Below, one piece after another: positions 1 to 64,000 of a DNA stretch of 64,000 nucleotides. Every line of letters begins with the position of its first letter. Positions within the stretch are counted from its first letter, which is position 1. The stretch lies in IMG/VR virus record IMGVR_UViG_3300012352_000355, positions 32,001 to 96,000 of that record. One strand, given 5' to 3'. The notes under the pieces were generated by a model. That model was not told the origin of the DNA. It did not search any database and was given only the letters and a program-made list of their open reading frames with translations. This stretch comes from a virus. Made by a program: the position numbers and the translations under genes.

Positions 1-688
1 AGAGATCAATATGCCTAAAGTAACTGTAGATGAAGGTAACTTAGTTAACGTACCAGTTAAAGTATTGACTAACGGAAAGAACTTAGGTGCACTACAATTA
101 GACTTGCGTTATGACACTGCTTACTTAGAGTTTAAGAAAGTAGAAAACACTGAGAAGATGATGAAGTGGACTTCTTACTTGAACCCTTCTAACGGAATCA
201 TCTCTTGGGGAGCTGCTGATTTGACTAACGAGAACATGCTTAATGACGGAGAGCAAGTATTCACTCTTCAATTCATTGCTAAGAAGCCACAAGACTCTTG
301 GGCTACTGCAGCTTTGTGGACAGGTGCTAAATACGTAGGAGACAAAAACTCTAAAGACATGAACATTACCCCTGCTATGGGAGTAATTGAAGTACGTAGA
401 ATCAACAAAGGAGTTGTTTCACTTAATGATTTGAATTCTATTATCACTTTTCCTAACCCTACAGAAGGTCCAGTACAAATCCAATTCAAGATCAAAGAAG
501 ATAGTGAAGTAGACGTAGCTATCTCTGATGAGGTAGGAAGACGTGTACAAACGATTCTAAGCGAAAGAATGCCTGCAGGTAAGTACAAGTATAATACAAA
601 CCTAGATCGTCTTCCTAATGGCTTCTATGTGCTTTCTGTAACAACTCAAAAAGAAATCTTACACTCCAAAATAATCGTACAAAAATGA
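1..688 (+). CDS. Cohesin-like domain protein with C-terminal T9SS (Por) sorting domain; probably 5'-truncated by the window edge
   Basis: Frame is open from the window start (GAG ATC AAT ATG11). VNVPVKV..NLGALQLDLRYDTAYLEF resembles a cohesin beta-sandwich. FPNPTEG..I.DEVGRRV..LPNGFYVLSV..SKIIVQK matches the type A T9SS CTD pattern. Confidence 0.8.
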   Translation, partial: EINMPKVTVDEGNLVNVPVKVLTNGKNLGALQLDLRYDTAYLEFKKVENTEKMMKWTSYLNPSNGIISWGAADLTNENMLNDGEQVFTLQFIAKKPQDSWATAALWTGAKYVGDKNSKDMNITPAMGVIEVRRINKGVVSLNDLNSIITFPNPTEGPVQIQFKIKEDSEVDVAISDEVGRRVQTILSERMPAGKYKYNTNLDRLPNGFYVLSVTTQKEILHSKIIVQK

Positions 689-1035
689 ACATTAAAAAAG
701 CACTTGGTTTTAGCCAAGCAGAACCAGTAGTAGTAGATCCTAAGAATAGGTTCTATTATATGCTACAACAAATGCAAGCCAATCGTTGGAAAATTACAGC
801 TATCGTATTGGGCTTGTTTACTCTAATCATTGTCGGAATCAACGCAGCAGTATTCATGGGAGCTGCTATTGGTGAAGACTGGAAAGAAATGTTGCTTATC
901 CTTTTAGGTGCATTTGTAGGTAATCTGAACAAAGTAGTAGACTACTGGTTTAACTCAGAAGATCGTGACAAGATGTTGATCCAAAAAGTGGATGAGGAAG
1001 ACGGTGAATCATTATCAAACACAACTAATCCATAA
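685..1035 (+). CDS. Small two-TM membrane protein
   Basis: Hydrophobic segments ITAIVLGLFTLIIVGINAAVFM and MLLILLGAFVGNL; ATGA overlap with upstream gene. Confidence 0.75.
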   Translation: MNIKKALGFSQAEPVVVDPKNRFYYMLQQMQANRWKITAIVLGLFTLIIVGINAAVFMGAAIGEDWKEMLLILLGAFVGNLNKVVDYWFNSEDRDKMLIQKVDEEDGESLSNTTNP

Positions 1036-1039
1036 TATC

Positions 1040-1360
1040 ATGTCAGAAGAACAAGAAGAAAGCGTAATGTCGGCTACTAAGAAAGCTATCATTGGCGCAG
1101 TCACCACTGCTGTAACTGCAGGAGGTGCATGGTTCGCTACTCACTTTGGTGGTGGCGAAGAACCTAAAGAAGAAGCTAAAACAGAACAGAGTGCTGCTCC
1201 TGTTATTAACTTGAATCTAGAGAACAACAACACTAACCAGCAGAAACAATCTTCAGGTGGAACTACTACTATCATCAAAGAAAGAACAGTAGAGAAACCT
1301 GCAGCTCAACCTGCTGCTCCTGCAACCAAACCACAAGAGGAGGAATCTGATCCATGGTAA
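1040..1360 (+). CDS. Small membrane-anchored protein with Asn/Gln/Pro-rich tail
   Basis: Likely start ATG1040 (MSEEQ...) after the upstream stop; hydrophobic AIIGAVTTAVTAGGAWF; low-complexity NNNTNQQKQ and PAAQPAAP. Confidence 0.7.
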   Translation: MSEEQEESVMSATKKAIIGAVTTAVTAGGAWFATHFGGGEEPKEEAKTEQSAAPVINLNLENNNTNQQKQSSGGTTTIIKERTVEKPAAQPAAPATKPQEEESDPW

Positions 1361-1950
1361 AAACCTGTAATATATGTTTTGTAGAAAAGACTTTAGATGA
1401 TTTTTATAAATCTAAGTCTGGTAGAGACGGTCTGGAGTCTTTTTGTAAATTATGCAAAAGAGAGAAGTCTAGGAAAACTTATTTAGACAACAGAGAATAT
1501 AGACTACTACAAAGCAAATCATATTACTACTCTAATCACGAAAAACAAAAGGAAGTAAAAAGTAATTGGAAGAAGAATAATCCAGACTTAAACCGAGCAA
1601 TTAATAATGCCTGGGAAAGAAATAAGAGGAAGGAAGATAAATTCTGGGCTTGTAAAAAGGCACTAAGAACAAGATTTCTAGGAGCTTTGTCTGGAAGGGT
1701 GAAATCCGACTCTACTCTAAAACTAGTGGGACTACCTTCTTGGGACACATTAAAATTCTATCTGGAAACTCTTTGGTCTGAAAATATGTGTTGGAGTAAC
1801 TATGGTTATGGCGAAGGATGTTGGGTAATAGATCATATTATCCCACTAGCCTCTGCTTCTAGTTTAGAGGAATTGGAAAAACTTCAACACTATACTAACT
1901 TACAGCCTTTGTGGTGGAGGGATAATTTAATAAAAGGAACAAGTATATGA
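1354..1950 (+). CDS. HNH / endonuclease VII-like homing endonuclease
   Basis: N-terminal CxxC...CxxC; C-terminal W.IDHIIPLAS...HYTNLQPLW..DN..KG beta-beta-alpha-Me motif. Confidence 0.85.
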   Translation: MVKTCNICFVEKTLDDFYKSKSGRDGLESFCKLCKREKSRKTYLDNREYRLLQSKSYYYSNHEKQKEVKSNWKKNNPDLNRAINNAWERNKRKEDKFWACKKALRTRFLGALSGRVKSDSTLKLVGLPSWDTLKFYLETLWSENMCWSNYGYGEGCWVIDHIIPLASASSLEELEKLQHYTNLQPLWWRDNLIKGTSI

Positions 1951-2651
1951 AGACAGTAAAAAAATGGTTTAACAAGTTCATGGCTCTTGTAGTCTTGACC
2001 TTGGCAGGTTGTGGTTCTATGAAGACTACTACCGAAGAAGATAAAGTGGAGGTGAAAGACATCTCCACTGTATCTAATTATAGTGATTCTATTAAAAAAA
2101 CAGTACAAGTGGTAAGCGTAGATATGACCAAGGTACTTGCTCTTTATCCTGCTCTTCAGGAAAAGAACGTAGGTCTTGGATTTGCAGAATCTGTTTTGGA
2201 TTATTTGGATGAAACAAACAGATTTATATTTACGGAAGAAAAATCAGAGATCAAAGAAAGAATGGTCACTCAATTCAAAGCATCAAAGAAAGGCGTATTC
2301 GATGAACCAATTGATGGGAAAGGTAAGATTAAGCCTGCTCACTACTTTGTGTATGTTACTGTGGCTGATTTTGCTGTTGATGAAGACGAGCAAGTTGATG
2401 GCCTTAAGTCAAAAGTTGTTGTCACTACCTTCATACGTTTACAAGTTCGCTTTGTGGACGCTAAGACAGGTCAGATCTATATTGGATCTGGCGAAGGAGA
2501 GTCGACTAAGACTGGTGAATCATTCTTAAAATCTTTAGATGATATGAAGTTCTCTCAAAGCACAGTAGGTAAAGCTACACGTAAATCTTTGGAGACAGCT
2601 TGTACTAATGTGATTCAAAATCTCATTAAGTCAGGTGTATTTAAAAACTAA
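1947..2651 (+). CDS. CsgG/HfaB-like outer-membrane lipoprotein
   Basis: Lipobox LAGC. LGFAESVLDYLDETNRF.F.E, V.V.DF, and IRLQVRFVDAKTGQIYIGSGEG resemble the CsgG family. Confidence 0.75.
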   Translation: MKTVKKWFNKFMALVVLTLAGCGSMKTTTEEDKVEVKDISTVSNYSDSIKKTVQVVSVDMTKVLALYPALQEKNVGLGFAESVLDYLDETNRFIFTEEKSEIKERMVTQFKASKKGVFDEPIDGKGKIKPAHYFVYVTVADFAVDEDEQVDGLKSKVVVTTFIRLQVRFVDAKTGQIYIGSGEGESTKTGESFLKSLDDMKFSQSTVGKATRKSLETACTNVIQNLIKSGVFKN

Positions 2652-4119
2652 AATACTAATACTATTTATGATAGCTCTGTCTCTTCGGGGGCAGAGCTTT
2701 ATTTATTCGTACACAGATCCTTGTACTCAGGAGTTAAAGTTTATTAACGCAGACATGTCTAGTCCTATAGTAATTGCTTACTATGGACAGGTTAAGACTT
2801 TCTCCTACACAGAGTTACAAGATGGTACGTTTGATAATTGGATAAATAGTGTATATTTGAAGTATCAAAGTACATCACCCTGTCAAGGAGTTGGAGTAAC
2901 AACTACTACAACTACAACAACGAATACTACCCTAAACATTGTAAGCAATGTTATGAACCTAGGGGCTATTTCAAATGTTGGTAGTGTAAATGTAGATGTA
3001 GGCTCTAGCACCTCTTCAGGAACAAACATAGGAACAACAAAAACCAATAATAACAATGACAATCGAACTAGCTCTCGGAATCGTACTAGCAGTAGCTCTA
3101 GTCGTTCTGGTTCTTCTGGCAGCTCGTCAGGAGAAGGTGGACAATCAAGTGGTGGAGGAAACTCCTCAGAGACCCCAGGAACCTCAAGTGGAAACTCTCC
3201 AGACCCCAATCCAGGAAGCAGCGGAGAAGGTAATGGAGGAAGCAGTGGCTCCAGCTCCAGTTCCAGCTCCAGTAGTAGTGGAGGAAACTCCAGTGGTAGT
3301 GGAAGTAGTGGAAGTAGTAGCGGAAGCTCCCAAGGTGGAGGCGGAAGTGGTGGTAAAACCGAAGAAAAAACGGAAGTACAAACCGAGGAACCCACAGAAC
3401 AAAAAGTAGAGGAAACTAAAACTGAGACTCAAAAATCTCAGTCTTCTGGTACTGCAAAAGCTGCAGGAAAAGCTAAAGCCGAAGTTGCTAAGCCTGCGAT
3501 CTTAGTAACTGGTGATTTAGTTGGTATTCAGACTAAGTCTGATGGAGCACAAGATGCAAGAGGTACTGCCTCTTTTACTAGAGTAAAGGGAGACGGTACT
3601 TCTTCTCTTGGGTTTTCAGCCGACTACATGGTTAACGCTAGGATAGGAAATATCTCTTGCGTACGCTCTTGGATAGGAGCAAACAAAAAAGGAAACAAAC
3701 ACATTAGTGTTGTATCTGATGGACTTAGCATAATGCCTAAGTCAATGTCAAACACTCTTCTATTTGTAAGAGTTAATTCAGTTAAAAACTTTACAGCTCT
3801 CTACGGAGCAGCGGGAACTTACGGTAAACTATTTGGAGAAGAAATGATTTCTACTATTGCTATCGGAGGTTTTATGTACAAAGGTAAACTTACTAAAAGT
3901 ATAGATGCTACAATTATTGCAGCTGGTATCTACTCTCCGTACTCTAAGTATTACACAGAATCTATATTTGAGGCTAAGCCTATTGTGATTCCTTTCTTTA
4001 ACTTTACATACAGAATGACCAAGACTTTTGGCTTAGGTATTACTGGAGGAGGAACATATGTAGCAGGACAGGATATATTAAACTTTCAACTATTGATGGG
4101 AGCTAAGTTATTAATATGA
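2635..4119 (+). CDS. Exported protein: N-terminal domain, Ser/Gly-rich linker, C-terminal predicted beta-barrel
   Basis: Signal peptide ending LRG-Q; about 120-aa S/G linker; alternating amphipathic strands in the last ~200 aa (PFFNFTYRM, FGLGITGGG, FQLLMGAKLLI). Confidence 0.7.
   Translation: MYLKTKILILFMIALSLRGQSFIYSYTDPCTQELKFINADMSSPIVIAYYGQVKTFSYTELQDGTFDNWINSVYLKYQSTSPCQGVGVTTTTTTTTNTTLNIVSNVMNLGAISNVGSVNVDVGSSTSSGTNIGTTKTNNNNDNRTSSRNRTSSSSSRSGSSGSSSGEGGQSSGGGNSSETPGTSSGNSPDPNPGSSGEGNGGSSGSSSSSSSSSSGGNSSGSGSSGSSSGSSQGGGGSGGKTEEKTEVQTEEPTEQKVEETKTETQKSQSSGTAKAAGKAKAEVAKPAILVTGDLVGIQTKSDGAQDARGTASFTRVKGDGTSSLGFSADYMVNARIGNISCVRSWIGANKKGNKHISVVSDGLSIMPKSMSNTLLFVRVNSVKNFTALYGAAGTYGKLFGEEMISTIAIGGFMYKGKLTKSIDATIIAAGIYSPYSKYYTESIFEAKPIVIPFFNFTYRMTKTFGLGITGGGTYVAGQDILNFQLLMGAKLLI
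3056..3409 (+). CDS. Candidate nested (overprinted) single-pass membrane protein in the +1 frame
   Basis: A-rich leader AAAACCAATAATAACA-ATG; about 20-aa uninterrupted hydrophobic N-terminus; E/P/V-rich stalk; basic tail KPKKKRKYKPR; boundaries coincide with the host-frame low-complexity region. Confidence 0.5.
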   Translation: MTIELALGIVLAVALVVLVLLAARQEKVDNQVVEETPQRPQEPQVETLQTPIQEAAEKVMEEAVAPAPVPAPVVVEETPVVVEVVEVVAEAPKVEAEVVVKPKKKRKYKPRNPQNKK

Positions 4120-5099
4120 GGTGGGTTATTGTTCTATTCTTCTTTGTGAACGCACTGAGTGCACAATTCACTTATTCTGGGTACTTGTATAATGCAAATG
4201 GATCTGGGGCCAACAACGTAGCTGTAAAGCTGTATAGAAGAACAAACTCTACTATATCAGGATTCACCTCTCAAAACAACTATAATGGACACTCTTACTA
4301 TCGTTCTACAGGAACAGCCAACTGGACTACAGCTAAGTCTAACTGTGCTGCTATGGGTGGGCACTTAGTAACTGTTACTAGTTCAGGAGAAAATAATTTT
4401 CTATTTAACTTGTGGCCCTCAGGATGGATAGGATTGACAGATGAAGTTACTGAGGGAACTTGGAAATGGGTTACAGGAGAGACTTACTCTTACTCAAACT
4501 GGAACTCTGGAGAACCCAATAACTCAGGTAACGAAGATTATATTCAGTTTGTAGGTAGTGGTAAATGGAACGACTTAAATAATAATAATAGCTTGGCTTA
4601 CGTAATTGAGTTTGATTACATAGTAACAACCTCTTCCTGGGCCCTTTACAAAACAATCTATACTAACTCTTCGGGTTACTATTCTATCTCTGAGACTTAC
4701 GATCCTTCTAAGGAGTACTATATACAGATAGATGCTCCTACTAGAATTCAATCCTACACTACTTCAGATATACAAGGAGTCTCCAATACTATACTAGGAA
4801 GAACTACCAGGAATGGTTTGTCTTTTCATATGTTTGATGTTAATGACGATGGAGTAATTTCTATAGCAGATAAGTATTATGTAGCTGCGAGGAAAGCTGG
4901 CTTATTCTCTAGATGGAGAACAGCTCCTGATGTAAGGATCTTTACTACTGCTCAATACAATTCAATTAAAGCAGCAACAACAAACGTAAGAGCAACTTAT
5001 CCTGGAGTCACTACTCATACAACTTCTACTTTAACTAGTGGAGGAACTTTAAATCTCTACATAATAGCTCCTGGTTATGCTGGAGCAGTAACTTACTAA
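4116..5099 (+). CDS. Exported C-type lectin domain protein with dockerin/EF-hand-like motif
   Basis: Signal peptide LSA-Q; CTLD motifs NGHSYY, GGHLVTV, WIGLTD, EPNN, WND; later FDVNDDGVISIAD Ca-binding loop. Confidence 0.85.
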   Translation: MRWVIVLFFFVNALSAQFTYSGYLYNANGSGANNVAVKLYRRTNSTISGFTSQNNYNGHSYYRSTGTANWTTAKSNCAAMGGHLVTVTSSGENNFLFNLWPSGWIGLTDEVTEGTWKWVTGETYSYSNWNSGEPNNSGNEDYIQFVGSGKWNDLNNNNSLAYVIEFDYIVTTSSWALYKTIYTNSSGYYSISETYDPSKEYYIQIDAPTRIQSYTTSDIQGVSNTILGRTTRNGLSFHMFDVNDDGVISIADKYYVAARKAGLFSRWRTAPDVRIFTTAQYNSIKAATTNVRATYPGVTTHTTSTLTSGGTLNLYIIAPGYAGAVTY

Positions 5100-5108
5100 A
5101 CCTATAGG

Positions 5109-5139
5109 TTGCCAAAACTGTTTTATTTTTATACTTTTG
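5109..5139 (+). promoter_or_regulatory. Bacteroidota primary-sigma promoter (TTG-N20-TACTTTTG)
   Basis: Matches the TTG / TAnnTTTG (-33/-7) consensus 25 nt upstream of ATG5164. Confidence 0.65.
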
Positions 5140-5163
5140 GCAGAATATAAATTATCCTAAAAC

Positions 5164-5610
5164 ATGAAAAAACTATTTATACTTTCCGCTTTAGTCACTA
5201 TGATGACTTCTCTGAGTGCTCAATGCTATAAAGTTGACACTGTAACATCAATTGCTTCTGTAACAGAAATAGGAGGAAGACCTATAATCTTTGGAGCACA
5301 AACAACTCTAGAAGAGATTGCCTCCTCAAAGTACCAATTATGTAATGAGGGCAGTCCTATTTCAGGAACAATCAAATCCATTGCTATGCCTGAAGAACTC
5401 TTAAATATCGTAGGGTTACAGTTTCTCAAGAGAGACTATATTGTAGTCACTGAGATAAACTTAAATGGAGTAACTGTTCTTGGAGAGGCTAAAAAGACTG
5501 TCTATGTTAATGCTATGTTTGTTTCTGTAGAAGGTATTCCTCATAACAGAAAAGCTTATTCTAAGGCATTGGAGAAGTCTTTCAAGAATGGGTTTGAGAA
5601 TTTGAAATAG
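5164..5610 (+). CDS. Exported protein, possibly a distant CsgG/TolB-N-like fold
   Basis: Signal peptide LSA-Q; C-terminal helix RKAYSKALEKSF parallels STVGKATRKSLE of the CsgG-like gene. Confidence 0.65.
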   Translation: MKKLFILSALVTMMTSLSAQCYKVDTVTSIASVTEIGGRPIIFGAQTTLEEIASSKYQLCNEGSPISGTIKSIAMPEELLNIVGLQFLKRDYIVVTEINLNGVTVLGEAKKTVYVNAMFVSVEGIPHNRKAYSKALEKSFKNGFENLK

Positions 5611-5619
5611 TTTTCTTTC

Positions 5620-5905
5620 CTTCTCATTCTGAGAAGTAGTCTATTTTGACTTTCTATTCTAACTTATATTGCAGCAGTTTTTAACCAAATAGCTCTCGGA
5701 GCTAAGTCTCTGTTCTGTCCACTTATTGCCTACGGTCTATTACTTGTAGGTCAGAGCACTGCAAACTTCATTAGAACATTTTGACACTATCGGAGAAACC
5801 TCTTTTCACCTCTGAGGGCTACTCATACTATCCAACTTCTAGCAGATTACTTTTTAATCCTCGTCTGCGAACATTAAGAAATGGTGTCGGGGGATCAAAG
5901 ATAAA
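5620..5905. ncRNA. Candidate structured non-coding RNA
   Basis: About 350-nt stretch without an ORF of 60 aa or more, with several nested inverted repeats; minus-strand TATCTTTG -7 element at 5903-5896. Confidence 0.3.
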
Positions 5906-5964
5906 GCGACTTACGTGTAAGTAGATGTCTCTGTGGAAAATTTGTGAAATAAAAGACAGCTAGA

Positions 5965-6237
5965 CTAGAGTCCAGCTACATCCTGAGCATGCATGTAGTC
6001 TGTCTGCTGCATAGGTTGATCATCTCCTAGAATAGATTCTAGAGCATAGTCAATATAATCGAAGAGCATTTCTTCTGTGTACTTCTTTCTATAGGTAAAA
6101 TCTTTGAATCCTTGATAAAGGGCATCCTTGAATCCACCTATGTCTCCTGCTATTTTGACCTCTTCATCCTGTAAGGCTAAAAGGAAGAACTCGAATACTT
6201 CTTCTGAGGTCGGCTTTTTAACTTTTTCCATCGACAT
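5965..6237 (-). CDS. Hypothetical acidic protein
   Basis: ORF track 5965-6258; likely start ATG6237, downstream of a minus-strand TATATTTG at 6263-6256. Confidence 0.7.
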   Translation of the reverse strand: MSMEKVKKPTSEEVFEFFLLALQDEEVKIAGDIGGFKDALYQGFKDFTYRKKYTEEMLFDYIDYALESILGDDQPMQQTDYMHAQDVAGL

Positions 6238-6255
6238 AGCAGTAATTGTTTGATA

Positions 6256-6263
6256 CAAATATA
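6256..6263 (-). promoter_or_regulatory. -7 promoter element TATATTTG (leftward)
   Basis: CAAATATA on the + strand, 19 nt upstream of ATG6237. Confidence 0.55.
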
Positions 6264-6394
6264 GGTTTAAATAAAGTTTTGTCTATAGTGTTTATCTAAT
6301 TCCCTGAGACATCTAAAATAATTATCTAGGTTACAAATTGAGTTAACACGTGTAACATTTGATATTAATTACTGGTTTAGACTTAACATTTAAC

Positions 6395-6424
6395 TTGACT
6401 TTTTTTGTTACAATCGTATATTTG
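6395..6424 (+). promoter_or_regulatory. Bacteroidota promoter (TTG-N19-TATATTTG) heading the packaging operon
   Basis: Consensus match; implies the true start of the next gene is ATG6449. Confidence 0.75.
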
Positions 6425-6448
6425 TTTAGCAAAAAACAAACCAAACCA

Positions 6449-6805
6449 ATGAAAGTAGCACGTAGATATGAAGAAGGAGTTAAGTTACATCAAGCATATA
6501 TTGATGTATTGCTTAGACTTGCAGGGTATAGATTATCAGATCTATACACTAGTATATTAGCCCATAGTTCCTACTACGGCACTTTAGACAAAGAAGTAAA
6601 AGAAAGAATCGCTGGTGAGTTTAACACATCAATTCAGGTAATCTCTAATGGAATTACCAGATTAAGAAAGATGGGCATCTTAGAAAAAAACATAGTCAAC
6701 CCAAGACTGTGTCCTACTAGCAAGCAAGGTGTTACACTCACATTGGTTCTTTCAACAGGCAACGGAGTAACTGAGAATAAGGCAGAGAGCGCAATAGCAG
6801 TATGA
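6449..6805 (+). CDS. Winged-helix/HTH DNA-binding protein
   Basis: KERIAGEFNTSIQVISNGITRLRKMGIL HTH-like segment; AAACCAAACCA leader before the ATG. Confidence 0.65.
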   Translation: MKVARRYEEGVKLHQAYIDVLLRLAGYRLSDLYTSILAHSSYYGTLDKEVKERIAGEFNTSIQVISNGITRLRKMGILEKNIVNPRLCPTSKQGVTLTLVLSTGNGVTENKAESAIAV

Positions 6806-7344
6806 GGAAAGTAAAAGATAGGTATGAAGGTATTGAAATAAAAACTTATGCAGCTTACTCAGAAGTTGCTAAGGAAACTGGAATGACTATCGACCAAGTA
6901 AGCACTATCTACGAATGGTACTTAAAGAAGACCATAGACGAGATAAGAGATCTTCCTACTGTGAAAGTAAGAATGTCTGGCTTAGGAGTACTTGTATTTA
7001 ATCCTAACAAAGCAATCAAGATCATTGCTACTAAGATTAAGTCTGAGTATTTGATTACCCAGGAATCCAGAGAAGACTGTACAGCACTTAGAGGATATAA
7101 CAATTATTATATGCTCAAAGACTGGCTTAGGATTTTTGAAGAAAGGTACGAAAGAGGAAAGAGCAAGAAACTATACACAGACGTAGTAGTAGATTACATG
7201 GACAGAGAATTACTAAGACAAAAACAAAACCACAAAAATTTATATGAATCCTTACAAAGAGTACATGGCCCTGAGCCTGAAGGGTCTGAAGAATTTGAAC
7301 AAAGTCTTGGAGGGGGTAGCAACAAAGACAGCGAATCAATTTAA
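6802..7344 (+). CDS. HU/IHF-like DNA-binding protein
   Basis: EVAKETGMTIDQVSTIYEW...VKVRMSGLGVL resembles the HU N-terminal helices plus the V.l.gfG.F strand. Confidence 0.55.
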   Translation: MRKVKDRYEGIEIKTYAAYSEVAKETGMTIDQVSTIYEWYLKKTIDEIRDLPTVKVRMSGLGVLVFNPNKAIKIIATKIKSEYLITQESREDCTALRGYNNYYMLKDWLRIFEERYERGKSKKLYTDVVVDYMDRELLRQKQNHKNLYESLQRVHGPEPEGSEEFEQSLGGGSNKDSESI

Positions 7345-7627
7345 ACTATTGAGTAATGAAAAACAGAACGTTATCGCAGAGAGAATGGATATTTGTATCA
7401 AGTGTCCCTACAATTCAACAAACGCAGTCACTTCCCCTGAGTACCTACAACTTACGGGCGAACACTACAGCACCACAAGGACAGAACTACACTGTTCGTT
7501 TTGTGGTTGCATCTGCACCTACAAAACAGCATCCCTATCTTCAGATTGTGGAATAGAAACTTGGAATAACTCCAACCCTAACAACCCAGAAAAACACTTA
7601 GAATTATTATGGAAAAGAACAGAGTAA
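7244..7627 (+). CDS. Cys-rich putative zinc-binding protein (DUF6171-like)
   Basis: ERMDICIKCP...CSFCGCICTYKT....SDC...W pattern. Confidence 0.65.
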   Translation: MNPYKEYMALSLKGLKNLNKVLEGVATKTANQFKLLSNEKQNVIAERMDICIKCPYNSTNAVTSPEYLQLTGEHYSTTRTELHCSFCGCICTYKTASLSSDCGIETWNNSNPNNPEKHLELLWKRTE

Positions 7628-7740
7628 AAAAGACCACAATCAAGAATGGTTGTGACAAAAAGCCAGGAAGCAAGTGTGGAGTACAAATTTACTTCTTGCC
7701 TGCTGACAAACCTCTAACACAGGTTTCTTCTAAAAAATAA
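7609..7740 (+). CDS. Small hypothetical protein (43 aa, not in the ORF track)
   Basis: ATG7609 to TAA7740, MEKNRVKKTTIKNGCDKKPGSKCGVQIYFLPADKPLTQVSSKK; fills the gap in a tightly packed operon. Confidence 0.5.
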   Translation: MEKNRVKKTTIKNGCDKKPGSKCGVQIYFLPADKPLTQVSSKK

Positions 7741-7744
7741 GATT

Positions 7745-7951
7745 ATGGAAAACCACCAAGCCCCTAGTCCTCAACCTCACGTAGCCAATACTCTCCAAGA
7801 TAACTTATTTGAAACATTTAAGATCTTCTGGAAAGCAGGTTACTCTTATGGAAAGACAGGAAGGGATGAAGATTTTTATGCACGTGTCCTAGAAGACATT
7901 ATGAATATGAATCAGATCGACTTCCTAAAAAAGTACAACAATGGCAACTAA
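7745..7951 (+). CDS. Hypothetical protein
   Basis: ORF tightly packed between neighbours. Confidence 0.6.
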   Translation: MENHQAPSPQPHVANTLQDNLFETFKIFWKAGYSYGKTGRDEDFYARVLEDIMNMNQIDFLKKYNNGN

Positions 7952-8258
7952 GAAATTATCATACATATCAGCAGAGTTAGAATGGGCAGAACAACGCCTA
8001 ACTGAGTGGAGGGCATACATTGATAACAATCCTATCAACGGACTCAAAGATAGGATTGAATGGAAGCCAACAGCTAAGGGAGGAACTATGCCTATGGTTA
8101 TTGCTAGCCAAGAATCTCAAATCAAATCTTTAAGAGATACTATGAAAGAGTACTTAGCTCTTTTAGAAGTAGTAGATAGATTGAGAGAGAAAGAAGAGCA
8201 GAAAGCAGAAGCTAGAGGTTCCCAAGAGATTAATGGTAAGATGAAACAGTTTAGTTAA
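7941..8258 (+). CDS. Conserved helical protein upstream of the terminase (possible small terminase subunit)
   Basis: Position immediately before terL; coiled-coil character. Confidence 0.55.
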   Translation: MATKKLSYISAELEWAEQRLTEWRAYIDNNPINGLKDRIEWKPTAKGGTMPMVIASQESQIKSLRDTMKEYLALLEVVDRLREKEEQKAEARGSQEINGKMKQFS

Positions 8259-8263
8259 TAGTT

Positions 8264-10273
8264 ATGTATCCAAATCTAGATAGTCCTGAATTCCTAATTA
8301 ACGTACAGAATCTCCCTGATATCACTTCAGAGGAGTATACTGCATTCTGGGAAAACGAGGACAAAAAGATTACAGAGGGTGTAACTATTAACGGATTCTA
8401 CTTTTCTCCTTTTATTTACTGGCACTTAAACTACTGGTCTATTTATGTGGACACTATGATAGGTAAGCGTCAGGTTCGTAAACTAGATAAGCCTCAGTTG
8501 TGGGATACCTACCTAGCAGTAGATGAGACTATCCACAAAGCTGAGAATCACGAAGACGGAAAGAAAGGAGTTGTAATGGTAGGATCTAGACGTATTTCTA
8601 AGTCAGTTCTTACTTCTTCTTACATGGCTCACAAGGCTGTAACACAGAAAGGATCTGACAATCTTATATCTGCGCTTAATCAACCTGACTTAAAAGTAAT
8701 CACAGACTACGTAGACTTAGGTCTTAGAAACCTTCCTGACTATTTTAGATTTCCCCGTATTGAGGATGACTGGAAGAAGCAGGTAACTTTAGGTTTTAAA
8801 GATAAAAAGACTAACGCTCGTAATGAGTGGTCTAAGTTTCATGTACGTAACTTCGATGAAGGTAACAATACGGAAGCAGCGGCAGGTCTTACTCTATCTT
8901 CGTTTCTTTTGGAAGAAGGAGGAAAAGGAAAGATCCTTAGTTGTCTAGCGGCAACTACTCCGTGTTTTGACAGTCCTTATGGATGGCGTTGTTCTCCTTT
9001 TGTAATTGGAACTTCTGGAGACATGAGTAAAGCAGCTGACCTAGAAGAACTTTTCAATAACCCAGAAGCTTATAACTTTCTTCCTGTAGAATCTAACGAA
9101 TCAGGAAAGTCTTACGGATTGTTTATTCCAGGAACTCGTTCTTTGAAAGTACCAAAAGAAGAAAAGCCTTTAGGACTTTACTTAGGTAAAGATGCTCCTT
9201 CTGAGTTAGATCTAATTAAGATCTGGGTAGCAGACGAAGAAAAAGGCAAAGACCAAATTCTTAAATCTAGAGAACAGATTAAAAAGTCTAGTGGATTAGA
9301 GACTTATTTGAAAGAAGTAATGTACTACCCACTTACTCATGAAGAGTGTTTCTTAGAACTGTCTCAGAATATCTTTCCAGTAGATTTACTTCAGGAACAA
9401 TTACAGAAACTAACAGCCCAGGAGATTGTAGCTGACAACGTAGAACTGTATACAGGATCTGAAGGAACCATTAGACACAAGTTTACAGATAAGAAAGCCG
9501 TTACAATGTTCCCAGTGAAGCCAACAGACGACATTGAGGGTTGCGTACAGATTTGGGAATATCCTCTCTCAGATGCTCCCTATGGGCTTTATACAGCAGG
9601 AACGGATCCATACAAACAATCACAGGCTCACTACTCAACTTCTTTAGGGTCTACTTATATCTACAAAAGAGTACATAGTCTTAATGGAGAAGGGTGGCAG
9701 AATATGGTTGTTGCTTGTTATACAGGTCGTCCTAAGAAGATTGAAACTTGGTACGAGACTACTAAGATGCTTCTTAAGTATTACAATGCTAAGACTCTTT
9801 GTGAAAACATGGACTACGGTTTTATCCAACACTGTGTAGATAAGAACGAATCTCCTAGAGTACTTGAGAAGACACCTAGATTCCTAAATGATATTCACCC
9901 TAACTCTACAGTTAATCGTGACTATGGTATTCACATGACTAAAGATATTAAAAACTATTTAATGTCTCTTATCATTGAATACATTACCGAAGTAGTAGAG
10001 ATAGAAAGAGATGCAGATGGAAACATAGTAAAAGAACGCTTAGGAGTAACCAGGATTCTAGATCCTGTACTGATTAAGGAATTAATTAAGTTCACACCTA
10101 AGTTAAACGTTGACCGAGTTATATCTTTTGGCTTGACATTGGCAATGGCTAAATCATTGAACACTCAGGTAATCATATCTGATGCAAGTCAAGACACTAG
10201 AATGCAAGCATACTTTAGAGAGAAGAAAGGGAACTCTCTATTCCGTACTTCATCATCTCCCTTCCGCTATTAA
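8264..10273 (+). CDS. terL: Terminase large subunit
   Basis: Walker A-like GSRRISKS, Walker B FLLEEGG, motif III-like IGTSG, nuclease AGTDPY and C-terminal DRVISF; precedes the portal. Confidence 0.93.
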   Translation: MYPNLDSPEFLINVQNLPDITSEEYTAFWENEDKKITEGVTINGFYFSPFIYWHLNYWSIYVDTMIGKRQVRKLDKPQLWDTYLAVDETIHKAENHEDGKKGVVMVGSRRISKSVLTSSYMAHKAVTQKGSDNLISALNQPDLKVITDYVDLGLRNLPDYFRFPRIEDDWKKQVTLGFKDKKTNARNEWSKFHVRNFDEGNNTEAAAGLTLSSFLLEEGGKGKILSCLAATTPCFDSPYGWRCSPFVIGTSGDMSKAADLEELFNNPEAYNFLPVESNESGKSYGLFIPGTRSLKVPKEEKPLGLYLGKDAPSELDLIKIWVADEEKGKDQILKSREQIKKSSGLETYLKEVMYYPLTHEECFLELSQNIFPVDLLQEQLQKLTAQEIVADNVELYTGSEGTIRHKFTDKKAVTMFPVKPTDDIEGCVQIWEYPLSDAPYGLYTAGTDPYKQSQAHYSTSLGSTYIYKRVHSLNGEGWQNMVVACYTGRPKKIETWYETTKMLLKYYNAKTLCENMDYGFIQHCVDKNESPRVLEKTPRFLNDIHPNSTVNRDYGIHMTKDIKNYLMSLIIEYITEVVEIERDADGNIVKERLGVTRILDPVLIKELIKFTPKLNVDRVISFGLTLAMAKSLNTQVIISDASQDTRMQAYFREKKGNSLFRTSSSPFRY

Positions 10274-10298
10274 CTAAAACTAAAATAAATATACTGAA

Positions 10299-12752
10299 AT
10301 GATTATTGAATCTCTCAAAGAGTACACTGATCCACTAAATCACGCTTATTTCTACCCTGAGCAATTTGTAAGCTTATCGGAGAAAGAGAAAGAGCAGTGG
10401 ATTAAGTCTACTATGGACTACTTTGCAAATATTGCATTCTCGCAGTATAAGCAAAATATCAACTTCAGAAAGAACTACCGTTTGCTTAACGGTGAATTCA
10501 ACTTTGCTGACTACACAAACGTTCCTGAGTATCAGGAGTTGATGAGTTATTTAAGTGATGTTCCAGATCAGGAACCTGAGGTACCTCAACACTTGAAGCA
10601 CTACCCAATAGTGAACCCTCCTATCAACCAGTTGAAGGGTGAATTGATTAATCGCCCTCACAAATACAAAGTAAAAGCTGTAGATGATGAGGCTATCAAT
10701 GAGACTATTGACTTTAGAACTGAATTGATTAAGGAACACTTTCTTCAGAAGTTGCAAGCACAGTTAGAAGGACAACCTATAGATCCAGAACAAGAGGCTC
10801 AAATGCAAAAAGAGATTCAGGATAAAATCTTGGATTATACTTCAGTTGCTGAAGAATGGGGTAACAAAACTCTTAACGCTCTTAAGTACCACTTTAACTT
10901 TAGAGAAAAGTCACAAGGATCTTTCTTAGATTTCTTGGTAACGGGTAAAGAGTTTCACCACTTCTACCCTGATAACTCTCGCTTAGGTTTTAACTATAAA
11001 GTAGAGAACCCATCTAACGTATGGTACTTGGCTAACCGTAATGCTCAGTATACTTCTGATTGTTGGGCATTAGGTCTTATCGAAGTTCTTTCTATGACTG
11101 AGATTGTAGAACGTTACAATCTAACAGGAGAAGAAGTAGAACATCTTAAGAATCGTTCTCTGCAAAACCTAAGAAACAATGAGTACTCTCCTTTGGCTCC
11201 TGCTCTTCCAGATCCTAACGATCCTTTGTGGCAGTTGACATTTGAGAACGTAGGTGACTTTGCTAACGGAGGTATTGACCATAACGTATTCTCATTTAAC
11301 TCTCAGCACTCTTACACAGTTGTTACTTCTTACTGGCAGTCTAAAAAGAAAATCTTCAAAAGAACTTACTTAGACGAAGAAGGATTCCAACAAGAGATGT
11401 TTGTATCTGAAGACTACAAGATGGACAAAACTCTAGGTGATGTTAGTCTGGAAGAACTTTGGATTAACGAATGGTGGAGGGGTATCAAGATTGGAGCAGA
11501 CATCTACGTATGCGTAGAACCCCTAGAGTTTACTCAACAGGCTCCTATCGTAGGTATCATCAATACTACTCGTAATACTCAAGGTAAATCTCTTCTAGAT
11601 CTTCTTAAGCCTTATCAGGTTCTTTACAACATCTGTATGAACCAGTTGTGGGAGTTGCTTGAAAAAGAGATTGGAGTTGTGTTCTTAGGTGACCTTAAAG
11701 TTGTTCCTAAGAAAGATTCTCAAGATCCAATCGAGACAATGTTGTGGAATGCTAAGAACAGAGGTACTCTTTTGATTGATACTTCTATCGAGAATACAGG
11801 AGGAGCTGTACAGTTCAACCAGTTCTCTCGTTTAGATCTTACACGTTCTCAAGAAATCCAAGCACGTATCCAATTAGCTCAGCAACTTCGTTTAGAAGCC
11901 TATGAACTAGTAGGTCTTACTCGTCAACGTCTAGGTAACTCTCAAGCATCAGATACAGCAACAGCTGCTAACAATGCTTTGATTCAATCCTTTGCTCAGA
12001 CAGAGACTTGGTTTGCTTGGCATGATAACATCTTGCAGAAGGTTTACCAGACTATCCTGGATATGGCTCAATACATTGAGTTGCAGAAACCTACTTCTAC
12101 GCTTAACTATCTGAACTCTGAACTAGAGACTGTATTCTTACAAGTAAGCAAGAACGAACTTCTTCATGAACTATTTGTGTTTGTTTCTTCTTACGCTGAG
12201 GATAAAGTAACACTAGAACAATTGAAGCAACTGGCTCAGCCTGCTATGCAGAATGGAGCAGAGCTTTCTGAGATGGTAGATTTGTTTACTGCTAACTCTG
12301 AAAGAAGTCTTCGTAAGACCTTGGCCGATGTACAGACTCGTAAAGAAGCTATTCGTCAACAAGAGCAAGCAATCAAGCAACAACAGTTGGAACAACAACA
12401 AGCACAATTCGAACAGAAAATGCAGATGGATGCAGCTCAAAAAGCAGAGGATGCACGCAGAGAAGATATGAACAAGCAGCTTGATCGTGAGAACAGACTT
12501 CAGGTAGTACAGCTTCAAGGTATTGCTAACGAGGGTTCTTATAATCCTGAAGTAGATACTACTGGACTCCTAATTGAACAAACTAAAATAGCTCAAGATA
12601 TTTCTAAGCAAACTTTTGAAAAAGTAACTAAGAATAAAGAGCTAAGTTTAAAGGAGAAAGAGTTGTCTCTCAAGGAGAAAGACATAGATACTAAGTTAAA
12701 AATAGCTCAAACAAATAAAAATAAATACGATTCAAGCTCAAAAAAGAAATAA
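10299..12752 (+). CDS. Portal protein
   Basis: 817 aa after terL; HYPIVNP.INQL.GE, WINEWW.G.KIG, SLLDLLKPYQ.LYN, G.TRQRLG motifs typical of crAss-like portals; C-terminal coiled coil. Confidence 0.9.
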   Translation: MIIESLKEYTDPLNHAYFYPEQFVSLSEKEKEQWIKSTMDYFANIAFSQYKQNINFRKNYRLLNGEFNFADYTNVPEYQELMSYLSDVPDQEPEVPQHLKHYPIVNPPINQLKGELINRPHKYKVKAVDDEAINETIDFRTELIKEHFLQKLQAQLEGQPIDPEQEAQMQKEIQDKILDYTSVAEEWGNKTLNALKYHFNFREKSQGSFLDFLVTGKEFHHFYPDNSRLGFNYKVENPSNVWYLANRNAQYTSDCWALGLIEVLSMTEIVERYNLTGEEVEHLKNRSLQNLRNNEYSPLAPALPDPNDPLWQLTFENVGDFANGGIDHNVFSFNSQHSYTVVTSYWQSKKKIFKRTYLDEEGFQQEMFVSEDYKMDKTLGDVSLEELWINEWWRGIKIGADIYVCVEPLEFTQQAPIVGIINTTRNTQGKSLLDLLKPYQVLYNICMNQLWELLEKEIGVVFLGDLKVVPKKDSQDPIETMLWNAKNRGTLLIDTSIENTGGAVQFNQFSRLDLTRSQEIQARIQLAQQLRLEAYELVGLTRQRLGNSQASDTATAANNALIQSFAQTETWFAWHDNILQKVYQTILDMAQYIELQKPTSTLNYLNSELETVFLQVSKNELLHELFVFVSSYAEDKVTLEQLKQLAQPAMQNGAELSEMVDLFTANSERSLRKTLADVQTRKEAIRQQEQAIKQQQLEQQQAQFEQKMQMDAAQKAEDARREDMNKQLDRENRLQVVQLQGIANEGSYNPEVDTTGLLIEQTKIAQDISKQTFEKVTKNKELSLKEKELSLKEKDIDTKLKIAQTNKNKYDSSSKKK

Positions 12753-12760
12753 AATGAGCT

Positions 12761-12800
12761 TAAAGTAGGGGGTTTTTGAGCCTGAAAATCCCCTATTTTA
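12761..12800 (+). terminator. Stem-loop after portal
   Basis: TAAAGTAGGGGGTTTT / AAAATCCCCTATTTTA inverted repeat. Confidence 0.6.
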
Positions 12801-12837
12801 ACTTAATGTGTATATCATAACCAAAATTATTAATCTC

Positions 12838-12867
12838 TTGTGTTAATTTTTTAAAATATTACTTTTG
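12838..12867 (+). promoter_or_regulatory. Bacteroidota promoter (TTG-N19-TACTTTTG) for the capsid operon
   Basis: Consensus match 21 nt upstream of ATG12888. Confidence 0.75.
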
Positions 12868-12887
12868 AATTAAACCAAACTAACCTT

Positions 12888-14021
12888 ATGACACCTAATA
12901 GTTCTTTAGAGAATCTAGAGTTCTTTGACAGTTTTTCCGTAGATGATCCAATTGATTTGGATACTCCTGTTGAAGATCCCAATGCAAACATCAAACCCGA
13001 TATCCTAGGAGGAGAAGAGTTTGATCCTTTGGAAGAAGAGGAAGAAGATAATCCTCCAACACCACCAACACCGCCTAAGACTCCTGCCCCTGCACCCGCA
13101 GAAGAAGAGGAAGAAGAAATAGATCTAGAAGACGATAACGAAGACGAAGAAGAAAATTACTTTGAAGTATTCGGTAAAGGTCTTGCCAAAGCAGGAATGC
13201 TTAACGTAGAAGAAGGAGAAGAAATTGAGTGGACTGAACAAACGTTCTTAGATAAGATGAATGAAACCATCGAAGACAGAGCATGGAATCAGTTAGAGCA
13301 ATTGGCTACAGAGACCTACGGAGAAGCAGGAGTACAAATGATCGAAGATATCTTCATCAACAAAGTCCCTGTTCAAGAATACTTACAGATGTTCTCTAAT
13401 GAACAGATTGTAGAGAATGTAGACTTGAGCGTAGAAGCAAACCAAGAAAGAGTTTTCCGTTTGTATCTAGCTAAAACAGGAATGGACGAGGATGAGATTA
13501 CAGATCAACTTAACTACGCTAGAGACAATGATCGCCTAGAAGCATACTCTCAGAAATACCACGGTAAACTGGTAGAGAAGATGCAGCAGGAAAGAGCAAC
13601 ACTCGCACAAGAGAGTGAAGCACGAGTACAGGCGATGAGACAGAAAGAAGAAGAAAGAGAGCAGTTATATGCTGACGTACTTGATGGAGCAATTGCTTCT
13701 GGAGCTATCGAAGGATACCCAATCAATGAACAGTCTGCAAGTGAGCTTTTTGATTTCGTTCTTTCTAAACCACACGTTCTTCCCAATGGTCAGCGTATTA
13801 GTGAGTTTGAATACAAACTAGCTAAGATGCGTCAAGAAGATCCAAGTAAGTTCTTAGCTGTAGCAAAACTTGTTCAAAGTGATTTGGACTTGACTCCTGT
13901 AAAAAGAAAAGCTGTTACGGATGAGACTAATTCTCTCTTCAATGATTTAAAGACCAAGAGCAAAAAGTCGACTAAGCCCTCAAAATCTAATGACGACCTA
14001 TTCTCAAGGTACTTCAAATAA
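12888..14021 (+). CDS. Acidic scaffold-like capsid assembly protein
   Basis: Very acidic, Pro-rich N-terminus and coiled coil; lies between portal and MCP as in crAss-like phages. Confidence 0.7.
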   Translation: MTPNSSLENLEFFDSFSVDDPIDLDTPVEDPNANIKPDILGGEEFDPLEEEEEDNPPTPPTPPKTPAPAPAEEEEEEIDLEDDNEDEEENYFEVFGKGLAKAGMLNVEEGEEIEWTEQTFLDKMNETIEDRAWNQLEQLATETYGEAGVQMIEDIFINKVPVQEYLQMFSNEQIVENVDLSVEANQERVFRLYLAKTGMDEDEITDQLNYARDNDRLEAYSQKYHGKLVEKMQQERATLAQESEARVQAMRQKEEEREQLYADVLDGAIASGAIEGYPINEQSASELFDFVLSKPHVLPNGQRISEFEYKLAKMRQEDPSKFLAVAKLVQSDLDLTPVKRKAVTDETNSLFNDLKTKSKKSTKPSKSNDDLFSRYFK

Positions 14022-14052
14022 AAACACAAAAACAAAAAAATAAATTACTACT

Positions 14053-15576
14053 ATGCCTAATCAAAGTATTCCACATGTTAATGGGAGAGTTATAGCTAAC
14101 GCTCACATGACAAGCTCATTCTATTCTAAGAATGGTTTGGGTAAATTGACAGACAAGAATTTTGTTGAAACTATGTTGCGCACTAAGCCTGACCAGTATG
14201 ACAAAATGATGATCCGTCTTTTCACTGACACTAAATTGTACAAGAACGACCTTTTGGATTTGGTCATGAAGACTGGTAAGCCTTTCATGGTTAACGATCC
14301 TAACGGTGTCTTCACCTACAAAATCAAGAAGCGTGCTGAGTTGCCTAAAATCATCATCAGTACTGGTGCTTCTAATCCTGGTAGAGATGGTTCTGTATTC
14401 GAATTAGTGTTTGACAAGAACGTATTCGTTGTAAACGATATCGTAACTGCTCACCGCTACGAGCAAGAGACTCAAATCCAGATCGTATCTGAGGGAGAGA
14501 AATTCCAAAACGGTTTCAAATATAAGTGTACTGCTGTTGGCGCTTCTGCTGCTGATTTCGTAGATGCTCGTTTCTTGGCTGTAGGAGTTGAGTACTTCAA
14601 GATCGGTAACGTATTGGGTGAGTACACCACTTCATTCTCTAGCTTGGGATTGTTCGATGGTAACTTGGAAGTAATGGCTGACGTATTGCAACAGTATGGT
14701 GTTGAACACACTATCACTGACTGGGCTGATGCTACTAAATTGGGTATGCAAACTGATGCAGCTGGTAATCCTATGGATATCACTTACTACTCAGTTTCTG
14801 ATCCTATGGCTGAAGGCGAAAAGACCAAGATTGTTGGTTGGGAGCCTACTGTATCTCGTTTGTTGCGTATGGAAATGTTGCGTATGAAGGCTAACACTTT
14901 GATGTGGGGTCGTCAAGGTAACGGTAAAGACGAAAAAGGTCGTCCTACTCGTGCCAAGCAAGGTTTGTGGCAGCAATTGCACTTGGGTAACGTTATCTAC
15001 TATGATCGTGGCCAGTTCTCTTTGAACTTGATTCGTACTGCTATCGGTGACTTGTTCTACAACCGTGTGTTGATTAAAGATCGTAGCGTGAAGATCTACA
15101 CTAACCGTTCTGGTATGGAGTTGGCTTCTACTGCTATCCGCAAAGACTTCAACGGTCAGAACTTTACTGTATCTGCTGATAAGTTCTTGGATGGTAAAGA
15201 TCGTACCAAGCAAGGTTACGCTTTCCAATTCGATCACTTCATGACCACTGAAACTGGTCCTGTAGAATTCGTAGAATTGGAACAGTTGAACGAGCATGCT
15301 ACTTTCTTGGAGTTGGGTCCTAACAAGAAGACTCCTCCAATCTTCATCATCTTGGATGTAAGTGGTCAAGAAGACGCTGGTATCCGTGAGGTAAAATTGT
15401 CTACTCGCCCTAACATGTACTACCAGTACATTGCAGGTTCAGTAGGATTTGGTGCTCAACAGACATCAATCGCTAACAAAGATCCTTACAGTACCTACAT
15501 CATGAAGGACTTCTGTGGTATCTTCTTGGAAGATCCTACCAAGACTGTAATCATTAAAGAATTCCCTCGCATCTAA
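14053..15576 (+). CDS. Major capsid protein
   Basis: 507 aa, strongly biased high-expression codons, L.WG..G / G.GLWQQL motif, crAss-like gene order. Confidence 0.9.
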   Translation: MPNQSIPHVNGRVIANAHMTSSFYSKNGLGKLTDKNFVETMLRTKPDQYDKMMIRLFTDTKLYKNDLLDLVMKTGKPFMVNDPNGVFTYKIKKRAELPKIIISTGASNPGRDGSVFELVFDKNVFVVNDIVTAHRYEQETQIQIVSEGEKFQNGFKYKCTAVGASAADFVDARFLAVGVEYFKIGNVLGEYTTSFSSLGLFDGNLEVMADVLQQYGVEHTITDWADATKLGMQTDAAGNPMDITYYSVSDPMAEGEKTKIVGWEPTVSRLLRMEMLRMKANTLMWGRQGNGKDEKGRPTRAKQGLWQQLHLGNVIYYDRGQFSLNLIRTAIGDLFYNRVLIKDRSVKIYTNRSGMELASTAIRKDFNGQNFTVSADKFLDGKDRTKQGYAFQFDHFMTTETGPVEFVELEQLNEHATFLELGPNKKTPPIFIILDVSGQEDAGIREVKLSTRPNMYYQYIAGSVGFGAQQTSIANKDPYSTYIMKDFCGIFLEDPTKTVIIKEFPRI

Positions 15577-15591
15577 TTGCGAATCTATGAC

Positions 15592-15615
15592 GGAGGGGGT
15601 TTAATATCCCCCTCC
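15592..15615 (+). terminator. Stem-loop after MCP
   Basis: GGAGGGGG / CCCCCTCC. Confidence 0.6.
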
Positions 15616-15655
15616 TAATTAGATAAAGTTAGAACTAAACCAAAAACCAAACCAA

Positions 15656-16594
15656 ATGAGTAAACAAATAGCACAGGGAGTGCGTATTATTCGTCCCTTC
15701 AAACGTCAACCATCTAGCATGCGCACCTTAGAGGGTTCATTGTACCAGAATGGATACAACTTCATTCCAGGAACAGTAAGAAAATTTTTCCCACGAGTTG
15801 ATTCACGTGGAGTAATTCGGACAGGATTAGACGAGAACTCTCCAAAGTTCCGTGGAATCTTCGACCTAAAAGTTAGAGAGCAAGAGATTCAAAGAGTTAC
15901 CCAACTTAGAGAATACTACGAGTCTATCCTAGACGAGTCCTTGTTGCCTAACAGTACGTTCTATGACGAAATCAAAGAAAATGGCTATACTCTAGAAGAT
16001 GGTGACAACCTCTTCAATATGGAGAATCCAAGAGACGCAATCAACTTCTATTGGTTAATGGAAACTGATATGGTTGCTGCTTCTATGGATGATATAGAAA
16101 GTGGTAAGGTCGATACATCAATTGTAAAATTCTACGTTTACAATGGTGATGTTGAAACCAAGACAACCTTTGAGCGTAAGAAGAAGATCAACAGCGCTAT
16201 TGCATCTCTTGATAAGATGACTGCAAGCAAGCGTAAGAAGGTTCAGAAACTTATCGGCTTAGGTTTGCCTATGGATGCTACAGAAGAAGAAGTTTACAAT
16301 GCAGTAGATGAATTCCTCCGTACACCTGCCTCTGCTCTAGATAGAGACCCTATCGAACAGTTTAACAGAATCATGGCTTACAGTGATGATTTGTTAGATG
16401 TTAAGTCTCTAGTTAGAGATCTAGTAGATAAAAACATAGTTAGAATTAAAGGTTCTATTGTATACGAAGGTGAGCATGTGTGGTCTAAGTCAATTGAAGA
16501 GTTTGAACTTTTCTTGGCAGATCCTAAGAACACTGAAGAGTACACAGCCTTTAAAGAAAAACTAAAGAACAAAGCACGAATTGACGCTCTATAA
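15656..16594 (+). CDS. Conserved crAss-like morphogenesis protein following MCP
   Basis: Gene order; TGLDE and L.DGDN.FN..NP.D motifs. Confidence 0.7.
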   Translation: MSKQIAQGVRIIRPFKRQPSSMRTLEGSLYQNGYNFIPGTVRKFFPRVDSRGVIRTGLDENSPKFRGIFDLKVREQEIQRVTQLREYYESILDESLLPNSTFYDEIKENGYTLEDGDNLFNMENPRDAINFYWLMETDMVAASMDDIESGKVDTSIVKFYVYNGDVETKTTFERKKKINSAIASLDKMTASKRKKVQKLIGLGLPMDATEEEVYNAVDEFLRTPASALDRDPIEQFNRIMAYSDDLLDVKSLVRDLVDKNIVRIKGSIVYEGEHVWSKSIEEFELFLADPKNTEEYTAFKEKLKNKARIDAL

Positions 16595-16611
16595 TAAACT
16601 AAATAACTGAT

Positions 16612-17328
16612 ATGATCCCTGTTGAGGAACTCATCTATGAGTTTAAACTAACTTTAAATAAAATCAATCGCCAGGATAACATTGATATCCCGATTGAAGA
16701 TATTATAGTTTACCTCAACAAGGCTCAGATTAGCTGGGTTAAAACAAAGATTAACCCTAACAATGTTTACAAAGTAGGGTACGATTCGATAAGGAAACGG
16801 GTTGATGATCTTCAGGTTCTGAAGGAAAGCAATGTTCCCTTAAAGCCAATAAAAACAAACGATCTCTTTCATGTCGGATATGATTGTCCTTTGAAAGATG
16901 CAGCAAACTATATGTTCTATATTTCGTCTTATGCTATGGCTAAAAACGGCACTTGTGTTGAGCCAATAACAGTAGACTTAATTAGACATGGGGAACTTAC
17001 GACTAAGTATCTAGATGCAAATTACAACCCTTCGTTTGAGTGGAGAACAACTATAGCCACACTGGGGAACGATAATTTGACTATATATACTGATAGTAAG
17101 TTTCAGATTCAAAAAGTGTTTATGACGTACTTACGTTATCCCCTCAATATAGATGTAGAGGGCTACGTTAAGTTTGACGGAACAACATCTAAGAATCAAA
17201 ACTCAGAACTTCCTGAGTATGCTAAGTCAGACCTAGTCGATTTAGCTGTGAAGTTCGCTGCTCAATCTACAGATAATCAAGCTCAGGCAGTGTTTGCCGA
17301 AGATCGTTTAAACAAAAATACTGAATAA
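16612..17328 (+). CDS. Tail ring / head-tail adaptor protein
   Basis: YLNKAQ, KRVDDLQVL, YLRYP, SELPE...DLVDLAV motifs; gene order. Confidence 0.75.
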   Translation: MIPVEELIYEFKLTLNKINRQDNIDIPIEDIIVYLNKAQISWVKTKINPNNVYKVGYDSIRKRVDDLQVLKESNVPLKPIKTNDLFHVGYDCPLKDAANYMFYISSYAMAKNGTCVEPITVDLIRHGELTTKYLDANYNPSFEWRTTIATLGNDNLTIYTDSKFQIQKVFMTYLRYPLNIDVEGYVKFDGTTSKNQNSELPEYAKSDLVDLAVKFAAQSTDNQAQAVFAEDRLNKNTE

Positions 17329-17339
17329 TATATAAAACT

Positions 17340-18404
17340 ATGAATCACAAGATCACACAAATCTTTGTACCTAACGCAGTATCTGCTGCTACTAGTACTT
17401 TTGCAATGGCTGAAAAGTCTGTTGCTGCTTTTAATGCAGACTTGACTTCCAACTTGGGAGCAACTCCTGCTGTTCCTGCATCTTTCCAATTGGTTTTCGG
17501 AACAGGTACCAACAACAAATATGGTACTTTCAAAACTGGTGTTATCAAGCAAAGCAACATTTTGTCTGTAACTAAGACAAATGCTGACTTGACTGTAACT
17601 CAGCAAGTTTCTTACATTGGTTGGGATGAAGCTTCTGCTGCTACTCCTGTTTTCAAATGTGACGAAGAGTATGTTGTTACTTTGAAAATTGACGAGTACT
17701 GGAGCAAAGGCATCTATCAACCAATGATCCAAGAGTCAGTAGTAGTTAAAACTGCTTGCTGCTCTGATTGTGGTGGTGACTGCGATGCTTTGTCTGCATC
17801 TACTTACATGACTGCTATCGTAACCAAGATCAACGCTTCTCCTTTGTTGAGCAAGTATGTAGTTGCTTCTTTGGTATCTAGCGGCTCTAACTACGGTGTT
17901 AAATTGGTAGGTAAGGCTTTGGATGAATTCGGAAACTCTTGTGTTCCTGATGCAGTTCCTTACGTATTCAACTTGGTACGTTTCAAGGCTCACGTACATG
18001 CTGGTCCTTACAACACTCAAGATTTCGATATCGAAGATTCTTGCGCTGCTTGGACTATCACTTACACTACTCCTGTTAAATACCCAGTAGGTGCTAAAGC
18101 AGCTATGGCTGAAATGGAGCGTAACTACTTCACTAACAACTTGCCTGCTGTTGCTGAAGCTCGCTACTACTGGAACCCTATCTACAACGAGGATGCTAAC
18201 AAGTTCATGTATGTTCCTACTTACACTGCCGCTACAGGTTTTGAAATGTATGAAATTACTTTCTTGGAAGATTCTCCTGTAGGTTTCGAGAAGAAGACTC
18301 AAAACACTCACTCAGTTATTTTGTTGAGTGAAGAAGGTGGAGCAAACGAAGCTGCCATCCGTGCTTTGATCAATGCTTTGACTGGTCAGTCTTTCGTAGA
18401 CTAA
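17340..18404 (+). CDS. Abundant structural protein (auxiliary capsid protein-like)
   Basis: MCP-like high-expression codon bias, followed by a terminator; gene order. Confidence 0.65.
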   Translation: MNHKITQIFVPNAVSAATSTFAMAEKSVAAFNADLTSNLGATPAVPASFQLVFGTGTNNKYGTFKTGVIKQSNILSVTKTNADLTVTQQVSYIGWDEASAATPVFKCDEEYVVTLKIDEYWSKGIYQPMIQESVVVKTACCSDCGGDCDALSASTYMTAIVTKINASPLLSKYVVASLVSSGSNYGVKLVGKALDEFGNSCVPDAVPYVFNLVRFKAHVHAGPYNTQDFDIEDSCAAWTITYTTPVKYPVGAKAAMAEMERNYFTNNLPAVAEARYYWNPIYNEDANKFMYVPTYTAATGFEMYEITFLEDSPVGFEKKTQNTHSVILLSEEGGANEAAIRALINALTGQSFVD

Positions 18405-18416
18405 TCTAAAGAATAT

Positions 18417-18443
18417 GTGGGGGATTGAGTTCCCCCACTTTTT
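18417..18443 (+). terminator. Rho-independent terminator
   Basis: GTGGGGGA / TCCCCCAC followed by TTTTT. Confidence 0.8.
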
Positions 18444-18466
18444 CTAACCTATTAATTTAAATCGAA

Positions 18467-18763
18467 ATGAAAGATATCACTCTAAAACCTGGAACATTCA
18501 GTGAACCCTTGGAAAATGCTTCTGGCAAAGGTCCTGGGAAATCACTTGTAAAATTTATCCTGAAGGTTTTGTCTAGTAGCTCTACTTGCTGCGACAAAAC
18601 TTTTGCTTACGGAACAGTTAACAATTCTACCGTTACTCTTTTGTCTTACACCACTGCAGAATTGGCTGCATTGACTACTAAGCCAGAAGGTACCTTGGCA
18701 TACGATACTACTTTGAACAAAGTACACGTATACAATGGTTCTACTTGGGTAGCTCTCCACTAA
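18467..18763 (+). CDS. Small structural protein (head fibre/decoration-like)
   Basis: C-terminal PEGTLAYDTTLNKVHVYNGSTW, a motif common in phage fibre proteins. Confidence 0.65.
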   Translation: MKDITLKPGTFSEPLENASGKGPGKSLVKFILKVLSSSSTCCDKTFAYGTVNNSTVTLLSYTTAELAALTTKPEGTLAYDTTLNKVHVYNGSTWVALH

Positions 18764-18772
18764 TCACTAAAT

Positions 18773-18802
18773 AAAAGGGGGAGGTAATACTCCCCTCTTT
18801 TT
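18773..18802 (+). terminator. Rho-independent terminator
   Basis: AAAAGGGGGAG / CTCCCCTCTTTTT. Confidence 0.75.
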
Positions 18803-18809
18803 AAAAACT

Positions 18810-19316
18810 ATGAACGTACAACTCAACTTAGAAGCACTTAAAGCAAAGGATTGTTCTTACTTGTCAATCCTTGATACATCAGTATATCCATTAGCTCCTG
18901 ATACAGCAGAGATCTCTATCTCAGTACCAGGGTATGATAATCCATTTACCTTTGATTACACTATCGGTGAGATCAATGTATTTAACTCTTACAACTTTGG
19001 ATTTACTACTTCGTCTACTACTGGCTTTACTGCTCTACCTGATGGCGTTTATACATTAACTATTACTACTTGTCCTGATACAGGAGTCAACACTCGTTAT
19101 CACTTGAGGACTTGTAAAATTGATTGTCGTCTAGGCGTACAGTGGGCTAAGTATGTAGACTGCTGTGAAGATGAGAAGACACTTTATTACTTAGACAAAA
19201 TTGAGTTTTTGTTGAAGGGAGCTGAGGCACATGCTGACCTTTGCAACCCTGCAAAAGCTACTGAATTATATAAGAAAGCCGATGACCTACTCAAACGAAT
19301 TGAGCTTGACTGTTAA
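18810..19316 (+). CDS. Tail hub/collar-like structural protein
   Basis: LPDGVYTLT motif and Cys-rich helical C-terminus; position before the fibre genes. Confidence 0.6.
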   Translation: MNVQLNLEALKAKDCSYLSILDTSVYPLAPDTAEISISVPGYDNPFTFDYTIGEINVFNSYNFGFTTSSTTGFTALPDGVYTLTITTCPDTGVNTRYHLRTCKIDCRLGVQWAKYVDCCEDEKTLYYLDKIEFLLKGAEAHADLCNPAKATELYKKADDLLKRIELDC

Positions 19317-19470
19317 GAAAAAACTTGCTAATGCTGCCTACAAAGAACTACAGCATATCAAGTACTTAACAAAACCCTATTACAAAAAGTCTAGAGCATT
19401 AGCACGCTTCCTTAAGTATGCTGATTGTCTAGATTGCGACACACAAGCAACCTTGAAAATTAAACTTTAA
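19282..19470 (+). CDS. Small hypothetical structural protein
   Basis: Likely start ATG19282 (MTYSNEL...); CLDC near the C-terminus. Confidence 0.55.
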   Translation: MTYSNELSLTVKKKLANAAYKELQHIKYLTKPYYKKSRALARFLKYADCLDCDTQATLKIKL

Positions 19471-19474
19471 AACA

Positions 19475-19999
19475 ATGACTAACTGCTGCCCCAATAACAA
19501 CTGCGTAGAAATCGTTCCTTCTGGGTGCGTAAAGTATACAGGTACTCCTACTACAGGAGGTCTGATTGATTCCTTTAATTCTTGTGACCCTTATCTGAAT
19601 GACTTGCTTAAGTTGTTGGATGATAATGTTACTACACTTGATGCACGAGTAGGTTTAGATAAAACTACTTTTGATGCAGCTAATACTGCTTGTGGTACTA
19701 CTCCAGTTATCTCAATGACAGGAGTAACAGTTAAGGATGATAAGTACTACTCTGCTGATGTAGTTATTAAGTTGGTAGGAGTTATTTGTGAATTGCGTTC
19801 TCGTCTCAACTACCTTACTACAGAAGACATTAACTCTAATCTAGGTAATCTCCACTGGGAAGACTTGCCTTTGAGTCCTTCTTTTAAAGCTTGGTTGACA
19901 GATAAATGTCTTGGAGATGATCCATGTGGTACAGGTGCTCCTACTACATTGGGTGGATTATTGAGAGCTATCATTACTAAACTTTGTACTTGCTGCTAA
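19475..19999 (+). CDS. Cys-rich fibre-like structural protein
   Basis: NCCPNNNC, CVKYTG, terminal CTCC; shares the C..Y.G motif with the next gene. Confidence 0.65.
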   Translation: MTNCCPNNNCVEIVPSGCVKYTGTPTTGGLIDSFNSCDPYLNDLLKLLDDNVTTLDARVGLDKTTFDAANTACGTTPVISMTGVTVKDDKYYSADVVIKLVGVICELRSRLNYLTTEDINSNLGNLHWEDLPLSPSFKAWLTDKCLGDDPCGTGAPTTLGGLLRAIITKLCTCC

Positions 20000-20001
20000 T
20001 T

Positions 20002-21678
20002 ATGTCTACTTGTCTTGATTGTTTCGGAACATATACAAACACTCCCTGCGATTCAGTAGGGTGTTTGTCAACTAACTACGGTAAGTGTATCACTTACTCT
20101 GGTTTGCCCTTAGCCTGTGGAACAGGTGCTATTTCAACTGTTAGCAAAGCAGGTTTAGCTTTAAGTCCTACTGTAATAACTGAGTACACCGTTTCTCCTA
20201 CAGGAGGATCAGGTTCATCTGCCTCTGTAAAAGTTACACGTACTCCTGGTTCTAACGCTTACACAGTAACTCTTCTTAACGGAGGTTCAGGTTATACAGT
20301 AGGTAACTTCCTCACTGTATTGGGAACTTCTTTGGGTGGAGCGACTCCTGCAAATGATTTGACATTGCAAGTAACAACTCTTGCAGCTATTATCAATACT
20401 GGAGCTAACTTAGACGTTGTAGTATCAAATCTACACCAACGTATCTGTAACCTTACAGCATCAGGTTTAGATTACTCTGCATACTCATACAGTTGTTTGA
20501 GAGTAGGTGGAGCATTGACAGGTATTGGTACACCCATTACAAGTGCTCAACAATTTGTAGAATCTACTGCAAGTGCTTTGTGTTCTTTGAATACTCGTAC
20601 TCTTGCTTTAGAGACTCCTACCTTTACAGTTCCTGGTTGTATCTCTTTGACTTCTGGGGTATCTACTCTTAGTCAGATCTTGACTGCATACGGATCTAAA
20701 ATCTGTACTATCAATACAAGTGTTGATATGACTGGGATTTTGGGTAATCCTTGTATTGCTTTTGCATTCTCTACTAAGCCTACTTCTACTGTAGTTTCTG
20801 ATTACTTTAACTGGGTAACTAGTAACATGTGCTCAATGTACCAAGATCTTTCAAGTGACTTGGTTACTACAGGCGCAACTGTAGCTAGTTTGAAAACTTA
20901 CGTAGCAGGTGTAGGATCTATTCCTGCATCTATTAATACTTCTTGTATCCCTGGTGGTTCTAGCACAAGTACTTTGAGTGCAGCAGCTATCTTGTTTACT
21001 AGTCAGATCTGTGCTATCAACACGGCATTGGCTTCTATTCCAGCTACTAACTACGCTTTGACTTGGGCTACTAACTTTGGTTCTACTGCTTACTATGGTT
21101 ATACTTTTAACTATACTAACACAAGCACTACTCTTCAAACACAATTGGATCGTGTAGTAGCTACTTTGGGTAGAATGAAGCTTAAGTTGAATCCTGCTCA
21201 CTTTACTGCTACCAGTGATTCAGATGGTCTTAACATCTCTCTAGTTAGTACAGGTGGTGGCGCTACCCCAAGTTTTGTAAACTTGACAGCTGGCACTCTT
21301 ACTAACGCTGTAGTAGTCTCTTCTGCAAGATTCCCTATTGGTAGTTTGCCTAAACTTCAGAAGTATGGTAACGTTGTTACTATCATTGGAAGTTTGGCTG
21401 TAAATGCTACTGGTTCATTTACTTGGACTCACGGACAATCTTTAACTATTGCAAACATTCCTGCAGGTTATGCACCTCTCTATACTCAAGTGTTCGATGT
21501 ATTGATTCTTAAGTATGCTACAACTTCTGGTACTCCATCTACGGCTGTATACCATGGTGCATGCTATTTGAACGGTACTGATCTTGTTGTAGAGTTGAAT
21601 AACCCAGCAGCTTCAGTGACATTATCTGGTACAGAATCCCTCGAAATTTTTGTCGGAGGAAGATCGTACGCAGTTTAA
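20002..21678 (+). CDS. Tail fibre/spike protein (Thr/Ser/Gly/Cys-rich)
   Basis: Likely start ATG20002; repeated L...IC.IN segments; GGSGYTVG motif; C-terminal K.GNVV.I.G...IANIPAGYAP receptor-binding-type domain. Confidence 0.75.
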   Translation: MSTCLDCFGTYTNTPCDSVGCLSTNYGKCITYSGLPLACGTGAISTVSKAGLALSPTVITEYTVSPTGGSGSSASVKVTRTPGSNAYTVTLLNGGSGYTVGNFLTVLGTSLGGATPANDLTLQVTTLAAIINTGANLDVVVSNLHQRICNLTASGLDYSAYSYSCLRVGGALTGIGTPITSAQQFVESTASALCSLNTRTLALETPTFTVPGCISLTSGVSTLSQILTAYGSKICTINTSVDMTGILGNPCIAFAFSTKPTSTVVSDYFNWVTSNMCSMYQDLSSDLVTTGATVASLKTYVAGVGSIPASINTSCIPGGSSTSTLSAAAILFTSQICAINTALASIPATNYALTWATNFGSTAYYGYTFNYTNTSTTLQTQLDRVVATLGRMKLKLNPAHFTATSDSDGLNISLVSTGGGATPSFVNLTAGTLTNAVVVSSARFPIGSLPKLQKYGNVVTIIGSLAVNATGSFTWTHGQSLTIANIPAGYAPLYTQVFDVLILKYATTSGTPSTAVYHGACYLNGTDLVVELNNPAASVTLSGTESLEIFVGGRSYAV

Positions 21679-21687
21679 TATAAACCT

Positions 21688-21757
21688 TGACAGGGTTTTT
21701 TTGGTTGGTTTTCCTGTCATCTTGCTAGTAGGAGCCTGCGAAAGTGGGCTCTTCTAG
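21688..21757 (+). terminator. Two tandem stem-loops ending the fibre operon
   Basis: TGACAGG / CCTGTCA (21688-21719) and CTAGTAGGAGCCTGC-GAAA-GTGGGCTCTTCTAG (21725-21757). Confidence 0.55.
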
Positions 21758-21771
21758 TTCTTAAATAACAC

Positions 21772-21802
21772 TTGACTTAACTTTAAAATTAAATTATATT
21801 TG
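21772..21802 (+). promoter_or_regulatory. Bacteroidota promoter (TTG-N20-TATATTTG) for the tail operon
   Basis: Consensus match upstream of ATG21839. Confidence 0.75.
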
Positions 21803-21838
21803 TATTAGACCTTAAATTGACCCAAACTATATTCTGAC

Positions 21839-22480
21839 ATGTACACGAATTCGGATTTAATTGCCAGAGTCAAAAGCGCTAACAAGTTTGTTAGTGATGA
21901 TGACATGATTAGTGATCGTTATATATACGGGTTACTTAAGACTAAAGCTTCTACATTATTGAGAAGAGAGATCAACCTAAGAAGGTTGCTTACTTCAGAT
22001 AATGTTTACCAAGCTTATGAATGCGTACACTTAATCGAAGCTCCTGGTTCAGAGTGTGATTTGAAATGCCCTATACGTAGAACTAAAAACAAACTACCTA
22101 AAATTGATGAGGGCTTGTATTCTTACTTTATCCAGGGTGTGTTCAACACTTCTAACTCGGAGGAACTTTTTCCTACTACTATTAGAGATTTTATTAATCA
22201 TAGTTCTTTACGTTTTAAGACCCCTAAAAAATACTATACTATCCGCAATGGATACCTTTATGTTTTAGACCCTGATGTAGAGTGTGTGAATATGTATGCT
22301 TACTTTACAGAGTCTATTGAAGACTTAGACGGTAGTCAGTGCATGAGCATGTACGATAAACAGTTTAAGTTTCCTGGATACTTAACTGATACATTAATCG
22401 AGATGTGCAATCAGTCGCTTATCAACTATCATAAGTTACCTTATGAGACAGAGGATAACAACAGAGACGAACCCAACTAA
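21839..22480 (+). CDS. Tail ring protein
   Basis: SDD..ISDRYI, RTKNKLP, YYTIRNGYLY motifs; crAss-like order before the HU-like, tube and muzzle genes. Confidence 0.7.
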   Translation: MYTNSDLIARVKSANKFVSDDDMISDRYIYGLLKTKASTLLRREINLRRLLTSDNVYQAYECVHLIEAPGSECDLKCPIRRTKNKLPKIDEGLYSYFIQGVFNTSNSEELFPTTIRDFINHSSLRFKTPKKYYTIRNGYLYVLDPDVECVNMYAYFTESIEDLDGSQCMSMYDKQFKFPGYLTDTLIEMCNQSLINYHKLPYETEDNNRDEPN

Positions 22481-22482
22481 TT

Positions 22483-22986
22483 ATGTCGAAAGACTTTATA
22501 AAACCAAACAAACAAACCTACGTTAGACTTAAAGAAAGAGACACTAGTTCTGATACTAATTATCTCAGTCTTAAAGCCTATCATCTGTTCTTAAAAGAAA
22601 CTAAACGTAAAGACATTACCTATAAGCAGTTTTGTGGTGTTCCTAAAAAGATCCACTTAAAACTTGTGGAGAGGTTGTTACGAGGAAGATACTCTCTGAG
22701 GTTCCCAAACTTCGGATCAATTAAAATTGTAAAAACTGAAAATGCACTTAAAGAAGGTAAACATACAATTATTAATTGGAAATACTATAAAGAAACAGGT
22801 ATCAAAGTGCCTTATAGAAACTCACATACCGATGGTGCCATCTATAAGTTTCACTTGTATCCATATTCTAAACGAGTAGCACAATTTGGTTTCTATGACT
22901 TACGAATGTCTAACAGACATAAGAAAGCCTTAGCAGACGCAATTAATAATAACAAGATAAACATTTCACCACCTCCCCAATACTAA
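22483..22986 (+). CDS. HU/IHF-like basic protein of the tail module
   Basis: LRFPNFGSIKIVK, INWK..K, NSHTDG..YKF motifs. Confidence 0.7.
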   Translation: MSKDFIKPNKQTYVRLKERDTSSDTNYLSLKAYHLFLKETKRKDITYKQFCGVPKKIHLKLVERLLRGRYSLRFPNFGSIKIVKTENALKEGKHTIINWKYYKETGIKVPYRNSHTDGAIYKFHLYPYSKRVAQFGFYDLRMSNRHKKALADAINNNKINISPPPQY

Positions 22987-22990
22987 AAAA

Positions 22991-23833
22991 ATGAAATACG
23001 ATAACACTAACTTTATTTCTTCTGAACCTCTAGTTGCTGAAGTTAAGCAGGAGCTTAAGTCGTACTTTGAAGCTGGTGCTATCAGTGAGGTTTTGATTCC
23101 CACCATTATAGATCAGGCACTCCGTAAACTTAGAGTTATGGTACTTAAGCCTGAAGAAGTTGTACTTACATTCTCTGGATATAAATCTGAATTACCTTGT
23201 GACTTTGCTTTACTTGATCATGCTTTGTTGTATGAAGCAGATGTAGAGTGGTATGCAGGAGTTAATTCTATGAGAGGGTACTGGTGGCAAAACCTCGAAT
23301 GCACAGGAGGTTGTGATGGAGGAGATTGCGTTAAGCAAGAAAACTACTACGAGACTATCAGCGTACCTACTCCTGGATTTAAACTTACAATGAAGCACCC
23401 TAAGATGCTTCGTGTTTACCATGGCTCTAAAGCCTTGTGTACAGAAGGGTGTGAGAACTTAAGTGTTTCCTCTCCTGATGTTTTACAAATTTTCCCGAAT
23501 AAAAGCATTACTGCTACGTTTGAAACAGGCTGTGTTTACCTTAGATATTACTCACGTCCAATGGACGATGATAACTTACCTATGGTGCCAGAAATTCTTG
23601 AGGTTGAAGAGTATGTCAAGTCTTATCTTAAGTTTAAATTTTTTGAGCAGCTTTGGCATTCAGTAGTTGATGAGAGTCAGCGTCAGGTAGAAGCTAAGTT
23701 TCAGTACTACAGACAAGATCAATTGAATAAACTACAAGCTGCTAATGGATTCTTGTTGACTTACACTAAGCAACAGATGGCAGATAACGTAGCTAGAACC
23801 AGAACTCGCTTTAATAAGTTCTACATCTCCTAA
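22991..23833 (+). CDS. Tail tubular/ring protein
   Basis: ELPCDF, F.TGCVYLRY..RPMDDDNLPMVPE motifs; directly before the muzzle gene. Confidence 0.75.
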   Translation: MKYDNTNFISSEPLVAEVKQELKSYFEAGAISEVLIPTIIDQALRKLRVMVLKPEEVVLTFSGYKSELPCDFALLDHALLYEADVEWYAGVNSMRGYWWQNLECTGGCDGGDCVKQENYYETISVPTPGFKLTMKHPKMLRVYHGSKALCTEGCENLSVSSPDVLQIFPNKSITATFETGCVYLRYYSRPMDDDNLPMVPEILEVEEYVKSYLKFKFFEQLWHSVVDESQRQVEAKFQYYRQDQLNKLQAANGFLLTYTKQQMADNVARTRTRFNKFYIS

Positions 23834-23838
23834 TTTTA

Positions 23839-26800
23839 ATGCAAAACAAAATCAATCAGAACACGGCAGGTTTAAACCTTGATTCGGTTAATTACCAGAT
23901 CAAGGAAAACATGATTACGTATGCCTTGAATGCAAACGTGCAGTCTCATGATGGTAACTCAACCACATATACTAACGAGCCTTCAAACCAAATCTGTTAT
24001 GATTTTAGTTTAACTTATCCTGGATTTAAAATACTTAATGTTTTAAGTATTACAGAACAGTCTAAGTTAGTTGTTTTCTTAGCTCACCCTGATGGCAGAT
24101 CTCTTATTGGAGAGTTAACTAATCTAAATAAAGATTGTACTACACTAACAGAAACAGAAACAGATTGTGGTTGTATCTCTGGAACAGTAGTAACTAACGT
24201 AGTGAATAGTGCAACAGGTTGCTGCACTTTTACCCCATTGATTGTAGATAACTGTTGTGATTGTACAGATTGCTACACATACTCTGCTCAATCAATAAAC
24301 AATACTCCTTACTCTATAACCTACGTAAACTGTAACGGAGTAGAAGTAACAGATACTTTTCCTTCAGGTATAGGAACATTCACTGCTAGAAAGAACAAAT
24401 ATATTCTTCCTTCAGATGTTGAGATACTTGATAGCAATCTAGAGTCTCAAGGACAGTGTGTTCCTAAAACTTCTGACTGCTGTCTAAAATTGTCTACGGA
24501 TTTTCCTGTGTACGCTGAGTACAGAATTGATAACTGTGAAACAAAGGTCTACTTTATTGCAAGAAATATACAACCTCGTTACTTCTCTTTAGAAGAACCT
24601 TTGGGTCGTGATCAATGTGGAGATGCCCTTGACTGTCTTACAGACGCTTGTGAGCGCTTAAAACTATTCCCTGACTTCTGTCAAGCAGATATCTATCCAA
24701 CAGCAATTGACTCAGGTGGAAGACTTAAGGGAGGTGTATACTCTTTCTCAGTGGCTTATGCAGATGAGAATGGAAAAGAACTTACAGATTACGTAGACTT
24801 CAGTAATCCTATTGCAATCTTTGAGAGAGCTATTACTGAACAAACAGAGTACGAAACCTCTAAGTCTATCAGAGTATCAATAGACCACAGTACTACAATC
24901 TTTGATTACTTTAATCTAGTTGTAGCAGAAAATATAAATGAAGTAACTACATACCAACTGGTAGGTACTTACAGAGTAAATCAATCTACCTATAGAGACT
25001 CTTTAGTTTATACTGGAGACTATTCTTCTACTTTCTCTTCTATTGTTCCTCTCATTCGCAGTCCTCACTACGAGACAGCAGAGATTATTGAGAAACAGAA
25101 TGACATCTTGATGTTAGCTGATTTGGTAGAGACTCCTAAGTATAACTTTCAATTACTTGCTAATAAGATTAAACTTCGCTGGGAAACTGTAAAGATGCCA
25201 GTTGATAATAAGTTTGATTACTCTAATCCAGAAATCGCTTACTTCTTTAGAACTTATCAGAGGGATGAAGTTTATCCTTTTGGTATTAAGTTTAAACTAA
25301 AGAACGGTAAGTATACAGATGTATTTCATATTCCAGGTAGAGAAGTATTTCCAAACTCAGATGAGAGATCACTTATCTATCATGATAGTAACCCAGATGC
25401 ATTTGGTACAGTTAACGATTGTATAGTTACAGACAGAGAAGAGAAATGGAAAGTATACAACACAGCTACAACTGGTATTACTCCTCCTAACAATACTCCT
25501 TCTTTACAAGAAGCTCAATACTCTTGTAAGATTACAGTAGAAACTGGTGGAGAATTTGCTTACTGGGAATCTACTGAAACTTATCCTTGTTATGAAGAAG
25601 TATGGGGAGCCTTAGCAGGTCAACCTATTCGTCACCACAAGTTTCCAGAAAATGCTAAGTCACATATCCACGCAGATGGGGATGACTTTATCTATCCTAT
25701 CGGAGTACGTCTCTGGAGTGAAAGTTTGTTTGCATCTATCCTAGATACAGAAACAGTTTACGATCCTTTGAATACTTACGGTAATCATCAGATACCTGTT
25801 AAAGAGTTGATCTGTGGTTATGAGTTAGTAAGAGGTAATCGTGTAAACAATAAGTCAGTAGTAGCTAAAGGACTTGTTTATGATGTAGGATCTTTCAAAG
25901 ATGTTAAGTCAGGTAAAGAATTCTACTACCCTAACTATCCTTACAACTCTTTGGAGGATGACGCTTACATCAAATCTACTCCAGACTGGTATAACAAAGC
26001 TGATAGAGGTATTGATGATCCTGACTATGGAATGGCTTTGCATAAGGGATTCAATGTTATTGGTTCTCGTTACACATTTCACTCACCTGATACACACTTC
26101 CAGTATCCTAAGATTGGTACAGAACTTAAACTAGAAACTGTAGAGTATGGTAAAGTACAGGGTAAGTTTATTCCTGTATTAGATCATCCACAGTATAAGT
26201 TTTTGACAACTGCAGACTATGCGGTTACTGCAGTATTAGCAGATGCTTTATCTTTAGCTTTTGAATCAGAACTTACAACTACTCCTACTCCAGGAGCTGC
26301 AACTAGGTGGAAAGCAGATGCCCTAGCTATACTTACAAATAACCAGATATTTATAGATCTACTTGAAAAGTTAATTCCTAACACAAACTTTGCTTATCAG
26401 TTTAATTCAGTAGGAGAATACAAAAGATTCCTTCCTATTACAACTATAGGCAATAGAAGAAGATTCTTAGATATTGGTCTATACGCTAATGACAAGATTG
26501 TAGAACTGAACGATGACAAACCTCTTCACAACAGACTAAGAGAAACTTCAGTTTATCTCAAGACTAGTGGATCATTCTCTACAGAGTATGCTAGTATTGT
26601 AGATAATAGTCGTTACACAATAGGACAAAAGAACCTTCAAGATAATCCAGAACAAATTGTTGAGAGTGACACAAGGGCATACTACGCTTCTATTAAAAGA
26701 AACTTCCCTAATCAGTATGGACAGATTGAAAATATTAAATACGTTTCTACTGGTTACTCCTGTTCTGTCTACACAGATATTACTGGTACTTTGCAAATTA

Positions 26801-28890
26801 AGACTAAGTACTATCCTGCATTTGGTGGAGACACATTCATTAACAAGTTTGCACTTAAGCGTAAGCATTCTTTCTTTACTCGTAACCTTGCTAATCTTCC
26901 TGCTAAAGTAGACAATGTTCCTTTTGATTATTGGTTGTATCCTAACTTAGGTTATCCTACGTACTACATTGGAGAGTCTCCTGCTACTATTGATAATGCA
27001 GCTTACACAGCATTACTTGCAGGACTATCTGCAGGGATTGCAGCAGCATTATTAGCATCCGCTGCAGGAGCTCCTTCTGGGGTTGCACTAAACTCTGCAA
27101 TTTCTGGATCACTAGCTGCAGCTTACTCCTTGTTTGTTAAAAAGAATAACCTAGATGCAGATCCTAACTCTTTCTTCTACCAAAAAGGTTTCTTCTATAC
27201 AGCTTCTTACGGTATTCCTGTATTCTATGTAGAGTCTGATATCAACGTAGACCTACGCCATGGAAGAAATGACTTAGAAGAGAATTTCTATCCTAACGTA
27301 GGAGATGGTATTCCAGATGAGTGGTTGCATGAAGTTAATGTACCTATTAAGTTTGACAACTTCTATAGTTACAATGCTACTTATTCTGCACAGAACTTAA
27401 GTCCTAATCTTCCCTACAGATTAAAGTATCCTTCACTAGAGTGTTTGTCTATCCATAACAACAGAGTAATTTACTCAGATCCTGCAAACTCTTCTAACTA
27501 TCTCTCTGATGCTTGGAGAGTATTCCGTCCAGGAAACTTCTATGACTTTCCTAAGCAAGGTGGTCGCTTAATTGATCTGAATGCGGGAGAAAACGAAAGA
27601 GTGTATGCTAGATTTGAGAATACAACTAAAGTATACAACTCTCGTATCACCTTAAGTACTACTTCTCCTTATCAATTAGAAATAGGTAATGCAGAGATGT
27701 TCAAACAAAAACCTGTAGATCTTGCTAAAACAGATCTGGGTTACATAGGAACTCAACACAAAGCTTACGTTAAGTGTGAGTATGGAACATTCTGGGTAGA
27801 CGCTAAACGTGGTCACATCTATCAGATCACAGGAGACGGCTTCAACGAAATTAAAACAGAAAATAACTTTAACTGGTTTAAGCAAAATCTTCCTTTCCAA
27901 ATCCTAAAAGATATTCCAAATGCAGACATAGACAATCCACCGATTGGCTTAGGCATTGTTATGGGATGGGATGAAAGATACGAGAGGGTATTTATTACTA
28001 AGTTAGACTACAGAGTTAAACCTGAATTTAGAGCAGGCAATCCTTCAGTAGTTAAATACATTACAGATACTTCTGATACTAACTATAGAAGATATGTACT
28101 AGAGAGTGGAAGTACTCAAGTAGAGATTACTTTTGGTGATCCTGCATTTTTTGAGAATAAGTCTTGGACAGTTGCTTACTCACCCAAACTTAAAAACTTT
28201 ATTTCTTTCTACTCATTCCTTCCAAACTTCTTTGTTCCTATGTTGGGTAACTTCCAGACAGTTATCAATACTTCTGCAGGAGCATCTACTTGGAACCATA
28301 ATCTTTCTATCTTTACTTACCAGACTTACTACAACAAACTTTATCCTTACATCATAGAGTATAACGTAAACTCATTCCCTCAAGTATCTACTGTTAACTC
28401 TGTTACTTTGATGCAAGACATCCAAGAGTATTATTCTGACTACGAGTACTACTCTTTGTCTACTGCAAATAAAAAGAACTTAGCAAACTTTACTAAGGCT
28501 ATTATCTATAACAAAGAACAGTCATCTGGTATCATTAAGTTGATTCCTGAAGAGTTTGGTAACACAAGACAAAAGATTACCTATCCTAGAATGACTACAA
28601 CGGGCATAGAAGCGCTTATCTCTCGCAGAGAACACTTGTATACCTTTAACGGATTTTGGAACGTTGCAGCGCAAGGAAATGGGCAACCACTTTGGTCTAC
28701 TCAATGGAGTGACTTGATTACTCAGTATCCAATAGATAAGATACCGAACACTAAGAGTGTGAGACCTGTATCTGTATCTTACCAGAAGTCTAAGATTAAA
28801 TCAGACTTTGCTAAAGTAAGATTGATTCAAGATCAGTACTCTAGATTTAAGTTTATTAATACAATCCAAATAACTCAAACCAACCCATAA
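23839..28890 (+). CDS. Tail stabilisation / muzzle protein
   Basis: 1683 aa; GLNLD N-terminus, YQRDEVYPFGI...FHIPGR, IRHHKFP, FGGDTFI, SWTVAYS..KNFISFYSFLP motifs. Confidence 0.85.
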   Translation: MQNKINQNTAGLNLDSVNYQIKENMITYALNANVQSHDGNSTTYTNEPSNQICYDFSLTYPGFKILNVLSITEQSKLVVFLAHPDGRSLIGELTNLNKDCTTLTETETDCGCISGTVVTNVVNSATGCCTFTPLIVDNCCDCTDCYTYSAQSINNTPYSITYVNCNGVEVTDTFPSGIGTFTARKNKYILPSDVEILDSNLESQGQCVPKTSDCCLKLSTDFPVYAEYRIDNCETKVYFIARNIQPRYFSLEEPLGRDQCGDALDCLTDACERLKLFPDFCQADIYPTAIDSGGRLKGGVYSFSVAYADENGKELTDYVDFSNPIAIFERAITEQTEYETSKSIRVSIDHSTTIFDYFNLVVAENINEVTTYQLVGTYRVNQSTYRDSLVYTGDYSSTFSSIVPLIRSPHYETAEIIEKQNDILMLADLVETPKYNFQLLANKIKLRWETVKMPVDNKFDYSNPEIAYFFRTYQRDEVYPFGIKFKLKNGKYTDVFHIPGREVFPNSDERSLIYHDSNPDAFGTVNDCIVTDREEKWKVYNTATTGITPPNNTPSLQEAQYSCKITVETGGEFAYWESTETYPCYEEVWGALAGQPIRHHKFPENAKSHIHADGDDFIYPIGVRLWSESLFASILDTETVYDPLNTYGNHQIPVKELICGYELVRGNRVNNKSVVAKGLVYDVGSFKDVKSGKEFYYPNYPYNSLEDDAYIKSTPDWYNKADRGIDDPDYGMALHKGFNVIGSRYTFHSPDTHFQYPKIGTELKLETVEYGKVQGKFIPVLDHPQYKFLTTADYAVTAVLADALSLAFESELTTTPTPGAATRWKADALAILTNNQIFIDLLEKLIPNTNFAYQFNSVGEYKRFLPITTIGNRRRFLDIGLYANDKIVELNDDKPLHNRLRETSVYLKTSGSFSTEYASIVDNSRYTIGQKNLQDNPEQIVESDTRAYYASIKRNFPNQYGQIENIKYVSTGYSCSVYTDITGTLQIKTKYYPAFGGDTFINKFALKRKHSFFTRNLANLPAKVDNVPFDYWLYPNLGYPTYYIGESPATIDNAAYTALLAGLSAGIAAALLASAAGAPSGVALNSAISGSLAAAYSLFVKKNNLDADPNSFFYQKGFFYTASYGIPVFYVESDINVDLRHGRNDLEENFYPNVGDGIPDEWLHEVNVPIKFDNFYSYNATYSAQNLSPNLPYRLKYPSLECLSIHNNRVIYSDPANSSNYLSDAWRVFRPGNFYDFPKQGGRLIDLNAGENERVYARFENTTKVYNSRITLSTTSPYQLEIGNAEMFKQKPVDLAKTDLGYIGTQHKAYVKCEYGTFWVDAKRGHIYQITGDGFNEIKTENNFNWFKQNLPFQILKDIPNADIDNPPIGLGIVMGWDERYERVFITKLDYRVKPEFRAGNPSVVKYITDTSDTNYRRYVLESGSTQVEITFGDPAFFENKSWTVAYSPKLKNFISFYSFLPNFFVPMLGNFQTVINTSAGASTWNHNLSIFTYQTYYNKLYPYIIEYNVNSFPQVSTVNSVTLMQDIQEYYSDYEYYSLSTANKKNLANFTKAIIYNKEQSSGIIKLIPEEFGNTRQKITYPRMTTTGIEALISRREHLYTFNGFWNVAAQGNGQPLWSTQWSDLITQYPIDKIPNTKSVRPVSVSYQKSKIKSDFAKVRLIQDQYSRFKFINTIQITQTNP

Positions 28891-28894
28891 TACC

Positions 28895-29275
28895 ATGAAA
28901 GAAAAAGAACTTTTCACTACAGTCAAACCCGAGATAGTAATTGGACAGTTGTTCCAATCTCGTGACATCATCCACATCGCACACTTGCAGACAACTTCTT
29001 TTAGTGAGCACAAAGCACTAGATGGCTACTACACTGAGATTATTGACCTAATTGATGATATCATAGAGTCTTACTTCGGTACAATAGGTAAAAGACTTAA
29101 CTTTAAGATTCCTGCATCTGAGTACATGAATGCAAGAACTCACTTGATCTACATGAAAGACTACATGATGAAGCATCGTGGAGTATTCGGTATGGAGAAC
29201 ACTCACTTACAAAACTCAATTGATGAGGTAATTAGTTTGATCACTAGTACCTTATATCAACTTACTCTAACTTAA
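28895..29275 (+). CDS. Ferritin-like four-helix protein (DUF5856-like)
   Basis: HIAHLQTTSFSEHKALDGYY...IDDIIESYFG...LQNSIDE...TLYQLTL. Confidence 0.75.
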   Translation: MKEKELFTTVKPEIVIGQLFQSRDIIHIAHLQTTSFSEHKALDGYYTEIIDLIDDIIESYFGTIGKRLNFKIPASEYMNARTHLIYMKDYMMKHRGVFGMENTHLQNSIDEVISLITSTLYQLTLT

Positions 29276-29290
29276 ACTAAATAAAACTAT

Positions 29291-30223
29291 ATGAATCGCT
29301 TAAAGAATTCTTACTCAACTTGCATGAGTTGCGGTGGTAAGAAAATGAAATCAGGAGGTAAATGGATTCAGTCTGCTATTAAGAAGCCAGGCTCTTTCAC
29401 AGCACAAGCTAAAAAAGCTGGAATGTCTGTACCTGCTTTCCGTGATAAAGTACTAAGTAATAAAGGCGCTTACTCTTCTACTACAGTAAAGAGAGCTAAC
29501 TTGGCTAAGACTCTTTCTAAGATGCGTAAGGGGGAAGATGGTATGATTACACGTAAGGGAGTAAAAGATGTAATAAAATATTCTTCACTTGTAGAACCTA
29601 GAGGTATTACTAGCGAATCTTCTATGGGCATGCCTGCTACCCCTACTCCTATTGAAAGTCCTGCAAACTGGTACAACGAGTCTACTTGGGATACTGCACA
29701 AACAGAAAATGCTGCTCGTTCTGCAGTTAATAGTCCAGCAGCATCTGCCAAAGGTCCTCTTGCTAAAGGTGGTTCTGAGAAAGTAAGAGCTTATCAAGAA
29801 ATGCTTCGTAGCAAAGGTTATGATATTGCAGCTGATGGTGCTTGGGGTCCCAAGACACAAGAGGCTTATGAGACTTATATTAAATCTAAAACTGCAGCTG
29901 TTACTAATCCTCCAGCAAATAAGACTACTAGTACTTCTTCTTCACAGACTTGGAACTACACTCCAGAGCAATGGGATAAGTCTATGGCAGAGAATAAAGC
30001 AAGACCAGCTGTTAATAGTGTAATGGCTACAGCAGACAACATGAAAAAGACCCCTATTACAACCAAAGAAGTTCTTAAGACTCCAGAGCCTATTCAGGTT
30101 ACTCAAGCTGTGAATAATGTGAGCAAACTCAAAAAGGCTAAGAGTAAAGTAAGTTCTGCAGAAGCACTCATACGTAGAAAAATTGCTAAAATGAATTCTG
30201 GCAAGTCTATATACGGAGATTAA
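29291..30223 (+). CDS. Basic virion/cargo protein with peptidoglycan-binding domain
   Basis: GGSEKVRAYQEMLRSKGYDIAADGAWGPKT matches the PG_binding_1 pattern; N-terminal WIQSAIKKPGSF..RANLAKTL module. Confidence 0.7.
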   Translation: MNRLKNSYSTCMSCGGKKMKSGGKWIQSAIKKPGSFTAQAKKAGMSVPAFRDKVLSNKGAYSSTTVKRANLAKTLSKMRKGEDGMITRKGVKDVIKYSSLVEPRGITSESSMGMPATPTPIESPANWYNESTWDTAQTENAARSAVNSPAASAKGPLAKGGSEKVRAYQEMLRSKGYDIAADGAWGPKTQEAYETYIKSKTAAVTNPPANKTTSTSSSQTWNYTPEQWDKSMAENKARPAVNSVMATADNMKKTPITTKEVLKTPEPIQVTQAVNNVSKLKKAKSKVSSAEALIRRKIAKMNSGKSIYGD

Positions 30224-30225
30224 TT

Positions 30226-30909
30226 ATGTTTGTTCCAGGAGTAAATGGTTCTGTAATTCCTAGTGCACCCTCAGGTTCAAGACTTAAGGGTGCATATAGG
30301 AATTCTAAAAAGCGTAAGATGCCTAATGGTGGAATAGAAGTTGCCTTAGATGCAGCTTCTTTTATCCCACCACCAGTAGGTACAGTAGCTTCACTTCTTG
30401 GTGCAGGTTTAAATGCTTATCAAGGGGATTATACGGGAATGAGTTTAGATTTAGCTAGTGCTGCTAGTGGTGGGGCATCTAAGTGGTTTGGTGCAGCTGC
30501 AGATGCTGCAAAGATGGCTAACTCTGGAAAACTTGCTTCAAATATGGCATCTAAAGCTAAAACATTTCAAACTCTTTCTAATCCTGTAATATCTAAAAGT
30601 GCATCTGCGGGAAGAGATTACTTAGGCACAGTAGGGTCTTCTTCATATAATAATACTATGAGAGTTCCTCAAAGAGATAATGCTCAAGTACAATTTAGAC
30701 CTAATCCTAACTTACGTAGAATGGAAGAAGGCGGAGAAGTAGAGGATGACGATAAGGAAATGGTTAATGGAGTAGCAAGTATCTTACGCAGAGTAAAAGA
30801 TAAGAAGAACAGATTACAACTAGCTAATCAACTCGCTAAACAGTTTAACAGAGAAAAGGTAAAATATGATTTACCTTCATTCCTAGCTAAATCTAAAGTA
30901 AAAAAATGA
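30226..30909 (+). CDS. Putative cargo protein with Ala/Gly-rich membrane-active segment
   Basis: LDAASFIPPPVGTVASLLGAGLNAYQGDY resembles pre-toxin TG-type segments. Confidence 0.6.
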   Translation: MFVPGVNGSVIPSAPSGSRLKGAYRNSKKRKMPNGGIEVALDAASFIPPPVGTVASLLGAGLNAYQGDYTGMSLDLASAASGGASKWFGAAADAAKMANSGKLASNMASKAKTFQTLSNPVISKSASAGRDYLGTVGSSSYNNTMRVPQRDNAQVQFRPNPNLRRMEEGGEVEDDDKEMVNGVASILRRVKDKKNRLQLANQLAKQFNREKVKYDLPSFLAKSKVKK

Positions 30910-31478
30910 AACAGATGATAAAACGTAAAGACGGATCTTACTCACAAAGAGGATTGTGGGATAACATCCGTGCTAAAAGAGGTTCTGGAAAGAAACCTAC
31001 TCCAGAGATGCTTAAGCAAGAACGTAAGATTAAACGTAACATGGCTGAAGGCGGTAAAATGCCTACCAGTGTTGCTAAGGCTAGATTTGTAGCAGCTAAC
31101 AAAGGAAATGTATCTGAGGCTAGACAAGACGCTTCTAAATACGGATACAAGTTTATGGTTGGTGGTAGACTTAAAGCAGCTTATATGGCTAAGGGTGGAA
31201 CTATTGCTAAGACAACTAAAGGCCCAGGTGCTAACTATCGTCCTACCAAGCAAGGTGCTGGTATGACTAAGAAGGGAGTTATGGCTTATCGTAGAGCTAA
31301 CCCAGGTTCTAAGTTAAGCACTGCTGTTACAGGTAAGGTAAAGCCAGGTAGCAAAGCAGCTGGTCGTAGAAAGTCCTACTGTGCTCGTTCATTAGGTCAA
31401 TTGCGTAGATCCTCACAAGCTACACAGAATGATCCTAATAGCAGAATCAGACAAGCACGTAGGCGTTGGAAGTGTTAA
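30906..31478 (+). CDS. Highly basic protein with DUF6321-like C-terminus
   Basis: GMTKKGV.AYRRANPGSKL..AVTG...RRKSYCARS...DPNSRI.QARRRWKC. Confidence 0.7.
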   Translation: MKQMIKRKDGSYSQRGLWDNIRAKRGSGKKPTPEMLKQERKIKRNMAEGGKMPTSVAKARFVAANKGNVSEARQDASKYGYKFMVGGRLKAAYMAKGGTIAKTTKGPGANYRPTKQGAGMTKKGVMAYRRANPGSKLSTAVTGKVKPGSKAAGRRKSYCARSLGQLRRSSQATQNDPNSRIRQARRRWKC

Positions 31479-31499
31479 ACTAAAACTAAAACTAAATAT

Positions 31500-31658
31500 A
31501 TGGCAACTAAAGCATCTAAAACTAAATCAACCTCTACAGCTTCTAAGTTCAAAGTTAAACCTAAGATCAGAAGAAAGGGAGTTGTAGCAAAGACTAAAGC
31601 TTCAAAGTTAAAGTCTAGCAAAAATTATCTTAAAAAAAGCAGAGGACAAGGGAGTTAA
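31500..31658 (+). CDS. Small Lys/Ser-rich basic protein (52 aa, not in the ORF track)
   Basis: ATG31500 to TAA31658 after an AAACTAAAACTAAAACTAAATAT leader; MATKASKTKSTSTASKFKVKPKIRRKGVVAKTKASKLKSSKNYLKKSRGQGS. Confidence 0.7.
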   Translation: MATKASKTKSTSTASKFKVKPKIRRKGVVAKTKASKLKSSKNYLKKSRGQGS

Positions 31659-31677
31659 TTCTCCCTTGCTTTTTTTT
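31647..31677 (+). terminator. Rho-independent terminator
   Basis: CAAGGGAG / CTCCCTTG followed by a T-tract. Confidence 0.8.
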
Positions 31678-31695
31678 ATTAATCTTGTATATTTG
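31666..31695 (+). promoter_or_regulatory. Bacteroidota promoter (TTG-N19-TATATTTG) for the cargo genes
   Basis: Consensus match overlapping the terminator. Confidence 0.65.
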
Positions 31696-31758
31696 TATAA
31701 CTAGCTTATTCTCAAGCAGTTATTAACTTTCTATGTTAATAACATAAATAATTAAAAC

Positions 31759-34230
31759 ATGTTAAGATACTCACTGTATAAGAAATTTGTAAACGGGGGT
31801 GGAGTAGATCCTGAGGTTGAAAAAATCCAACCAAAAGGAATTACTGCTCCTATACCTACTATGGAAGAGTACCTGTCTAACAATCAGGAATTTAGCAATA
31901 CAAGTTCTTATCAAGATGCCTTTCAAATTCCTAACTTATCTCTAACAGGATTTAAGACCTCAGACTCTCCTGAAGGTACGGTAACTGATAAGCAAAAATC
32001 ATATAAGCCAGGTACATTTAAAGATGAAGGTAGCTTGCCTACTTTTACTTCTATACTATCTCCGCTTAATCCTTTTGACGTAAATCAAAAAACTCCTGAA
32101 GTAGAACAAGGTCCTTTGTCTGAAGAAGAAGCTACGATGAGAGGTATCCAAACTTCTCCTATTACTTCCACTCCAAAAGAGCAACCTAGTTTCTGGCAAC
32201 AGAATAGTTCTGCATTAGCAACTTTAGGTTTATTGGGAGTTGACTCAGGGTTTGGATATAATGAAGATCTAAAGAATCAGCAAAAATTAAACGAGTCAAT
32301 ACAACAAAGAAAATCTAAGCCTGAGTACTCCTACAATTATATGTATGGTCCCACAACAGGTGGAGGTACAGAATTTCAACCTACAATAAAAGCAGAAATG
32401 GGTGCAAAAATAAACAAACGTTATGCTAGTGAAGGCATGAACGATGTAGAAATTGAAGGTGGAGAATTTATCCAACTTCCTAATCTAGATACTGAAATGG
32501 CTGAAGGGCCTTCTCACGAGAATGGAGGTATTCCTACAAACTTGCCTAATGAGACTCGTGTCTATTCTAACAATTTAAAGCCAGAAGGATCTAAGAAAAC
32601 TTTTGCACAGATCGCTAAAAACTACGATATCACTTCATATAAGAAAACTTTAGATAATCCCTTTGCTAAACAAGTAGATAAGGATACTGCAAGTATAATG
32701 ATGAAGAGAAACCAGAAAATTCTGGATGATTTGTTTGAAGATCAACAGATGATGAATGGTAACTCTAATGGAGAACTAGAAGCAAAGAGAGGAGCTAGTA
32801 TTAACAACCCAGGATTTAAAGCTCTTCCAGGTTACGTACAAGCTAAGATTACTGCTAACATGGCAGAGGGAGCTAAATATAAAATTCCACAGGGAGTAAC
32901 AGTTAAGCAAGCAGGTGATCCTTCGATTCAGGTAGGTGATTACGTTATGGGCGCTAATAATAAAGTCCAGAAAGTCACTGCTGCAAACAAGAAGACTACT
33001 TTAGGAGAATACAATAAAGGCTATGATGATTTGTCTTCTACGTTAAGTAGACCTGAATTTGACAAAGTTAAGGAGGCTATGTACACTAAGTACAAAGAAA
33101 AGAATCCTAGTACTACTGTATCCAAAGATCAGTTTATTAAAAACTTCATGGATGCTCAGAAGCAGATCTATACTATTAGGGAAGCTGCTAAAAATAATCC
33201 AAACCTTGATATTAAGACTGAAGACTTAGACAGAACTGCTGGTGGTATGAAGAATAAGGTTTATAATCAAATTGCAAAGCAATTAGGTTTTAATCCTTTG
33301 ACTGAAGATCAAACAAAAATGTTTCAACAGTCTTACTTGGATCTTGCAGATCTCCAGAATAATCCTGAATTTAAAGAAACTCTGTCTGACTTTGATCTGA
33401 CTCCTACAGGAATGACAGATGACGTATATCTAGGAAAACCAATTTCAAAAGCAGATGCAATCTTCGGTAACACTACTATAGGACAAGCAGTAAGAGCAAA
33501 AAGTAGAAGTGACGCTCAGGACTATACTTACGAAGATGTTCCCCTAGAGACAAAAGACATTGAGTTTAATCAACCAGGAACTGCACCAAGGGGAACTTAT
33601 ACTCCTGGAAAGTTTCCTTTGTATCAAGCTATTCCTGAAGCAATGGGACTTGCTCAATCACAACAAATTTATCCTTATGCTATTCCTGAAATAGATGCCC
33701 CTTATCTTCGTCCTCAAACTTTGAATATTCAAAGTGAGTTACAAAACATAGATAACATGGGTACAGCAGCTATCCGATCTGGTGCAGATCCTTTAGATGT
33801 TTATATTGCAGGAATTGATGCTAAACAAAAAGCTTTTCAAACTAAACAAAACTATGATGCAGAAGGTAGGTCTAGAGCAGATATAGCAAATGCACAGGCT
33901 TCCTTTAGTGCAGATCAGTTCAATGCTCAAGCATTTGATCGTGTATACAATAACCTAGTAGGTCAAGCAAGAGATGCTCAGTCTGCAGAAAAACAAGCAT
34001 CTATTGCAAACATGATAACTAAGAAAGGTTTGTTTGATCAGAGTGAATCTAGAAAAGCTGCATTTATTAATAACCTTGTTCCTTCATTTAACACTACCTC
34101 AAAGGGTCAGATGGATGTGGCAGAAGAACAGTTGCCATTTTATTTTAATGCTTTCAACAACTATGTAGATGCTGAAGACACTAAAAAGAAAACAGCTAAA
34201 AAAGGAATGTATAAAAAACCTAAATATTAA
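31759..34230 (+). CDS. Virion cargo/ejection protein 1
   Basis: VEIEGGE and GPSHENGGIP motifs typical of crAss-like cargo proteins; Gln/Ala-rich C-terminal coiled coil. Confidence 0.7.
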   Translation: MLRYSLYKKFVNGGGVDPEVEKIQPKGITAPIPTMEEYLSNNQEFSNTSSYQDAFQIPNLSLTGFKTSDSPEGTVTDKQKSYKPGTFKDEGSLPTFTSILSPLNPFDVNQKTPEVEQGPLSEEEATMRGIQTSPITSTPKEQPSFWQQNSSALATLGLLGVDSGFGYNEDLKNQQKLNESIQQRKSKPEYSYNYMYGPTTGGGTEFQPTIKAEMGAKINKRYASEGMNDVEIEGGEFIQLPNLDTEMAEGPSHENGGIPTNLPNETRVYSNNLKPEGSKKTFAQIAKNYDITSYKKTLDNPFAKQVDKDTASIMMKRNQKILDDLFEDQQMMNGNSNGELEAKRGASINNPGFKALPGYVQAKITANMAEGAKYKIPQGVTVKQAGDPSIQVGDYVMGANNKVQKVTAANKKTTLGEYNKGYDDLSSTLSRPEFDKVKEAMYTKYKEKNPSTTVSKDQFIKNFMDAQKQIYTIREAAKNNPNLDIKTEDLDRTAGGMKNKVYNQIAKQLGFNPLTEDQTKMFQQSYLDLADLQNNPEFKETLSDFDLTPTGMTDDVYLGKPISKADAIFGNTTIGQAVRAKSRSDAQDYTYEDVPLETKDIEFNQPGTAPRGTYTPGKFPLYQAIPEAMGLAQSQQIYPYAIPEIDAPYLRPQTLNIQSELQNIDNMGTAAIRSGADPLDVYIAGIDAKQKAFQTKQNYDAEGRSRADIANAQASFSADQFNAQAFDRVYNNLVGQARDAQSAEKQASIANMITKKGLFDQSESRKAAFINNLVPSFNTTSKGQMDVAEEQLPFYFNAFNNYVDAEDTKKKTAKKGMYKKPKY

Positions 34231-34233
34231 ACC

Positions 34234-35946
34234 ATGCCAATTTCAGCACAACATACCAAATTCGTTTATCCAGACTACATTGATCCTTTACCAGCAGATG
34301 ACTTAATCAAGTTAGCTGTTAAGAAGCAGGAGATGTTTGACGAGGGTAGATCTAAAGTACAACAAAGCATTGACGCTTATGGTAAGATTAGAAACTCTTT
34401 GGTTAGAGACGTAGACAAAGAGTACTTTGACAAAAACATGAATAACATGGTCAAAGCAATTAACCAAAATGCAGGACTAGACTTTTCTATTAAAGGAAAT
34501 GTAGATGCAGTACTTAATATAGGAAGACCCCTAGAGAATGATGCCACTCTTCTTACAGCAGTAGACTCTGCAAAAACTTATAATAGTATGATGGAAGAGT
34601 ATAGAAAATTGGACACTAAGTACAAGAGTCCAGTTAACGACTACTTCTTTTTTCAGGATATAGCTAAGTGGAAAAACAACGGAGATGTTAATAGTAAACT
34701 TAACTACCAAGCCTACAAACCTTATCAAGAGGGCACAGGTAAAAAGTATGGAGAAGTTCTTACTAAGATTAAACCTAATATTGAAACTCGTTTTGAGTTT
34801 ACACCAGATGGAAGACGTATACAAAAAACTGTGATAAGTAGTGTGGATCAAGGTCGTATTAGAGACGCTTACATGTCCTCGTTAACACCTGCAGAACTTG
34901 AACAGTTGCAGATGGATGCTACCTACAAGTATATGAATTCTAACCAAGATGCAGCTAAGCAACAGTATCTAGGTCACATAAATGAAACACTACAACTTAG
35001 TCAAGCACAGATCGAAGACTTAGAAGGAAAGAAAGCAATTGCTAAACAAAAAAATATTCCTTCTGATGATCCAAGAATGTTAGATATTGATAGAAGTCTT
35101 TCTAAGGCTTACATGCAAAGAGACGTTCTAAGTCAAAGAGCATCAAGAGGTTTAGGTGAAGTCCCAGACAATGAAGTTATCAACTTTATGCAGGACCAAA
35201 CTATCTTTGATGCAAGTAATGCTTACGCTTACCAGCAAGTAGAGAAAGATCTAGATGTAGATCAGTATGCTCTTAAAGCCTATGAGTCTAACTTGAGGGT
35301 CCAAGAAGAGGTAACTCTTGATAGACTAGGACTAAGTACTAAAGCAAAAGAAGGTAAGGTTCCTTTGCCTCCTGGAAGCTTTGAGGTAGATGGTTCTTTT
35401 ATGGGTGATACTGAAAGCGTAACAGGAGAAGGAAAGACTATGACCCTTAAGAATGATCTTTTGGCTGGAGTAGGAACTAATGATACTCAGAAGCAAGCAC
35501 AGCTTATGGTAGCCCTTAAGAAGTTATTGTCTAGAGGAGTAGATCAGTCAGGTAAAGACATTCCTATTACTGTCAAAGACGCATTGCTTAGGTCAGTACT
35601 AAGTGGTACCTGGAATGAACAAGATGCTAAAGTAATTAAAGCTACTTTTGGAGACAACGCTAAGTACGAAAAGACCCTTAAAAACTTGAAGAGTATTGCT
35701 ACTAGTCTATATGATATACAAGACAGAAATGGTAATATTGTAGACATAAGTCAGTTGAATGCAAGAGACGCTAACATGGGATCAGGTTATACCTTAGTAC
35801 CTAAAGAAGCTTCAAAAGCAGAAGAATACTTTGTTACTGATGCTGGTGGGTTTGGATTTAAATACGAGTTAGGCGAGTTAGAAAATCTAGACGCAATGAC
35901 TTTATTTAACCTACAAGATATCAGAAGAATTAAACCGCCCAAATAA
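34234..35946 (+). CDS. Virion cargo/ejection protein 2
   Basis: Y..PLP...L....KQ..FD N-terminus; helical; position before the giant proteins. Confidence 0.65.
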   Translation: MPISAQHTKFVYPDYIDPLPADDLIKLAVKKQEMFDEGRSKVQQSIDAYGKIRNSLVRDVDKEYFDKNMNNMVKAINQNAGLDFSIKGNVDAVLNIGRPLENDATLLTAVDSAKTYNSMMEEYRKLDTKYKSPVNDYFFFQDIAKWKNNGDVNSKLNYQAYKPYQEGTGKKYGEVLTKIKPNIETRFEFTPDGRRIQKTVISSVDQGRIRDAYMSSLTPAELEQLQMDATYKYMNSNQDAAKQQYLGHINETLQLSQAQIEDLEGKKAIAKQKNIPSDDPRMLDIDRSLSKAYMQRDVLSQRASRGLGEVPDNEVINFMQDQTIFDASNAYAYQQVEKDLDVDQYALKAYESNLRVQEEVTLDRLGLSTKAKEGKVPLPPGSFEVDGSFMGDTESVTGEGKTMTLKNDLLAGVGTNDTQKQAQLMVALKKLLSRGVDQSGKDIPITVKDALLRSVLSGTWNEQDAKVIKATFGDNAKYEKTLKNLKSIATSLYDIQDRNGNIVDISQLNARDANMGSGYTLVPKEASKAEEYFVTDAGGFGFKYELGELENLDAMTLFNLQDIRRIKPPK

Positions 35947-35954
35947 AAACAAAA

Positions 35955-38900
35955 ATGCCTAATAAATACCAAGCAAACTTAGGTCCCCTTTCAAAGTCCC
36001 TAGCAGGTGCTGCACCTGGGGATATGAGAGAAAGATTTAATACTCTTATTCCTTTAGATGTTCAGAACTCCTTTCAACAGAAAGCTGAGTTAGCTGTCTT
36101 AGAACAAGACAGACTAGATCAACAAAAAGGACTACAAGAACAAAGAAATCTAAAGCTAAATTCTCTTAAGAGTTTATATAGGCAAGCTATGCCTAATCCT
36201 CAGTTTGCTGATAGAGCTGCGTCTTCTGTTTTTGATAGAATAGAAAATGCTAGTTCTAAACAAGAACTAAACGATATCTACTCTGAGATTGAAAGCATAA
36301 GAGAAAAGGCTCAGGACAATTCTTTTTTGTTTGATGGTTTAGAGACTGTTGTAGGTTTAGCTCAAGGTCTGTCTTCTTTTGGGGAAAGTTTCTTTAGGGG
36401 TAAAGAATCTTTAATAGACCAAAAGAAAAAAACCCTTACCCAAGCTAATGCAGACTTAACGGATATTTCTGGATCAATTATTCCTCAAGATCTATTTAGT
36501 CAAGGTATTGCAGCTATTAAAGAAGCAGAGTTTACTAACTACGGTAAACAAACTATAAATCAATTCGGAAGTCCTAAAGGTCTATATGATGCTTTGAGTA
36601 AAGCAAGGATGGGCACTAAGGCTGCTTATAATAACTTCGATGACTTTGTTAAGCCAAGACTTGAGGATGCTTTTGCTACTAAAGGACATTACTTATACAG
36701 AGAAGGAGAAGAAGCACCTCAGTTTCAACAAGAAGCGAGAACAGCTTTTGCTAATCCTACTAAAGATCAAACAGCTGCAAACTTTAAACATGATCTAGAA
36801 AAAGAATCTCTATCCTCGGTTAAGTCTGCTATTATGGGAGACTTACAGAAAGAACTGTTGAAACCTAGAGATGCTGTAGATTACAATCCAGACAATATCA
36901 AGTATCTTAGAAACTCTTTATCTATTGTAGATCAAAGATTAAACTCTCTTGATCAAGTTTATAAAGTAGACAAGTACGCTTCTGATGCAGAAAAGACTTT
37001 ATTTGGCGAAGGTAGTTCTGCAAGAAGAAGTGTTATAAAAGCTTTTGGGGATACTCTTCCAGGTAAACTTATACAGGATAAATTATTTAATGCTAGTGAC
37101 TTCTCACAAGCTGTATTTAGTGAGGCATTTTACAAGCCTGATATAATTACTTACGATAAGGACAATAGACCTGTTATGTCTAATCAGTTTATGTATACTA
37201 AAGCCGATGGCTCTAGAGCATTTAACTGGGGATCTATTCCTGAGGCAGGTGGAGCTATGGTAGCTCAGATGATTCCAATTATTGCAGGAGGTGCTTTAGT
37301 TGAGGGAGTAGTTAGTGGAGTAGCTGCAGCAGAGTTAGGAGCTATCTCTAGTGGTGCTGCTGGCATCTCTCGTGCATATGATGCTTTAAATAAAGTATCT
37401 GCTTTAGGTAATGAACTTAAATTAGCAGACAGAGCTGCAACCTTTGCTTCGGTAGCAGCTAATACTATTCCTCATTTTGTAGAACAAGAAAAAAGATGGG
37501 GAGGAGACTATGTAAAGAGAGGTCTTGCAGGAGGTATAGTAGAGGCAACAGCTGAAGCAATTGGATTCCCTGATGTTGGGGCTCTTAAAATGCGTCCTGT
37601 AACTACTACGTTAGCTTCTTCTGCTATGAGAGCAGCTAAGTTAGAACTTAACTTTGGACAACGCTTAGGCTCTTACTTGAATAACACTTATCAGTTTGCT
37701 AAGCTAGGAGCTAAACAGAATGCCGTAGAAGCATTAGAAGAAGAAATTTCTTTGTTAGGTAATGCAATTGTACAGAATGGCATTATGCCAGAAGAGTATG
37801 CACTTAGGGACAAAGAACAAGTAACAGCTAAAAGTCTTACTGATACCTTGGTTGAGTCTTTTGCAGCAGGACTTATTTATAGCTTTGGTACTGTAGGTGC
37901 AGGAGGATATGCTTACACTAGACCTGAAAACTTACAAAGACAATCTAATTGGGAAGCAGCAAATAATCCAGAATTGTTTATTGCTAAACTACAAGACCTA
38001 AAAGATAAAGGTAAAATATCTGATCAAGACTTTGTACAAGGAATAGCTAAGGTTCGTACTCTAGAGGGAACTATGAAGTCATTAGTAGGTTTTGATAATA
38101 TTAGAGATTTAAAAACTCTTAACCTAGACAAGGACGAGCAGTTTGCTTTGTTTACAAACGTACTAAGACGTAATGAACTTCTAGAAATAGATCTTGATTC
38201 AATGTCTGATACAGAGAAGGAAGCATTTGCTAACTACAAAGCTGGCAATATACTTGCAGAGGAGTCAAGAAAGAGACAGAGACTTATCAGAAAACAGTTA
38301 GCTGAATTTGATCGTAACCCTGAACCTACAAAGGAAGAACAGAAAGAACGAGAAAGACTTACCGAACTCTACGCTAAACTAAAGAGAGGAGATATCCAAT
38401 ATATAAATAAAGGAAGTATCTCAGAAGAAGATAAAAAGTATTTCTACGAAGCTGGTTTGTTGACAGATACTGATCTCCAAGTTTCACAGGAAGACATAGA
38501 CAAAGAAATTGACTCTATTAACAAGTCAATCCTTAAGACACAAAAGAGAATTGATCGCTATGCTAATCTAACTAATTCCGAAAAGAACGAAATTATTAGA
38601 AAGGTATACGATGAGAAGATTGAAGCTGTACTTAAAGTAGACAGTGCTGCTGACCTAGTGGAGTCTAGAATTAATCTTCAAAAAGATTTAGACTATCTTA
38701 GATTAAAAGGAGAGGAAGAAGTTCCTGGCCAAGTAGAACATAAAGAAAGACTACTTGATGCTTATGGAAAACAAATGAACGATCTTGTTAACGAGAGAGA
38801 TGAGTTTGGTCAGAATAAAGTAGAACAAAAAGTAAGTAACTTTGATGCTAACACCCTAGAGCAAGCAGGCGATCTCTTTGGTATACAGGAAGCTTATGAG

Positions 38901-41900
38901 TATGCTAAAGCAAACAAAGATCATATAAACTCAGACCTCTACACTACAGTAACTGAGAATCTTGCTGACAGTAACAAGAGAGCACAAGAAGCCATCGCTA
39001 TAGCAGAACCTGAAGTACGTACTCAAGTACTTACAAACTTCTTAGACAAGGCAGTAGCTTTTAAGACTAATTACGCATATAACGTTGATCTAGTAAACAA
39101 AATATTTCCATTAGTAGAATATACCCAAGAGGAGTTAGATCAGGCAAGAGAAGCGCTTATACAGAGAAGGGCTCAAAAGAAATCTCAACAGATACTAGAT
39201 ACACAAGTAGTAGAAGGAGGAGAGACAGAGAAAGAAGAACAAGCGGAATTTAGTAATATTGCTAATCAAGTTGCAAGTACTCCTGAAGTAGTGAGTGAGT
39301 CAGGAGAGTCTAATAGAGACGAGATGTATCTTGCTGGTTATAATCGTATGATTGACAGAGCAAAGGCTAGTCCTCTAGGATTTGCTAAGGCATTTGAGTT
39401 AGCAGTTAAGAACAGGTTGTCTTCAGTGTTTACTCAAAATACTAAAGACTACAATACTTTAATTAATGCATTAGATGATCTCTTAGATAAAAAGATTACT
39501 CCAGAAGAATTTAGAAATATTTACTTAAATGTTTGGAGAGAGAACAAAGGAAACGAGAATAAACAAAATGCAGTTATATTCCTTAAGTTTATTGCAGATA
39601 GGTATTTCCTTAACGACATGCCTGCAGATAGAGTAAGTAGTAGAACTACTCCCACTGCACCTATCACTCCAACTCCTGCTCCAGTTACTCCTAGTCCTGC
39701 TAAAACAACAACTAGTAAAAATGCCCCTACTCCTAAGCAAGGAACCAAGGTAGATAAACTAAACAACGAAGTAACTCAACAAGTACAAGCAAGACTTACC
39801 CAACTAGAATCCTTGGCTTCTCCATTAAGAACAGTTGCAGTAGAATACAATGCAGCTAATCAGAAGTCAACAGATCCTGCTACACTACGTAATGTAGCTT
39901 TAATAGAATACATAGCTACTACTCCAGGTGTAAGAATGAGAGTAATGAATAGAAAGTTGTTTCTCCTTAATCATATTGTAGAAAACAACGAAACTATTAA
40001 CACAGAAGCAGAAGCTTTAGTTGAGTTTAACAAGATTGCTGATCATATCTCAGAAAACAATATGTCTTTAGATACTTGGAATAGTTTATCTGATGAAGAT
40101 CTAGACTTGTTATTAGCTCCATTAGATCTCATTCTAGGTAAAAATTTCTTTGACAAAGGCAACTTAAGATTCTTCTTTACTTCTGTAGATGCAAAGTTTA
40201 AAGGAGGTAAAGTATATCCAGTAGGTACAGGTTTGTTTGTCGATCCTCAAGTTATTATCACAGCAGTAGACGAAGATGGAAATACTATATTGAAAGATGG
40301 ATTGCCACTCGAATTAAACTTTCCTAGGATAGAAGCACAGGGTTTTAGAATTAGCGAAAGAGTAGAAAATGATTACGAAGAGTTAGGAGGAGATAAAGAA
40401 AACCTAAGAAGTAAAAACCAAGCTAACTACGAAAGGATGTTGGCTATGACTAAGCTAATTAAAGCTGCAAACTCTTTTGCTGATACTTTACCTAGTCTAG
40501 ACTTCGATCACAGTGTATCTTCTGGTGTAATGCTTGAAGCTCCTATAACTAGCTACAAGGTTGGTAATGAGGTAGAGGTAGATAATGTACAGAAAGCAGG
40601 TATCGCAGAATTTAAAATTGCAGAGGATCCTAGGGAACCTATATTTGGTAAAAACTATTCTTTCCGTAAAGGTCGTGTTTATTTTAATAACAACGGTAAT
40701 CCTACCTTGTTAACAAACAACAAGATAGATCCACAAGAAGCAGATGCTCTTGCTGACTTGTATTTCTCGGAGGAGAATCCATACTTCAGTAGTCCTAAAG
40801 AGGCAGAAGAATATTTGTTTAACTTGATTAACCAAGTAAATAAGAAAGATCGTTTACACTTCTTTGTGAATGAGGAGTATCCTGGTCCAGGTCAGTTCCC
40901 TGTAATCATTGTAAAATCTACAGGTACTGCTACAGGCTTTAAAAATGAAGTGCTAACAAAAGAAGAATTTGCTAAGGAATTAAAGAATCATTACTACAAA
41001 GCAAGTTTAGCTCTAATGAGAAGTGGAGAACCTATTATGAGATTTAAACCCTCTGGCATGGTTACTCAGTCTTATTCACAGTATATAAAAGACACTCATA
41101 ACTTCCCAATTCAAGACGGTCAAGTAGCTATGCCAGTAAACAAGGTAATCTACTTAGCTCCAGAATCTTTAGAAAAGCAGTTTCCTGAAATTACAGGAAC
41201 AGCTCCTAAAGCTCCTGAGGTACCAAAAACTCCTACGCCTTCACCTACTGCGCCTAAACCTAGTATGGTAGTAGCAGGAGTACAGAATAAAGTTAAGAAC
41301 CTTTCTATACTTCCCTTTGATAGAGCATTATCTGCGGCACAGAAAAGTCCAGGTGCTGACTACTTAGTTGATCCTATGCAAAAAGTAGGAGAAGAGTTCT
41401 ATAACATAGCACTAAACACTGTTCTAGCTGATCCTACTAAACTTACTGATATCTACTATTTTAAGTTGGTAAGAGAACCAGGAGTACCAGCTGTTAGTAT
41501 TGAGAGAAGGAAATATGATCCTGAAGATGCTGATGCTGTTTACGCTTCACACTTTTTAGGCAGAGTCAACGTAGAAGGTAGAGAAAAACCTGTTACAGTT
41601 ATTCTTGTTGATCCTAATGTTCCTTTTGGAAAGACTTATGGTACCCCAAGAATAATGGCTACTATAGATCTTGCCAATCCTCAGGAAGCTGTTATTCAAA
41701 CCTATCAGCAGTTTACTAATCCTGCACCTGTACCTACTCCAGCACCTGTTACTCCTGCTCCTACTAAACGTTCTATGAGTGCTTTAAATGCTATGCGTGT
41801 AGGTGAAGTTGAGAAAGTAGAACAAGCAAGCGATTCTCCCTTCAGTGATGCTTTGTTAGACGAAGATGAGTTGAGAGCACAAGCAAAAGAATCTAAAGAG

Positions 41901-41933
41901 GCTTGTAAAGGAGACTTAGACGATTTAGCTTAA
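35955..41933 (+). CDS. Giant virion ejection protein (1992 aa) with hydrophobic Gly/Ala-rich region
   Basis: Size and gene order; GAMVAQMIPIIAGGALV and EALEEE motifs; Pro/Thr linkers. Confidence 0.75.
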   Translation: MPNKYQANLGPLSKSLAGAAPGDMRERFNTLIPLDVQNSFQQKAELAVLEQDRLDQQKGLQEQRNLKLNSLKSLYRQAMPNPQFADRAASSVFDRIENASSKQELNDIYSEIESIREKAQDNSFLFDGLETVVGLAQGLSSFGESFFRGKESLIDQKKKTLTQANADLTDISGSIIPQDLFSQGIAAIKEAEFTNYGKQTINQFGSPKGLYDALSKARMGTKAAYNNFDDFVKPRLEDAFATKGHYLYREGEEAPQFQQEARTAFANPTKDQTAANFKHDLEKESLSSVKSAIMGDLQKELLKPRDAVDYNPDNIKYLRNSLSIVDQRLNSLDQVYKVDKYASDAEKTLFGEGSSARRSVIKAFGDTLPGKLIQDKLFNASDFSQAVFSEAFYKPDIITYDKDNRPVMSNQFMYTKADGSRAFNWGSIPEAGGAMVAQMIPIIAGGALVEGVVSGVAAAELGAISSGAAGISRAYDALNKVSALGNELKLADRAATFASVAANTIPHFVEQEKRWGGDYVKRGLAGGIVEATAEAIGFPDVGALKMRPVTTTLASSAMRAAKLELNFGQRLGSYLNNTYQFAKLGAKQNAVEALEEEISLLGNAIVQNGIMPEEYALRDKEQVTAKSLTDTLVESFAAGLIYSFGTVGAGGYAYTRPENLQRQSNWEAANNPELFIAKLQDLKDKGKISDQDFVQGIAKVRTLEGTMKSLVGFDNIRDLKTLNLDKDEQFALFTNVLRRNELLEIDLDSMSDTEKEAFANYKAGNILAEESRKRQRLIRKQLAEFDRNPEPTKEEQKERERLTELYAKLKRGDIQYINKGSISEEDKKYFYEAGLLTDTDLQVSQEDIDKEIDSINKSILKTQKRIDRYANLTNSEKNEIIRKVYDEKIEAVLKVDSAADLVESRINLQKDLDYLRLKGEEEVPGQVEHKERLLDAYGKQMNDLVNERDEFGQNKVEQKVSNFDANTLEQAGDLFGIQEAYEYAKANKDHINSDLYTTVTENLADSNKRAQEAIAIAEPEVRTQVLTNFLDKAVAFKTNYAYNVDLVNKIFPLVEYTQEELDQAREALIQRRAQKKSQQILDTQVVEGGETEKEEQAEFSNIANQVASTPEVVSESGESNRDEMYLAGYNRMIDRAKASPLGFAKAFELAVKNRLSSVFTQNTKDYNTLINALDDLLDKKITPEEFRNIYLNVWRENKGNENKQNAVIFLKFIADRYFLNDMPADRVSSRTTPTAPITPTPAPVTPSPAKTTTSKNAPTPKQGTKVDKLNNEVTQQVQARLTQLESLASPLRTVAVEYNAANQKSTDPATLRNVALIEYIATTPGVRMRVMNRKLFLLNHIVENNETINTEAEALVEFNKIADHISENNMSLDTWNSLSDEDLDLLLAPLDLILGKNFFDKGNLRFFFTSVDAKFKGGKVYPVGTGLFVDPQVIITAVDEDGNTILKDGLPLELNFPRIEAQGFRISERVENDYEELGGDKENLRSKNQANYERMLAMTKLIKAANSFADTLPSLDFDHSVSSGVMLEAPITSYKVGNEVEVDNVQKAGIAEFKIAEDPREPIFGKNYSFRKGRVYFNNNGNPTLLTNNKIDPQEADALADLYFSEENPYFSSPKEAEEYLFNLINQVNKKDRLHFFVNEEYPGPGQFPVIIVKSTGTATGFKNEVLTKEEFAKELKNHYYKASLALMRSGEPIMRFKPSGMVTQSYSQYIKDTHNFPIQDGQVAMPVNKVIYLAPESLEKQFPEITGTAPKAPEVPKTPTPSPTAPKPSMVVAGVQNKVKNLSILPFDRALSAAQKSPGADYLVDPMQKVGEEFYNIALNTVLADPTKLTDIYYFKLVREPGVPAVSIERRKYDPEDADAVYASHFLGRVNVEGREKPVTVILVDPNVPFGKTYGTPRIMATIDLANPQEAVIQTYQQFTNPAPVPTPAPVTPAPTKRSMSALNAMRVGEVEKVEQASDSPFSDALLDEDELRAQAKESKEACKGDLDDLA

Positions 41934-41963
41934 CATAATTGAAGCATACTTTCAATAACGTAT

Positions 41964-41971
41964 TATATTTG
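41964..41971 (+). promoter_or_regulatory. -7 promoter element TATATTTG upstream of the RNAP gene
   Basis: Consensus -7 element; TTG at 41939-41941 (22-nt spacer). Confidence 0.55.
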
Positions 41972-42018
41972 TAATACACCCAGTAAACATTAATCTATAG
42001 TATTAACTAACATAAGAA

Positions 42019-45000
42019 ATGATTTGTCCAAATTTAAGTGATAATAAAGTACGTGCGGAGTTCACAAACCTTACTAATCTTGTAGGAGAAGACTTCGCTT
42101 ACTTTGTATGGAATAGGAATGGTGGCTATCCTCTAGACAAGAAGGTAGTTACAGTAAAGGGGAAAGAAACAGTAATTGATAATCCTTTATACAATCATTT
42201 CTTAGGCTCTTACAATAACGTAAAGCAAGCAACTCTTGCTACTAGTATTTATTACAGTAAGAAGTTACAGAAGAGTAATCCTGGATTTGATAATCTTCCT
42301 ATACAAGAACAGGCAAACATTATCCATGACTTTGTACAAGAGAATGAAACTTTAGAAAAAGCTTCTGAAAGAGTAATGAGATTCATTGCTCAAGGATTTA
42401 AAGCAGAACGTGTATTAGATGAATCTATTAGAAGAGTAGCCTTTGACGAAGCACGTAAGATAGCTAACGGAAGACAATTACTTGACTCTTATGTTTGGTT
42501 TAAGACTTCGCCTCTTTCTTTGTTTGTAGATTTTGCAAACATGCAGAACAAGGAGGAAAGTTCTTTTGCTACTTGGACTAAGTCAGCAATTACTTTATAC
42601 AAAGGATCTGATTACTCAGACCTTTATCACGAAGGTTGGCACGAATTTACACAGCGATTCATGACTAAGGAACAAAGAATTGCTTTGTACCAGTCAGTTA
42701 AATCAAGACCATCTACTGCTCTTATTAATGGTGTTCAAGTTCCTTACTATGCTTTGACTAGTCGTCAAATAGAAGAAGTACTTGCAGAAGAGTTTAGGTC
42801 TTTTTCTTTGAATAAGTCTAATCCTGAAGTAGTTGTTCCTAGAATAGAAGCTCCTGTAAGAAACTTGTTTCAAAAGATCTGGGATTTCTTAACAAGTATA
42901 TTTAATGCTTCACCTCAAGAGATTGCTTCTAGACCTGCAGAAGAAGTACAAGACGGTATAACTGCTTTGTTTGAAAAACTCTACGCAGGTAAAATATATG
43001 AGTACACGCCTAGTGTCACTAACATTAGTGAGAAAGTATTAAATAGAAACAAATCTTTTCAGATTAACTATGTAGCTAAAGACGGAAGAACAATTCCATT
43101 TGAGTATAATGCTTTAGAAGCTGCAGAGATCTTTAGTGCTATTGACTTCTTCCTAAGTAAGGCAATGGATGACTTTAAGACAAGTGATGGTACTAAGATT
43201 AAGTTAGAAATGTCTTTCTTGTTGAACAAAGATCTTAAGCAAGTATACTTGCCTCAACTATATGAAAGTGCTAGAAACTCTATGTTGCAGTATATCAGTG
43301 CATTAGAGGAAGAAGCAACTACTGCTGACGAGGCTACTGCAGAAGTACTTAAGCTACGTGTTAAAAACTTAAAAGGATTAGTAGTAAGAACTGCAGCAAA
43401 CGATGGTTGGGCTACTGTAGTAGAGAATCATCAGAGAGCATCTAAGGGTGGAGTATTTTACTTAGAAGAGAATAAGAAGTCTTACGATGTAGACAACCGA
43501 ATAGATGATCAAGATGAATCAGAGTTAAGGAGGGACAGTAGAAGTTTTGCTAACGCAGAAGACGTAGACCCTATGTCTCTAGCTTCTCCTGAGATTCTCC
43601 AGTTAATTAAGATTCTTCCTGGAACATACTATAACTCTTTAGGAGAAATGGTTACTGCTACAGGTCCTTCATTTGGATTACCTCAGTCAGGTGATTTCTT
43701 AAGAAATAAAAACTTAGTCTTAAGTAAAGTAAGTGGGTCAATTTCTTACGAAGAGGCTATACAAAGATTAGAGAATACATTAGATATTGCTCCTCAGTTA
43801 AGACAATTAATTGATAGACTTCCCCCTACTGATACTTCTTTAAGTCTTTCTCAGCTCGCACTTAAATCTCAGTTTATGCAGTTTGCTGCAATGCCTACGG
43901 TATATCCTTACGAGATCAAATCTTTGGTGCAAAATGAATTGTCTGCTGTAACTAAGAAGAAAGAAAAACGTCTGGAAACAAAAGCATTCTTAAACAATAC
44001 TCTTTCTCAAGACAAACTAATAGAGTTCTTTGATCAAGACTTTGTAAGTAATAGACTACGTAAGTATAGATTAATAGATCCTAAAGAAATAGATCTAGCA
44101 GTTTATGATAGGGCTAGTGTACTATCCGACTATAGAGCTTACACAGAGAATGGATTCACTTCTGATCAAGTTGCTTTTGAATTCTTAAATGATGCCTTTG
44201 GTATCAACTTAATTGCAGACAAGAATCCTAACTTATTGTTTAATAAGCGTGGAGAATTACAGTTAGGAGTTAATCCTATCTTTACTACTACAAACCTAAG
44301 AAACCTTGTCAAGATAGCTAACAATGCTTTGTTTAAGCTGAAGCTTCTTAGCCTTATAGATTCTTCTGGGGAAAATCTTAACACCCCTACCATCTCTTAT
44401 AATCCACTACTTGCTCTTTCTTCTGATATATCTAAACAGTTGAAAGAACAGATTAAAGAACTTAAGTCGGGAGAGAAGAACAAAGTAATTAAAGAGTACT
44501 TTGAAAAACATTTTAAGGCAGCTACTCTCGACAATGAAAGAACTTCTGCTTTTTCTACTATAGAAAAACTTTATAATATCTCTAACTCTGCTTCTTACTT
44601 AAACCCAGAAGGAAACTTAGAGTACGCAGTAAGAGAGTGGAATCACTTGTTAGACTCAGCATCTAAGATTAATAATGTAAAAAACATCTACGAACTAGAA
44701 GGACACTTAAACCCAGAGTCTAATAACTTCCTTGAGTATAGTTTAGTTATGAATGCTATGTTCCGTAAAGACGATGGAACTAGAAGGACTACTAACTCAG
44801 GTGAAGGAGTATACTTAGAGGTTTTAAACATGTCAGGTTTTACTATTGGTAAAACTAGAGGAGATAAAACAACTAACTTATCTGGTGACGGAAAACTCTT
44901 ACAAGACTTCCTTTCCTTTATTCAAGACGCTACCATAGAAAACATGAGGGTAGGAGCAAAGTCTAGTTCTTTTGCTACACGTTTGTCTGGAAACAGAGGA

Positions 45001-48000
45001 GAAAGGGAATATTTTAAATATGATCAGTATCAGTTCAAGAATCAAGCTGTAGTATCTTCTGACTTTATCAGACAGATGCAGAACTACTTGAACTTTGAGG
45101 CTATGCGTATGTTTGACGACAGAGCTAAATCTACGAGAAAAGAAAAAGCTGGATCTGAGTTTATCATACTAGACACTATACTTCCACAAGACATTAAAGA
45201 TAAAGTAAAGGAAGCAGTTAATGAGGCTCCTAACAAAGAGGCTCTTAAGTTGACTCTTAGGGGTATGTTTGGTTTGAGTGCTAATAGTCTCTATGGTCCA
45301 TTTAAAGATGCTGTTACAGCATACTTTAAGAGTTCTGCTGATGTATTGAAAGTTTCTTTTAATGAAATCTTAAGTAAGGGAGAGTCTAAGAATCTTGCAA
45401 AAGAATTTTATCGTATCCACAAAAAGCAAGATGGGACTGCCTATACACCAGAAGAGATAGATTCTGTTCTTCTTTACTTTACTACTAATTATTTTGCTCA
45501 CCAAGTAGAAGTAATGCACTTGTTAATCGGTGATCCTTCTAATTATAAGATTAAAAATAATGAATGGAGAGAAGCATTCAAACGTCTTGGTCCTGCAATT
45601 TCTCCAGGTAAACAACCTAGATTAGACCTACAAGACACTAACTCTTGGAATACAGATCCATCTCTTAGTAGAGGACTTGAAGAAGTACAAAGAGGAAAAG
45701 GAAAAGGTAGACCCTATGATACTAATTTAAACTACGTACAGTATGAGGATATCAAAACCTTTGAGTATTTAGATGAAGTTGCTAAGTCTTCTATCAAAGA
45801 AAGTATTAGACAAAACTATTTAGATGCTTTGATAGCAGCTAAGGGTCCTTTGAGTCCAGAGGAACTTGCAAGAGAGTCTGCTCAAATAGATTCAAATACT
45901 GATGCAGTACTAGTACAAGACGAAGAAGCGAATGCTCAGGCTTACGCAGGCTTAGACTTTATAAGATACTACTTAAATTCTATTGGAGAATGGCTTCCAG
46001 AACTAGAAGAAGCTTATAAACATGAGGTAAAGGTATTACAGGCAATTAAAAACTATAGACAATCTAACTCTACTGAAGATCTTGCTAAAGTAAAAGAGTT
46101 GGTTAGACAGAGTAATCTTGGAATACTGACTTCACTTAAACTAGGATACTATGGATCACCTACAGACTACAACAAGTACAATGTACTAGGTAAGTATTCT
46201 GTGTTCCCATTAAGTCCTTCTATGGTATTTGATACAGACTTAGAGAATCTTATGTTTGACTACCTAGACAAAGGAGTAGACATGTCTACTTTCTCTAGTG
46301 GTAATAAGATGTCTCTTCCTGTAAACGAAATGGCTTTTTATAATTCTGTTGAGTTGAATGGTAAAAAGATTCCAGTACCTAATGCAAATGGAGCTTTAGA
46401 AGTAACTAAGGTAGATCCTAATCTTATTGTAAGACTTCCAATAGACGGTCTCCGTAGACAACAGTATATTGCTCCTAAATTTAAGGGAGAAGCAACTTTG
46501 TCTACTCAGATGGTTAAGTTAATTTTCTCTAACTTTTTTGTATCAGGTAAGATTAACCCTAAGTATGCACACATTCAAGATAAGATAGAAGCTTTACAAG
46601 AGGCGTTTATTAATAACATTAAAACTATTGTAGAGGTAGAGAAAGCAAAAATCTATTCTAAGATTGGAGCAACTGTTAACGCAGAAGGAAAATTAACTAG
46701 CATTAACACAAAAGACTTTACTAACTGGTTACATAGAGAGTTTGATAAGAAGGAAGTACCTAGTTCTGTCTATGACTTTATTAGACCTTCTAATAACAAT
46801 CAGTTTGTATTTTCATTGGATGCAGGAGTACAAAGATCTCTCATAGACCAAATCATCTCTAGTGCTTTGTCTAAGCGTGTATTGAAACCTAAGATGTTTG
46901 GTGAGGCTTATATTCAATTGGCTTCTTCAGGATTTAACAAACTAGGTACTCGTAAACAAAAGCCTACTGTTGATGAGATCAAGACTATATCAAAAGAATT
47001 CAATGTAAGCGGTTTAAGAGACTATCGCATTGAGGATGGTGTAACTCAACCTGCTGATGTTTTGATTCCATTTAACGCAAAGAAACATGCTCCCTTGCTT
47101 AATTTAGTTTGGAACGGAGAAGTTATCGGAACACTAGATAGACTTAATGACGCACTAGATGATCCTCAGTGGGTTAAGACACACTCAGCTAAGATAACTC
47201 TTGTAGGTGTACGTATTCCTGTACAAGGATTAAACTCTATGGAGTACTTTAGAGTACGTAGATTCTTAGCAACTGTAGGTGGTCCTGTAATGGTTGTACC
47301 TCCTTCAATCGTAACTAAGTCTGGATCTGACTTTGACATAGATAAATTGTTTATGTACGAGCCTGAACTTGATGAGAATGGAGAGTTAATAGTTAACGCT
47401 GAACTAGCAAGTGCAGAATACAGAGCTAAGATTATTGAAAACATCCTAGACAAAAACACTTACTTAAAAGGTAAGGCACTTTTTCTAGATAACTTGTTTG
47501 ATTCAGAAAGCTTTAGGGAAGCAGGCTTAGTATCTAAAGAGATTGATTCTATTAAGAAAATGATCTCTGATCTAAAGGGTATTAAGACTTCTGGAGAAGA
47601 AGACGACATAGCTTACTTTAAAGAGAACATAGGTCCTTTGAACATGAAGTTAGGTATTGCTATTGAAAGATTTAAAACTTTACGTAACCAAGATCCTAAT
47701 GTTGTTCAGTTTCTAGAAAACTTAGCACAGTACAAAGAAGTTCTTTCTGAGATGGAAAACATTTCAGAGAAACTGATAAAGGGTTCAGCTTCTAACAATA
47801 TGATCTCGGTAATATCTGGTGTATTGTCTGAAGCTTCTATTTACTCAGAGTTTACAAAACCCAACGTTAATAAGATTCTTCCTGAGATTGCTAGAGAGTA
47901 TCAAGCACTGAAGGGCAGAGATAGTAAGATTGACTCTAGTGCAATGTTCTTGATTGAGACTTCAATAAGAATCTTTACAGAAAACAACTTGGGTAAGAAG

Positions 48001-50394
48001 TCTTTAGGTGTAGATGCAAAGACAAACGCTTTACATAAATTGTTCCAACAAGTAGGTTTAAGATTTGCTTCTAATCCACAGAATATAGACATTAATTCTT
48101 TCTACCTACTTAAGTCAAACAAGAATCCTGACACAGGTGAGATTGAGTTGGGGGGTCTTTACGATGCTGATGGAGTTAACTTAATCTCTGATGTAATCAA
48201 CGAGTTTATTAATGGTCACGTAGATATCGAGAAGGAAGACTGGATTAACTTCTTTAACGCTGATAGAGAACGTACTCCTTTAATTCTTCAAATGGTACTT
48301 AACGGTACTCCTGTAAAGGACGCTATCTTACTAGTAAACCAACCTATCATTCAACACTATATTAGATCTAGTAAGATTACTAAAGTAGGAAAAGCATTGG
48401 GTCAAAAGTCAGCAAGCTTATTTAAAGACTATATTACCCCTGCAATGAATTACTTAGACATTACTCCAGTAACTGTAGATGGTATAGTAGACGAGGCTGC
48501 TACTGTAGAAAAAGTACTTAGCATGCCTTCTATCAATAAGGCATTGTCTGCAGAAAACTTTAACAAAGAAAACTTTGCTCCTAATCCTTACGTAAGACGA
48601 TTTGCTTATGATAAAATTAAAGCAAATAGAAATACTCCTGAAGGTCAATCTGCACTAGAAGCTCAGTTAGCATTTGCTGCTCAGTATTATGTTGTTAAAG
48701 AACAGAATAAAGTCTTGTTAGAGTTAACTAGTAATATTGACTTTAACACTTCTTCATACCGTATCAACACAGAGTTTTATGCAACTACTCAAAACATTAA
48801 AGTAGCTGCTCCTAACTTTGCAGCTGAAGGGTTTAACAGAATACTAGAATCAAGTGTAGTAGCTCCTTTTAATATTCTTGAGGACACTGAAAAGCTTATT
48901 GACCAGGTTTGGGACTTCTTCTCTATAGAGGAGATTAAAGAACACCTATACAACGTTAAACAATCTTACGGTAAATACTGGGGTAGAGATGAATCTGTTA
49001 CCAATTACAATCAGTTGGTTAACTCTTTTATGTTGTCTTTTATTCAGAACATTCCAAGCCTTAAGTCTTTTCAAGATAACTATGGTATTAGTTCTGGCTT
49101 ATTTGATTTAAAATCTGCTAATAACTTAAGAACTAGATTCGATAAACTGTTTTCAAGTACAGAAGACAAGACTCTTAAGAGATTTGCCGAGAACAACTTA
49201 ATCTTAAACAACTTTAGTCCTATAAGTATACCTGATAGTAATTATTTCTATCCTGGTATGATTACAAATGAAAAGGACGTAGATACAGTTAATGCTGCTC
49301 AAAAAGCTTTCTCTGATGGTTTGAATCATCCTAACCCAGAAGTATCTAAGTTCTTTAGGGACTTAGCTAATGGTGTACTTGTATCTCAAGGTTTTAATAT
49401 TAAGTATCGCTCAATCCAAAACTTTATTCCTTTAGAGGCAAAGAGCGACTTAATGATAGAGTTGTCTATTGCTCTTAAGAAAATTAAGATAGGCTTAAGT
49501 AAGCCAGTAGAAGAGATGACAGAAAAAGACAGTGAGGACGCTATGGCATTTATGAGTTTGCTTGAAAGTACTACCTCTATGCATGCTAATCTTTATTGGC
49601 CTTCTAAGGATAACGATTTCATTCCTACTGCTTATATGAAAGCCTTTCCTAACTTTAAAGAAGAGGAAGCAAAGGCTGTTACTACTGAGAAGAAAAACTC
49701 AAGAGTAACAAACCAAGATGACTTGGACGAAGCAAAACTTTATGCTCAGCAGTTTGACAATGATATTCCTTCTATGGATGAACTAGACGAAGAACAATTA
49801 ATAACTAGGAGACTAATAGCTAAAGGCAAAACTGTTCCTGCTAAAACTCCTGCAACTTCTGTATCTACTAATGTTAATCCTGCAAGTAATAAGATAAACA
49901 TCTATGCAGGAGGTAAAGGAGAGAATGCTGAGTTAAGTAATTTTGCAGTAAGGCCTTTTTCTGAAACTTGGGATCTTTCACCACTAGGTATGGACTCGGA
50001 AACGTTAACTTTTAATACGGTAGAGGGAGCATTCCAGGCTACTAAGATTTTGTATAGTACCGATCTAAAAAATTATGATTTGTTACCACAGTTTCAAAAA
50101 TTATCTGGAGCACAAGCAAAAGCATTAGGTCAAAAAATTAAAGGATTGGATACAGAAGCATGGGATTCAAACTCTTCTGTAGTAATGAAAGATTTAATTA
50201 AAAAGTCTTTTGAACAAAATCCAGATGCTCTTGCTAAACTTATTGCCACAGGTAATGCCACCCTTACTCACACACAAGCTAAACGTAAGTGGGCTAAAGA
50301 ATTTCCTAGAATCCTGATGGAAGTAAGGGCTGAGTTAAGAGACAATAACCTAGAAGGATTTGATTTTGAAGTAACTAAGTGTATCGTAGATTGA
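42019..50394 (+). CDS. Virion RNA polymerase (crAss-like, two-barrel) with N-terminal zincin-like motif and C-terminal NADAR domain
   Basis: RIPVQG..S and GSDFDIDKL catalytic motifs (about 47210-47350); HEGWH...EEVLAEEF; C-terminal LSNF...TVEGAFQATK...M..LI..SFEQNP.....L..TG. Confidence 0.92.
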   Translation: MICPNLSDNKVRAEFTNLTNLVGEDFAYFVWNRNGGYPLDKKVVTVKGKETVIDNPLYNHFLGSYNNVKQATLATSIYYSKKLQKSNPGFDNLPIQEQANIIHDFVQENETLEKASERVMRFIAQGFKAERVLDESIRRVAFDEARKIANGRQLLDSYVWFKTSPLSLFVDFANMQNKEESSFATWTKSAITLYKGSDYSDLYHEGWHEFTQRFMTKEQRIALYQSVKSRPSTALINGVQVPYYALTSRQIEEVLAEEFRSFSLNKSNPEVVVPRIEAPVRNLFQKIWDFLTSIFNASPQEIASRPAEEVQDGITALFEKLYAGKIYEYTPSVTNISEKVLNRNKSFQINYVAKDGRTIPFEYNALEAAEIFSAIDFFLSKAMDDFKTSDGTKIKLEMSFLLNKDLKQVYLPQLYESARNSMLQYISALEEEATTADEATAEVLKLRVKNLKGLVVRTAANDGWATVVENHQRASKGGVFYLEENKKSYDVDNRIDDQDESELRRDSRSFANAEDVDPMSLASPEILQLIKILPGTYYNSLGEMVTATGPSFGLPQSGDFLRNKNLVLSKVSGSISYEEAIQRLENTLDIAPQLRQLIDRLPPTDTSLSLSQLALKSQFMQFAAMPTVYPYEIKSLVQNELSAVTKKKEKRLETKAFLNNTLSQDKLIEFFDQDFVSNRLRKYRLIDPKEIDLAVYDRASVLSDYRAYTENGFTSDQVAFEFLNDAFGINLIADKNPNLLFNKRGELQLGVNPIFTTTNLRNLVKIANNALFKLKLLSLIDSSGENLNTPTISYNPLLALSSDISKQLKEQIKELKSGEKNKVIKEYFEKHFKAATLDNERTSAFSTIEKLYNISNSASYLNPEGNLEYAVREWNHLLDSASKINNVKNIYELEGHLNPESNNFLEYSLVMNAMFRKDDGTRRTTNSGEGVYLEVLNMSGFTIGKTRGDKTTNLSGDGKLLQDFLSFIQDATIENMRVGAKSSSFATRLSGNRGEREYFKYDQYQFKNQAVVSSDFIRQMQNYLNFEAMRMFDDRAKSTRKEKAGSEFIILDTILPQDIKDKVKEAVNEAPNKEALKLTLRGMFGLSANSLYGPFKDAVTAYFKSSADVLKVSFNEILSKGESKNLAKEFYRIHKKQDGTAYTPEEIDSVLLYFTTNYFAHQVEVMHLLIGDPSNYKIKNNEWREAFKRLGPAISPGKQPRLDLQDTNSWNTDPSLSRGLEEVQRGKGKGRPYDTNLNYVQYEDIKTFEYLDEVAKSSIKESIRQNYLDALIAAKGPLSPEELARESAQIDSNTDAVLVQDEEANAQAYAGLDFIRYYLNSIGEWLPELEEAYKHEVKVLQAIKNYRQSNSTEDLAKVKELVRQSNLGILTSLKLGYYGSPTDYNKYNVLGKYSVFPLSPSMVFDTDLENLMFDYLDKGVDMSTFSSGNKMSLPVNEMAFYNSVELNGKKIPVPNANGALEVTKVDPNLIVRLPIDGLRRQQYIAPKFKGEATLSTQMVKLIFSNFFVSGKINPKYAHIQDKIEALQEAFINNIKTIVEVEKAKIYSKIGATVNAEGKLTSINTKDFTNWLHREFDKKEVPSSVYDFIRPSNNNQFVFSLDAGVQRSLIDQIISSALSKRVLKPKMFGEAYIQLASSGFNKLGTRKQKPTVDEIKTISKEFNVSGLRDYRIEDGVTQPADVLIPFNAKKHAPLLNLVWNGEVIGTLDRLNDALDDPQWVKTHSAKITLVGVRIPVQGLNSMEYFRVRRFLATVGGPVMVVPPSIVTKSGSDFDIDKLFMYEPELDENGELIVNAELASAEYRAKIIENILDKNTYLKGKALFLDNLFDSESFREAGLVSKEIDSIKKMISDLKGIKTSGEEDDIAYFKENIGPLNMKLGIAIERFKTLRNQDPNVVQFLENLAQYKEVLSEMENISEKLIKGSASNNMISVISGVLSEASIYSEFTKPNVNKILPEIAREYQALKGRDSKIDSSAMFLIETSIRIFTENNLGKKSLGVDAKTNALHKLFQQVGLRFASNPQNIDINSFYLLKSNKNPDTGEIELGGLYDADGVNLISDVINEFINGHVDIEKEDWINFFNADRERTPLILQMVLNGTPVKDAILLVNQPIIQHYIRSSKITKVGKALGQKSASLFKDYITPAMNYLDITPVTVDGIVDEAATVEKVLSMPSINKALSAENFNKENFAPNPYVRRFAYDKIKANRNTPEGQSALEAQLAFAAQYYVVKEQNKVLLELTSNIDFNTSSYRINTEFYATTQNIKVAAPNFAAEGFNRILESSVVAPFNILEDTEKLIDQVWDFFSIEEIKEHLYNVKQSYGKYWGRDESVTNYNQLVNSFMLSFIQNIPSLKSFQDNYGISSGLFDLKSANNLRTRFDKLFSSTEDKTLKRFAENNLILNNFSPISIPDSNYFYPGMITNEKDVDTVNAAQKAFSDGLNHPNPEVSKFFRDLANGVLVSQGFNIKYRSIQNFIPLEAKSDLMIELSIALKKIKIGLSKPVEEMTEKDSEDAMAFMSLLESTTSMHANLYWPSKDNDFIPTAYMKAFPNFKEEEAKAVTTEKKNSRVTNQDDLDEAKLYAQQFDNDIPSMDELDEEQLITRRLIAKGKTVPAKTPATSVSTNVNPASNKINIYAGGKGENAELSNFAVRPFSETWDLSPLGMDSETLTFNTVEGAFQATKILYSTDLKNYDLLPQFQKLSGAQAKALGQKIKGLDTEAWDSNSSVVMKDLIKKSFEQNPDALAKLIATGNATLTHTQAKRKWAKEFPRILMEVRAELRDNNLEGFDFEVTKCIVD

Positions 50395-50403
50395 TAATAC
50401 ACT

Positions 50404-50411
50404 TATATTTG
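50404..50411 (+). promoter_or_regulatory. -7 promoter element TATATTTG upstream of the third giant gene
   Basis: Consensus -7 element; no clear -33 element. Confidence 0.45.
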
Positions 50412-50441
50412 TATTAGTTAAAATAAAAAAAGTAAACAAAG

Positions 50442-53400
50442 ATGCCAAACGGTTGTGTAATAAAATATCCTAATCCCGTAACTGGGATGAATCAAACTTC
50501 AGTACTTGCCTACACTCTTTCTCAAATGGGGTACAGCACTGAAGAATCGATAAACTTAGTCAAAAGAGGCAGTACCTATTCTAAGAAGAATGGGTACAAT
50601 GCCTGGCCTAAGCCTATTAACAGACCTGAAGCACGCTTTGGTAACTTTATAGAAATAGACTCAGACAATCTTGTAGCTAATTTAGGACTAGACTCTGTAC
50701 TTAAACCTTCACAGGTTAGTTATATGAGAGCTGCTCAAGATTTGTTTGAAGATGTACAGGTAAGGGTGGATGCTCCTATTAACTTAAAACTGTTAATGGA
50801 ATTAGGAAACTATGTTAAGAAAGGAGGAGAAGCTTCTCTTAAGATAGAAGTAGTTAATCCTGAAGCACCATTAATACAAAGGATGTATAAAGTATATCCT
50901 GTTCCTGCTACTCCACTTAACCGTGAGTATTTATTTAGTTTCATTGAGACAGAAATATTTAGCAAGAACGTATCTATTGGAAAAGAAACAAGACTTGATT
51001 TCTTAAAGCCTTATATAGATTTCTCAGAGCCTGATATCTATGATACAATGGCTAAAATGCTAAACGATTCTCAGACACCTGCATACGAAAAGTATTTGAT
51101 TAAGAAACTACTTCCTATGATGGACTTAGTTCCGAGTATTACTTTTGACTTCTTTACAGGCTCAGACATTCTTCAGGTAGAAAAAATTCCTGCAGGACAA
51201 TACAATAGAGAGTTTAATAATATAAAATTAAACGTATTTGGACTTAAGAATGGGGATATGTCTAGTGCTAGGAGACTTATTCTACACGAAGTACTTCACT
51301 CTGTACTTTCTTCTGCTATTGACAATCCTATTAGCGAGGTAGACAAGAAACTAGTCAATTCTTTAAAGCCAGTATTAGCTTATTACAGGCAGAAATATTC
51401 TAGCGAAAAGTTTACAAATGAGTATTACGGTTTACAAGATTTACATGAGTTCGTATCTGAGTTCTTTACTAATCCTGAGTTTAGAGACTTACTAGAGTCT
51501 AACGATAGTAACTGGTTCTTAAAGACAATTGATGCTATCTGGAAATTCTTTACAGGCAAACTTCTATTAAACAAGAACGTAAATACTGTAGAGAACATAG
51601 AACAAATTCTAGAAGATATCTTTAACGATATTATATACTCTCAAGAAATCAATACGTCTCTTACCTATACTAATACTTCGAAGTTTGAATCTCCTCTAAG
51701 CTTCAATCAAATGCTTGAGATAGATAAGTTTACTGAGAACAACTCTGAACTTTTATCTGAATTCTCGGCTAACCTAGATAGATTACTAGCAGAAGATAAC
51801 TTGCTTAACTGGTCTAAGATTATAGATCAAGCAGAGTTCTTAGGAGTAAACGTAAATAGTGTACTAAGAACAAAAGATACTTTCGTAGAGATATCTCCTG
51901 CTGAAGCAAAAGAATCATTTAAATCTATGGTTACATTCTTCCACGAGACTGCTAAGTATCTAAGAAGTATACGTAACTCTCTTGATAAGTTAGCTGCAGA
52001 TCCTAACATAACAGCTGACCAAGTATTCAGACAGGCTTATCATGCTAAGGAACTAGGAGAACAATACATAAACTTTGTAGAGAAGTACAGAGAAGTAATG
52101 GGTAACATAGGTATAGATACTATCCTAGGAATCCAACTTCTTAATATAAAAAGTACTGCAGACTCTTTAAAGGAAGCGTACTTGAATAATGCAACTGAGG
52201 CTTTGGCTATTAAATTAGCAGATGAGTTTGCTCCACAAACTAAAGATGCTCAGAAACGTATCCAAGAAAACATTGAAAGATTTAAAGTTAGTTTGGCGAG
52301 TGCACAAAGCCTAGGTAACGCTAAACTTATAAAGCTTACTGAAGATAGAATCAAGAACGAAGAGGCTCGCTTACAGAGTCTTGCTACAAAGTCTAATATC
52401 ATTACTGCTCTTAAGGGACAGATTAAAGACATAGGTAACTTCTCTTTATTCTTAGAGTCAGCAGGTCTCTCAGGAAACGTAATTACTGGTACAGTAGGTG
52501 GTATGATTGCTAACCAATTTGATTCTGCTAATGTTAAAGCACAATCTATGGAGGTTAAACTTAAAAGATTAGCTGATGAGTTACAAAACCACTTGAAGAG
52601 TAAGGGTGTAGGAGTAAACACTTCTTTTGATTTTGAGAATGTTTTCGGAAGATTTCTTAAGAAAACTGAAGTAGTTGAAATGAAGAATGGTAAGATTGCT
52701 AAGAGAGACACTCTAGTCCTACTTAGTGAGATGGATGAGGTTCGCTACAACAACGACTTGATTAAACTAAAACAAGAATTAAGAGATCTCAAACAAACTA
52801 AAGTACAAGACTCTGCCGTAAAAGATCTTATTAAAGCTAAGGAAGCACAGATAAGAAACTTTAAACAACAGTACGAAGAACAGCCTTACCAAGAAGTCTA
52901 TTACCAAATCCAGAATATGTTAAGCTCAGAAGCAAGAGAAGCTAGAGACTTAATACTTCAAGAGATGGATAAGATTCAAGTAGGTAGTTTGAATGAAGAG
53001 AACTCTGAAGAACAGTTAGATAAACTAGAAGATCTCAAAGAAGATTTAGATCGTTTGGAGTCTGATTACGATAAAAACAAAAACTTAAAAGACGAAGAAG
53101 GTTTAAGAATCGCAGCTAATATAAGAGAGTGGAAGAGGAGTAGGACTGCTGCTCAACTCTACACCTACAATATCACTAAAGAAAATCAGGAACTCTTTGA
53201 TAGCCAACTTATTGCTAAGAAGAACGCTTACGATAAAGCTGTATCAGACTACGAACAGTCTTTGTCTGAGAAAGCAGATCCAGAAACTCTAGATTATAAA
53301 AAACAAACTGCAGAGTATTATAGAAAACAGTTTGAACTTTGGAAAGCTAACAACTGTGTTAGGAAGATTAGTCCAGAATTCTACAAAAATAGAAAGCAAA

Positions 53401-56240
53401 TAACTGATTCTATTGCTGCTATTCAGGGTAGATACCCTCTCCCTGACGGTGTACGTAAGATGGATGTGGTATGGGGAGAATTGTTTGACGTACTTAAAGG
53501 CTATAAAAATAGTGATAACTTTTATGAAGGCTCTAAGATTTCTTCTCCTAACGAAGACGGAACCCCTTCTAACATCTCTGCCATTGTAAGAAGCCTAGAA
53601 GAAGAGATTGAAGATATTAAAACAGTCTACAAGAAAGAGAACAAGATGTCTAAGGAAGATCAAGACGCTCTTACAGGGTTGTTTGCAAGCTTCTCAGATA
53701 TTCAAGAGAAGGTTTATACTCCAGACTATATAAAAGAATATACAAGTCGCTTAAACGCTGTTAAAACAAGTCTTATAGCAAAAGACTCTACAAGATACCA
53801 AGATCAATCAGACGACTCACTTCTTAAACTTGATGCCGAGAAAGAACTTAGAAAGACAGAATGGTACAAACAAAACCACAAGAAAGTAAGTGTATGGGAC
53901 TCAGTAAACTCTATTTGGACAAATACTGATGAGCCTTTGTACTTCTGGACTGCTACTGAACCTACTGATAAGACTTTAATTAGCGACACTTCTCCTTCTT
54001 TTAGATGGAATACAATCGCAGTTAATCCTATCTATGTAAGACCAGAGATCAAGAATGTAAGATATAGTAAGCGTGTTCCTTTGCGTACAGATAAAACAGA
54101 TTACAGAAACAAAGAGTACGACAAACTAGATACCAAAGAAAAAGAAATCTTAAAGAAAGTAACTGATATCTACTTAGAACTACAGAGTGGTACTCCTATG
54201 AATCTTAAAAAAGGATTAGAGTTACCTAGTGTAGTAATGGATGCTACTGAAAGATCTCTTAAAGGAACAAACTTGGGTACACTTAAGTCTAAGATATCTT
54301 CTACAGCACAATCTATCTGGGACAAAGCAACCTTTGAGGATGACGAAGAGGTACAAAGAGATACTGCTGGAACAGTTATGCAAAAGGTAAATAGAAAACT
54401 TTACTTAAAGTATAATAGACCTATCCCTGCAGATAAGATGAGCTTAAACATATTCAATAGCATTGCTATGTATGGAGCAGATCTTATTAGATTCAAAGAA
54501 GCTTATGCAGTAGTTCCTTACATCTATGGTATTCAAGACGTATTAAATAAGTCTATGCCTGGAAGTAAGATTGAAAAGATGATTAGCAACTTGTTTGAAC
54601 GTAAGTTACAGGGTAAGAGTCGTAAGTTTATAGTTAATAATAAAGCAGGAAGACTTGTAGAGAAAGTAGTAGATACAGCTTTAGCAGCTAACTCACCTAT
54701 TACTTTGGCTTTCCGACTTCCTTCAAGTGTAAAGAACTTTATGGCAGGTTCTGCTAACGTATTTATTCAAGCAGAAATGTATGGTTTGAGTCGTAAGGAA
54801 ATCTTTAAAGCTATGGGTAAGAACTCTGTGCACATAGCAGACTTGTTTCAGTCAGAAGTAGAGGATGGTAGGGACTCTGAGTACATCTCAAAGATGCGTT
54901 ACTTTAACGTAATGCCTGACGATCAACTTTCAGAAACAGGTAGAAAAGTATTTATATCTAAGCTAGGCAAATACCGTAAGTACAATCCTTTTAACTTCCT
55001 TGCGTTCTTTAGAACATTTGGAGAATTTGAAATGAGAAGTGCAGTAGCCGAGGCCCTTTCTGAAAAATTTCTTATACCTCTTACAGATAAACCTAACGGA
55101 GTACCATTGTTTGAGGCTTACGACTTTAAGGATGGAGTGCTTGTTCCTAAAGAAAGTATTATTGATAAAGAAGGTTTTGAGAAAATAGAACAATACTACA
55201 GAGGAAAACTTAACTTTATTAATGCAGCTATACAAGGTGCTTACGGATCTTTAGATAGAGGAGAGTATTCAAGATATACATTAGGTCGTATTATTGGTAA
55301 CATGAAAGGGTGGGTTGCTTACCAAGGTATGAGAAGATTTAAAACGAGTAGAAGTATTAATCCTAGATCAGGAGAAGAATTCCAAGGATTCTACACTACT
55401 GCTATACAGGCAATTAAACTTCTTTATCAAACAAACTTCTCTCTTCCTGCAACTAAAAACCTAATGACTCCTCAAGAGAGAGCAGAGGTAGAAGGTGCAG
55501 CCATAGATATGTTAGTACTGGCTGTGATTATGGGAGTATCCGCTATTCTTAATAGTATAAGATACGATGATGAGGACGAAGAGGATATGTATATTGTATA
55601 TTTCTTTCTTTACAACTTGTTGTTGATTGAAGATGAATTAAACAGTTTGAACCCTGTATTTAGTCCTTTGTCTATCTATCATTCTAGATTTGAGAATAAT
55701 GTAGATGGACAGAATTTTGCTCAATACTACTTGAACAGAAACGTTCTTCTTCCTTTTGCAGGAGCTACAGATGCACTTAAGTTAACTATGGAAATGGTTA
55801 ATCCATTTGATGATGTAAGTCCTTTTGATGAGTACGTACCTCGTAGTAAGAGTGGTAAAATTTCCAACCCAAAGAGATACCCACCAGATCCCACACTTAA
55901 AGGAGATACAGAAATTTCAGCAAGAATACAAAAACTATTTGGATTGAATGCTTCTATCAACTTCTTTTTAAATCCTGAATACCTATTTAGAAAGTATGAG
56001 AAATATAATCCTAAGTGGTACGTAAGTAGTCTGGATGCAGATTTAAAATCAGAAAAAAGATCTATCAATTCTATAGACAAACAAATTAAATCTATAGAAA
56101 GACAATATGACTACATAGATGATCCTGATACTAGACAGAGTCTTATGAATAAAGTAAGCGACTTAGAGAGGCAGAAAGAAGAATCAGGAGAAAGACAATC
56201 TAGTTTAACAGAAATATATTCAGAGACTGGGAGGAGGTAA
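50442..56240 (+). CDS. Giant virion ejection protein (1932 aa) with zincin-like metallopeptidase motif
   Basis: ILHEVLHS...YYGLQDLHEFVSEFFTNPEF; long coiled coils; hydrophobic C-terminal helices. Confidence 0.78.
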   Translation: MPNGCVIKYPNPVTGMNQTSVLAYTLSQMGYSTEESINLVKRGSTYSKKNGYNAWPKPINRPEARFGNFIEIDSDNLVANLGLDSVLKPSQVSYMRAAQDLFEDVQVRVDAPINLKLLMELGNYVKKGGEASLKIEVVNPEAPLIQRMYKVYPVPATPLNREYLFSFIETEIFSKNVSIGKETRLDFLKPYIDFSEPDIYDTMAKMLNDSQTPAYEKYLIKKLLPMMDLVPSITFDFFTGSDILQVEKIPAGQYNREFNNIKLNVFGLKNGDMSSARRLILHEVLHSVLSSAIDNPISEVDKKLVNSLKPVLAYYRQKYSSEKFTNEYYGLQDLHEFVSEFFTNPEFRDLLESNDSNWFLKTIDAIWKFFTGKLLLNKNVNTVENIEQILEDIFNDIIYSQEINTSLTYTNTSKFESPLSFNQMLEIDKFTENNSELLSEFSANLDRLLAEDNLLNWSKIIDQAEFLGVNVNSVLRTKDTFVEISPAEAKESFKSMVTFFHETAKYLRSIRNSLDKLAADPNITADQVFRQAYHAKELGEQYINFVEKYREVMGNIGIDTILGIQLLNIKSTADSLKEAYLNNATEALAIKLADEFAPQTKDAQKRIQENIERFKVSLASAQSLGNAKLIKLTEDRIKNEEARLQSLATKSNIITALKGQIKDIGNFSLFLESAGLSGNVITGTVGGMIANQFDSANVKAQSMEVKLKRLADELQNHLKSKGVGVNTSFDFENVFGRFLKKTEVVEMKNGKIAKRDTLVLLSEMDEVRYNNDLIKLKQELRDLKQTKVQDSAVKDLIKAKEAQIRNFKQQYEEQPYQEVYYQIQNMLSSEAREARDLILQEMDKIQVGSLNEENSEEQLDKLEDLKEDLDRLESDYDKNKNLKDEEGLRIAANIREWKRSRTAAQLYTYNITKENQELFDSQLIAKKNAYDKAVSDYEQSLSEKADPETLDYKKQTAEYYRKQFELWKANNCVRKISPEFYKNRKQITDSIAAIQGRYPLPDGVRKMDVVWGELFDVLKGYKNSDNFYEGSKISSPNEDGTPSNISAIVRSLEEEIEDIKTVYKKENKMSKEDQDALTGLFASFSDIQEKVYTPDYIKEYTSRLNAVKTSLIAKDSTRYQDQSDDSLLKLDAEKELRKTEWYKQNHKKVSVWDSVNSIWTNTDEPLYFWTATEPTDKTLISDTSPSFRWNTIAVNPIYVRPEIKNVRYSKRVPLRTDKTDYRNKEYDKLDTKEKEILKKVTDIYLELQSGTPMNLKKGLELPSVVMDATERSLKGTNLGTLKSKISSTAQSIWDKATFEDDEEVQRDTAGTVMQKVNRKLYLKYNRPIPADKMSLNIFNSIAMYGADLIRFKEAYAVVPYIYGIQDVLNKSMPGSKIEKMISNLFERKLQGKSRKFIVNNKAGRLVEKVVDTALAANSPITLAFRLPSSVKNFMAGSANVFIQAEMYGLSRKEIFKAMGKNSVHIADLFQSEVEDGRDSEYISKMRYFNVMPDDQLSETGRKVFISKLGKYRKYNPFNFLAFFRTFGEFEMRSAVAEALSEKFLIPLTDKPNGVPLFEAYDFKDGVLVPKESIIDKEGFEKIEQYYRGKLNFINAAIQGAYGSLDRGEYSRYTLGRIIGNMKGWVAYQGMRRFKTSRSINPRSGEEFQGFYTTAIQAIKLLYQTNFSLPATKNLMTPQERAEVEGAAIDMLVLAVIMGVSAILNSIRYDDEDEEDMYIVYFFLYNLLLIEDELNSLNPVFSPLSIYHSRFENNVDGQNFAQYYLNRNVLLPFAGATDALKLTMEMVNPFDDVSPFDEYVPRSKSGKISNPKRYPPDPTLKGDTEISARIQKLFGLNASINFFLNPEYLFRKYEKYNPKWYVSSLDADLKSEKRSINSIDKQIKSIERQYDYIDDPDTRQSLMNKVSDLERQKEESGERQSSLTEIYSETGRR

Positions 56241-56253
56241 TCTTCCCAATCTC

Positions 56254-56283
56254 TTGACTTTATTTTAAATAAAAGTATTTTTG
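56254..56283 (+). promoter_or_regulatory. Bacteroidota promoter (TTG-N19-TATTTTTG) for the lysis region
   Basis: Consensus match upstream of ATG56333. Confidence 0.7.
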
Positions 56284-56332
56284 TGTAAACGGACTTAGGT
56301 CGGACTTAAAGTCGTAAAAGATAATATATATT

Positions 56333-56671
56333 ATGGAAACTCATGACATTCTCAGAGAGCAATCAAAGAAACTTCGTCACATCGAAGGGCAACTTTGTTG
56401 CATCAATGCTAGCGTAACTGCCGAGGCAGGTATGAACGGTAGCAAAGTTATCTCAGGTACTTCTCCTGTTACAGGTAGCTTTCAGTACTTTGTAGTAAAC
56501 GCATCTGCTGTAGTTACAGCAATCTTAGATCAAGATGGTAATAGTCTTATGACTACACTAGGTTTGTCTGGGATTACTTTAGCTCCAACAATGAAAGTTA
56601 GCGTAGCTAAAGGTACAACTATCTCTTCTATTACACTTTCTTCAGGTTCTTTAATCGCTTACAACGCTTAA
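56333..56671 (+). CDS. Small beta-rich protein, probably structural
   Basis: CC motif; C-terminal ISSITLSSGSLIAY. Confidence 0.6.
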   Translation: METHDILREQSKKLRHIEGQLCCINASVTAEAGMNGSKVISGTSPVTGSFQYFVVNASAVVTAILDQDGNSLMTTLGLSGITLAPTMKVSVAKGTTISSITLSSGSLIAYNA

Positions 56672-57099
56672 TGAAAACCCTTCTAATAGCTTTCACTACA
56701 ATATGTGCCTTCTTAGGCACATATTTTTTAAAGTTGACTGCAGATAACTTCGAGCAGTTCTTGGCTATAGTGTCTGTTGTTAGCTTAGATGGTTTCTTTG
56801 GTGTGTGGGCTGGAACAAAGAAAGAAGGTTTTCAAACTCGTAAGGCACTAAAAGTTATTAAAACTTTGGTTGGTTGGGTAGTAATACTATCTGTTGTTCT
56901 CTTAGTAGAGAAAGGATTTGATGGTACATTTTGGCTAAGTGAGACTGTTTGTGCTCCTTTTATTATCTTCCAATTGATTAGTGCACTTAAGAATGCACAC
57001 ACAGTAGGAGTAATAGATAACAGTGTACTATCTCAAGTCTTAGAAAAGATAGACAGACATAAATTCAACCACGATATAGATGAAAAACCTCTCGATTAA
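56671..57099 (+). CDS. Phage holin (holin 4-like, multi-TM)
   Basis: LDGFFGVWAG..K.GFQTRK, several TM segments, FQLISALKNA. Confidence 0.75.
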   Translation: MKTLLIAFTTICAFLGTYFLKLTADNFEQFLAIVSVVSLDGFFGVWAGTKKEGFQTRKALKVIKTLVGWVVILSVVLLVEKGFDGTFWLSETVCAPFIIFQLISALKNAHTVGVIDNSVLSQVLEKIDRHKFNHDIDEKPLD

Positions 57100-57397
57100 A
57101 CTTAACTTTATCTTCTTCTTTGTTATTGTATACTTGCTTTACAGGTACGAGTATGTACAAGAGCAAGACACTAACCAAGTAATATCTTTTATAGATTCTA
57201 TAGATAAAGCCAACGATACTTACTTTGAAAAGATAGACTCTCTGGAGCATATCAAACACGAAGAGTATCACAACTATGAAAAAATCACCTTAAAGTATGA
57301 CACAATTCAGATTGCTATTGACACTATGCCTGACATTGACGGCACAAAGTATCTACTCACAATCTCTAGACAGCTTACCGCTAAAGGAGTTGAATAA
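57080..57397 (+). CDS. Putative inner-membrane spanin-like protein
   Basis: N-terminal TM plus coiled coil, directly after the holin. Confidence 0.5.
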   Translation: MKNLSIKLNFIFFFVIVYLLYRYEYVQEQDTNQVISFIDSIDKANDTYFEKIDSLEHIKHEEYHNYEKITLKYDTIQIAIDTMPDIDGTKYLLTISRQLTAKGVE

Positions 57398-57656
57398 TGA
57401 GTTCCTAAAAGGAATTCAAGCACGTGAAAGAGTAGTTAGTTTAAAGAAGATTGTCAAAGCAGACAGTCTTCAACTACATTATTACAAAGATTCTATAGTT
57501 CCCAACTACCAAAAGGCTTTAGATACAGCCAAGGTAGAGATAGTTCGCTTAGATACTAAAGTTAGATCTCAAGCAGAAACTATAAAAACATTGAAGAATG
57601 TTTTGAAAGGTGGATTAATTGCTATAGCTTTGTTAACCATAGGGTTAATACTTTAA
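57297..57656 (+). CDS. Putative second spanin-like protein
   Basis: Signal peptide, coiled coil and C-terminal hydrophobic GGLIAIALLTIGLIL; overlaps the previous gene by 101 nt. Confidence 0.5.
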   Translation: MTQFRLLLTLCLTLTAQSIYSQSLDSLPLKELNNEFLKGIQARERVVSLKKIVKADSLQLHYYKDSIVPNYQKALDTAKVEIVRLDTKVRSQAETIKTLKNVLKGGLIAIALLTIGLIL

Positions 57657-57667
57657 CCACCAAGCCT

Positions 57668-59002
57668 ATGATGCCAATTTCTAAACAGATTGTTCAGTAC
57701 TACATGGACAATCCAAATACGAATGAGACAGCTATTGAAGTTGCTCTTCGTTTTAATTATCATCCTGAAGAACGTAATCAGTTAAGGGGTAAGCGAGTTC
57801 GTGATTTAAAAAGATCAGCTATGGCTAAACTCCTAAAAGGCGATCCTCTTTACATGCCAAACCCACAATCTGAGATTAATTCTAATACAACTCTAGGAAC
57901 ATATGATGAGAATCTAGAAAAAGGTACCTTAGAAGTATCTAAACTAGTCTCTAAACAACCTAGATCTGCAGAAGAGATAATTAGAATCCACAAAATAGAT
58001 ACTACTAAGTGGAAATTAGTTCAGTATTGGAGTAAAGAAAAGAGTGCAGGCTGGCTAGTGTCAGCCTTATTTGCTCATATAAAGCCTGAGGATACTTTTA
58101 ATGATGATATAGAAGGCATTCTAAGAGAAGTCTTCCTTGAATCTAACATCGCAGTGCACCCAATGCCTAAAAAAGCCCTTGTAAGTACTAGTAGAGGCTT
58201 ATTTGTATACATGAGTGACAAACATGTAGGTGCACTTACACATCCTACTGCTCTTTTTGGTAACGAATACAATGAAAATGTCTTCGAAGAGAGAATGAAT
58301 AAGACTTTAGAGGAGATAGAGAAGCAAGTTAGGATACACGGAAGATTACAAGACTTGTTTATCTGTGACTTGGGTGATTCTTTAGATGGTTGGAATGGCT
58401 ACACTACTAGAGGTGGTCACCAGTTACCTCAGAACATGGATAGTAAGGAAGCTTTTATGACTTATCTTTACACTCATAAGAGATTCTTTGATACTTTGGT
58501 AGAAAGAAACTTAGCAAATAACATTCACGCAATAATGCAAACTAACGATAACCATGCAGGTTCGTTCGGTTACATTACTAATCAAGCATTAAACTTATAC
58601 TTAAATACAGCTTATCCATTTATCAAAGTAACGATAATGGAGAAGTTCTTAGAACATTTTGACTATGGCAAACACACGTTTATCTTCACTCATGGAAAAG
58701 ATTCTGAAGATCTTAAGCATGGTCTTCCCCTTTTCTTAACAGAGAAAGCAGAAAACTTCCTCAATAAGTATATAAATCACCACAATTTAGGAGAGAATAA
58801 AAATATCTCGATAGTAAAAGGAGACCTACATACAGAGAGTATGCAACAAGCATACAAGTTTAGATACCGTAATGTATTGTCTATGTATGGTTCTTCTAAG
58901 TGGATTATGAACAACTTTGGCCCTGGATACCCAGGAGTTTCCTTTGATTTAGTAGAAAAAGATACGGATTTGATTTATTCGTTTTATATTCGCTTTAAAT
59001 AA
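57668..59002 (+). CDS. Calcineurin-like metallophosphoesterase
   Basis: SDKHVG, LGDSLDG, NDNH, FTHG, GDLH motifs in canonical order. Confidence 0.85.
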   Translation: MMPISKQIVQYYMDNPNTNETAIEVALRFNYHPEERNQLRGKRVRDLKRSAMAKLLKGDPLYMPNPQSEINSNTTLGTYDENLEKGTLEVSKLVSKQPRSAEEIIRIHKIDTTKWKLVQYWSKEKSAGWLVSALFAHIKPEDTFNDDIEGILREVFLESNIAVHPMPKKALVSTSRGLFVYMSDKHVGALTHPTALFGNEYNENVFEERMNKTLEEIEKQVRIHGRLQDLFICDLGDSLDGWNGYTTRGGHQLPQNMDSKEAFMTYLYTHKRFFDTLVERNLANNIHAIMQTNDNHAGSFGYITNQALNLYLNTAYPFIKVTIMEKFLEHFDYGKHTFIFTHGKDSEDLKHGLPLFLTEKAENFLNKYINHHNLGENKNISIVKGDLHTESMQQAYKFRYRNVLSMYGSSKWIMNNFGPGYPGVSFDLVEKDTDLIYSFYIRFK

Positions 59003-59010
59003 AAAGAATC

Positions 59011-59241
59011 ATGATTACCCTAGCAGATATAGACAAATTAATAAATCAATTCTATCTAGACTCGGAGAAGGATGGTCAAGCAATGAGGCCTAATGCAATC
59101 CTACTTACCGAAGAGCAGTTTGAAGACTTGCTTATAGAGATGGGAGTAGAAGACGAAGATGATGTCACAATAGAAAGCATATACGGCTTAGACGTCATTA
59201 TAGCAAATGGTTTAGAGTATCCAAGACTAATAAGACTGTAA
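59011..59241 (+). CDS. Hypothetical acidic protein
   Basis: ORF ending just before the terminator. Confidence 0.65.
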   Translation: MITLADIDKLINQFYLDSEKDGQAMRPNAILLTEEQFEDLLIEMGVEDEDDVTIESIYGLDVIIANGLEYPRLIRL

Positions 59242-59243
59242 AT

Positions 59244-59273
59244 AAAAAGGGGCCCTATTAAGAGCCCCTTTTT
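59244..59273. terminator. Bidirectional rho-independent terminator
   Basis: AAAAAGGGGC / GCCCCTTTTT at the convergence of the + and - gene blocks. Confidence 0.8.
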
Positions 59274-59322
59274 GGTTGGTTGGTAAAATAACTAAAAACT
59301 AAAACTAAATAAACTAAAACTA

Positions 59323-59646
59323 TTAGATCGCTTGTGGTCCACCTGTTAAGCTAAAGAAAGCAAGAATCTCTTCCTTTACCTTCAACTCAACTACGATAGG
59401 CTCACTTGTGATTTCAAATTTAGTGATTTTTACTGGAACTTTTTGCTTAGTTACAGGATCAATCTTGTATTGATAGTCTACAGGGTTAAGTTTGTCTGCT
59501 GCTCCCTCAAGAACAATAGCCAATCCATTCTCTGTAGGATAGGTCATCAACACTTTGTTAAGGTCAAAAGAGAAACCCTTCTTAATAACGAGTTCCATCT
59601 CTTCACCACTCTCGATTTTTTCTTTTTCGGTATAGTAGAATAACAT
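59323..59646 (-). CDS. Hypothetical protein
   Basis: Last ORF of the minus-strand operon. Confidence 0.7.
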   Translation of the reverse strand: MLFYYTEKEKIESGEEMELVIKKGFSFDLNKVLMTYPTENGLAIVLEGAADKLNPVDYQYKIDPVTKQKVPVKITKFEITSEPIVVELKVKEEILAFFSLTGGPQAI

Positions 59647-59657
59647 AGTCGTATATA

Positions 59658-59939
59658 TTACCAGATGATAGCGATGTCGCTAGATCTTACCATGATTTTT
59701 TCATTGCCTTCTACTTCTACTAGTTCTGCAGATTGCAATGACATTAACTGTACGTAGACTTTGTCTCCAACGTTGATACCTTGAACTTCTTCTCCAACGG
59801 CAAATACTTCTAGGTTCTTCAACTTCTTCAACTCTTCAAACTCCATTGCCTCTTCCATTTCTGGACTCAACTTAATAAGTCTTTCTTCTTTTACAGGACG
59901 ATTGAGTAATACCCTGTGTCCTTTTACTTTGATGCTCAT
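59658..59939 (-). CDS. groES: GroES-like co-chaperonin
   Basis: IKVKGHRVLL...EVFAVGEEV.GINVGDKV...VRSSDIAII. Confidence 0.8.
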   Translation of the reverse strand: MSIKVKGHRVLLNRPVKEERLIKLSPEMEEAMEFEELKKLKNLEVFAVGEEVQGINVGDKVYVQLMSLQSAELVEVEGNEKIMVRSSDIAIIW

Positions 59940-59946
59940 ATCTTTT

Positions 59947-60387
59947 TTAATTTAGTTCTGCTTTAATTACATCTAGACCTGCAGCAATCAAAAGCTCTAA
60001 GCCTGATCTGTCTCTATAGTCTTCGATGTATACAAATGTAGTGATTCCACTTTGAATTACCAACTTAGCACAATGCACACAGCATGCATGAGTACAGTAC
60101 ATAGTGGCTCCCTCTGTACTGATAGGACTCTTGCATGCTTTAGTGATTGCATTAGACTCTGCGTGTAATACGTATTCAAAGGTTACATTGTTGGCTTCAC
60201 AAACATTAGGGAATCCAGAAGGTGTACCATTATAACCAAAGGAGATGATGTTACCATTCTTAACAATTAAGGCTCCTACTTGGAGTCTTTCACAATAGGA
60301 CTCTTGAGAAATTCTTTTAGTTAAATCTAAGTAAAGCAATGCTTTATCTCCTACTGTTGTGTTGTAAATGATTGGTATCTTATGCAT
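59947..60387 (-). CDS. dCMP deaminase
   Basis: S.C.RLQVGALIV...GYNGTPSG...HAESNAI...CVHCAKLVIQSGI. Confidence 0.92.
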   Translation of the reverse strand: MHKIPIIYNTTVGDKALLYLDLTKRISQESYCERLQVGALIVKNGNIISFGYNGTPSGFPNVCEANNVTFEYVLHAESNAITKACKSPISTEGATMYCTHACCVHCAKLVIQSGITTFVYIEDYRDRSGLELLIAAGLDVIKAELN

Positions 60388-60388
60388 A

Positions 60389-60823
60389 CTATGGTTTTAA
60401 ACTTTCTTCAAATCTATAAATTTCTTTTGTAATATCCACTACTACTCCATTAAAGTTTATGTCTTTATGTAGTAGAAGCTTATAATCCTCAGATAATTCA
60501 TCGAATCTATTCTGTTTAAACATCTCTAGATCTTTGTGATAGATCTTGTTAGGCTTGAATACATACATTATTCTCTCGTCTACTTCATAGTAGTCAAAGA
60601 AAGAATCAAAGCTAGTAATCTTTTCTTCGAAGGCTTTGAAAGCACTGCTCTCTACAGGTTCAAACAAAAAGAACAAGCAGTTAGAATGCTTAGACTTAAA
60701 ACCGTAGTCGTCTAGATAAACATTAATCAAACCAAAGTTGTATAGCAGTCTAGCAGCTTGAGCCCCTGAAGTAAATATCAGGGGACTCATAAACTTAGTA
60801 GTGTTGTTAGTGTTCTCGTTCAC
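60389..60823 (-). CDS. Hypothetical protein
   Basis: ORF track 60389-60964; a start at GTG60823 avoids overlap with the upstream nuclease gene. Confidence 0.6.
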   Translation of the reverse strand: MNENTNNTTKFMSPLIFTSGAQAARLLYNFGLINVYLDDYGFKSKHSNCLFFLFEPVESSAFKAFEEKITSFDSFFDYYEVDERIMYVFKPNKIYHKDLEMFKQNRFDELSEDYKLLLHKDINFNGVVVDITKEIYRFEESLKP

Positions 60824-60833
60824 CTTGGTAAAA

Positions 60834-61802
60834 TTAGATAACTCTGATTCCATCATTTTCGTAATCTTCTTTGGTGTATGCCCACAAATCATTCTCAGAG
60901 TGCCACATAAGTCTCTCAATGGCTTGGTGGAAACCCTCATAGGTCTTGCCTTGGAATACTCCACCCATCTTACCTATAGCCATGGCTTCATCTGACAGCT
61001 CATAGATTAAAGGACTACCTGGGAACTTTTGGCTTTCCACGATGAATCTAAAGTTACTAACTGTTAGATTCTCTCCGTAGATACTGAGGTCTGTTTGCTT
61101 TAAAGCTTCTGTGTAGAATGCTCCTTGAAAATCATAACGATATTTCATAAGAGTATCTGTCCAGAAGTTTAAGGAAGTAGTAGTAGTCTTTAAGTCGATA
61201 GGGTAGAGAATGTTGTTTACTACATCAACAACTACCAAATCCAATAAACCCTTACACTTCACCCCTAAGTATTCAAAGCTTAAAGCCTGTTGGGTAAATA
61301 CTTTGTATTGTGAGTTACCTTTTACAAACTTAGAAGTGAAGACATGTGACTTAAGTCCTTCTGCGATATTAATGATTAGGGCTTCTTGAGCAAAGGAAAT
61401 TACCTTCTTGCCTTCTGCTGCAATCAAATCTTCGTAATAAGTTTTACCTTCTGTTTCAAATCTTTCTCTTACCTTGGCGATAGTATCTCGCTTAAACTTT
61501 GCTGCTTCATATGCAATAGATTCAGCCATAGTATCATTTCGGTTAGCATAAAGATTCCATACAAAATCTCCCATCTGTCCTGTAGGTCTTTCTACGCTAC
61601 TGATGTGGAACTCTGATCTGAATACTTCTTCTCCTTGAGTTAAAATTAAATCAACTCCGTCACCTATTAGAGTTACTTCTGCTGGCTCATCTGTATCGGA
61701 GCTAGGGTCGTAGTTATAATATAGGTTTGGGTGTTGTAATAGCTTTTTAAGTCTGCTTTGACTCTGTGCTGTACTGTCTAAGTATCCTTGATCTAAAATC
61801 AT
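60834..61802 (-). CDS. PD-(D/E)XK nuclease (exonuclease VIII/RecE-like)
   Basis: SQSRLK, G..VD, CKGLLDLV...IDLKTT, YRYDFQGAFY. Confidence 0.85.
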   Translation of the reverse strand: MILDQGYLDSTAQSQSRLKKLLQHPNLYYNYDPSSDTDEPAEVTLIGDGVDLILTQGEEVFRSEFHISSVERPTGQMGDFVWNLYANRNDTMAESIAYEAAKFKRDTIAKVRERFETEGKTYYEDLIAAEGKKVISFAQEALIINIAEGLKSHVFTSKFVKGNSQYKVFTQQALSFEYLGVKCKGLLDLVVVDVVNNILYPIDLKTTTTSLNFWTDTLMKYRYDFQGAFYTEALKQTDLSIYGENLTVSNFRFIVESQKFPGSPLIYELSDEAMAIGKMGGVFQGKTYEGFHQAIERLMWHSENDLWAYTKEDYENDGIRVI

Positions 61803-61972
61803 TTGTCTATTGTTAAAGTTAAATTAAACCACAAAAACCCTAAGTGAAGACTGAACTTTTGTCTAGAGTGTGTTCTACTAAGGGTTAGTGTAGGGATTAT
61901 GTAGAAAAACCAATAAGGATAATCTCGTTGTCCTTGTTTTCCTCTAAAGAAGTTACTGAACTTTACCTTCAT
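61799..61972 (-). CDS. Small hypothetical protein (57 aa, not in the ORF track)
   Basis: ATG61972 to TGA61799, MKVKFSNFFRG...FYIIPTL...HLGFLWFNLTLTIDK; ATGA overlap with the next gene. Confidence 0.55.
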   Translation of the reverse strand: MKVKFSNFFRGKQGQRDYPYWFFYIIPTLTLSRTHSRQKFSLHLGFLWFNLTLTIDK

Positions 61973-62312
61973 CTGTTAAGTCATTAAATTCAGGCTTCTC
62001 TCTGAGGATGTAAGCAATAAACATAGCGTTACATTGTATGTGTCCTATGTGGTGAATCAAAGACTCTTTATCGTGAGACTCACCTGACAACAAACTGAAT
62101 GTATGTCTAAGCATGCTTTCAACTACTTCGCTTACTGGCATTCCTTTCTTCCAATTATTTGGTGCATACTTTTTTGCTCCAAACTCTAAGACTTCCACCA
62201 TTGGCTCTAGAGACTTAAAATCTACTAGAGACCAATGTGCTTTGCCTTTGTTAAAACGAAGTGCTTGTTTGCCTTCGTTATAATCTTCCATAGCGGGGAA
62301 ATCATCCGTCAT
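61953..62312 (-). CDS. dATP/dGTP diphosphohydrolase-like protein (DUF5664 type)
   Basis: RFNKGK..WSLV...VLEFGAKKYAPNNWKKG...S.LRH...GE..D.ES...H..H..CN. Confidence 0.85.
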   Translation of the reverse strand: MTDDFPAMEDYNEGKQALRFNKGKAHWSLVDFKSLEPMVEVLEFGAKKYAPNNWKKGMPVSEVVESMLRHTFSLLSGESHDKESLIHHIGHIQCNAMFIAYILREKPEFNDLTDEGKVQ

Positions 62313-62314
62313 AA

Positions 62315-62587
62315 TTAACGCATTAAAGCTCCTGTAGTAGTTTTAGGAGTATGATCTAACTTAACTGTTAGGATAACTCTTCCAAACTTCATAGGAACAA
62401 CTTCTGTGACTAATCCGAGAGTTCCATTACAATTAACTATAGAGCCTATAGAGATTGTAATTTCTCCTTTGTCTCCTTTTTCGTCTTTGTAAGTAACTGA
62501 ATTTTCACCATAGTAGTGGCTAATTCCAGGAAAGCCCACGGCTTCCACTTTGTCTGTTTCTGTTCTTGGTTCTATAATGTATAACAT
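62315..62587 (-). CDS. Hypothetical protein
   Basis: Packed ORF in the operon. Confidence 0.65.
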   Translation of the reverse strand: MLYIIEPRTETDKVEAVGFPGISHYYGENSVTYKDEKGDKGEITISIGSIVNCNGTLGLVTEVVPMKFGRVILTVKLDHTPKTTTGALMR

Positions 62588-62592
62588 AGTTC

Positions 62593-63030
62593 TTAGGTTA
62601 GTTCTGGTACTTCCACTCCCAGTATTTCTCTTGCAAAGGTAATAACATCTTGGATAAACTTATGAACTTCTTCCTTCTTTCCCTTAGAAAGTGAGAGAGG
62701 AGTTTTGATGAATTGACCTTGAAACATAATCTCTTCGTAGAAGTACTTGTCCTTAAGGAAAGTCACTACGTCTTCTTTGGTATATACTTCCCCTGTGAGA
62801 GACTCAAATCCTCCTCGGATGATAGGTACTAGGGTACTATAAAAATAAGCCAACTGAGGGTTTGTTTTCTTTGAGTCAATTCGTGTGATACAAATCTCTA
62901 CATCTACTTTTGGATCTTGTTTCATAAGTTCTCTAAAATAAGTCTGCATTAGTTCTCTGTCTCCCTTAAGATGGACAGTGCCATCTATGTTGAGAGACAG
63001 AGATGCAGGAATGTAAACTCTATTTATCAT
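62593..63030 (-). CDS. Hypothetical protein (NinB/YbcN-like)
   Basis: KTNPQLAYFY...E.V...LK...S...K.E...FI..V..FA...LG..VP pattern. Confidence 0.55.
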   Translation of the reverse strand: MINRVYIPASLSLNIDGTVHLKGDRELMQTYFRELMKQDPKVDVEICITRIDSKKTNPQLAYFYSTLVPIIRGGFESLTGEVYTKEDVVTFLKDKYFYEEIMFQGQFIKTPLSLSKGKKEEVHKFIQDVITFAREILGVEVPELT

Positions 63031-63280
63031 TTGTTCTTTTTTCTATTTCTTCTAATAATAAGAATGCCAACTCTTCGTCTTCGTCAATCTGATTAGAGAC
63101 ATTTCTTTTCTCTAGATAACCATCTAAAAGCTTTATAAAGTAAGCGTTCTTTGCTTTTGCTTCGTTGATTGCTTTCTTTAAATCAGGATTGACGAACTCA
63201 CGAATGAATTGGTATTGTGTGTTTACAGCTCTAGCTAGGAGATATGTTCTCCTAACTTCTTTAATCTCTTCTTCTTTCAT
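63020..63280 (-). CDS. Hypothetical protein
   Basis: Likely start ATG63280 in a TGATG overlap with the polymerase stop. Confidence 0.6.
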   Translation of the reverse strand: MKEEEIKEVRRTYLLARAVNTQYQFIREFVNPDLKKAINEAKAKNAYFIKLLDGYLEKRNVSNQIDEDEELAFLLLEEIEKRTNDK

Positions 63281-64000
63281 CACTTCTTCCAATACGGAGC
63301 GATACAGGGATCTGCTTTTAGTTTTACTCGTTTGCAAAACTTAGCACCTGAATCTACCATTGATTTTTCTAATTGTTTTGCTGTTTCTTCTGCTATTTCT
63401 AGAGGAGTTTCTACCAATATTTCGTCATGTATTATATTGACTATCAATACTTTGAACAATAAATTATTAGGTATTAAATACTTATTCCAGAAATACACAC
63501 AAGCTAATTTAGTAATTTCCGCAGACTCACCTTGGATAGGATAATTTAATGACATCCTTTCAATGTCACCTCTTTTTCTAAAGAACCTACTGACCTTCTC
63601 CTTCATTTGCCTAGCAGTAGGAGTGTCAGCATTCTTTATAGATTTGTATCTATCCCAGAAGTCTTTTGTTAATTCACTTTTAATCTGTGCAAACTCTTCG
63701 TAATAATCTACGTAAGATCTTTTACCTGTTACGGGAGAGATTAACACATAACCATTCTCTATTCCGAACTTCTTAGTTTCATCAAAGTAGGCTTTAAGTC
63801 CAGGGAAAGCTGCAAAGTATGCATCATAGATCTTTTGACCTTGTTCTACATTTAATCCTAGTTGGTCTGCTATACCAATACCACTACCACCGTAGTTAAT
63901 AGCAAAGCCAGCAACCTTAGCTGATTGTCGCTTATCCTTGTGCTTTTTCTTGATGTCATCTAAGTCCATACCATCTAACTCAGGATACATCTTACTCGCT
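63280..64000 (-). CDS. polA: Family A DNA polymerase, C-terminal part (cut by the window edge)
   Basis: Motif B RQSAKVAGFAINYG, NYPIQGESA, motif C IIHDEI. Confidence 0.95.
   Translation of the reverse strand, partial: ASKMYPELDGMDLDDIKKKHKDKRQSAKVAGFAINYGGSGIGIADQLGLNVEQGQKIYDAYFAAFPGLKAYFDETKKFGIENGYVLISPVTGKRSYVDYYEEFAQIKSELTKDFWDRYKSIKNADTPTARQMKEKVSRFFRKRGDIERMSLNYPIQGESAEITKLACVYFWNKYLIPNNLLFKVLIVNIIHDEILVETPLEIAEETAKQLEKSMVDSGAKFCKRVKLKADPCIAPYWKK

What the first reader, a model, noticed from the sequence alone, without database searches (positions are those of the whole stretch)
49891..50340. NADAR domain fused to the C-terminus of the virion RNA polymerase
Seen: after a PAKTPAT linker, a ~150-aa domain with LSNF, TVEGAFQATK, AKALG..I, W.....VM..LI..SF.QNP...L..TG and LMEVR. 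Established: this is the NADAR/YbiA pattern, and NADAR enzymes can remove ADP-ribose from guanine in DNA, acting as antitoxins of DarT1. Inference: an anti-defence enzyme injected with the genome and tethered to the RNAP, able to clear ADP-ribosylated template before any phage gene is expressed.
Basis: partly seen in the sequence, partly recalled or inferred. Interest (0 to 1): 0.75.

Follow-up and report, generated by a model that had tools for sequence, protein, structure and literature searches.

The report
NADAR payload on crAss virion polymerase
A crAss-like phage's giant RNA polymerase, of the kind packed into the virus particle, ends in a real ADP-ribose-removing (NADAR) enzyme domain that sits in a slot which near-identical phages fill with other modules, so it is probably a ready-made counter-defence tool delivered with the DNA, though its claimed target (DarT1) is not supported.

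Summary
ORF 42019-50394 (2791 aa) is a Crassvirales virion-type RNA polymerase. It has a unique GSDFDIDK motif at aa 1771, and a profile of its core matches phi14:2 gp66 at E 2.3e-69. Residues 2625-2777 (nt 49891-50349) form a NADAR domain: Pfam 7.8e-14, AlphaFold pLDDT 88.8, and Z 17.0 to Phytophthora NADAR bound to ADP-ribose.

The Glu-x6-Lys dyad (E2669, K2676) and the phage-type His (H2751) are present and invariant in about 160 clade members. This copy alone has Ala at a 96%-conserved Asp (D2754A). Its NADAR part also carries excess non-synonymous change against 99%-identical sisters (5:2 versus 16:107).

The domain occupies a swappable slot. A protein 98% identical over aa 1-2623 carries DUF7831 plus a SLOG-like module there instead, yet keeps the same last 16 residues with a lone Cys.

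The fusion recurs: 45 of the 120 best NADAR-bearing giant proteins hold the polymerase core. This scan has already noted it in at least 31 other genomes.

The DarT1 reading is weak. In 401 genomes of the likely host phylum, 34 have DarT. The five best sit next to macrodomains (the DarTG2 layout), and none has an adjacent NADAR.

Verdict: a new variant of the known "polyvalent protein" strategy. Activity, packaging and substrate are untested.

The parts
42019..50394 (+). Giant ORF of 2791 aa: a crAss-type virion RNA polymerase built as a polyvalent protein
   Evidence: Single open frame. The same ORF occurs at 99% identity in L002, L003 and L009. tblastn hits the annotated RNAP genes of crAss001 and crAss002. 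It lies downstream of TerL, portal, major capsid and crAss muzzle genes.
45316..47718 (+). RNA polymerase core (aa 1100-1900), homologous to phi14:2 gp66
   Evidence: 1366 clusters at 50% identity match it. A profile of 145 homologues hits phi14:2 gp66 at E 2.3e-69, and direct BLASTP gives 4.8e-8.
47329..47343 (+). Catalytic DFDID motif (aa 1771-1775)
   Evidence: The only DxDxD in the protein. It aligns with gp66 1361-DFDID-1365, which is the active-site motif described in 10.1101/2020.03.07.982082.
49825..49890 (+). Pro/Thr/Ser-rich linker (aa 2603-2624). The upstream boundary of the swappable slot lies at about aa 2611.
   Evidence: Identity to P0311 (98%) and to the ~70% relatives ends here. 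The first 20 model residues have pLDDT of about 70.
49891..50349 (+). NADAR domain (aa 2625-2777), of the YbiA-like minimal core type
   Evidence: Pfam PF08719 at E 7.8e-14. AF2 pLDDT 88.8. Foldseek gives 2b3w TM 0.68/0.70 and 8bau at E 2.6e-5. VIA-align gives Z 17.0, 14.7 and 9.2 to 8bau, 2b3w and 8bat.
50023..50046 (+). Glu-x6-Lys catalytic dyad, E2669 and K2676 (EGAFQATK)
   Evidence: E is present in 157 of 157 and K in 158 of 158 aligned clade members. They align with the T4 AdfN Glu and Lys, which are E36/K43 and essential for counter-defence.
50266..50280 (+). THTQA segment. T2750 lies where YbiA has its catalytic Glu. H2751 is the phage-type His. A2754 replaces a near-invariant Asp.
   Evidence: H is present in 168 of 168 members. 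Asp occupies the 2754 column in 160 of 167 and no other member has Ala. The 99% sisters have Asp. Active T4 AdfN has Ala in the aligned column.
50344..50391 (+). Conserved C-terminal tail NNLEGFDFEVTKCIVD with lone Cys2788. This is the downstream boundary of the slot.
   Evidence: 15 of 16 residues are identical in P0311 despite its different cassette. L011 ends in DFEVTKCRED after NADAR, cpYpsA and DUF7831. 344 of 365 giant homologues have a Cys in the last 8 residues, against an overall Cys frequency of 0.07%.

Best explanation
The 2791-aa protein is the virion-type two-barrel RNA polymerase of a crAss-like phage. Near its C-terminus, between a flexible linker and a conserved 16-residue Cys-bearing tail, it has a payload slot. 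In this phage the slot holds one NADAR-family ADP-ribosyl N-glycohydrolase domain of the phage (His) type.

Inferred mechanism: the polymerase is packed into the capsid and ejected into the host with the DNA, as shown for phi14:2 gp66. The NADAR therefore arrives pre-made, before any phage gene is expressed. There it removes host-made ADP-ribose from nucleobases: guanine, and possibly cytosine, in single-stranded DNA or RNA near the polymerase. This blunts an ADP-ribosylation-based defence.

The slot is exchanged between closely related phages, as expected of a counter-defence payload under an arms race.

Shown here: domain identity, fold, key residues, the fusion, its recurrence and the cassette swap. 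Inferred: packaging and ejection of this protein, enzymatic activity, the substrate, and any benefit of tethering.
For: - **Polymerase identity:**
- **Crassvirales layout:** TerL, portal, major capsid protein and the PF25731 muzzle protein.
- **NADAR sequence and fold:**
- **Key residues:** E2669, K2676 and H2751 are invariant in the clade and align with T4 AdfN. AdfN's Glu and Lys are required for anti-DarTG1 activity (PMC11257639).
- **Activity of relatives:** every phage NADAR tested so far removes guanine-linked ADP-ribose. NADARs, T4's included, also act on guanosine-ADP-ribosylated RNA (PMC11833690). Some NADARs (not tested for T4's) also reverse cytidine ADP-ribosylation (PMC12945103).
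- **Delivery and template:** gp66 is virion-packed, is translocated, and transcribes single-stranded but not double-stranded DNA in vitro. Single-stranded DNA is also what DarT enzymes modify (DarT2).
- **Slot behaviour:** P0311 is 98.2% identical up to aa 2623, then carries DUF7831 plus a SLOG-like module, then the same tail. Relatives at about 70% identity carry NADAR+cpYpsA+DUF7831, cpYpsA alone, DUF7831 plus more, or a separate ART-PolyVal gene.
- **Recurrence:** 45 of the 120 best NADAR giant proteins contain the polymerase core, with the NADAR C-terminal of the core in 40 of the 45. 8 of the 120 nearest polymerase clusters carry NADAR; others carry AlkB-like PF13532, cpYpsA, DUF7831 or a Zeta-toxin-like kinase.
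- **Mostly fused:** only 42 short homologues were found, many on contigs of about 1 kb.
Against: - No experiment exists on this protein or on any crAss NADAR.
- This copy has Ala at a position where 160 of 167 clade members have Asp, plus two other unusual residues (L2695, R2756). Its NADAR part shows 5 non-synonymous to 2 synonymous differences from its 99% sisters, against 16:107 in the rest of the protein (Fisher p 0.0012). That could mean relaxed constraint.
- The domain lacks the basic N-terminal extension proposed to bind single-stranded DNA in DarT1-linked NADARs (Z only 9.2 to 8bat).
- No DarT-NADAR pair was seen in 401 sampled genomes of the likely host phylum.
- Iyer et al. 2022 argue that phage NADARs mainly target soluble ADP-ribose derivatives.
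- The host of this phage is unknown.
Confidence: 0.6

Rival explanations
1. The NADAR is an anti-DarT1 enzyme that removes ADP-ribose from guanine on the phage's single-stranded template, acting as an orphan DarG1-like antitoxin tethered to the polymerase.
For: All phage NADARs tested so far (T4 AdfN, and those of Bas32 and Bas60) counter DarTG1. gp66-type polymerases use single-stranded templates. The catalytic Glu and Lys are present.
Against: It is not the DarG1 type. Thr-His replaces the Asp, there is no N-terminal basic extension, and structural similarity is lowest to G. lovleyi DarG1. PADLOC gave no DarG hit. In 401 genomes of the phylum of a Flavobacteriales MAG, 34 have DarT. The five best are adjacent to macrodomains (the DarTG2 layout), and none of the 34 has a NADAR next to DarT. 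NADARs do not reverse thymidine ADP-ribosylation.
Confidence: 0.2
2. The NADAR degrades small soluble ADP-ribose-derived molecules, such as immune signals or toxic NAD breakdown products, rather than nucleic-acid adducts. The polymerase serves only as the delivery vehicle.
For: Iyer et al. 2022 propose this for phage NADAR, Macro, SLOG and Nudix domains and note frequent SLOG-NADAR combinations. Relatives of this polymerase combine NADAR with the cpYpsA SLOG domain, or replace NADAR by it.
Against: [quoted passage not shown] Every biochemical test cited here found nucleobase de-ADP-ribosylation. Other slot occupants are nucleic-acid enzymes: AlkB-like dioxygenases and PIF1/RecD-like helicases. 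This phage has no SLOG, Macro or DUF7831 partner.
Confidence: 0.15
3. In this particular genome the NADAR is a decaying or functionally shifted passenger. The slot content is under relaxed constraint and the enzyme is weakened or inactive.
For: The window-specific D2754A change lies in a 96%-conserved column, and L2695 and R2756 are also unusual. Non-synonymous to synonymous change is 5:2 in the NADAR against 16:107 elsewhere, measured against 99% sisters.
Against: E2669, K2676 and H2751 and all other invariant residues are intact, and there is no stop or frameshift. Active T4 AdfN has Ala in the column aligned with 2754. The comparison rests on seven differences. The same pattern would also arise from positive selection for a new specificity.
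Confidence: 0.1
4. The NADAR is the eraser partner of a phage-encoded, co-injected ADP-ribosyltransferase. It keeps that enzyme from damaging the phage's own DNA or polymerase.
For: Some giant NADAR proteins also carry ART-PolyVal PF18760. Relatives L005 and L006 have an ART-PolyVal gene directly after the polymerase.
Against: No ART-PolyVal match was found in this 111-kb record, which is about 94% complete. L005 and L006 have the transferase but no NADAR.
Confidence: 0.04

Closest known systems
T4 AdfN (gp30.3), the phage NADAR anti-DarTG1 factor (PMC11257639, PMC11125620)
   Same: Both are phage-encoded NADARs. They share the Glu-x6-Lys dyad and a His where YbiA and DarG1 have an acidic residue. 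There is a weak Pfam Phage_30_3 match. A counter-defence role is plausible for both.
   Different: Identity is only 23%, and the PF08010 score of 21.3 bits is below the 36-bit cut-off. AdfN is a free-standing 152-aa early-region gene. Here the domain is part of a 2791-aa virion-type polymerase and would be delivered pre-made.
Polyvalent proteins of phages and conjugative elements (Iyer et al. 2017, PMC5512222), and the prediction that NADARs are virion-packaged (Iyer et al. 2022, PMC9503650)
   Same: A giant multidomain protein in a late/virion gene block combines an early-acting enzyme (the RNAP) with variable conflict domains. N4-like virion RNAPs fused to MPTase, ART, lysozyme and PBECR domains are the precedent. 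Relatives use ART-PolyVal and SLOG domains.
   Different: The 2017 survey mentions neither NADAR, SLOG nor crAss (0 occurrences each), and its RNAP module is the T7-like N4 type. The 2022 paper calls viral NADARs 'typically standalone'. Here the carrier is the two-barrel crAss polymerase.
Cellulophaga phage phi14:2 gp66 virion RNA polymerase (PDB 6VR4; 10.1101/2020.03.07.982082)
   Same: The polymerase core and the DFDID motif are homologous. The gene sits in the same position after the tail/muzzle genes. gp66 is the source of the inference of packaging, ejection and early transcription.
   Different: gp66 has 2180 aa and stands here for the plain form: the clade NADAR profile was not run against gp66. 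The window protein is about 600 aa longer and has the C-terminal payload slot.
DarG1 (the BC4488-type NADAR antitoxin of DarT1; Schuller et al. 2023, PMC11543638)
   Same: The NADAR fold and the conserved Glu and Lys.
   Different: The catalytic Asp (D171 in E. coli C7) is replaced, the basic N-terminal extension is missing, there is no adjacent DarT, and structural similarity is weaker (Z 9.2).

Membership tests
NADAR superfamily (Pfam PF08719) | Sequence match above the curated threshold | tested here: met
   52.7 bits against a 35.1-bit cut-off, E 7.8e-14. The clade profile matches YbiA at 3.9e-16.
NADAR superfamily (Pfam PF08719) | YbiA fold: a helical core flanked by two small sheets | tested here: met
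   AF2 pLDDT 88.8. Z 17.0 to 8bau (rmsd 2.1 over 146 residues) and Z 14.7 to 2b3w; the next unrelated chain scores Z 2.4.
NADAR superfamily (Pfam PF08719) | Conserved catalytic Glu and Lys (E88/K95 in E. coli C7; E36/K43 in T4 AdfN) | tested here: met
   E2669 and K2676 have the same spacing, are invariant in the clade, and align with T4 AdfN.
NADAR superfamily (Pfam PF08719) | ADP-ribosyl N-glycohydrolase activity | not testable with these tools
   Needs an enzyme assay.
Phage NADAR / gp30.3 (AdfN) type | His in place of the acidic residue of the last strand | tested here: met
   T2750-H2751 lies where YbiA has Glu-His. The His is invariant (168 of 168) and aligns with the T4 gp30.3 His.
Phage NADAR / gp30.3 (AdfN) type | Match to Pfam Phage_30_3 (PF08010) above the cut-off | tested here: not met
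   21.3 bits against 36. hhalign to T4 gp30.3 gives only 72% probability over 54 columns. It works like this type but is a separate clade.
DarG1 (DarT1-associated BC4488 NADAR) | Catalytic Asp (D171 in E. coli C7) and the basic N-terminal YbiA-fold extension | tested here: not met
   The family motif is THTQD/A. The core starts directly after the linker. Z is 9.2 to G. lovleyi DarG1, against 17.0 and 14.7 to the NADARs not linked to DarT.
DarG1 (DarT1-associated BC4488 NADAR) | Encoded next to a DarT1 toxin | tested here: not met
   It is part of a phage polymerase gene. I did not search this phage record for DarT. PADLOC gave no DarG hit.
YbiA riboflavin-intermediate N-glycosidase (TIGR02464) | Equivalog score above the cut-off | tested here: not met
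   42.7 bits against 73.7. The catalytic Glu position holds Thr.
Crassvirales virion RNA polymerase (phi14:2 gp66 family) | Homology to gp66, including the DFDxD active-site motif | tested here: met
   Profile E 2.3e-69, with GSDFDIDK aligned to gp66 residues 1361-1365.
Crassvirales virion RNA polymerase (phi14:2 gp66 family) | Presence in the virion and translocation into the host | not testable with these tools
   Shown for gp66 only (MS/MS notes). Inferred here from homology and gene position.
Polyvalent proteins (Iyer et al. 2017) | A large multidomain protein in a virion/late gene context with variable conflict-related domains across relatives | tested here: met
   The variable C-terminal modules are.

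The most novel reading that the evidence does not exclude
The C-terminus of crAss-type virion polymerases is a dedicated, hot-swappable payload bay. It is bounded by a conserved linker and a conserved Cys-bearing tail peptide, and phages that are 98% identical load it with different anti-defence enzymes. The NADAR version works in cis: it strips ADP-ribose from the single-stranded template or the nascent RNA at the very polymerase that must transcribe the first genes. It would target an as yet uncharacterised guanine- or cytosine-directed ADP-ribosyltransferase defence of Bacteroidota, not DarT1.
Probability: 0.3. Interest if true: 0.75.

Novelty: new variant of a known kind. Interest (0 to 1): 0.5.

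Why it matters
Phage NADARs were shown only in 2024 to be counter-defence enzymes, and those examples are free-standing genes that must first be expressed. Here the enzyme would be delivered pre-made on the one protein that has to work before any phage gene is read, in the most abundant phage order of the gut and in aquatic relatives.

The swap between 98%-identical phages gives natural isogenic pairs. These could be used to test what each payload protects against, and so to find ADP-ribosylation-based defences in Bacteroidota. The sample searched here showed only DarTG2-like loci.

The idea itself (polyvalent injected proteins, packaged NADARs) has been predicted in print. This scan has also met the same architecture in many other genomes, so the finding is incremental rather than surprising.

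Tried and rejected
- **Direct search against solved structures:** phmmer of the whole protein did not find 6VR4. Homology to gp66 needed a family profile.
- **DUF7831 fold:** I folded DUF7831, the alternative slot occupant, from a 5-sequence alignment. The result was pLDDT 36 and is unusable. The ESM Atlas only returned DUF7831 clusters. Its function stays unknown.
- **DNA-level breakpoints of the swap:** The swap is shown at protein level only.
- **Host relatives:** I reached the likely host phylum through a Flavobacteriales MAG locus instead.
- **Literature:** the search for DarTG in Bacteroidota returned nothing useful. I found no paper that combines Crassvirales with NADAR, DUF1768 or YbiA.
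- **Base composition:** there is no deviation across the cassette (GC about 0.35 throughout), so no sign of recent foreign origin.
- **Own ADP-ribosyltransferase partner:** rejected for this genome. There is no ART-PolyVal, cpYpsA, DUF7831 or Macro match in the record, although three of those four searches had no positive control.
- **Riboflavin-type YbiA function:** rejected (TIGR02464 below cut-off, catalytic Glu replaced).


Full report
**What is there.** The window comes from a 111-kb IMG/VR virus record that is about 94% complete. It encodes a large terminase (8264), a portal (10299), a major capsid protein (14053) and a crAss muzzle protein (23839-28890, Pfam PF25731). A block of five large genes follows, of 823, 570, 1992, 2791 and 1932 aa. 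This is the Crassvirales layout.

The finding lies in the 2791-aa ORF 42019-50394. The stretch 49891-50340 is aa 2625-2774.

**The carrier is the virion-type RNA polymerase.**
- tblastn places aa 1128-1841 on the annotated RNA polymerase genes of crAss001, crAss002 and many uncultured crAss phages.
- The protein has a single DxDxD motif, GSDFDIDK, at aa 1771.
- phmmer of aa 1100-1900 against 1.84 billion representatives finds 1366 clusters, nearly all giant proteins.
- A profile of 145 of these cores matches Cellulophaga phage phi14:2 gp66 at E 2.3e-69. The motif aligns to gp66 1361-DFDID-1365, and direct BLASTP gives 4.8e-8.
- gp66 has been shown to be virion-packed and translocated into the host. 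It transcribes the early genes, and in vitro it copies single-stranded or denatured DNA but not double-stranded DNA.
- Packaging of the window protein itself is inferred from this homology and from gene position.

**The tail is a NADAR domain.**
- Pfam NADAR scores 52.7 bits against a 35.1-bit cut-off, E 7.8e-14.
- A profile of 31 clade members hits E. coli YbiA at 3.9e-16 and Phytophthora NADAR at 5.5e-11.
- AlphaFold2 gives mean pLDDT 88.8.
- Foldseek finds 2b3w and 8bau as the only significant chains.
- VIA-align gives Z 17.0 (rmsd 2.1 over 146 residues) to 8bau, 14.7 to 2b3w and 9.2 to the DarT1-linked G. lovleyi NADAR. Nothing unrelated scores above 2.4.

**Catalytic residues.** Mutagenesis identified E88, K95 and D171 in the E. 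coli C7 antitoxin, and the corresponding E36 and K43 in T4 AdfN. The third position is Glu in YbiA-type, Asp in DarT1-linked and His in phage NADARs.
- The window has E2669 and K2676 with the same spacing. Its THTQ segment places H2751 next to the position of the YbiA Glu.
- In 169 other members of this clade, Glu, Lys and His are present in every sequence that covers the column. They align with the Glu, Lys and His of T4 gp30.3.
- The domain is therefore of the phage His type, but it is a separate clade. Identity to gp30.3 is 23%, and PF08010 scores below its cut-off.
- It is not a YbiA equivalog (TIGR02464 at 42.7 against 73.7 bits).
- It is not a DarG1 type either: it has no Asp, no N-terminal basic extension and no PADLOC DarG hit.

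**A caveat specific to this copy.** Three contigs carry the same gene at 99% identity. There are 130 differing codons.
- The 173-aa tail (aa 2619-2791, mostly NADAR) holds 5 non-synonymous and 2 synonymous changes. The rest of the protein holds 16 and 107 (Fisher p 0.0012).
- The window alone has Ala at 2754. Asp occupies that column in 160 of 167 clade members and in the sister contigs.
- L2695 and R2756 are also unusual.
- Active T4 AdfN has Ala in the aligned column, so this need not inactivate the enzyme.
- The pattern points either to relaxed constraint or to selection for altered specificity.

**The slot is swappable.** This is the most informative result.
- P0311 (2981 aa) is 98.2% identical to the window protein over aa 1-2623. 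After the shared GKTVPAK linker it carries about 345 unrelated residues: DUF7831 followed by a SLOG-like GIGSR segment. It then ends in NNLEGFDFEVTKCIID, which matches the window's last 16 residues at 15 of 16 positions.
- Relatives at about 70% identity show further arrangements: NADAR+cpYpsA+DUF7831, again ending in DFEVTKCRED (L011 and L012); cpYpsA followed by a separate ART-PolyVal gene (L005 and L006); DUF7831 plus more than 700 further residues (L004); and an unrecognised long tail (L007, P0314).
- Among the 120 nearest polymerase clusters, 8 carry NADAR, 9 DUF7831, 3 cpYpsA, 4 an AlkB-like dioxygenase, 1 a Zeta-toxin-like kinase and 1 a histidine phosphatase.
- Conversely, at least 758 giant proteins carry this NADAR clade at 47-64% identity. 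They often also carry PIF1/RecD-like helicases, ART-PolyVal or AlkB-like domains.
- 45 of the best 120 contain a recognisable polymerase core, with the NADAR C-terminal of the core in 40 of the 45.
- Only 42 short homologues exist, many on contigs of about 1 kb that are probably fragments.
- In cr131_1 the NADAR ends a separate 1401-aa protein of the same gene block.

**What it probably does.** Every phage NADAR tested removes guanine-linked ADP-ribose and counters DarTG1. NADARs, T4's included, also reverse guanosine ADP-ribosylation of RNA, and some reverse cytidine ADP-ribosylation.

A pre-made copy that enters the cell with the polymerase would act before any phage gene is expressed. A polymerase that works on single-stranded template exposes exactly the kind of DNA that DarT-type enzymes attack. 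This reasoning is plausible but inferred.

**The named target, DarT1, is not supported.** Crassvirales infect Bacteroidota (PMC7886860, cited), and MAG contigs carrying this NADAR clade are most often labelled Bacteroidota.
- In 401 genomes of the phylum of a Flavobacteriales MAG, 34 have a DarT gene.
- The five best-scoring DarT genes lie next to macrodomain genes, which is the DarTG2 layout.
- None of the 34 has a NADAR next to DarT.
- NADARs do not reverse DarT2's thymidine adduct.
- The real target may therefore be another ADP-ribosyltransferase. Alternatively, as Iyer et al. 2022 argue and as the SLOG partners in relatives suggest, it may be soluble ADP-ribose derivatives.
- This phage has no ART-PolyVal, SLOG, DUF7831 or Macro domain of its own. 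That weakens the idea of an eraser for the phage's own transferase.

**Comparison with what is known.** The strategy matches the polyvalent proteins of Iyer et al. 2017. That survey describes N4-type virion polymerases fused to protease, transferase, lysozyme and RNase modules, but does not mention NADAR, SLOG or crAss.

The 2022 survey predicts virion-packaged NADARs but calls them typically standalone. I found no paper linking Crassvirales and NADAR. Public annotations do already label some of these giants as DUF1768 or YbiA.

Within this scan, the same architecture has been reported in at least 31 other genomes, and follow-up readers reached similar conclusions. I checked everything stated here independently.

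**Verdict.** This is a new variant of a known kind. Interest is moderate: it is a clean, testable case with natural swap variants, but it is anticipated in principle and recurrent.

Noticed in passing
window 42025-42027 (Cys3) and 50380-50382 (Cys2788); also the 1992-aa protein (35955-41933) and the 1932-aa protein (50442-56240): The giant polymerase proteins are almost free of Cys (0.07% across 365 homologues). Even so, 344 of 365 have a Cys within the last 8 residues, and most start with MICPN. The Cys-bearing tail is kept whatever payload precedes it. In the window, the 1992-aa protein has its only Cys 9 residues from its end, and the 1932-aa protein has a Cys at residue 5. This supports the earlier notes on terminal cysteines. 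The function is unknown; disulfide linkage, metal binding or an ejection or packaging signal are possible.
   Followed up: partly
window 42019-42150, compared with L015:16782-16907 (cr131_1 gp47) and cr130_1: The first ~40 residues of the window polymerase match the N-terminus of a different giant protein (2026 aa) in the distant crAss phages cr131_1 and cr130_1 (one search hits H22 and H23). This suggests a shared N-terminal signal among cargo proteins.
   Followed up: no
L005:11541-12527 and L006:11541-12527: In relatives at about 70% identity, a 328-aa ART-PolyVal ADP-ribosyltransferase gene follows the polymerase directly, and the polymerase there ends in a cpYpsA SLOG domain instead of NADAR.
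   Followed up: partly
P0311 aa 2624-2756; L011:11806-12315; L004:10801-11295: DUF7831 is the commonest alternative occupant of the slot and also follows NADAR in some proteins. Its fold could not be predicted from the few sequences at hand (pLDDT 36). It has a conserved YxFTDN...TQA..RG..N..PI.T pattern.
   Followed up: partly
P0369, P0367, P0384, P0387 and P0395: Other polymerases of this family carry a Zeta-toxin-like kinase plus AAA_33, AlkB-like 2OG-Fe(II) dioxygenases, or a histidine phosphatase. The payload repertoire is therefore wider than ADP-ribose enzymes.
   Followed up: no
G090, G333, G131, G285 and G085 (loci L033-L037): The DarT genes in Bacteroidota genomes of the sample sit directly next to macrodomain genes of 346-378 aa. 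These are DarTG2-like pairs.
   Followed up: partly
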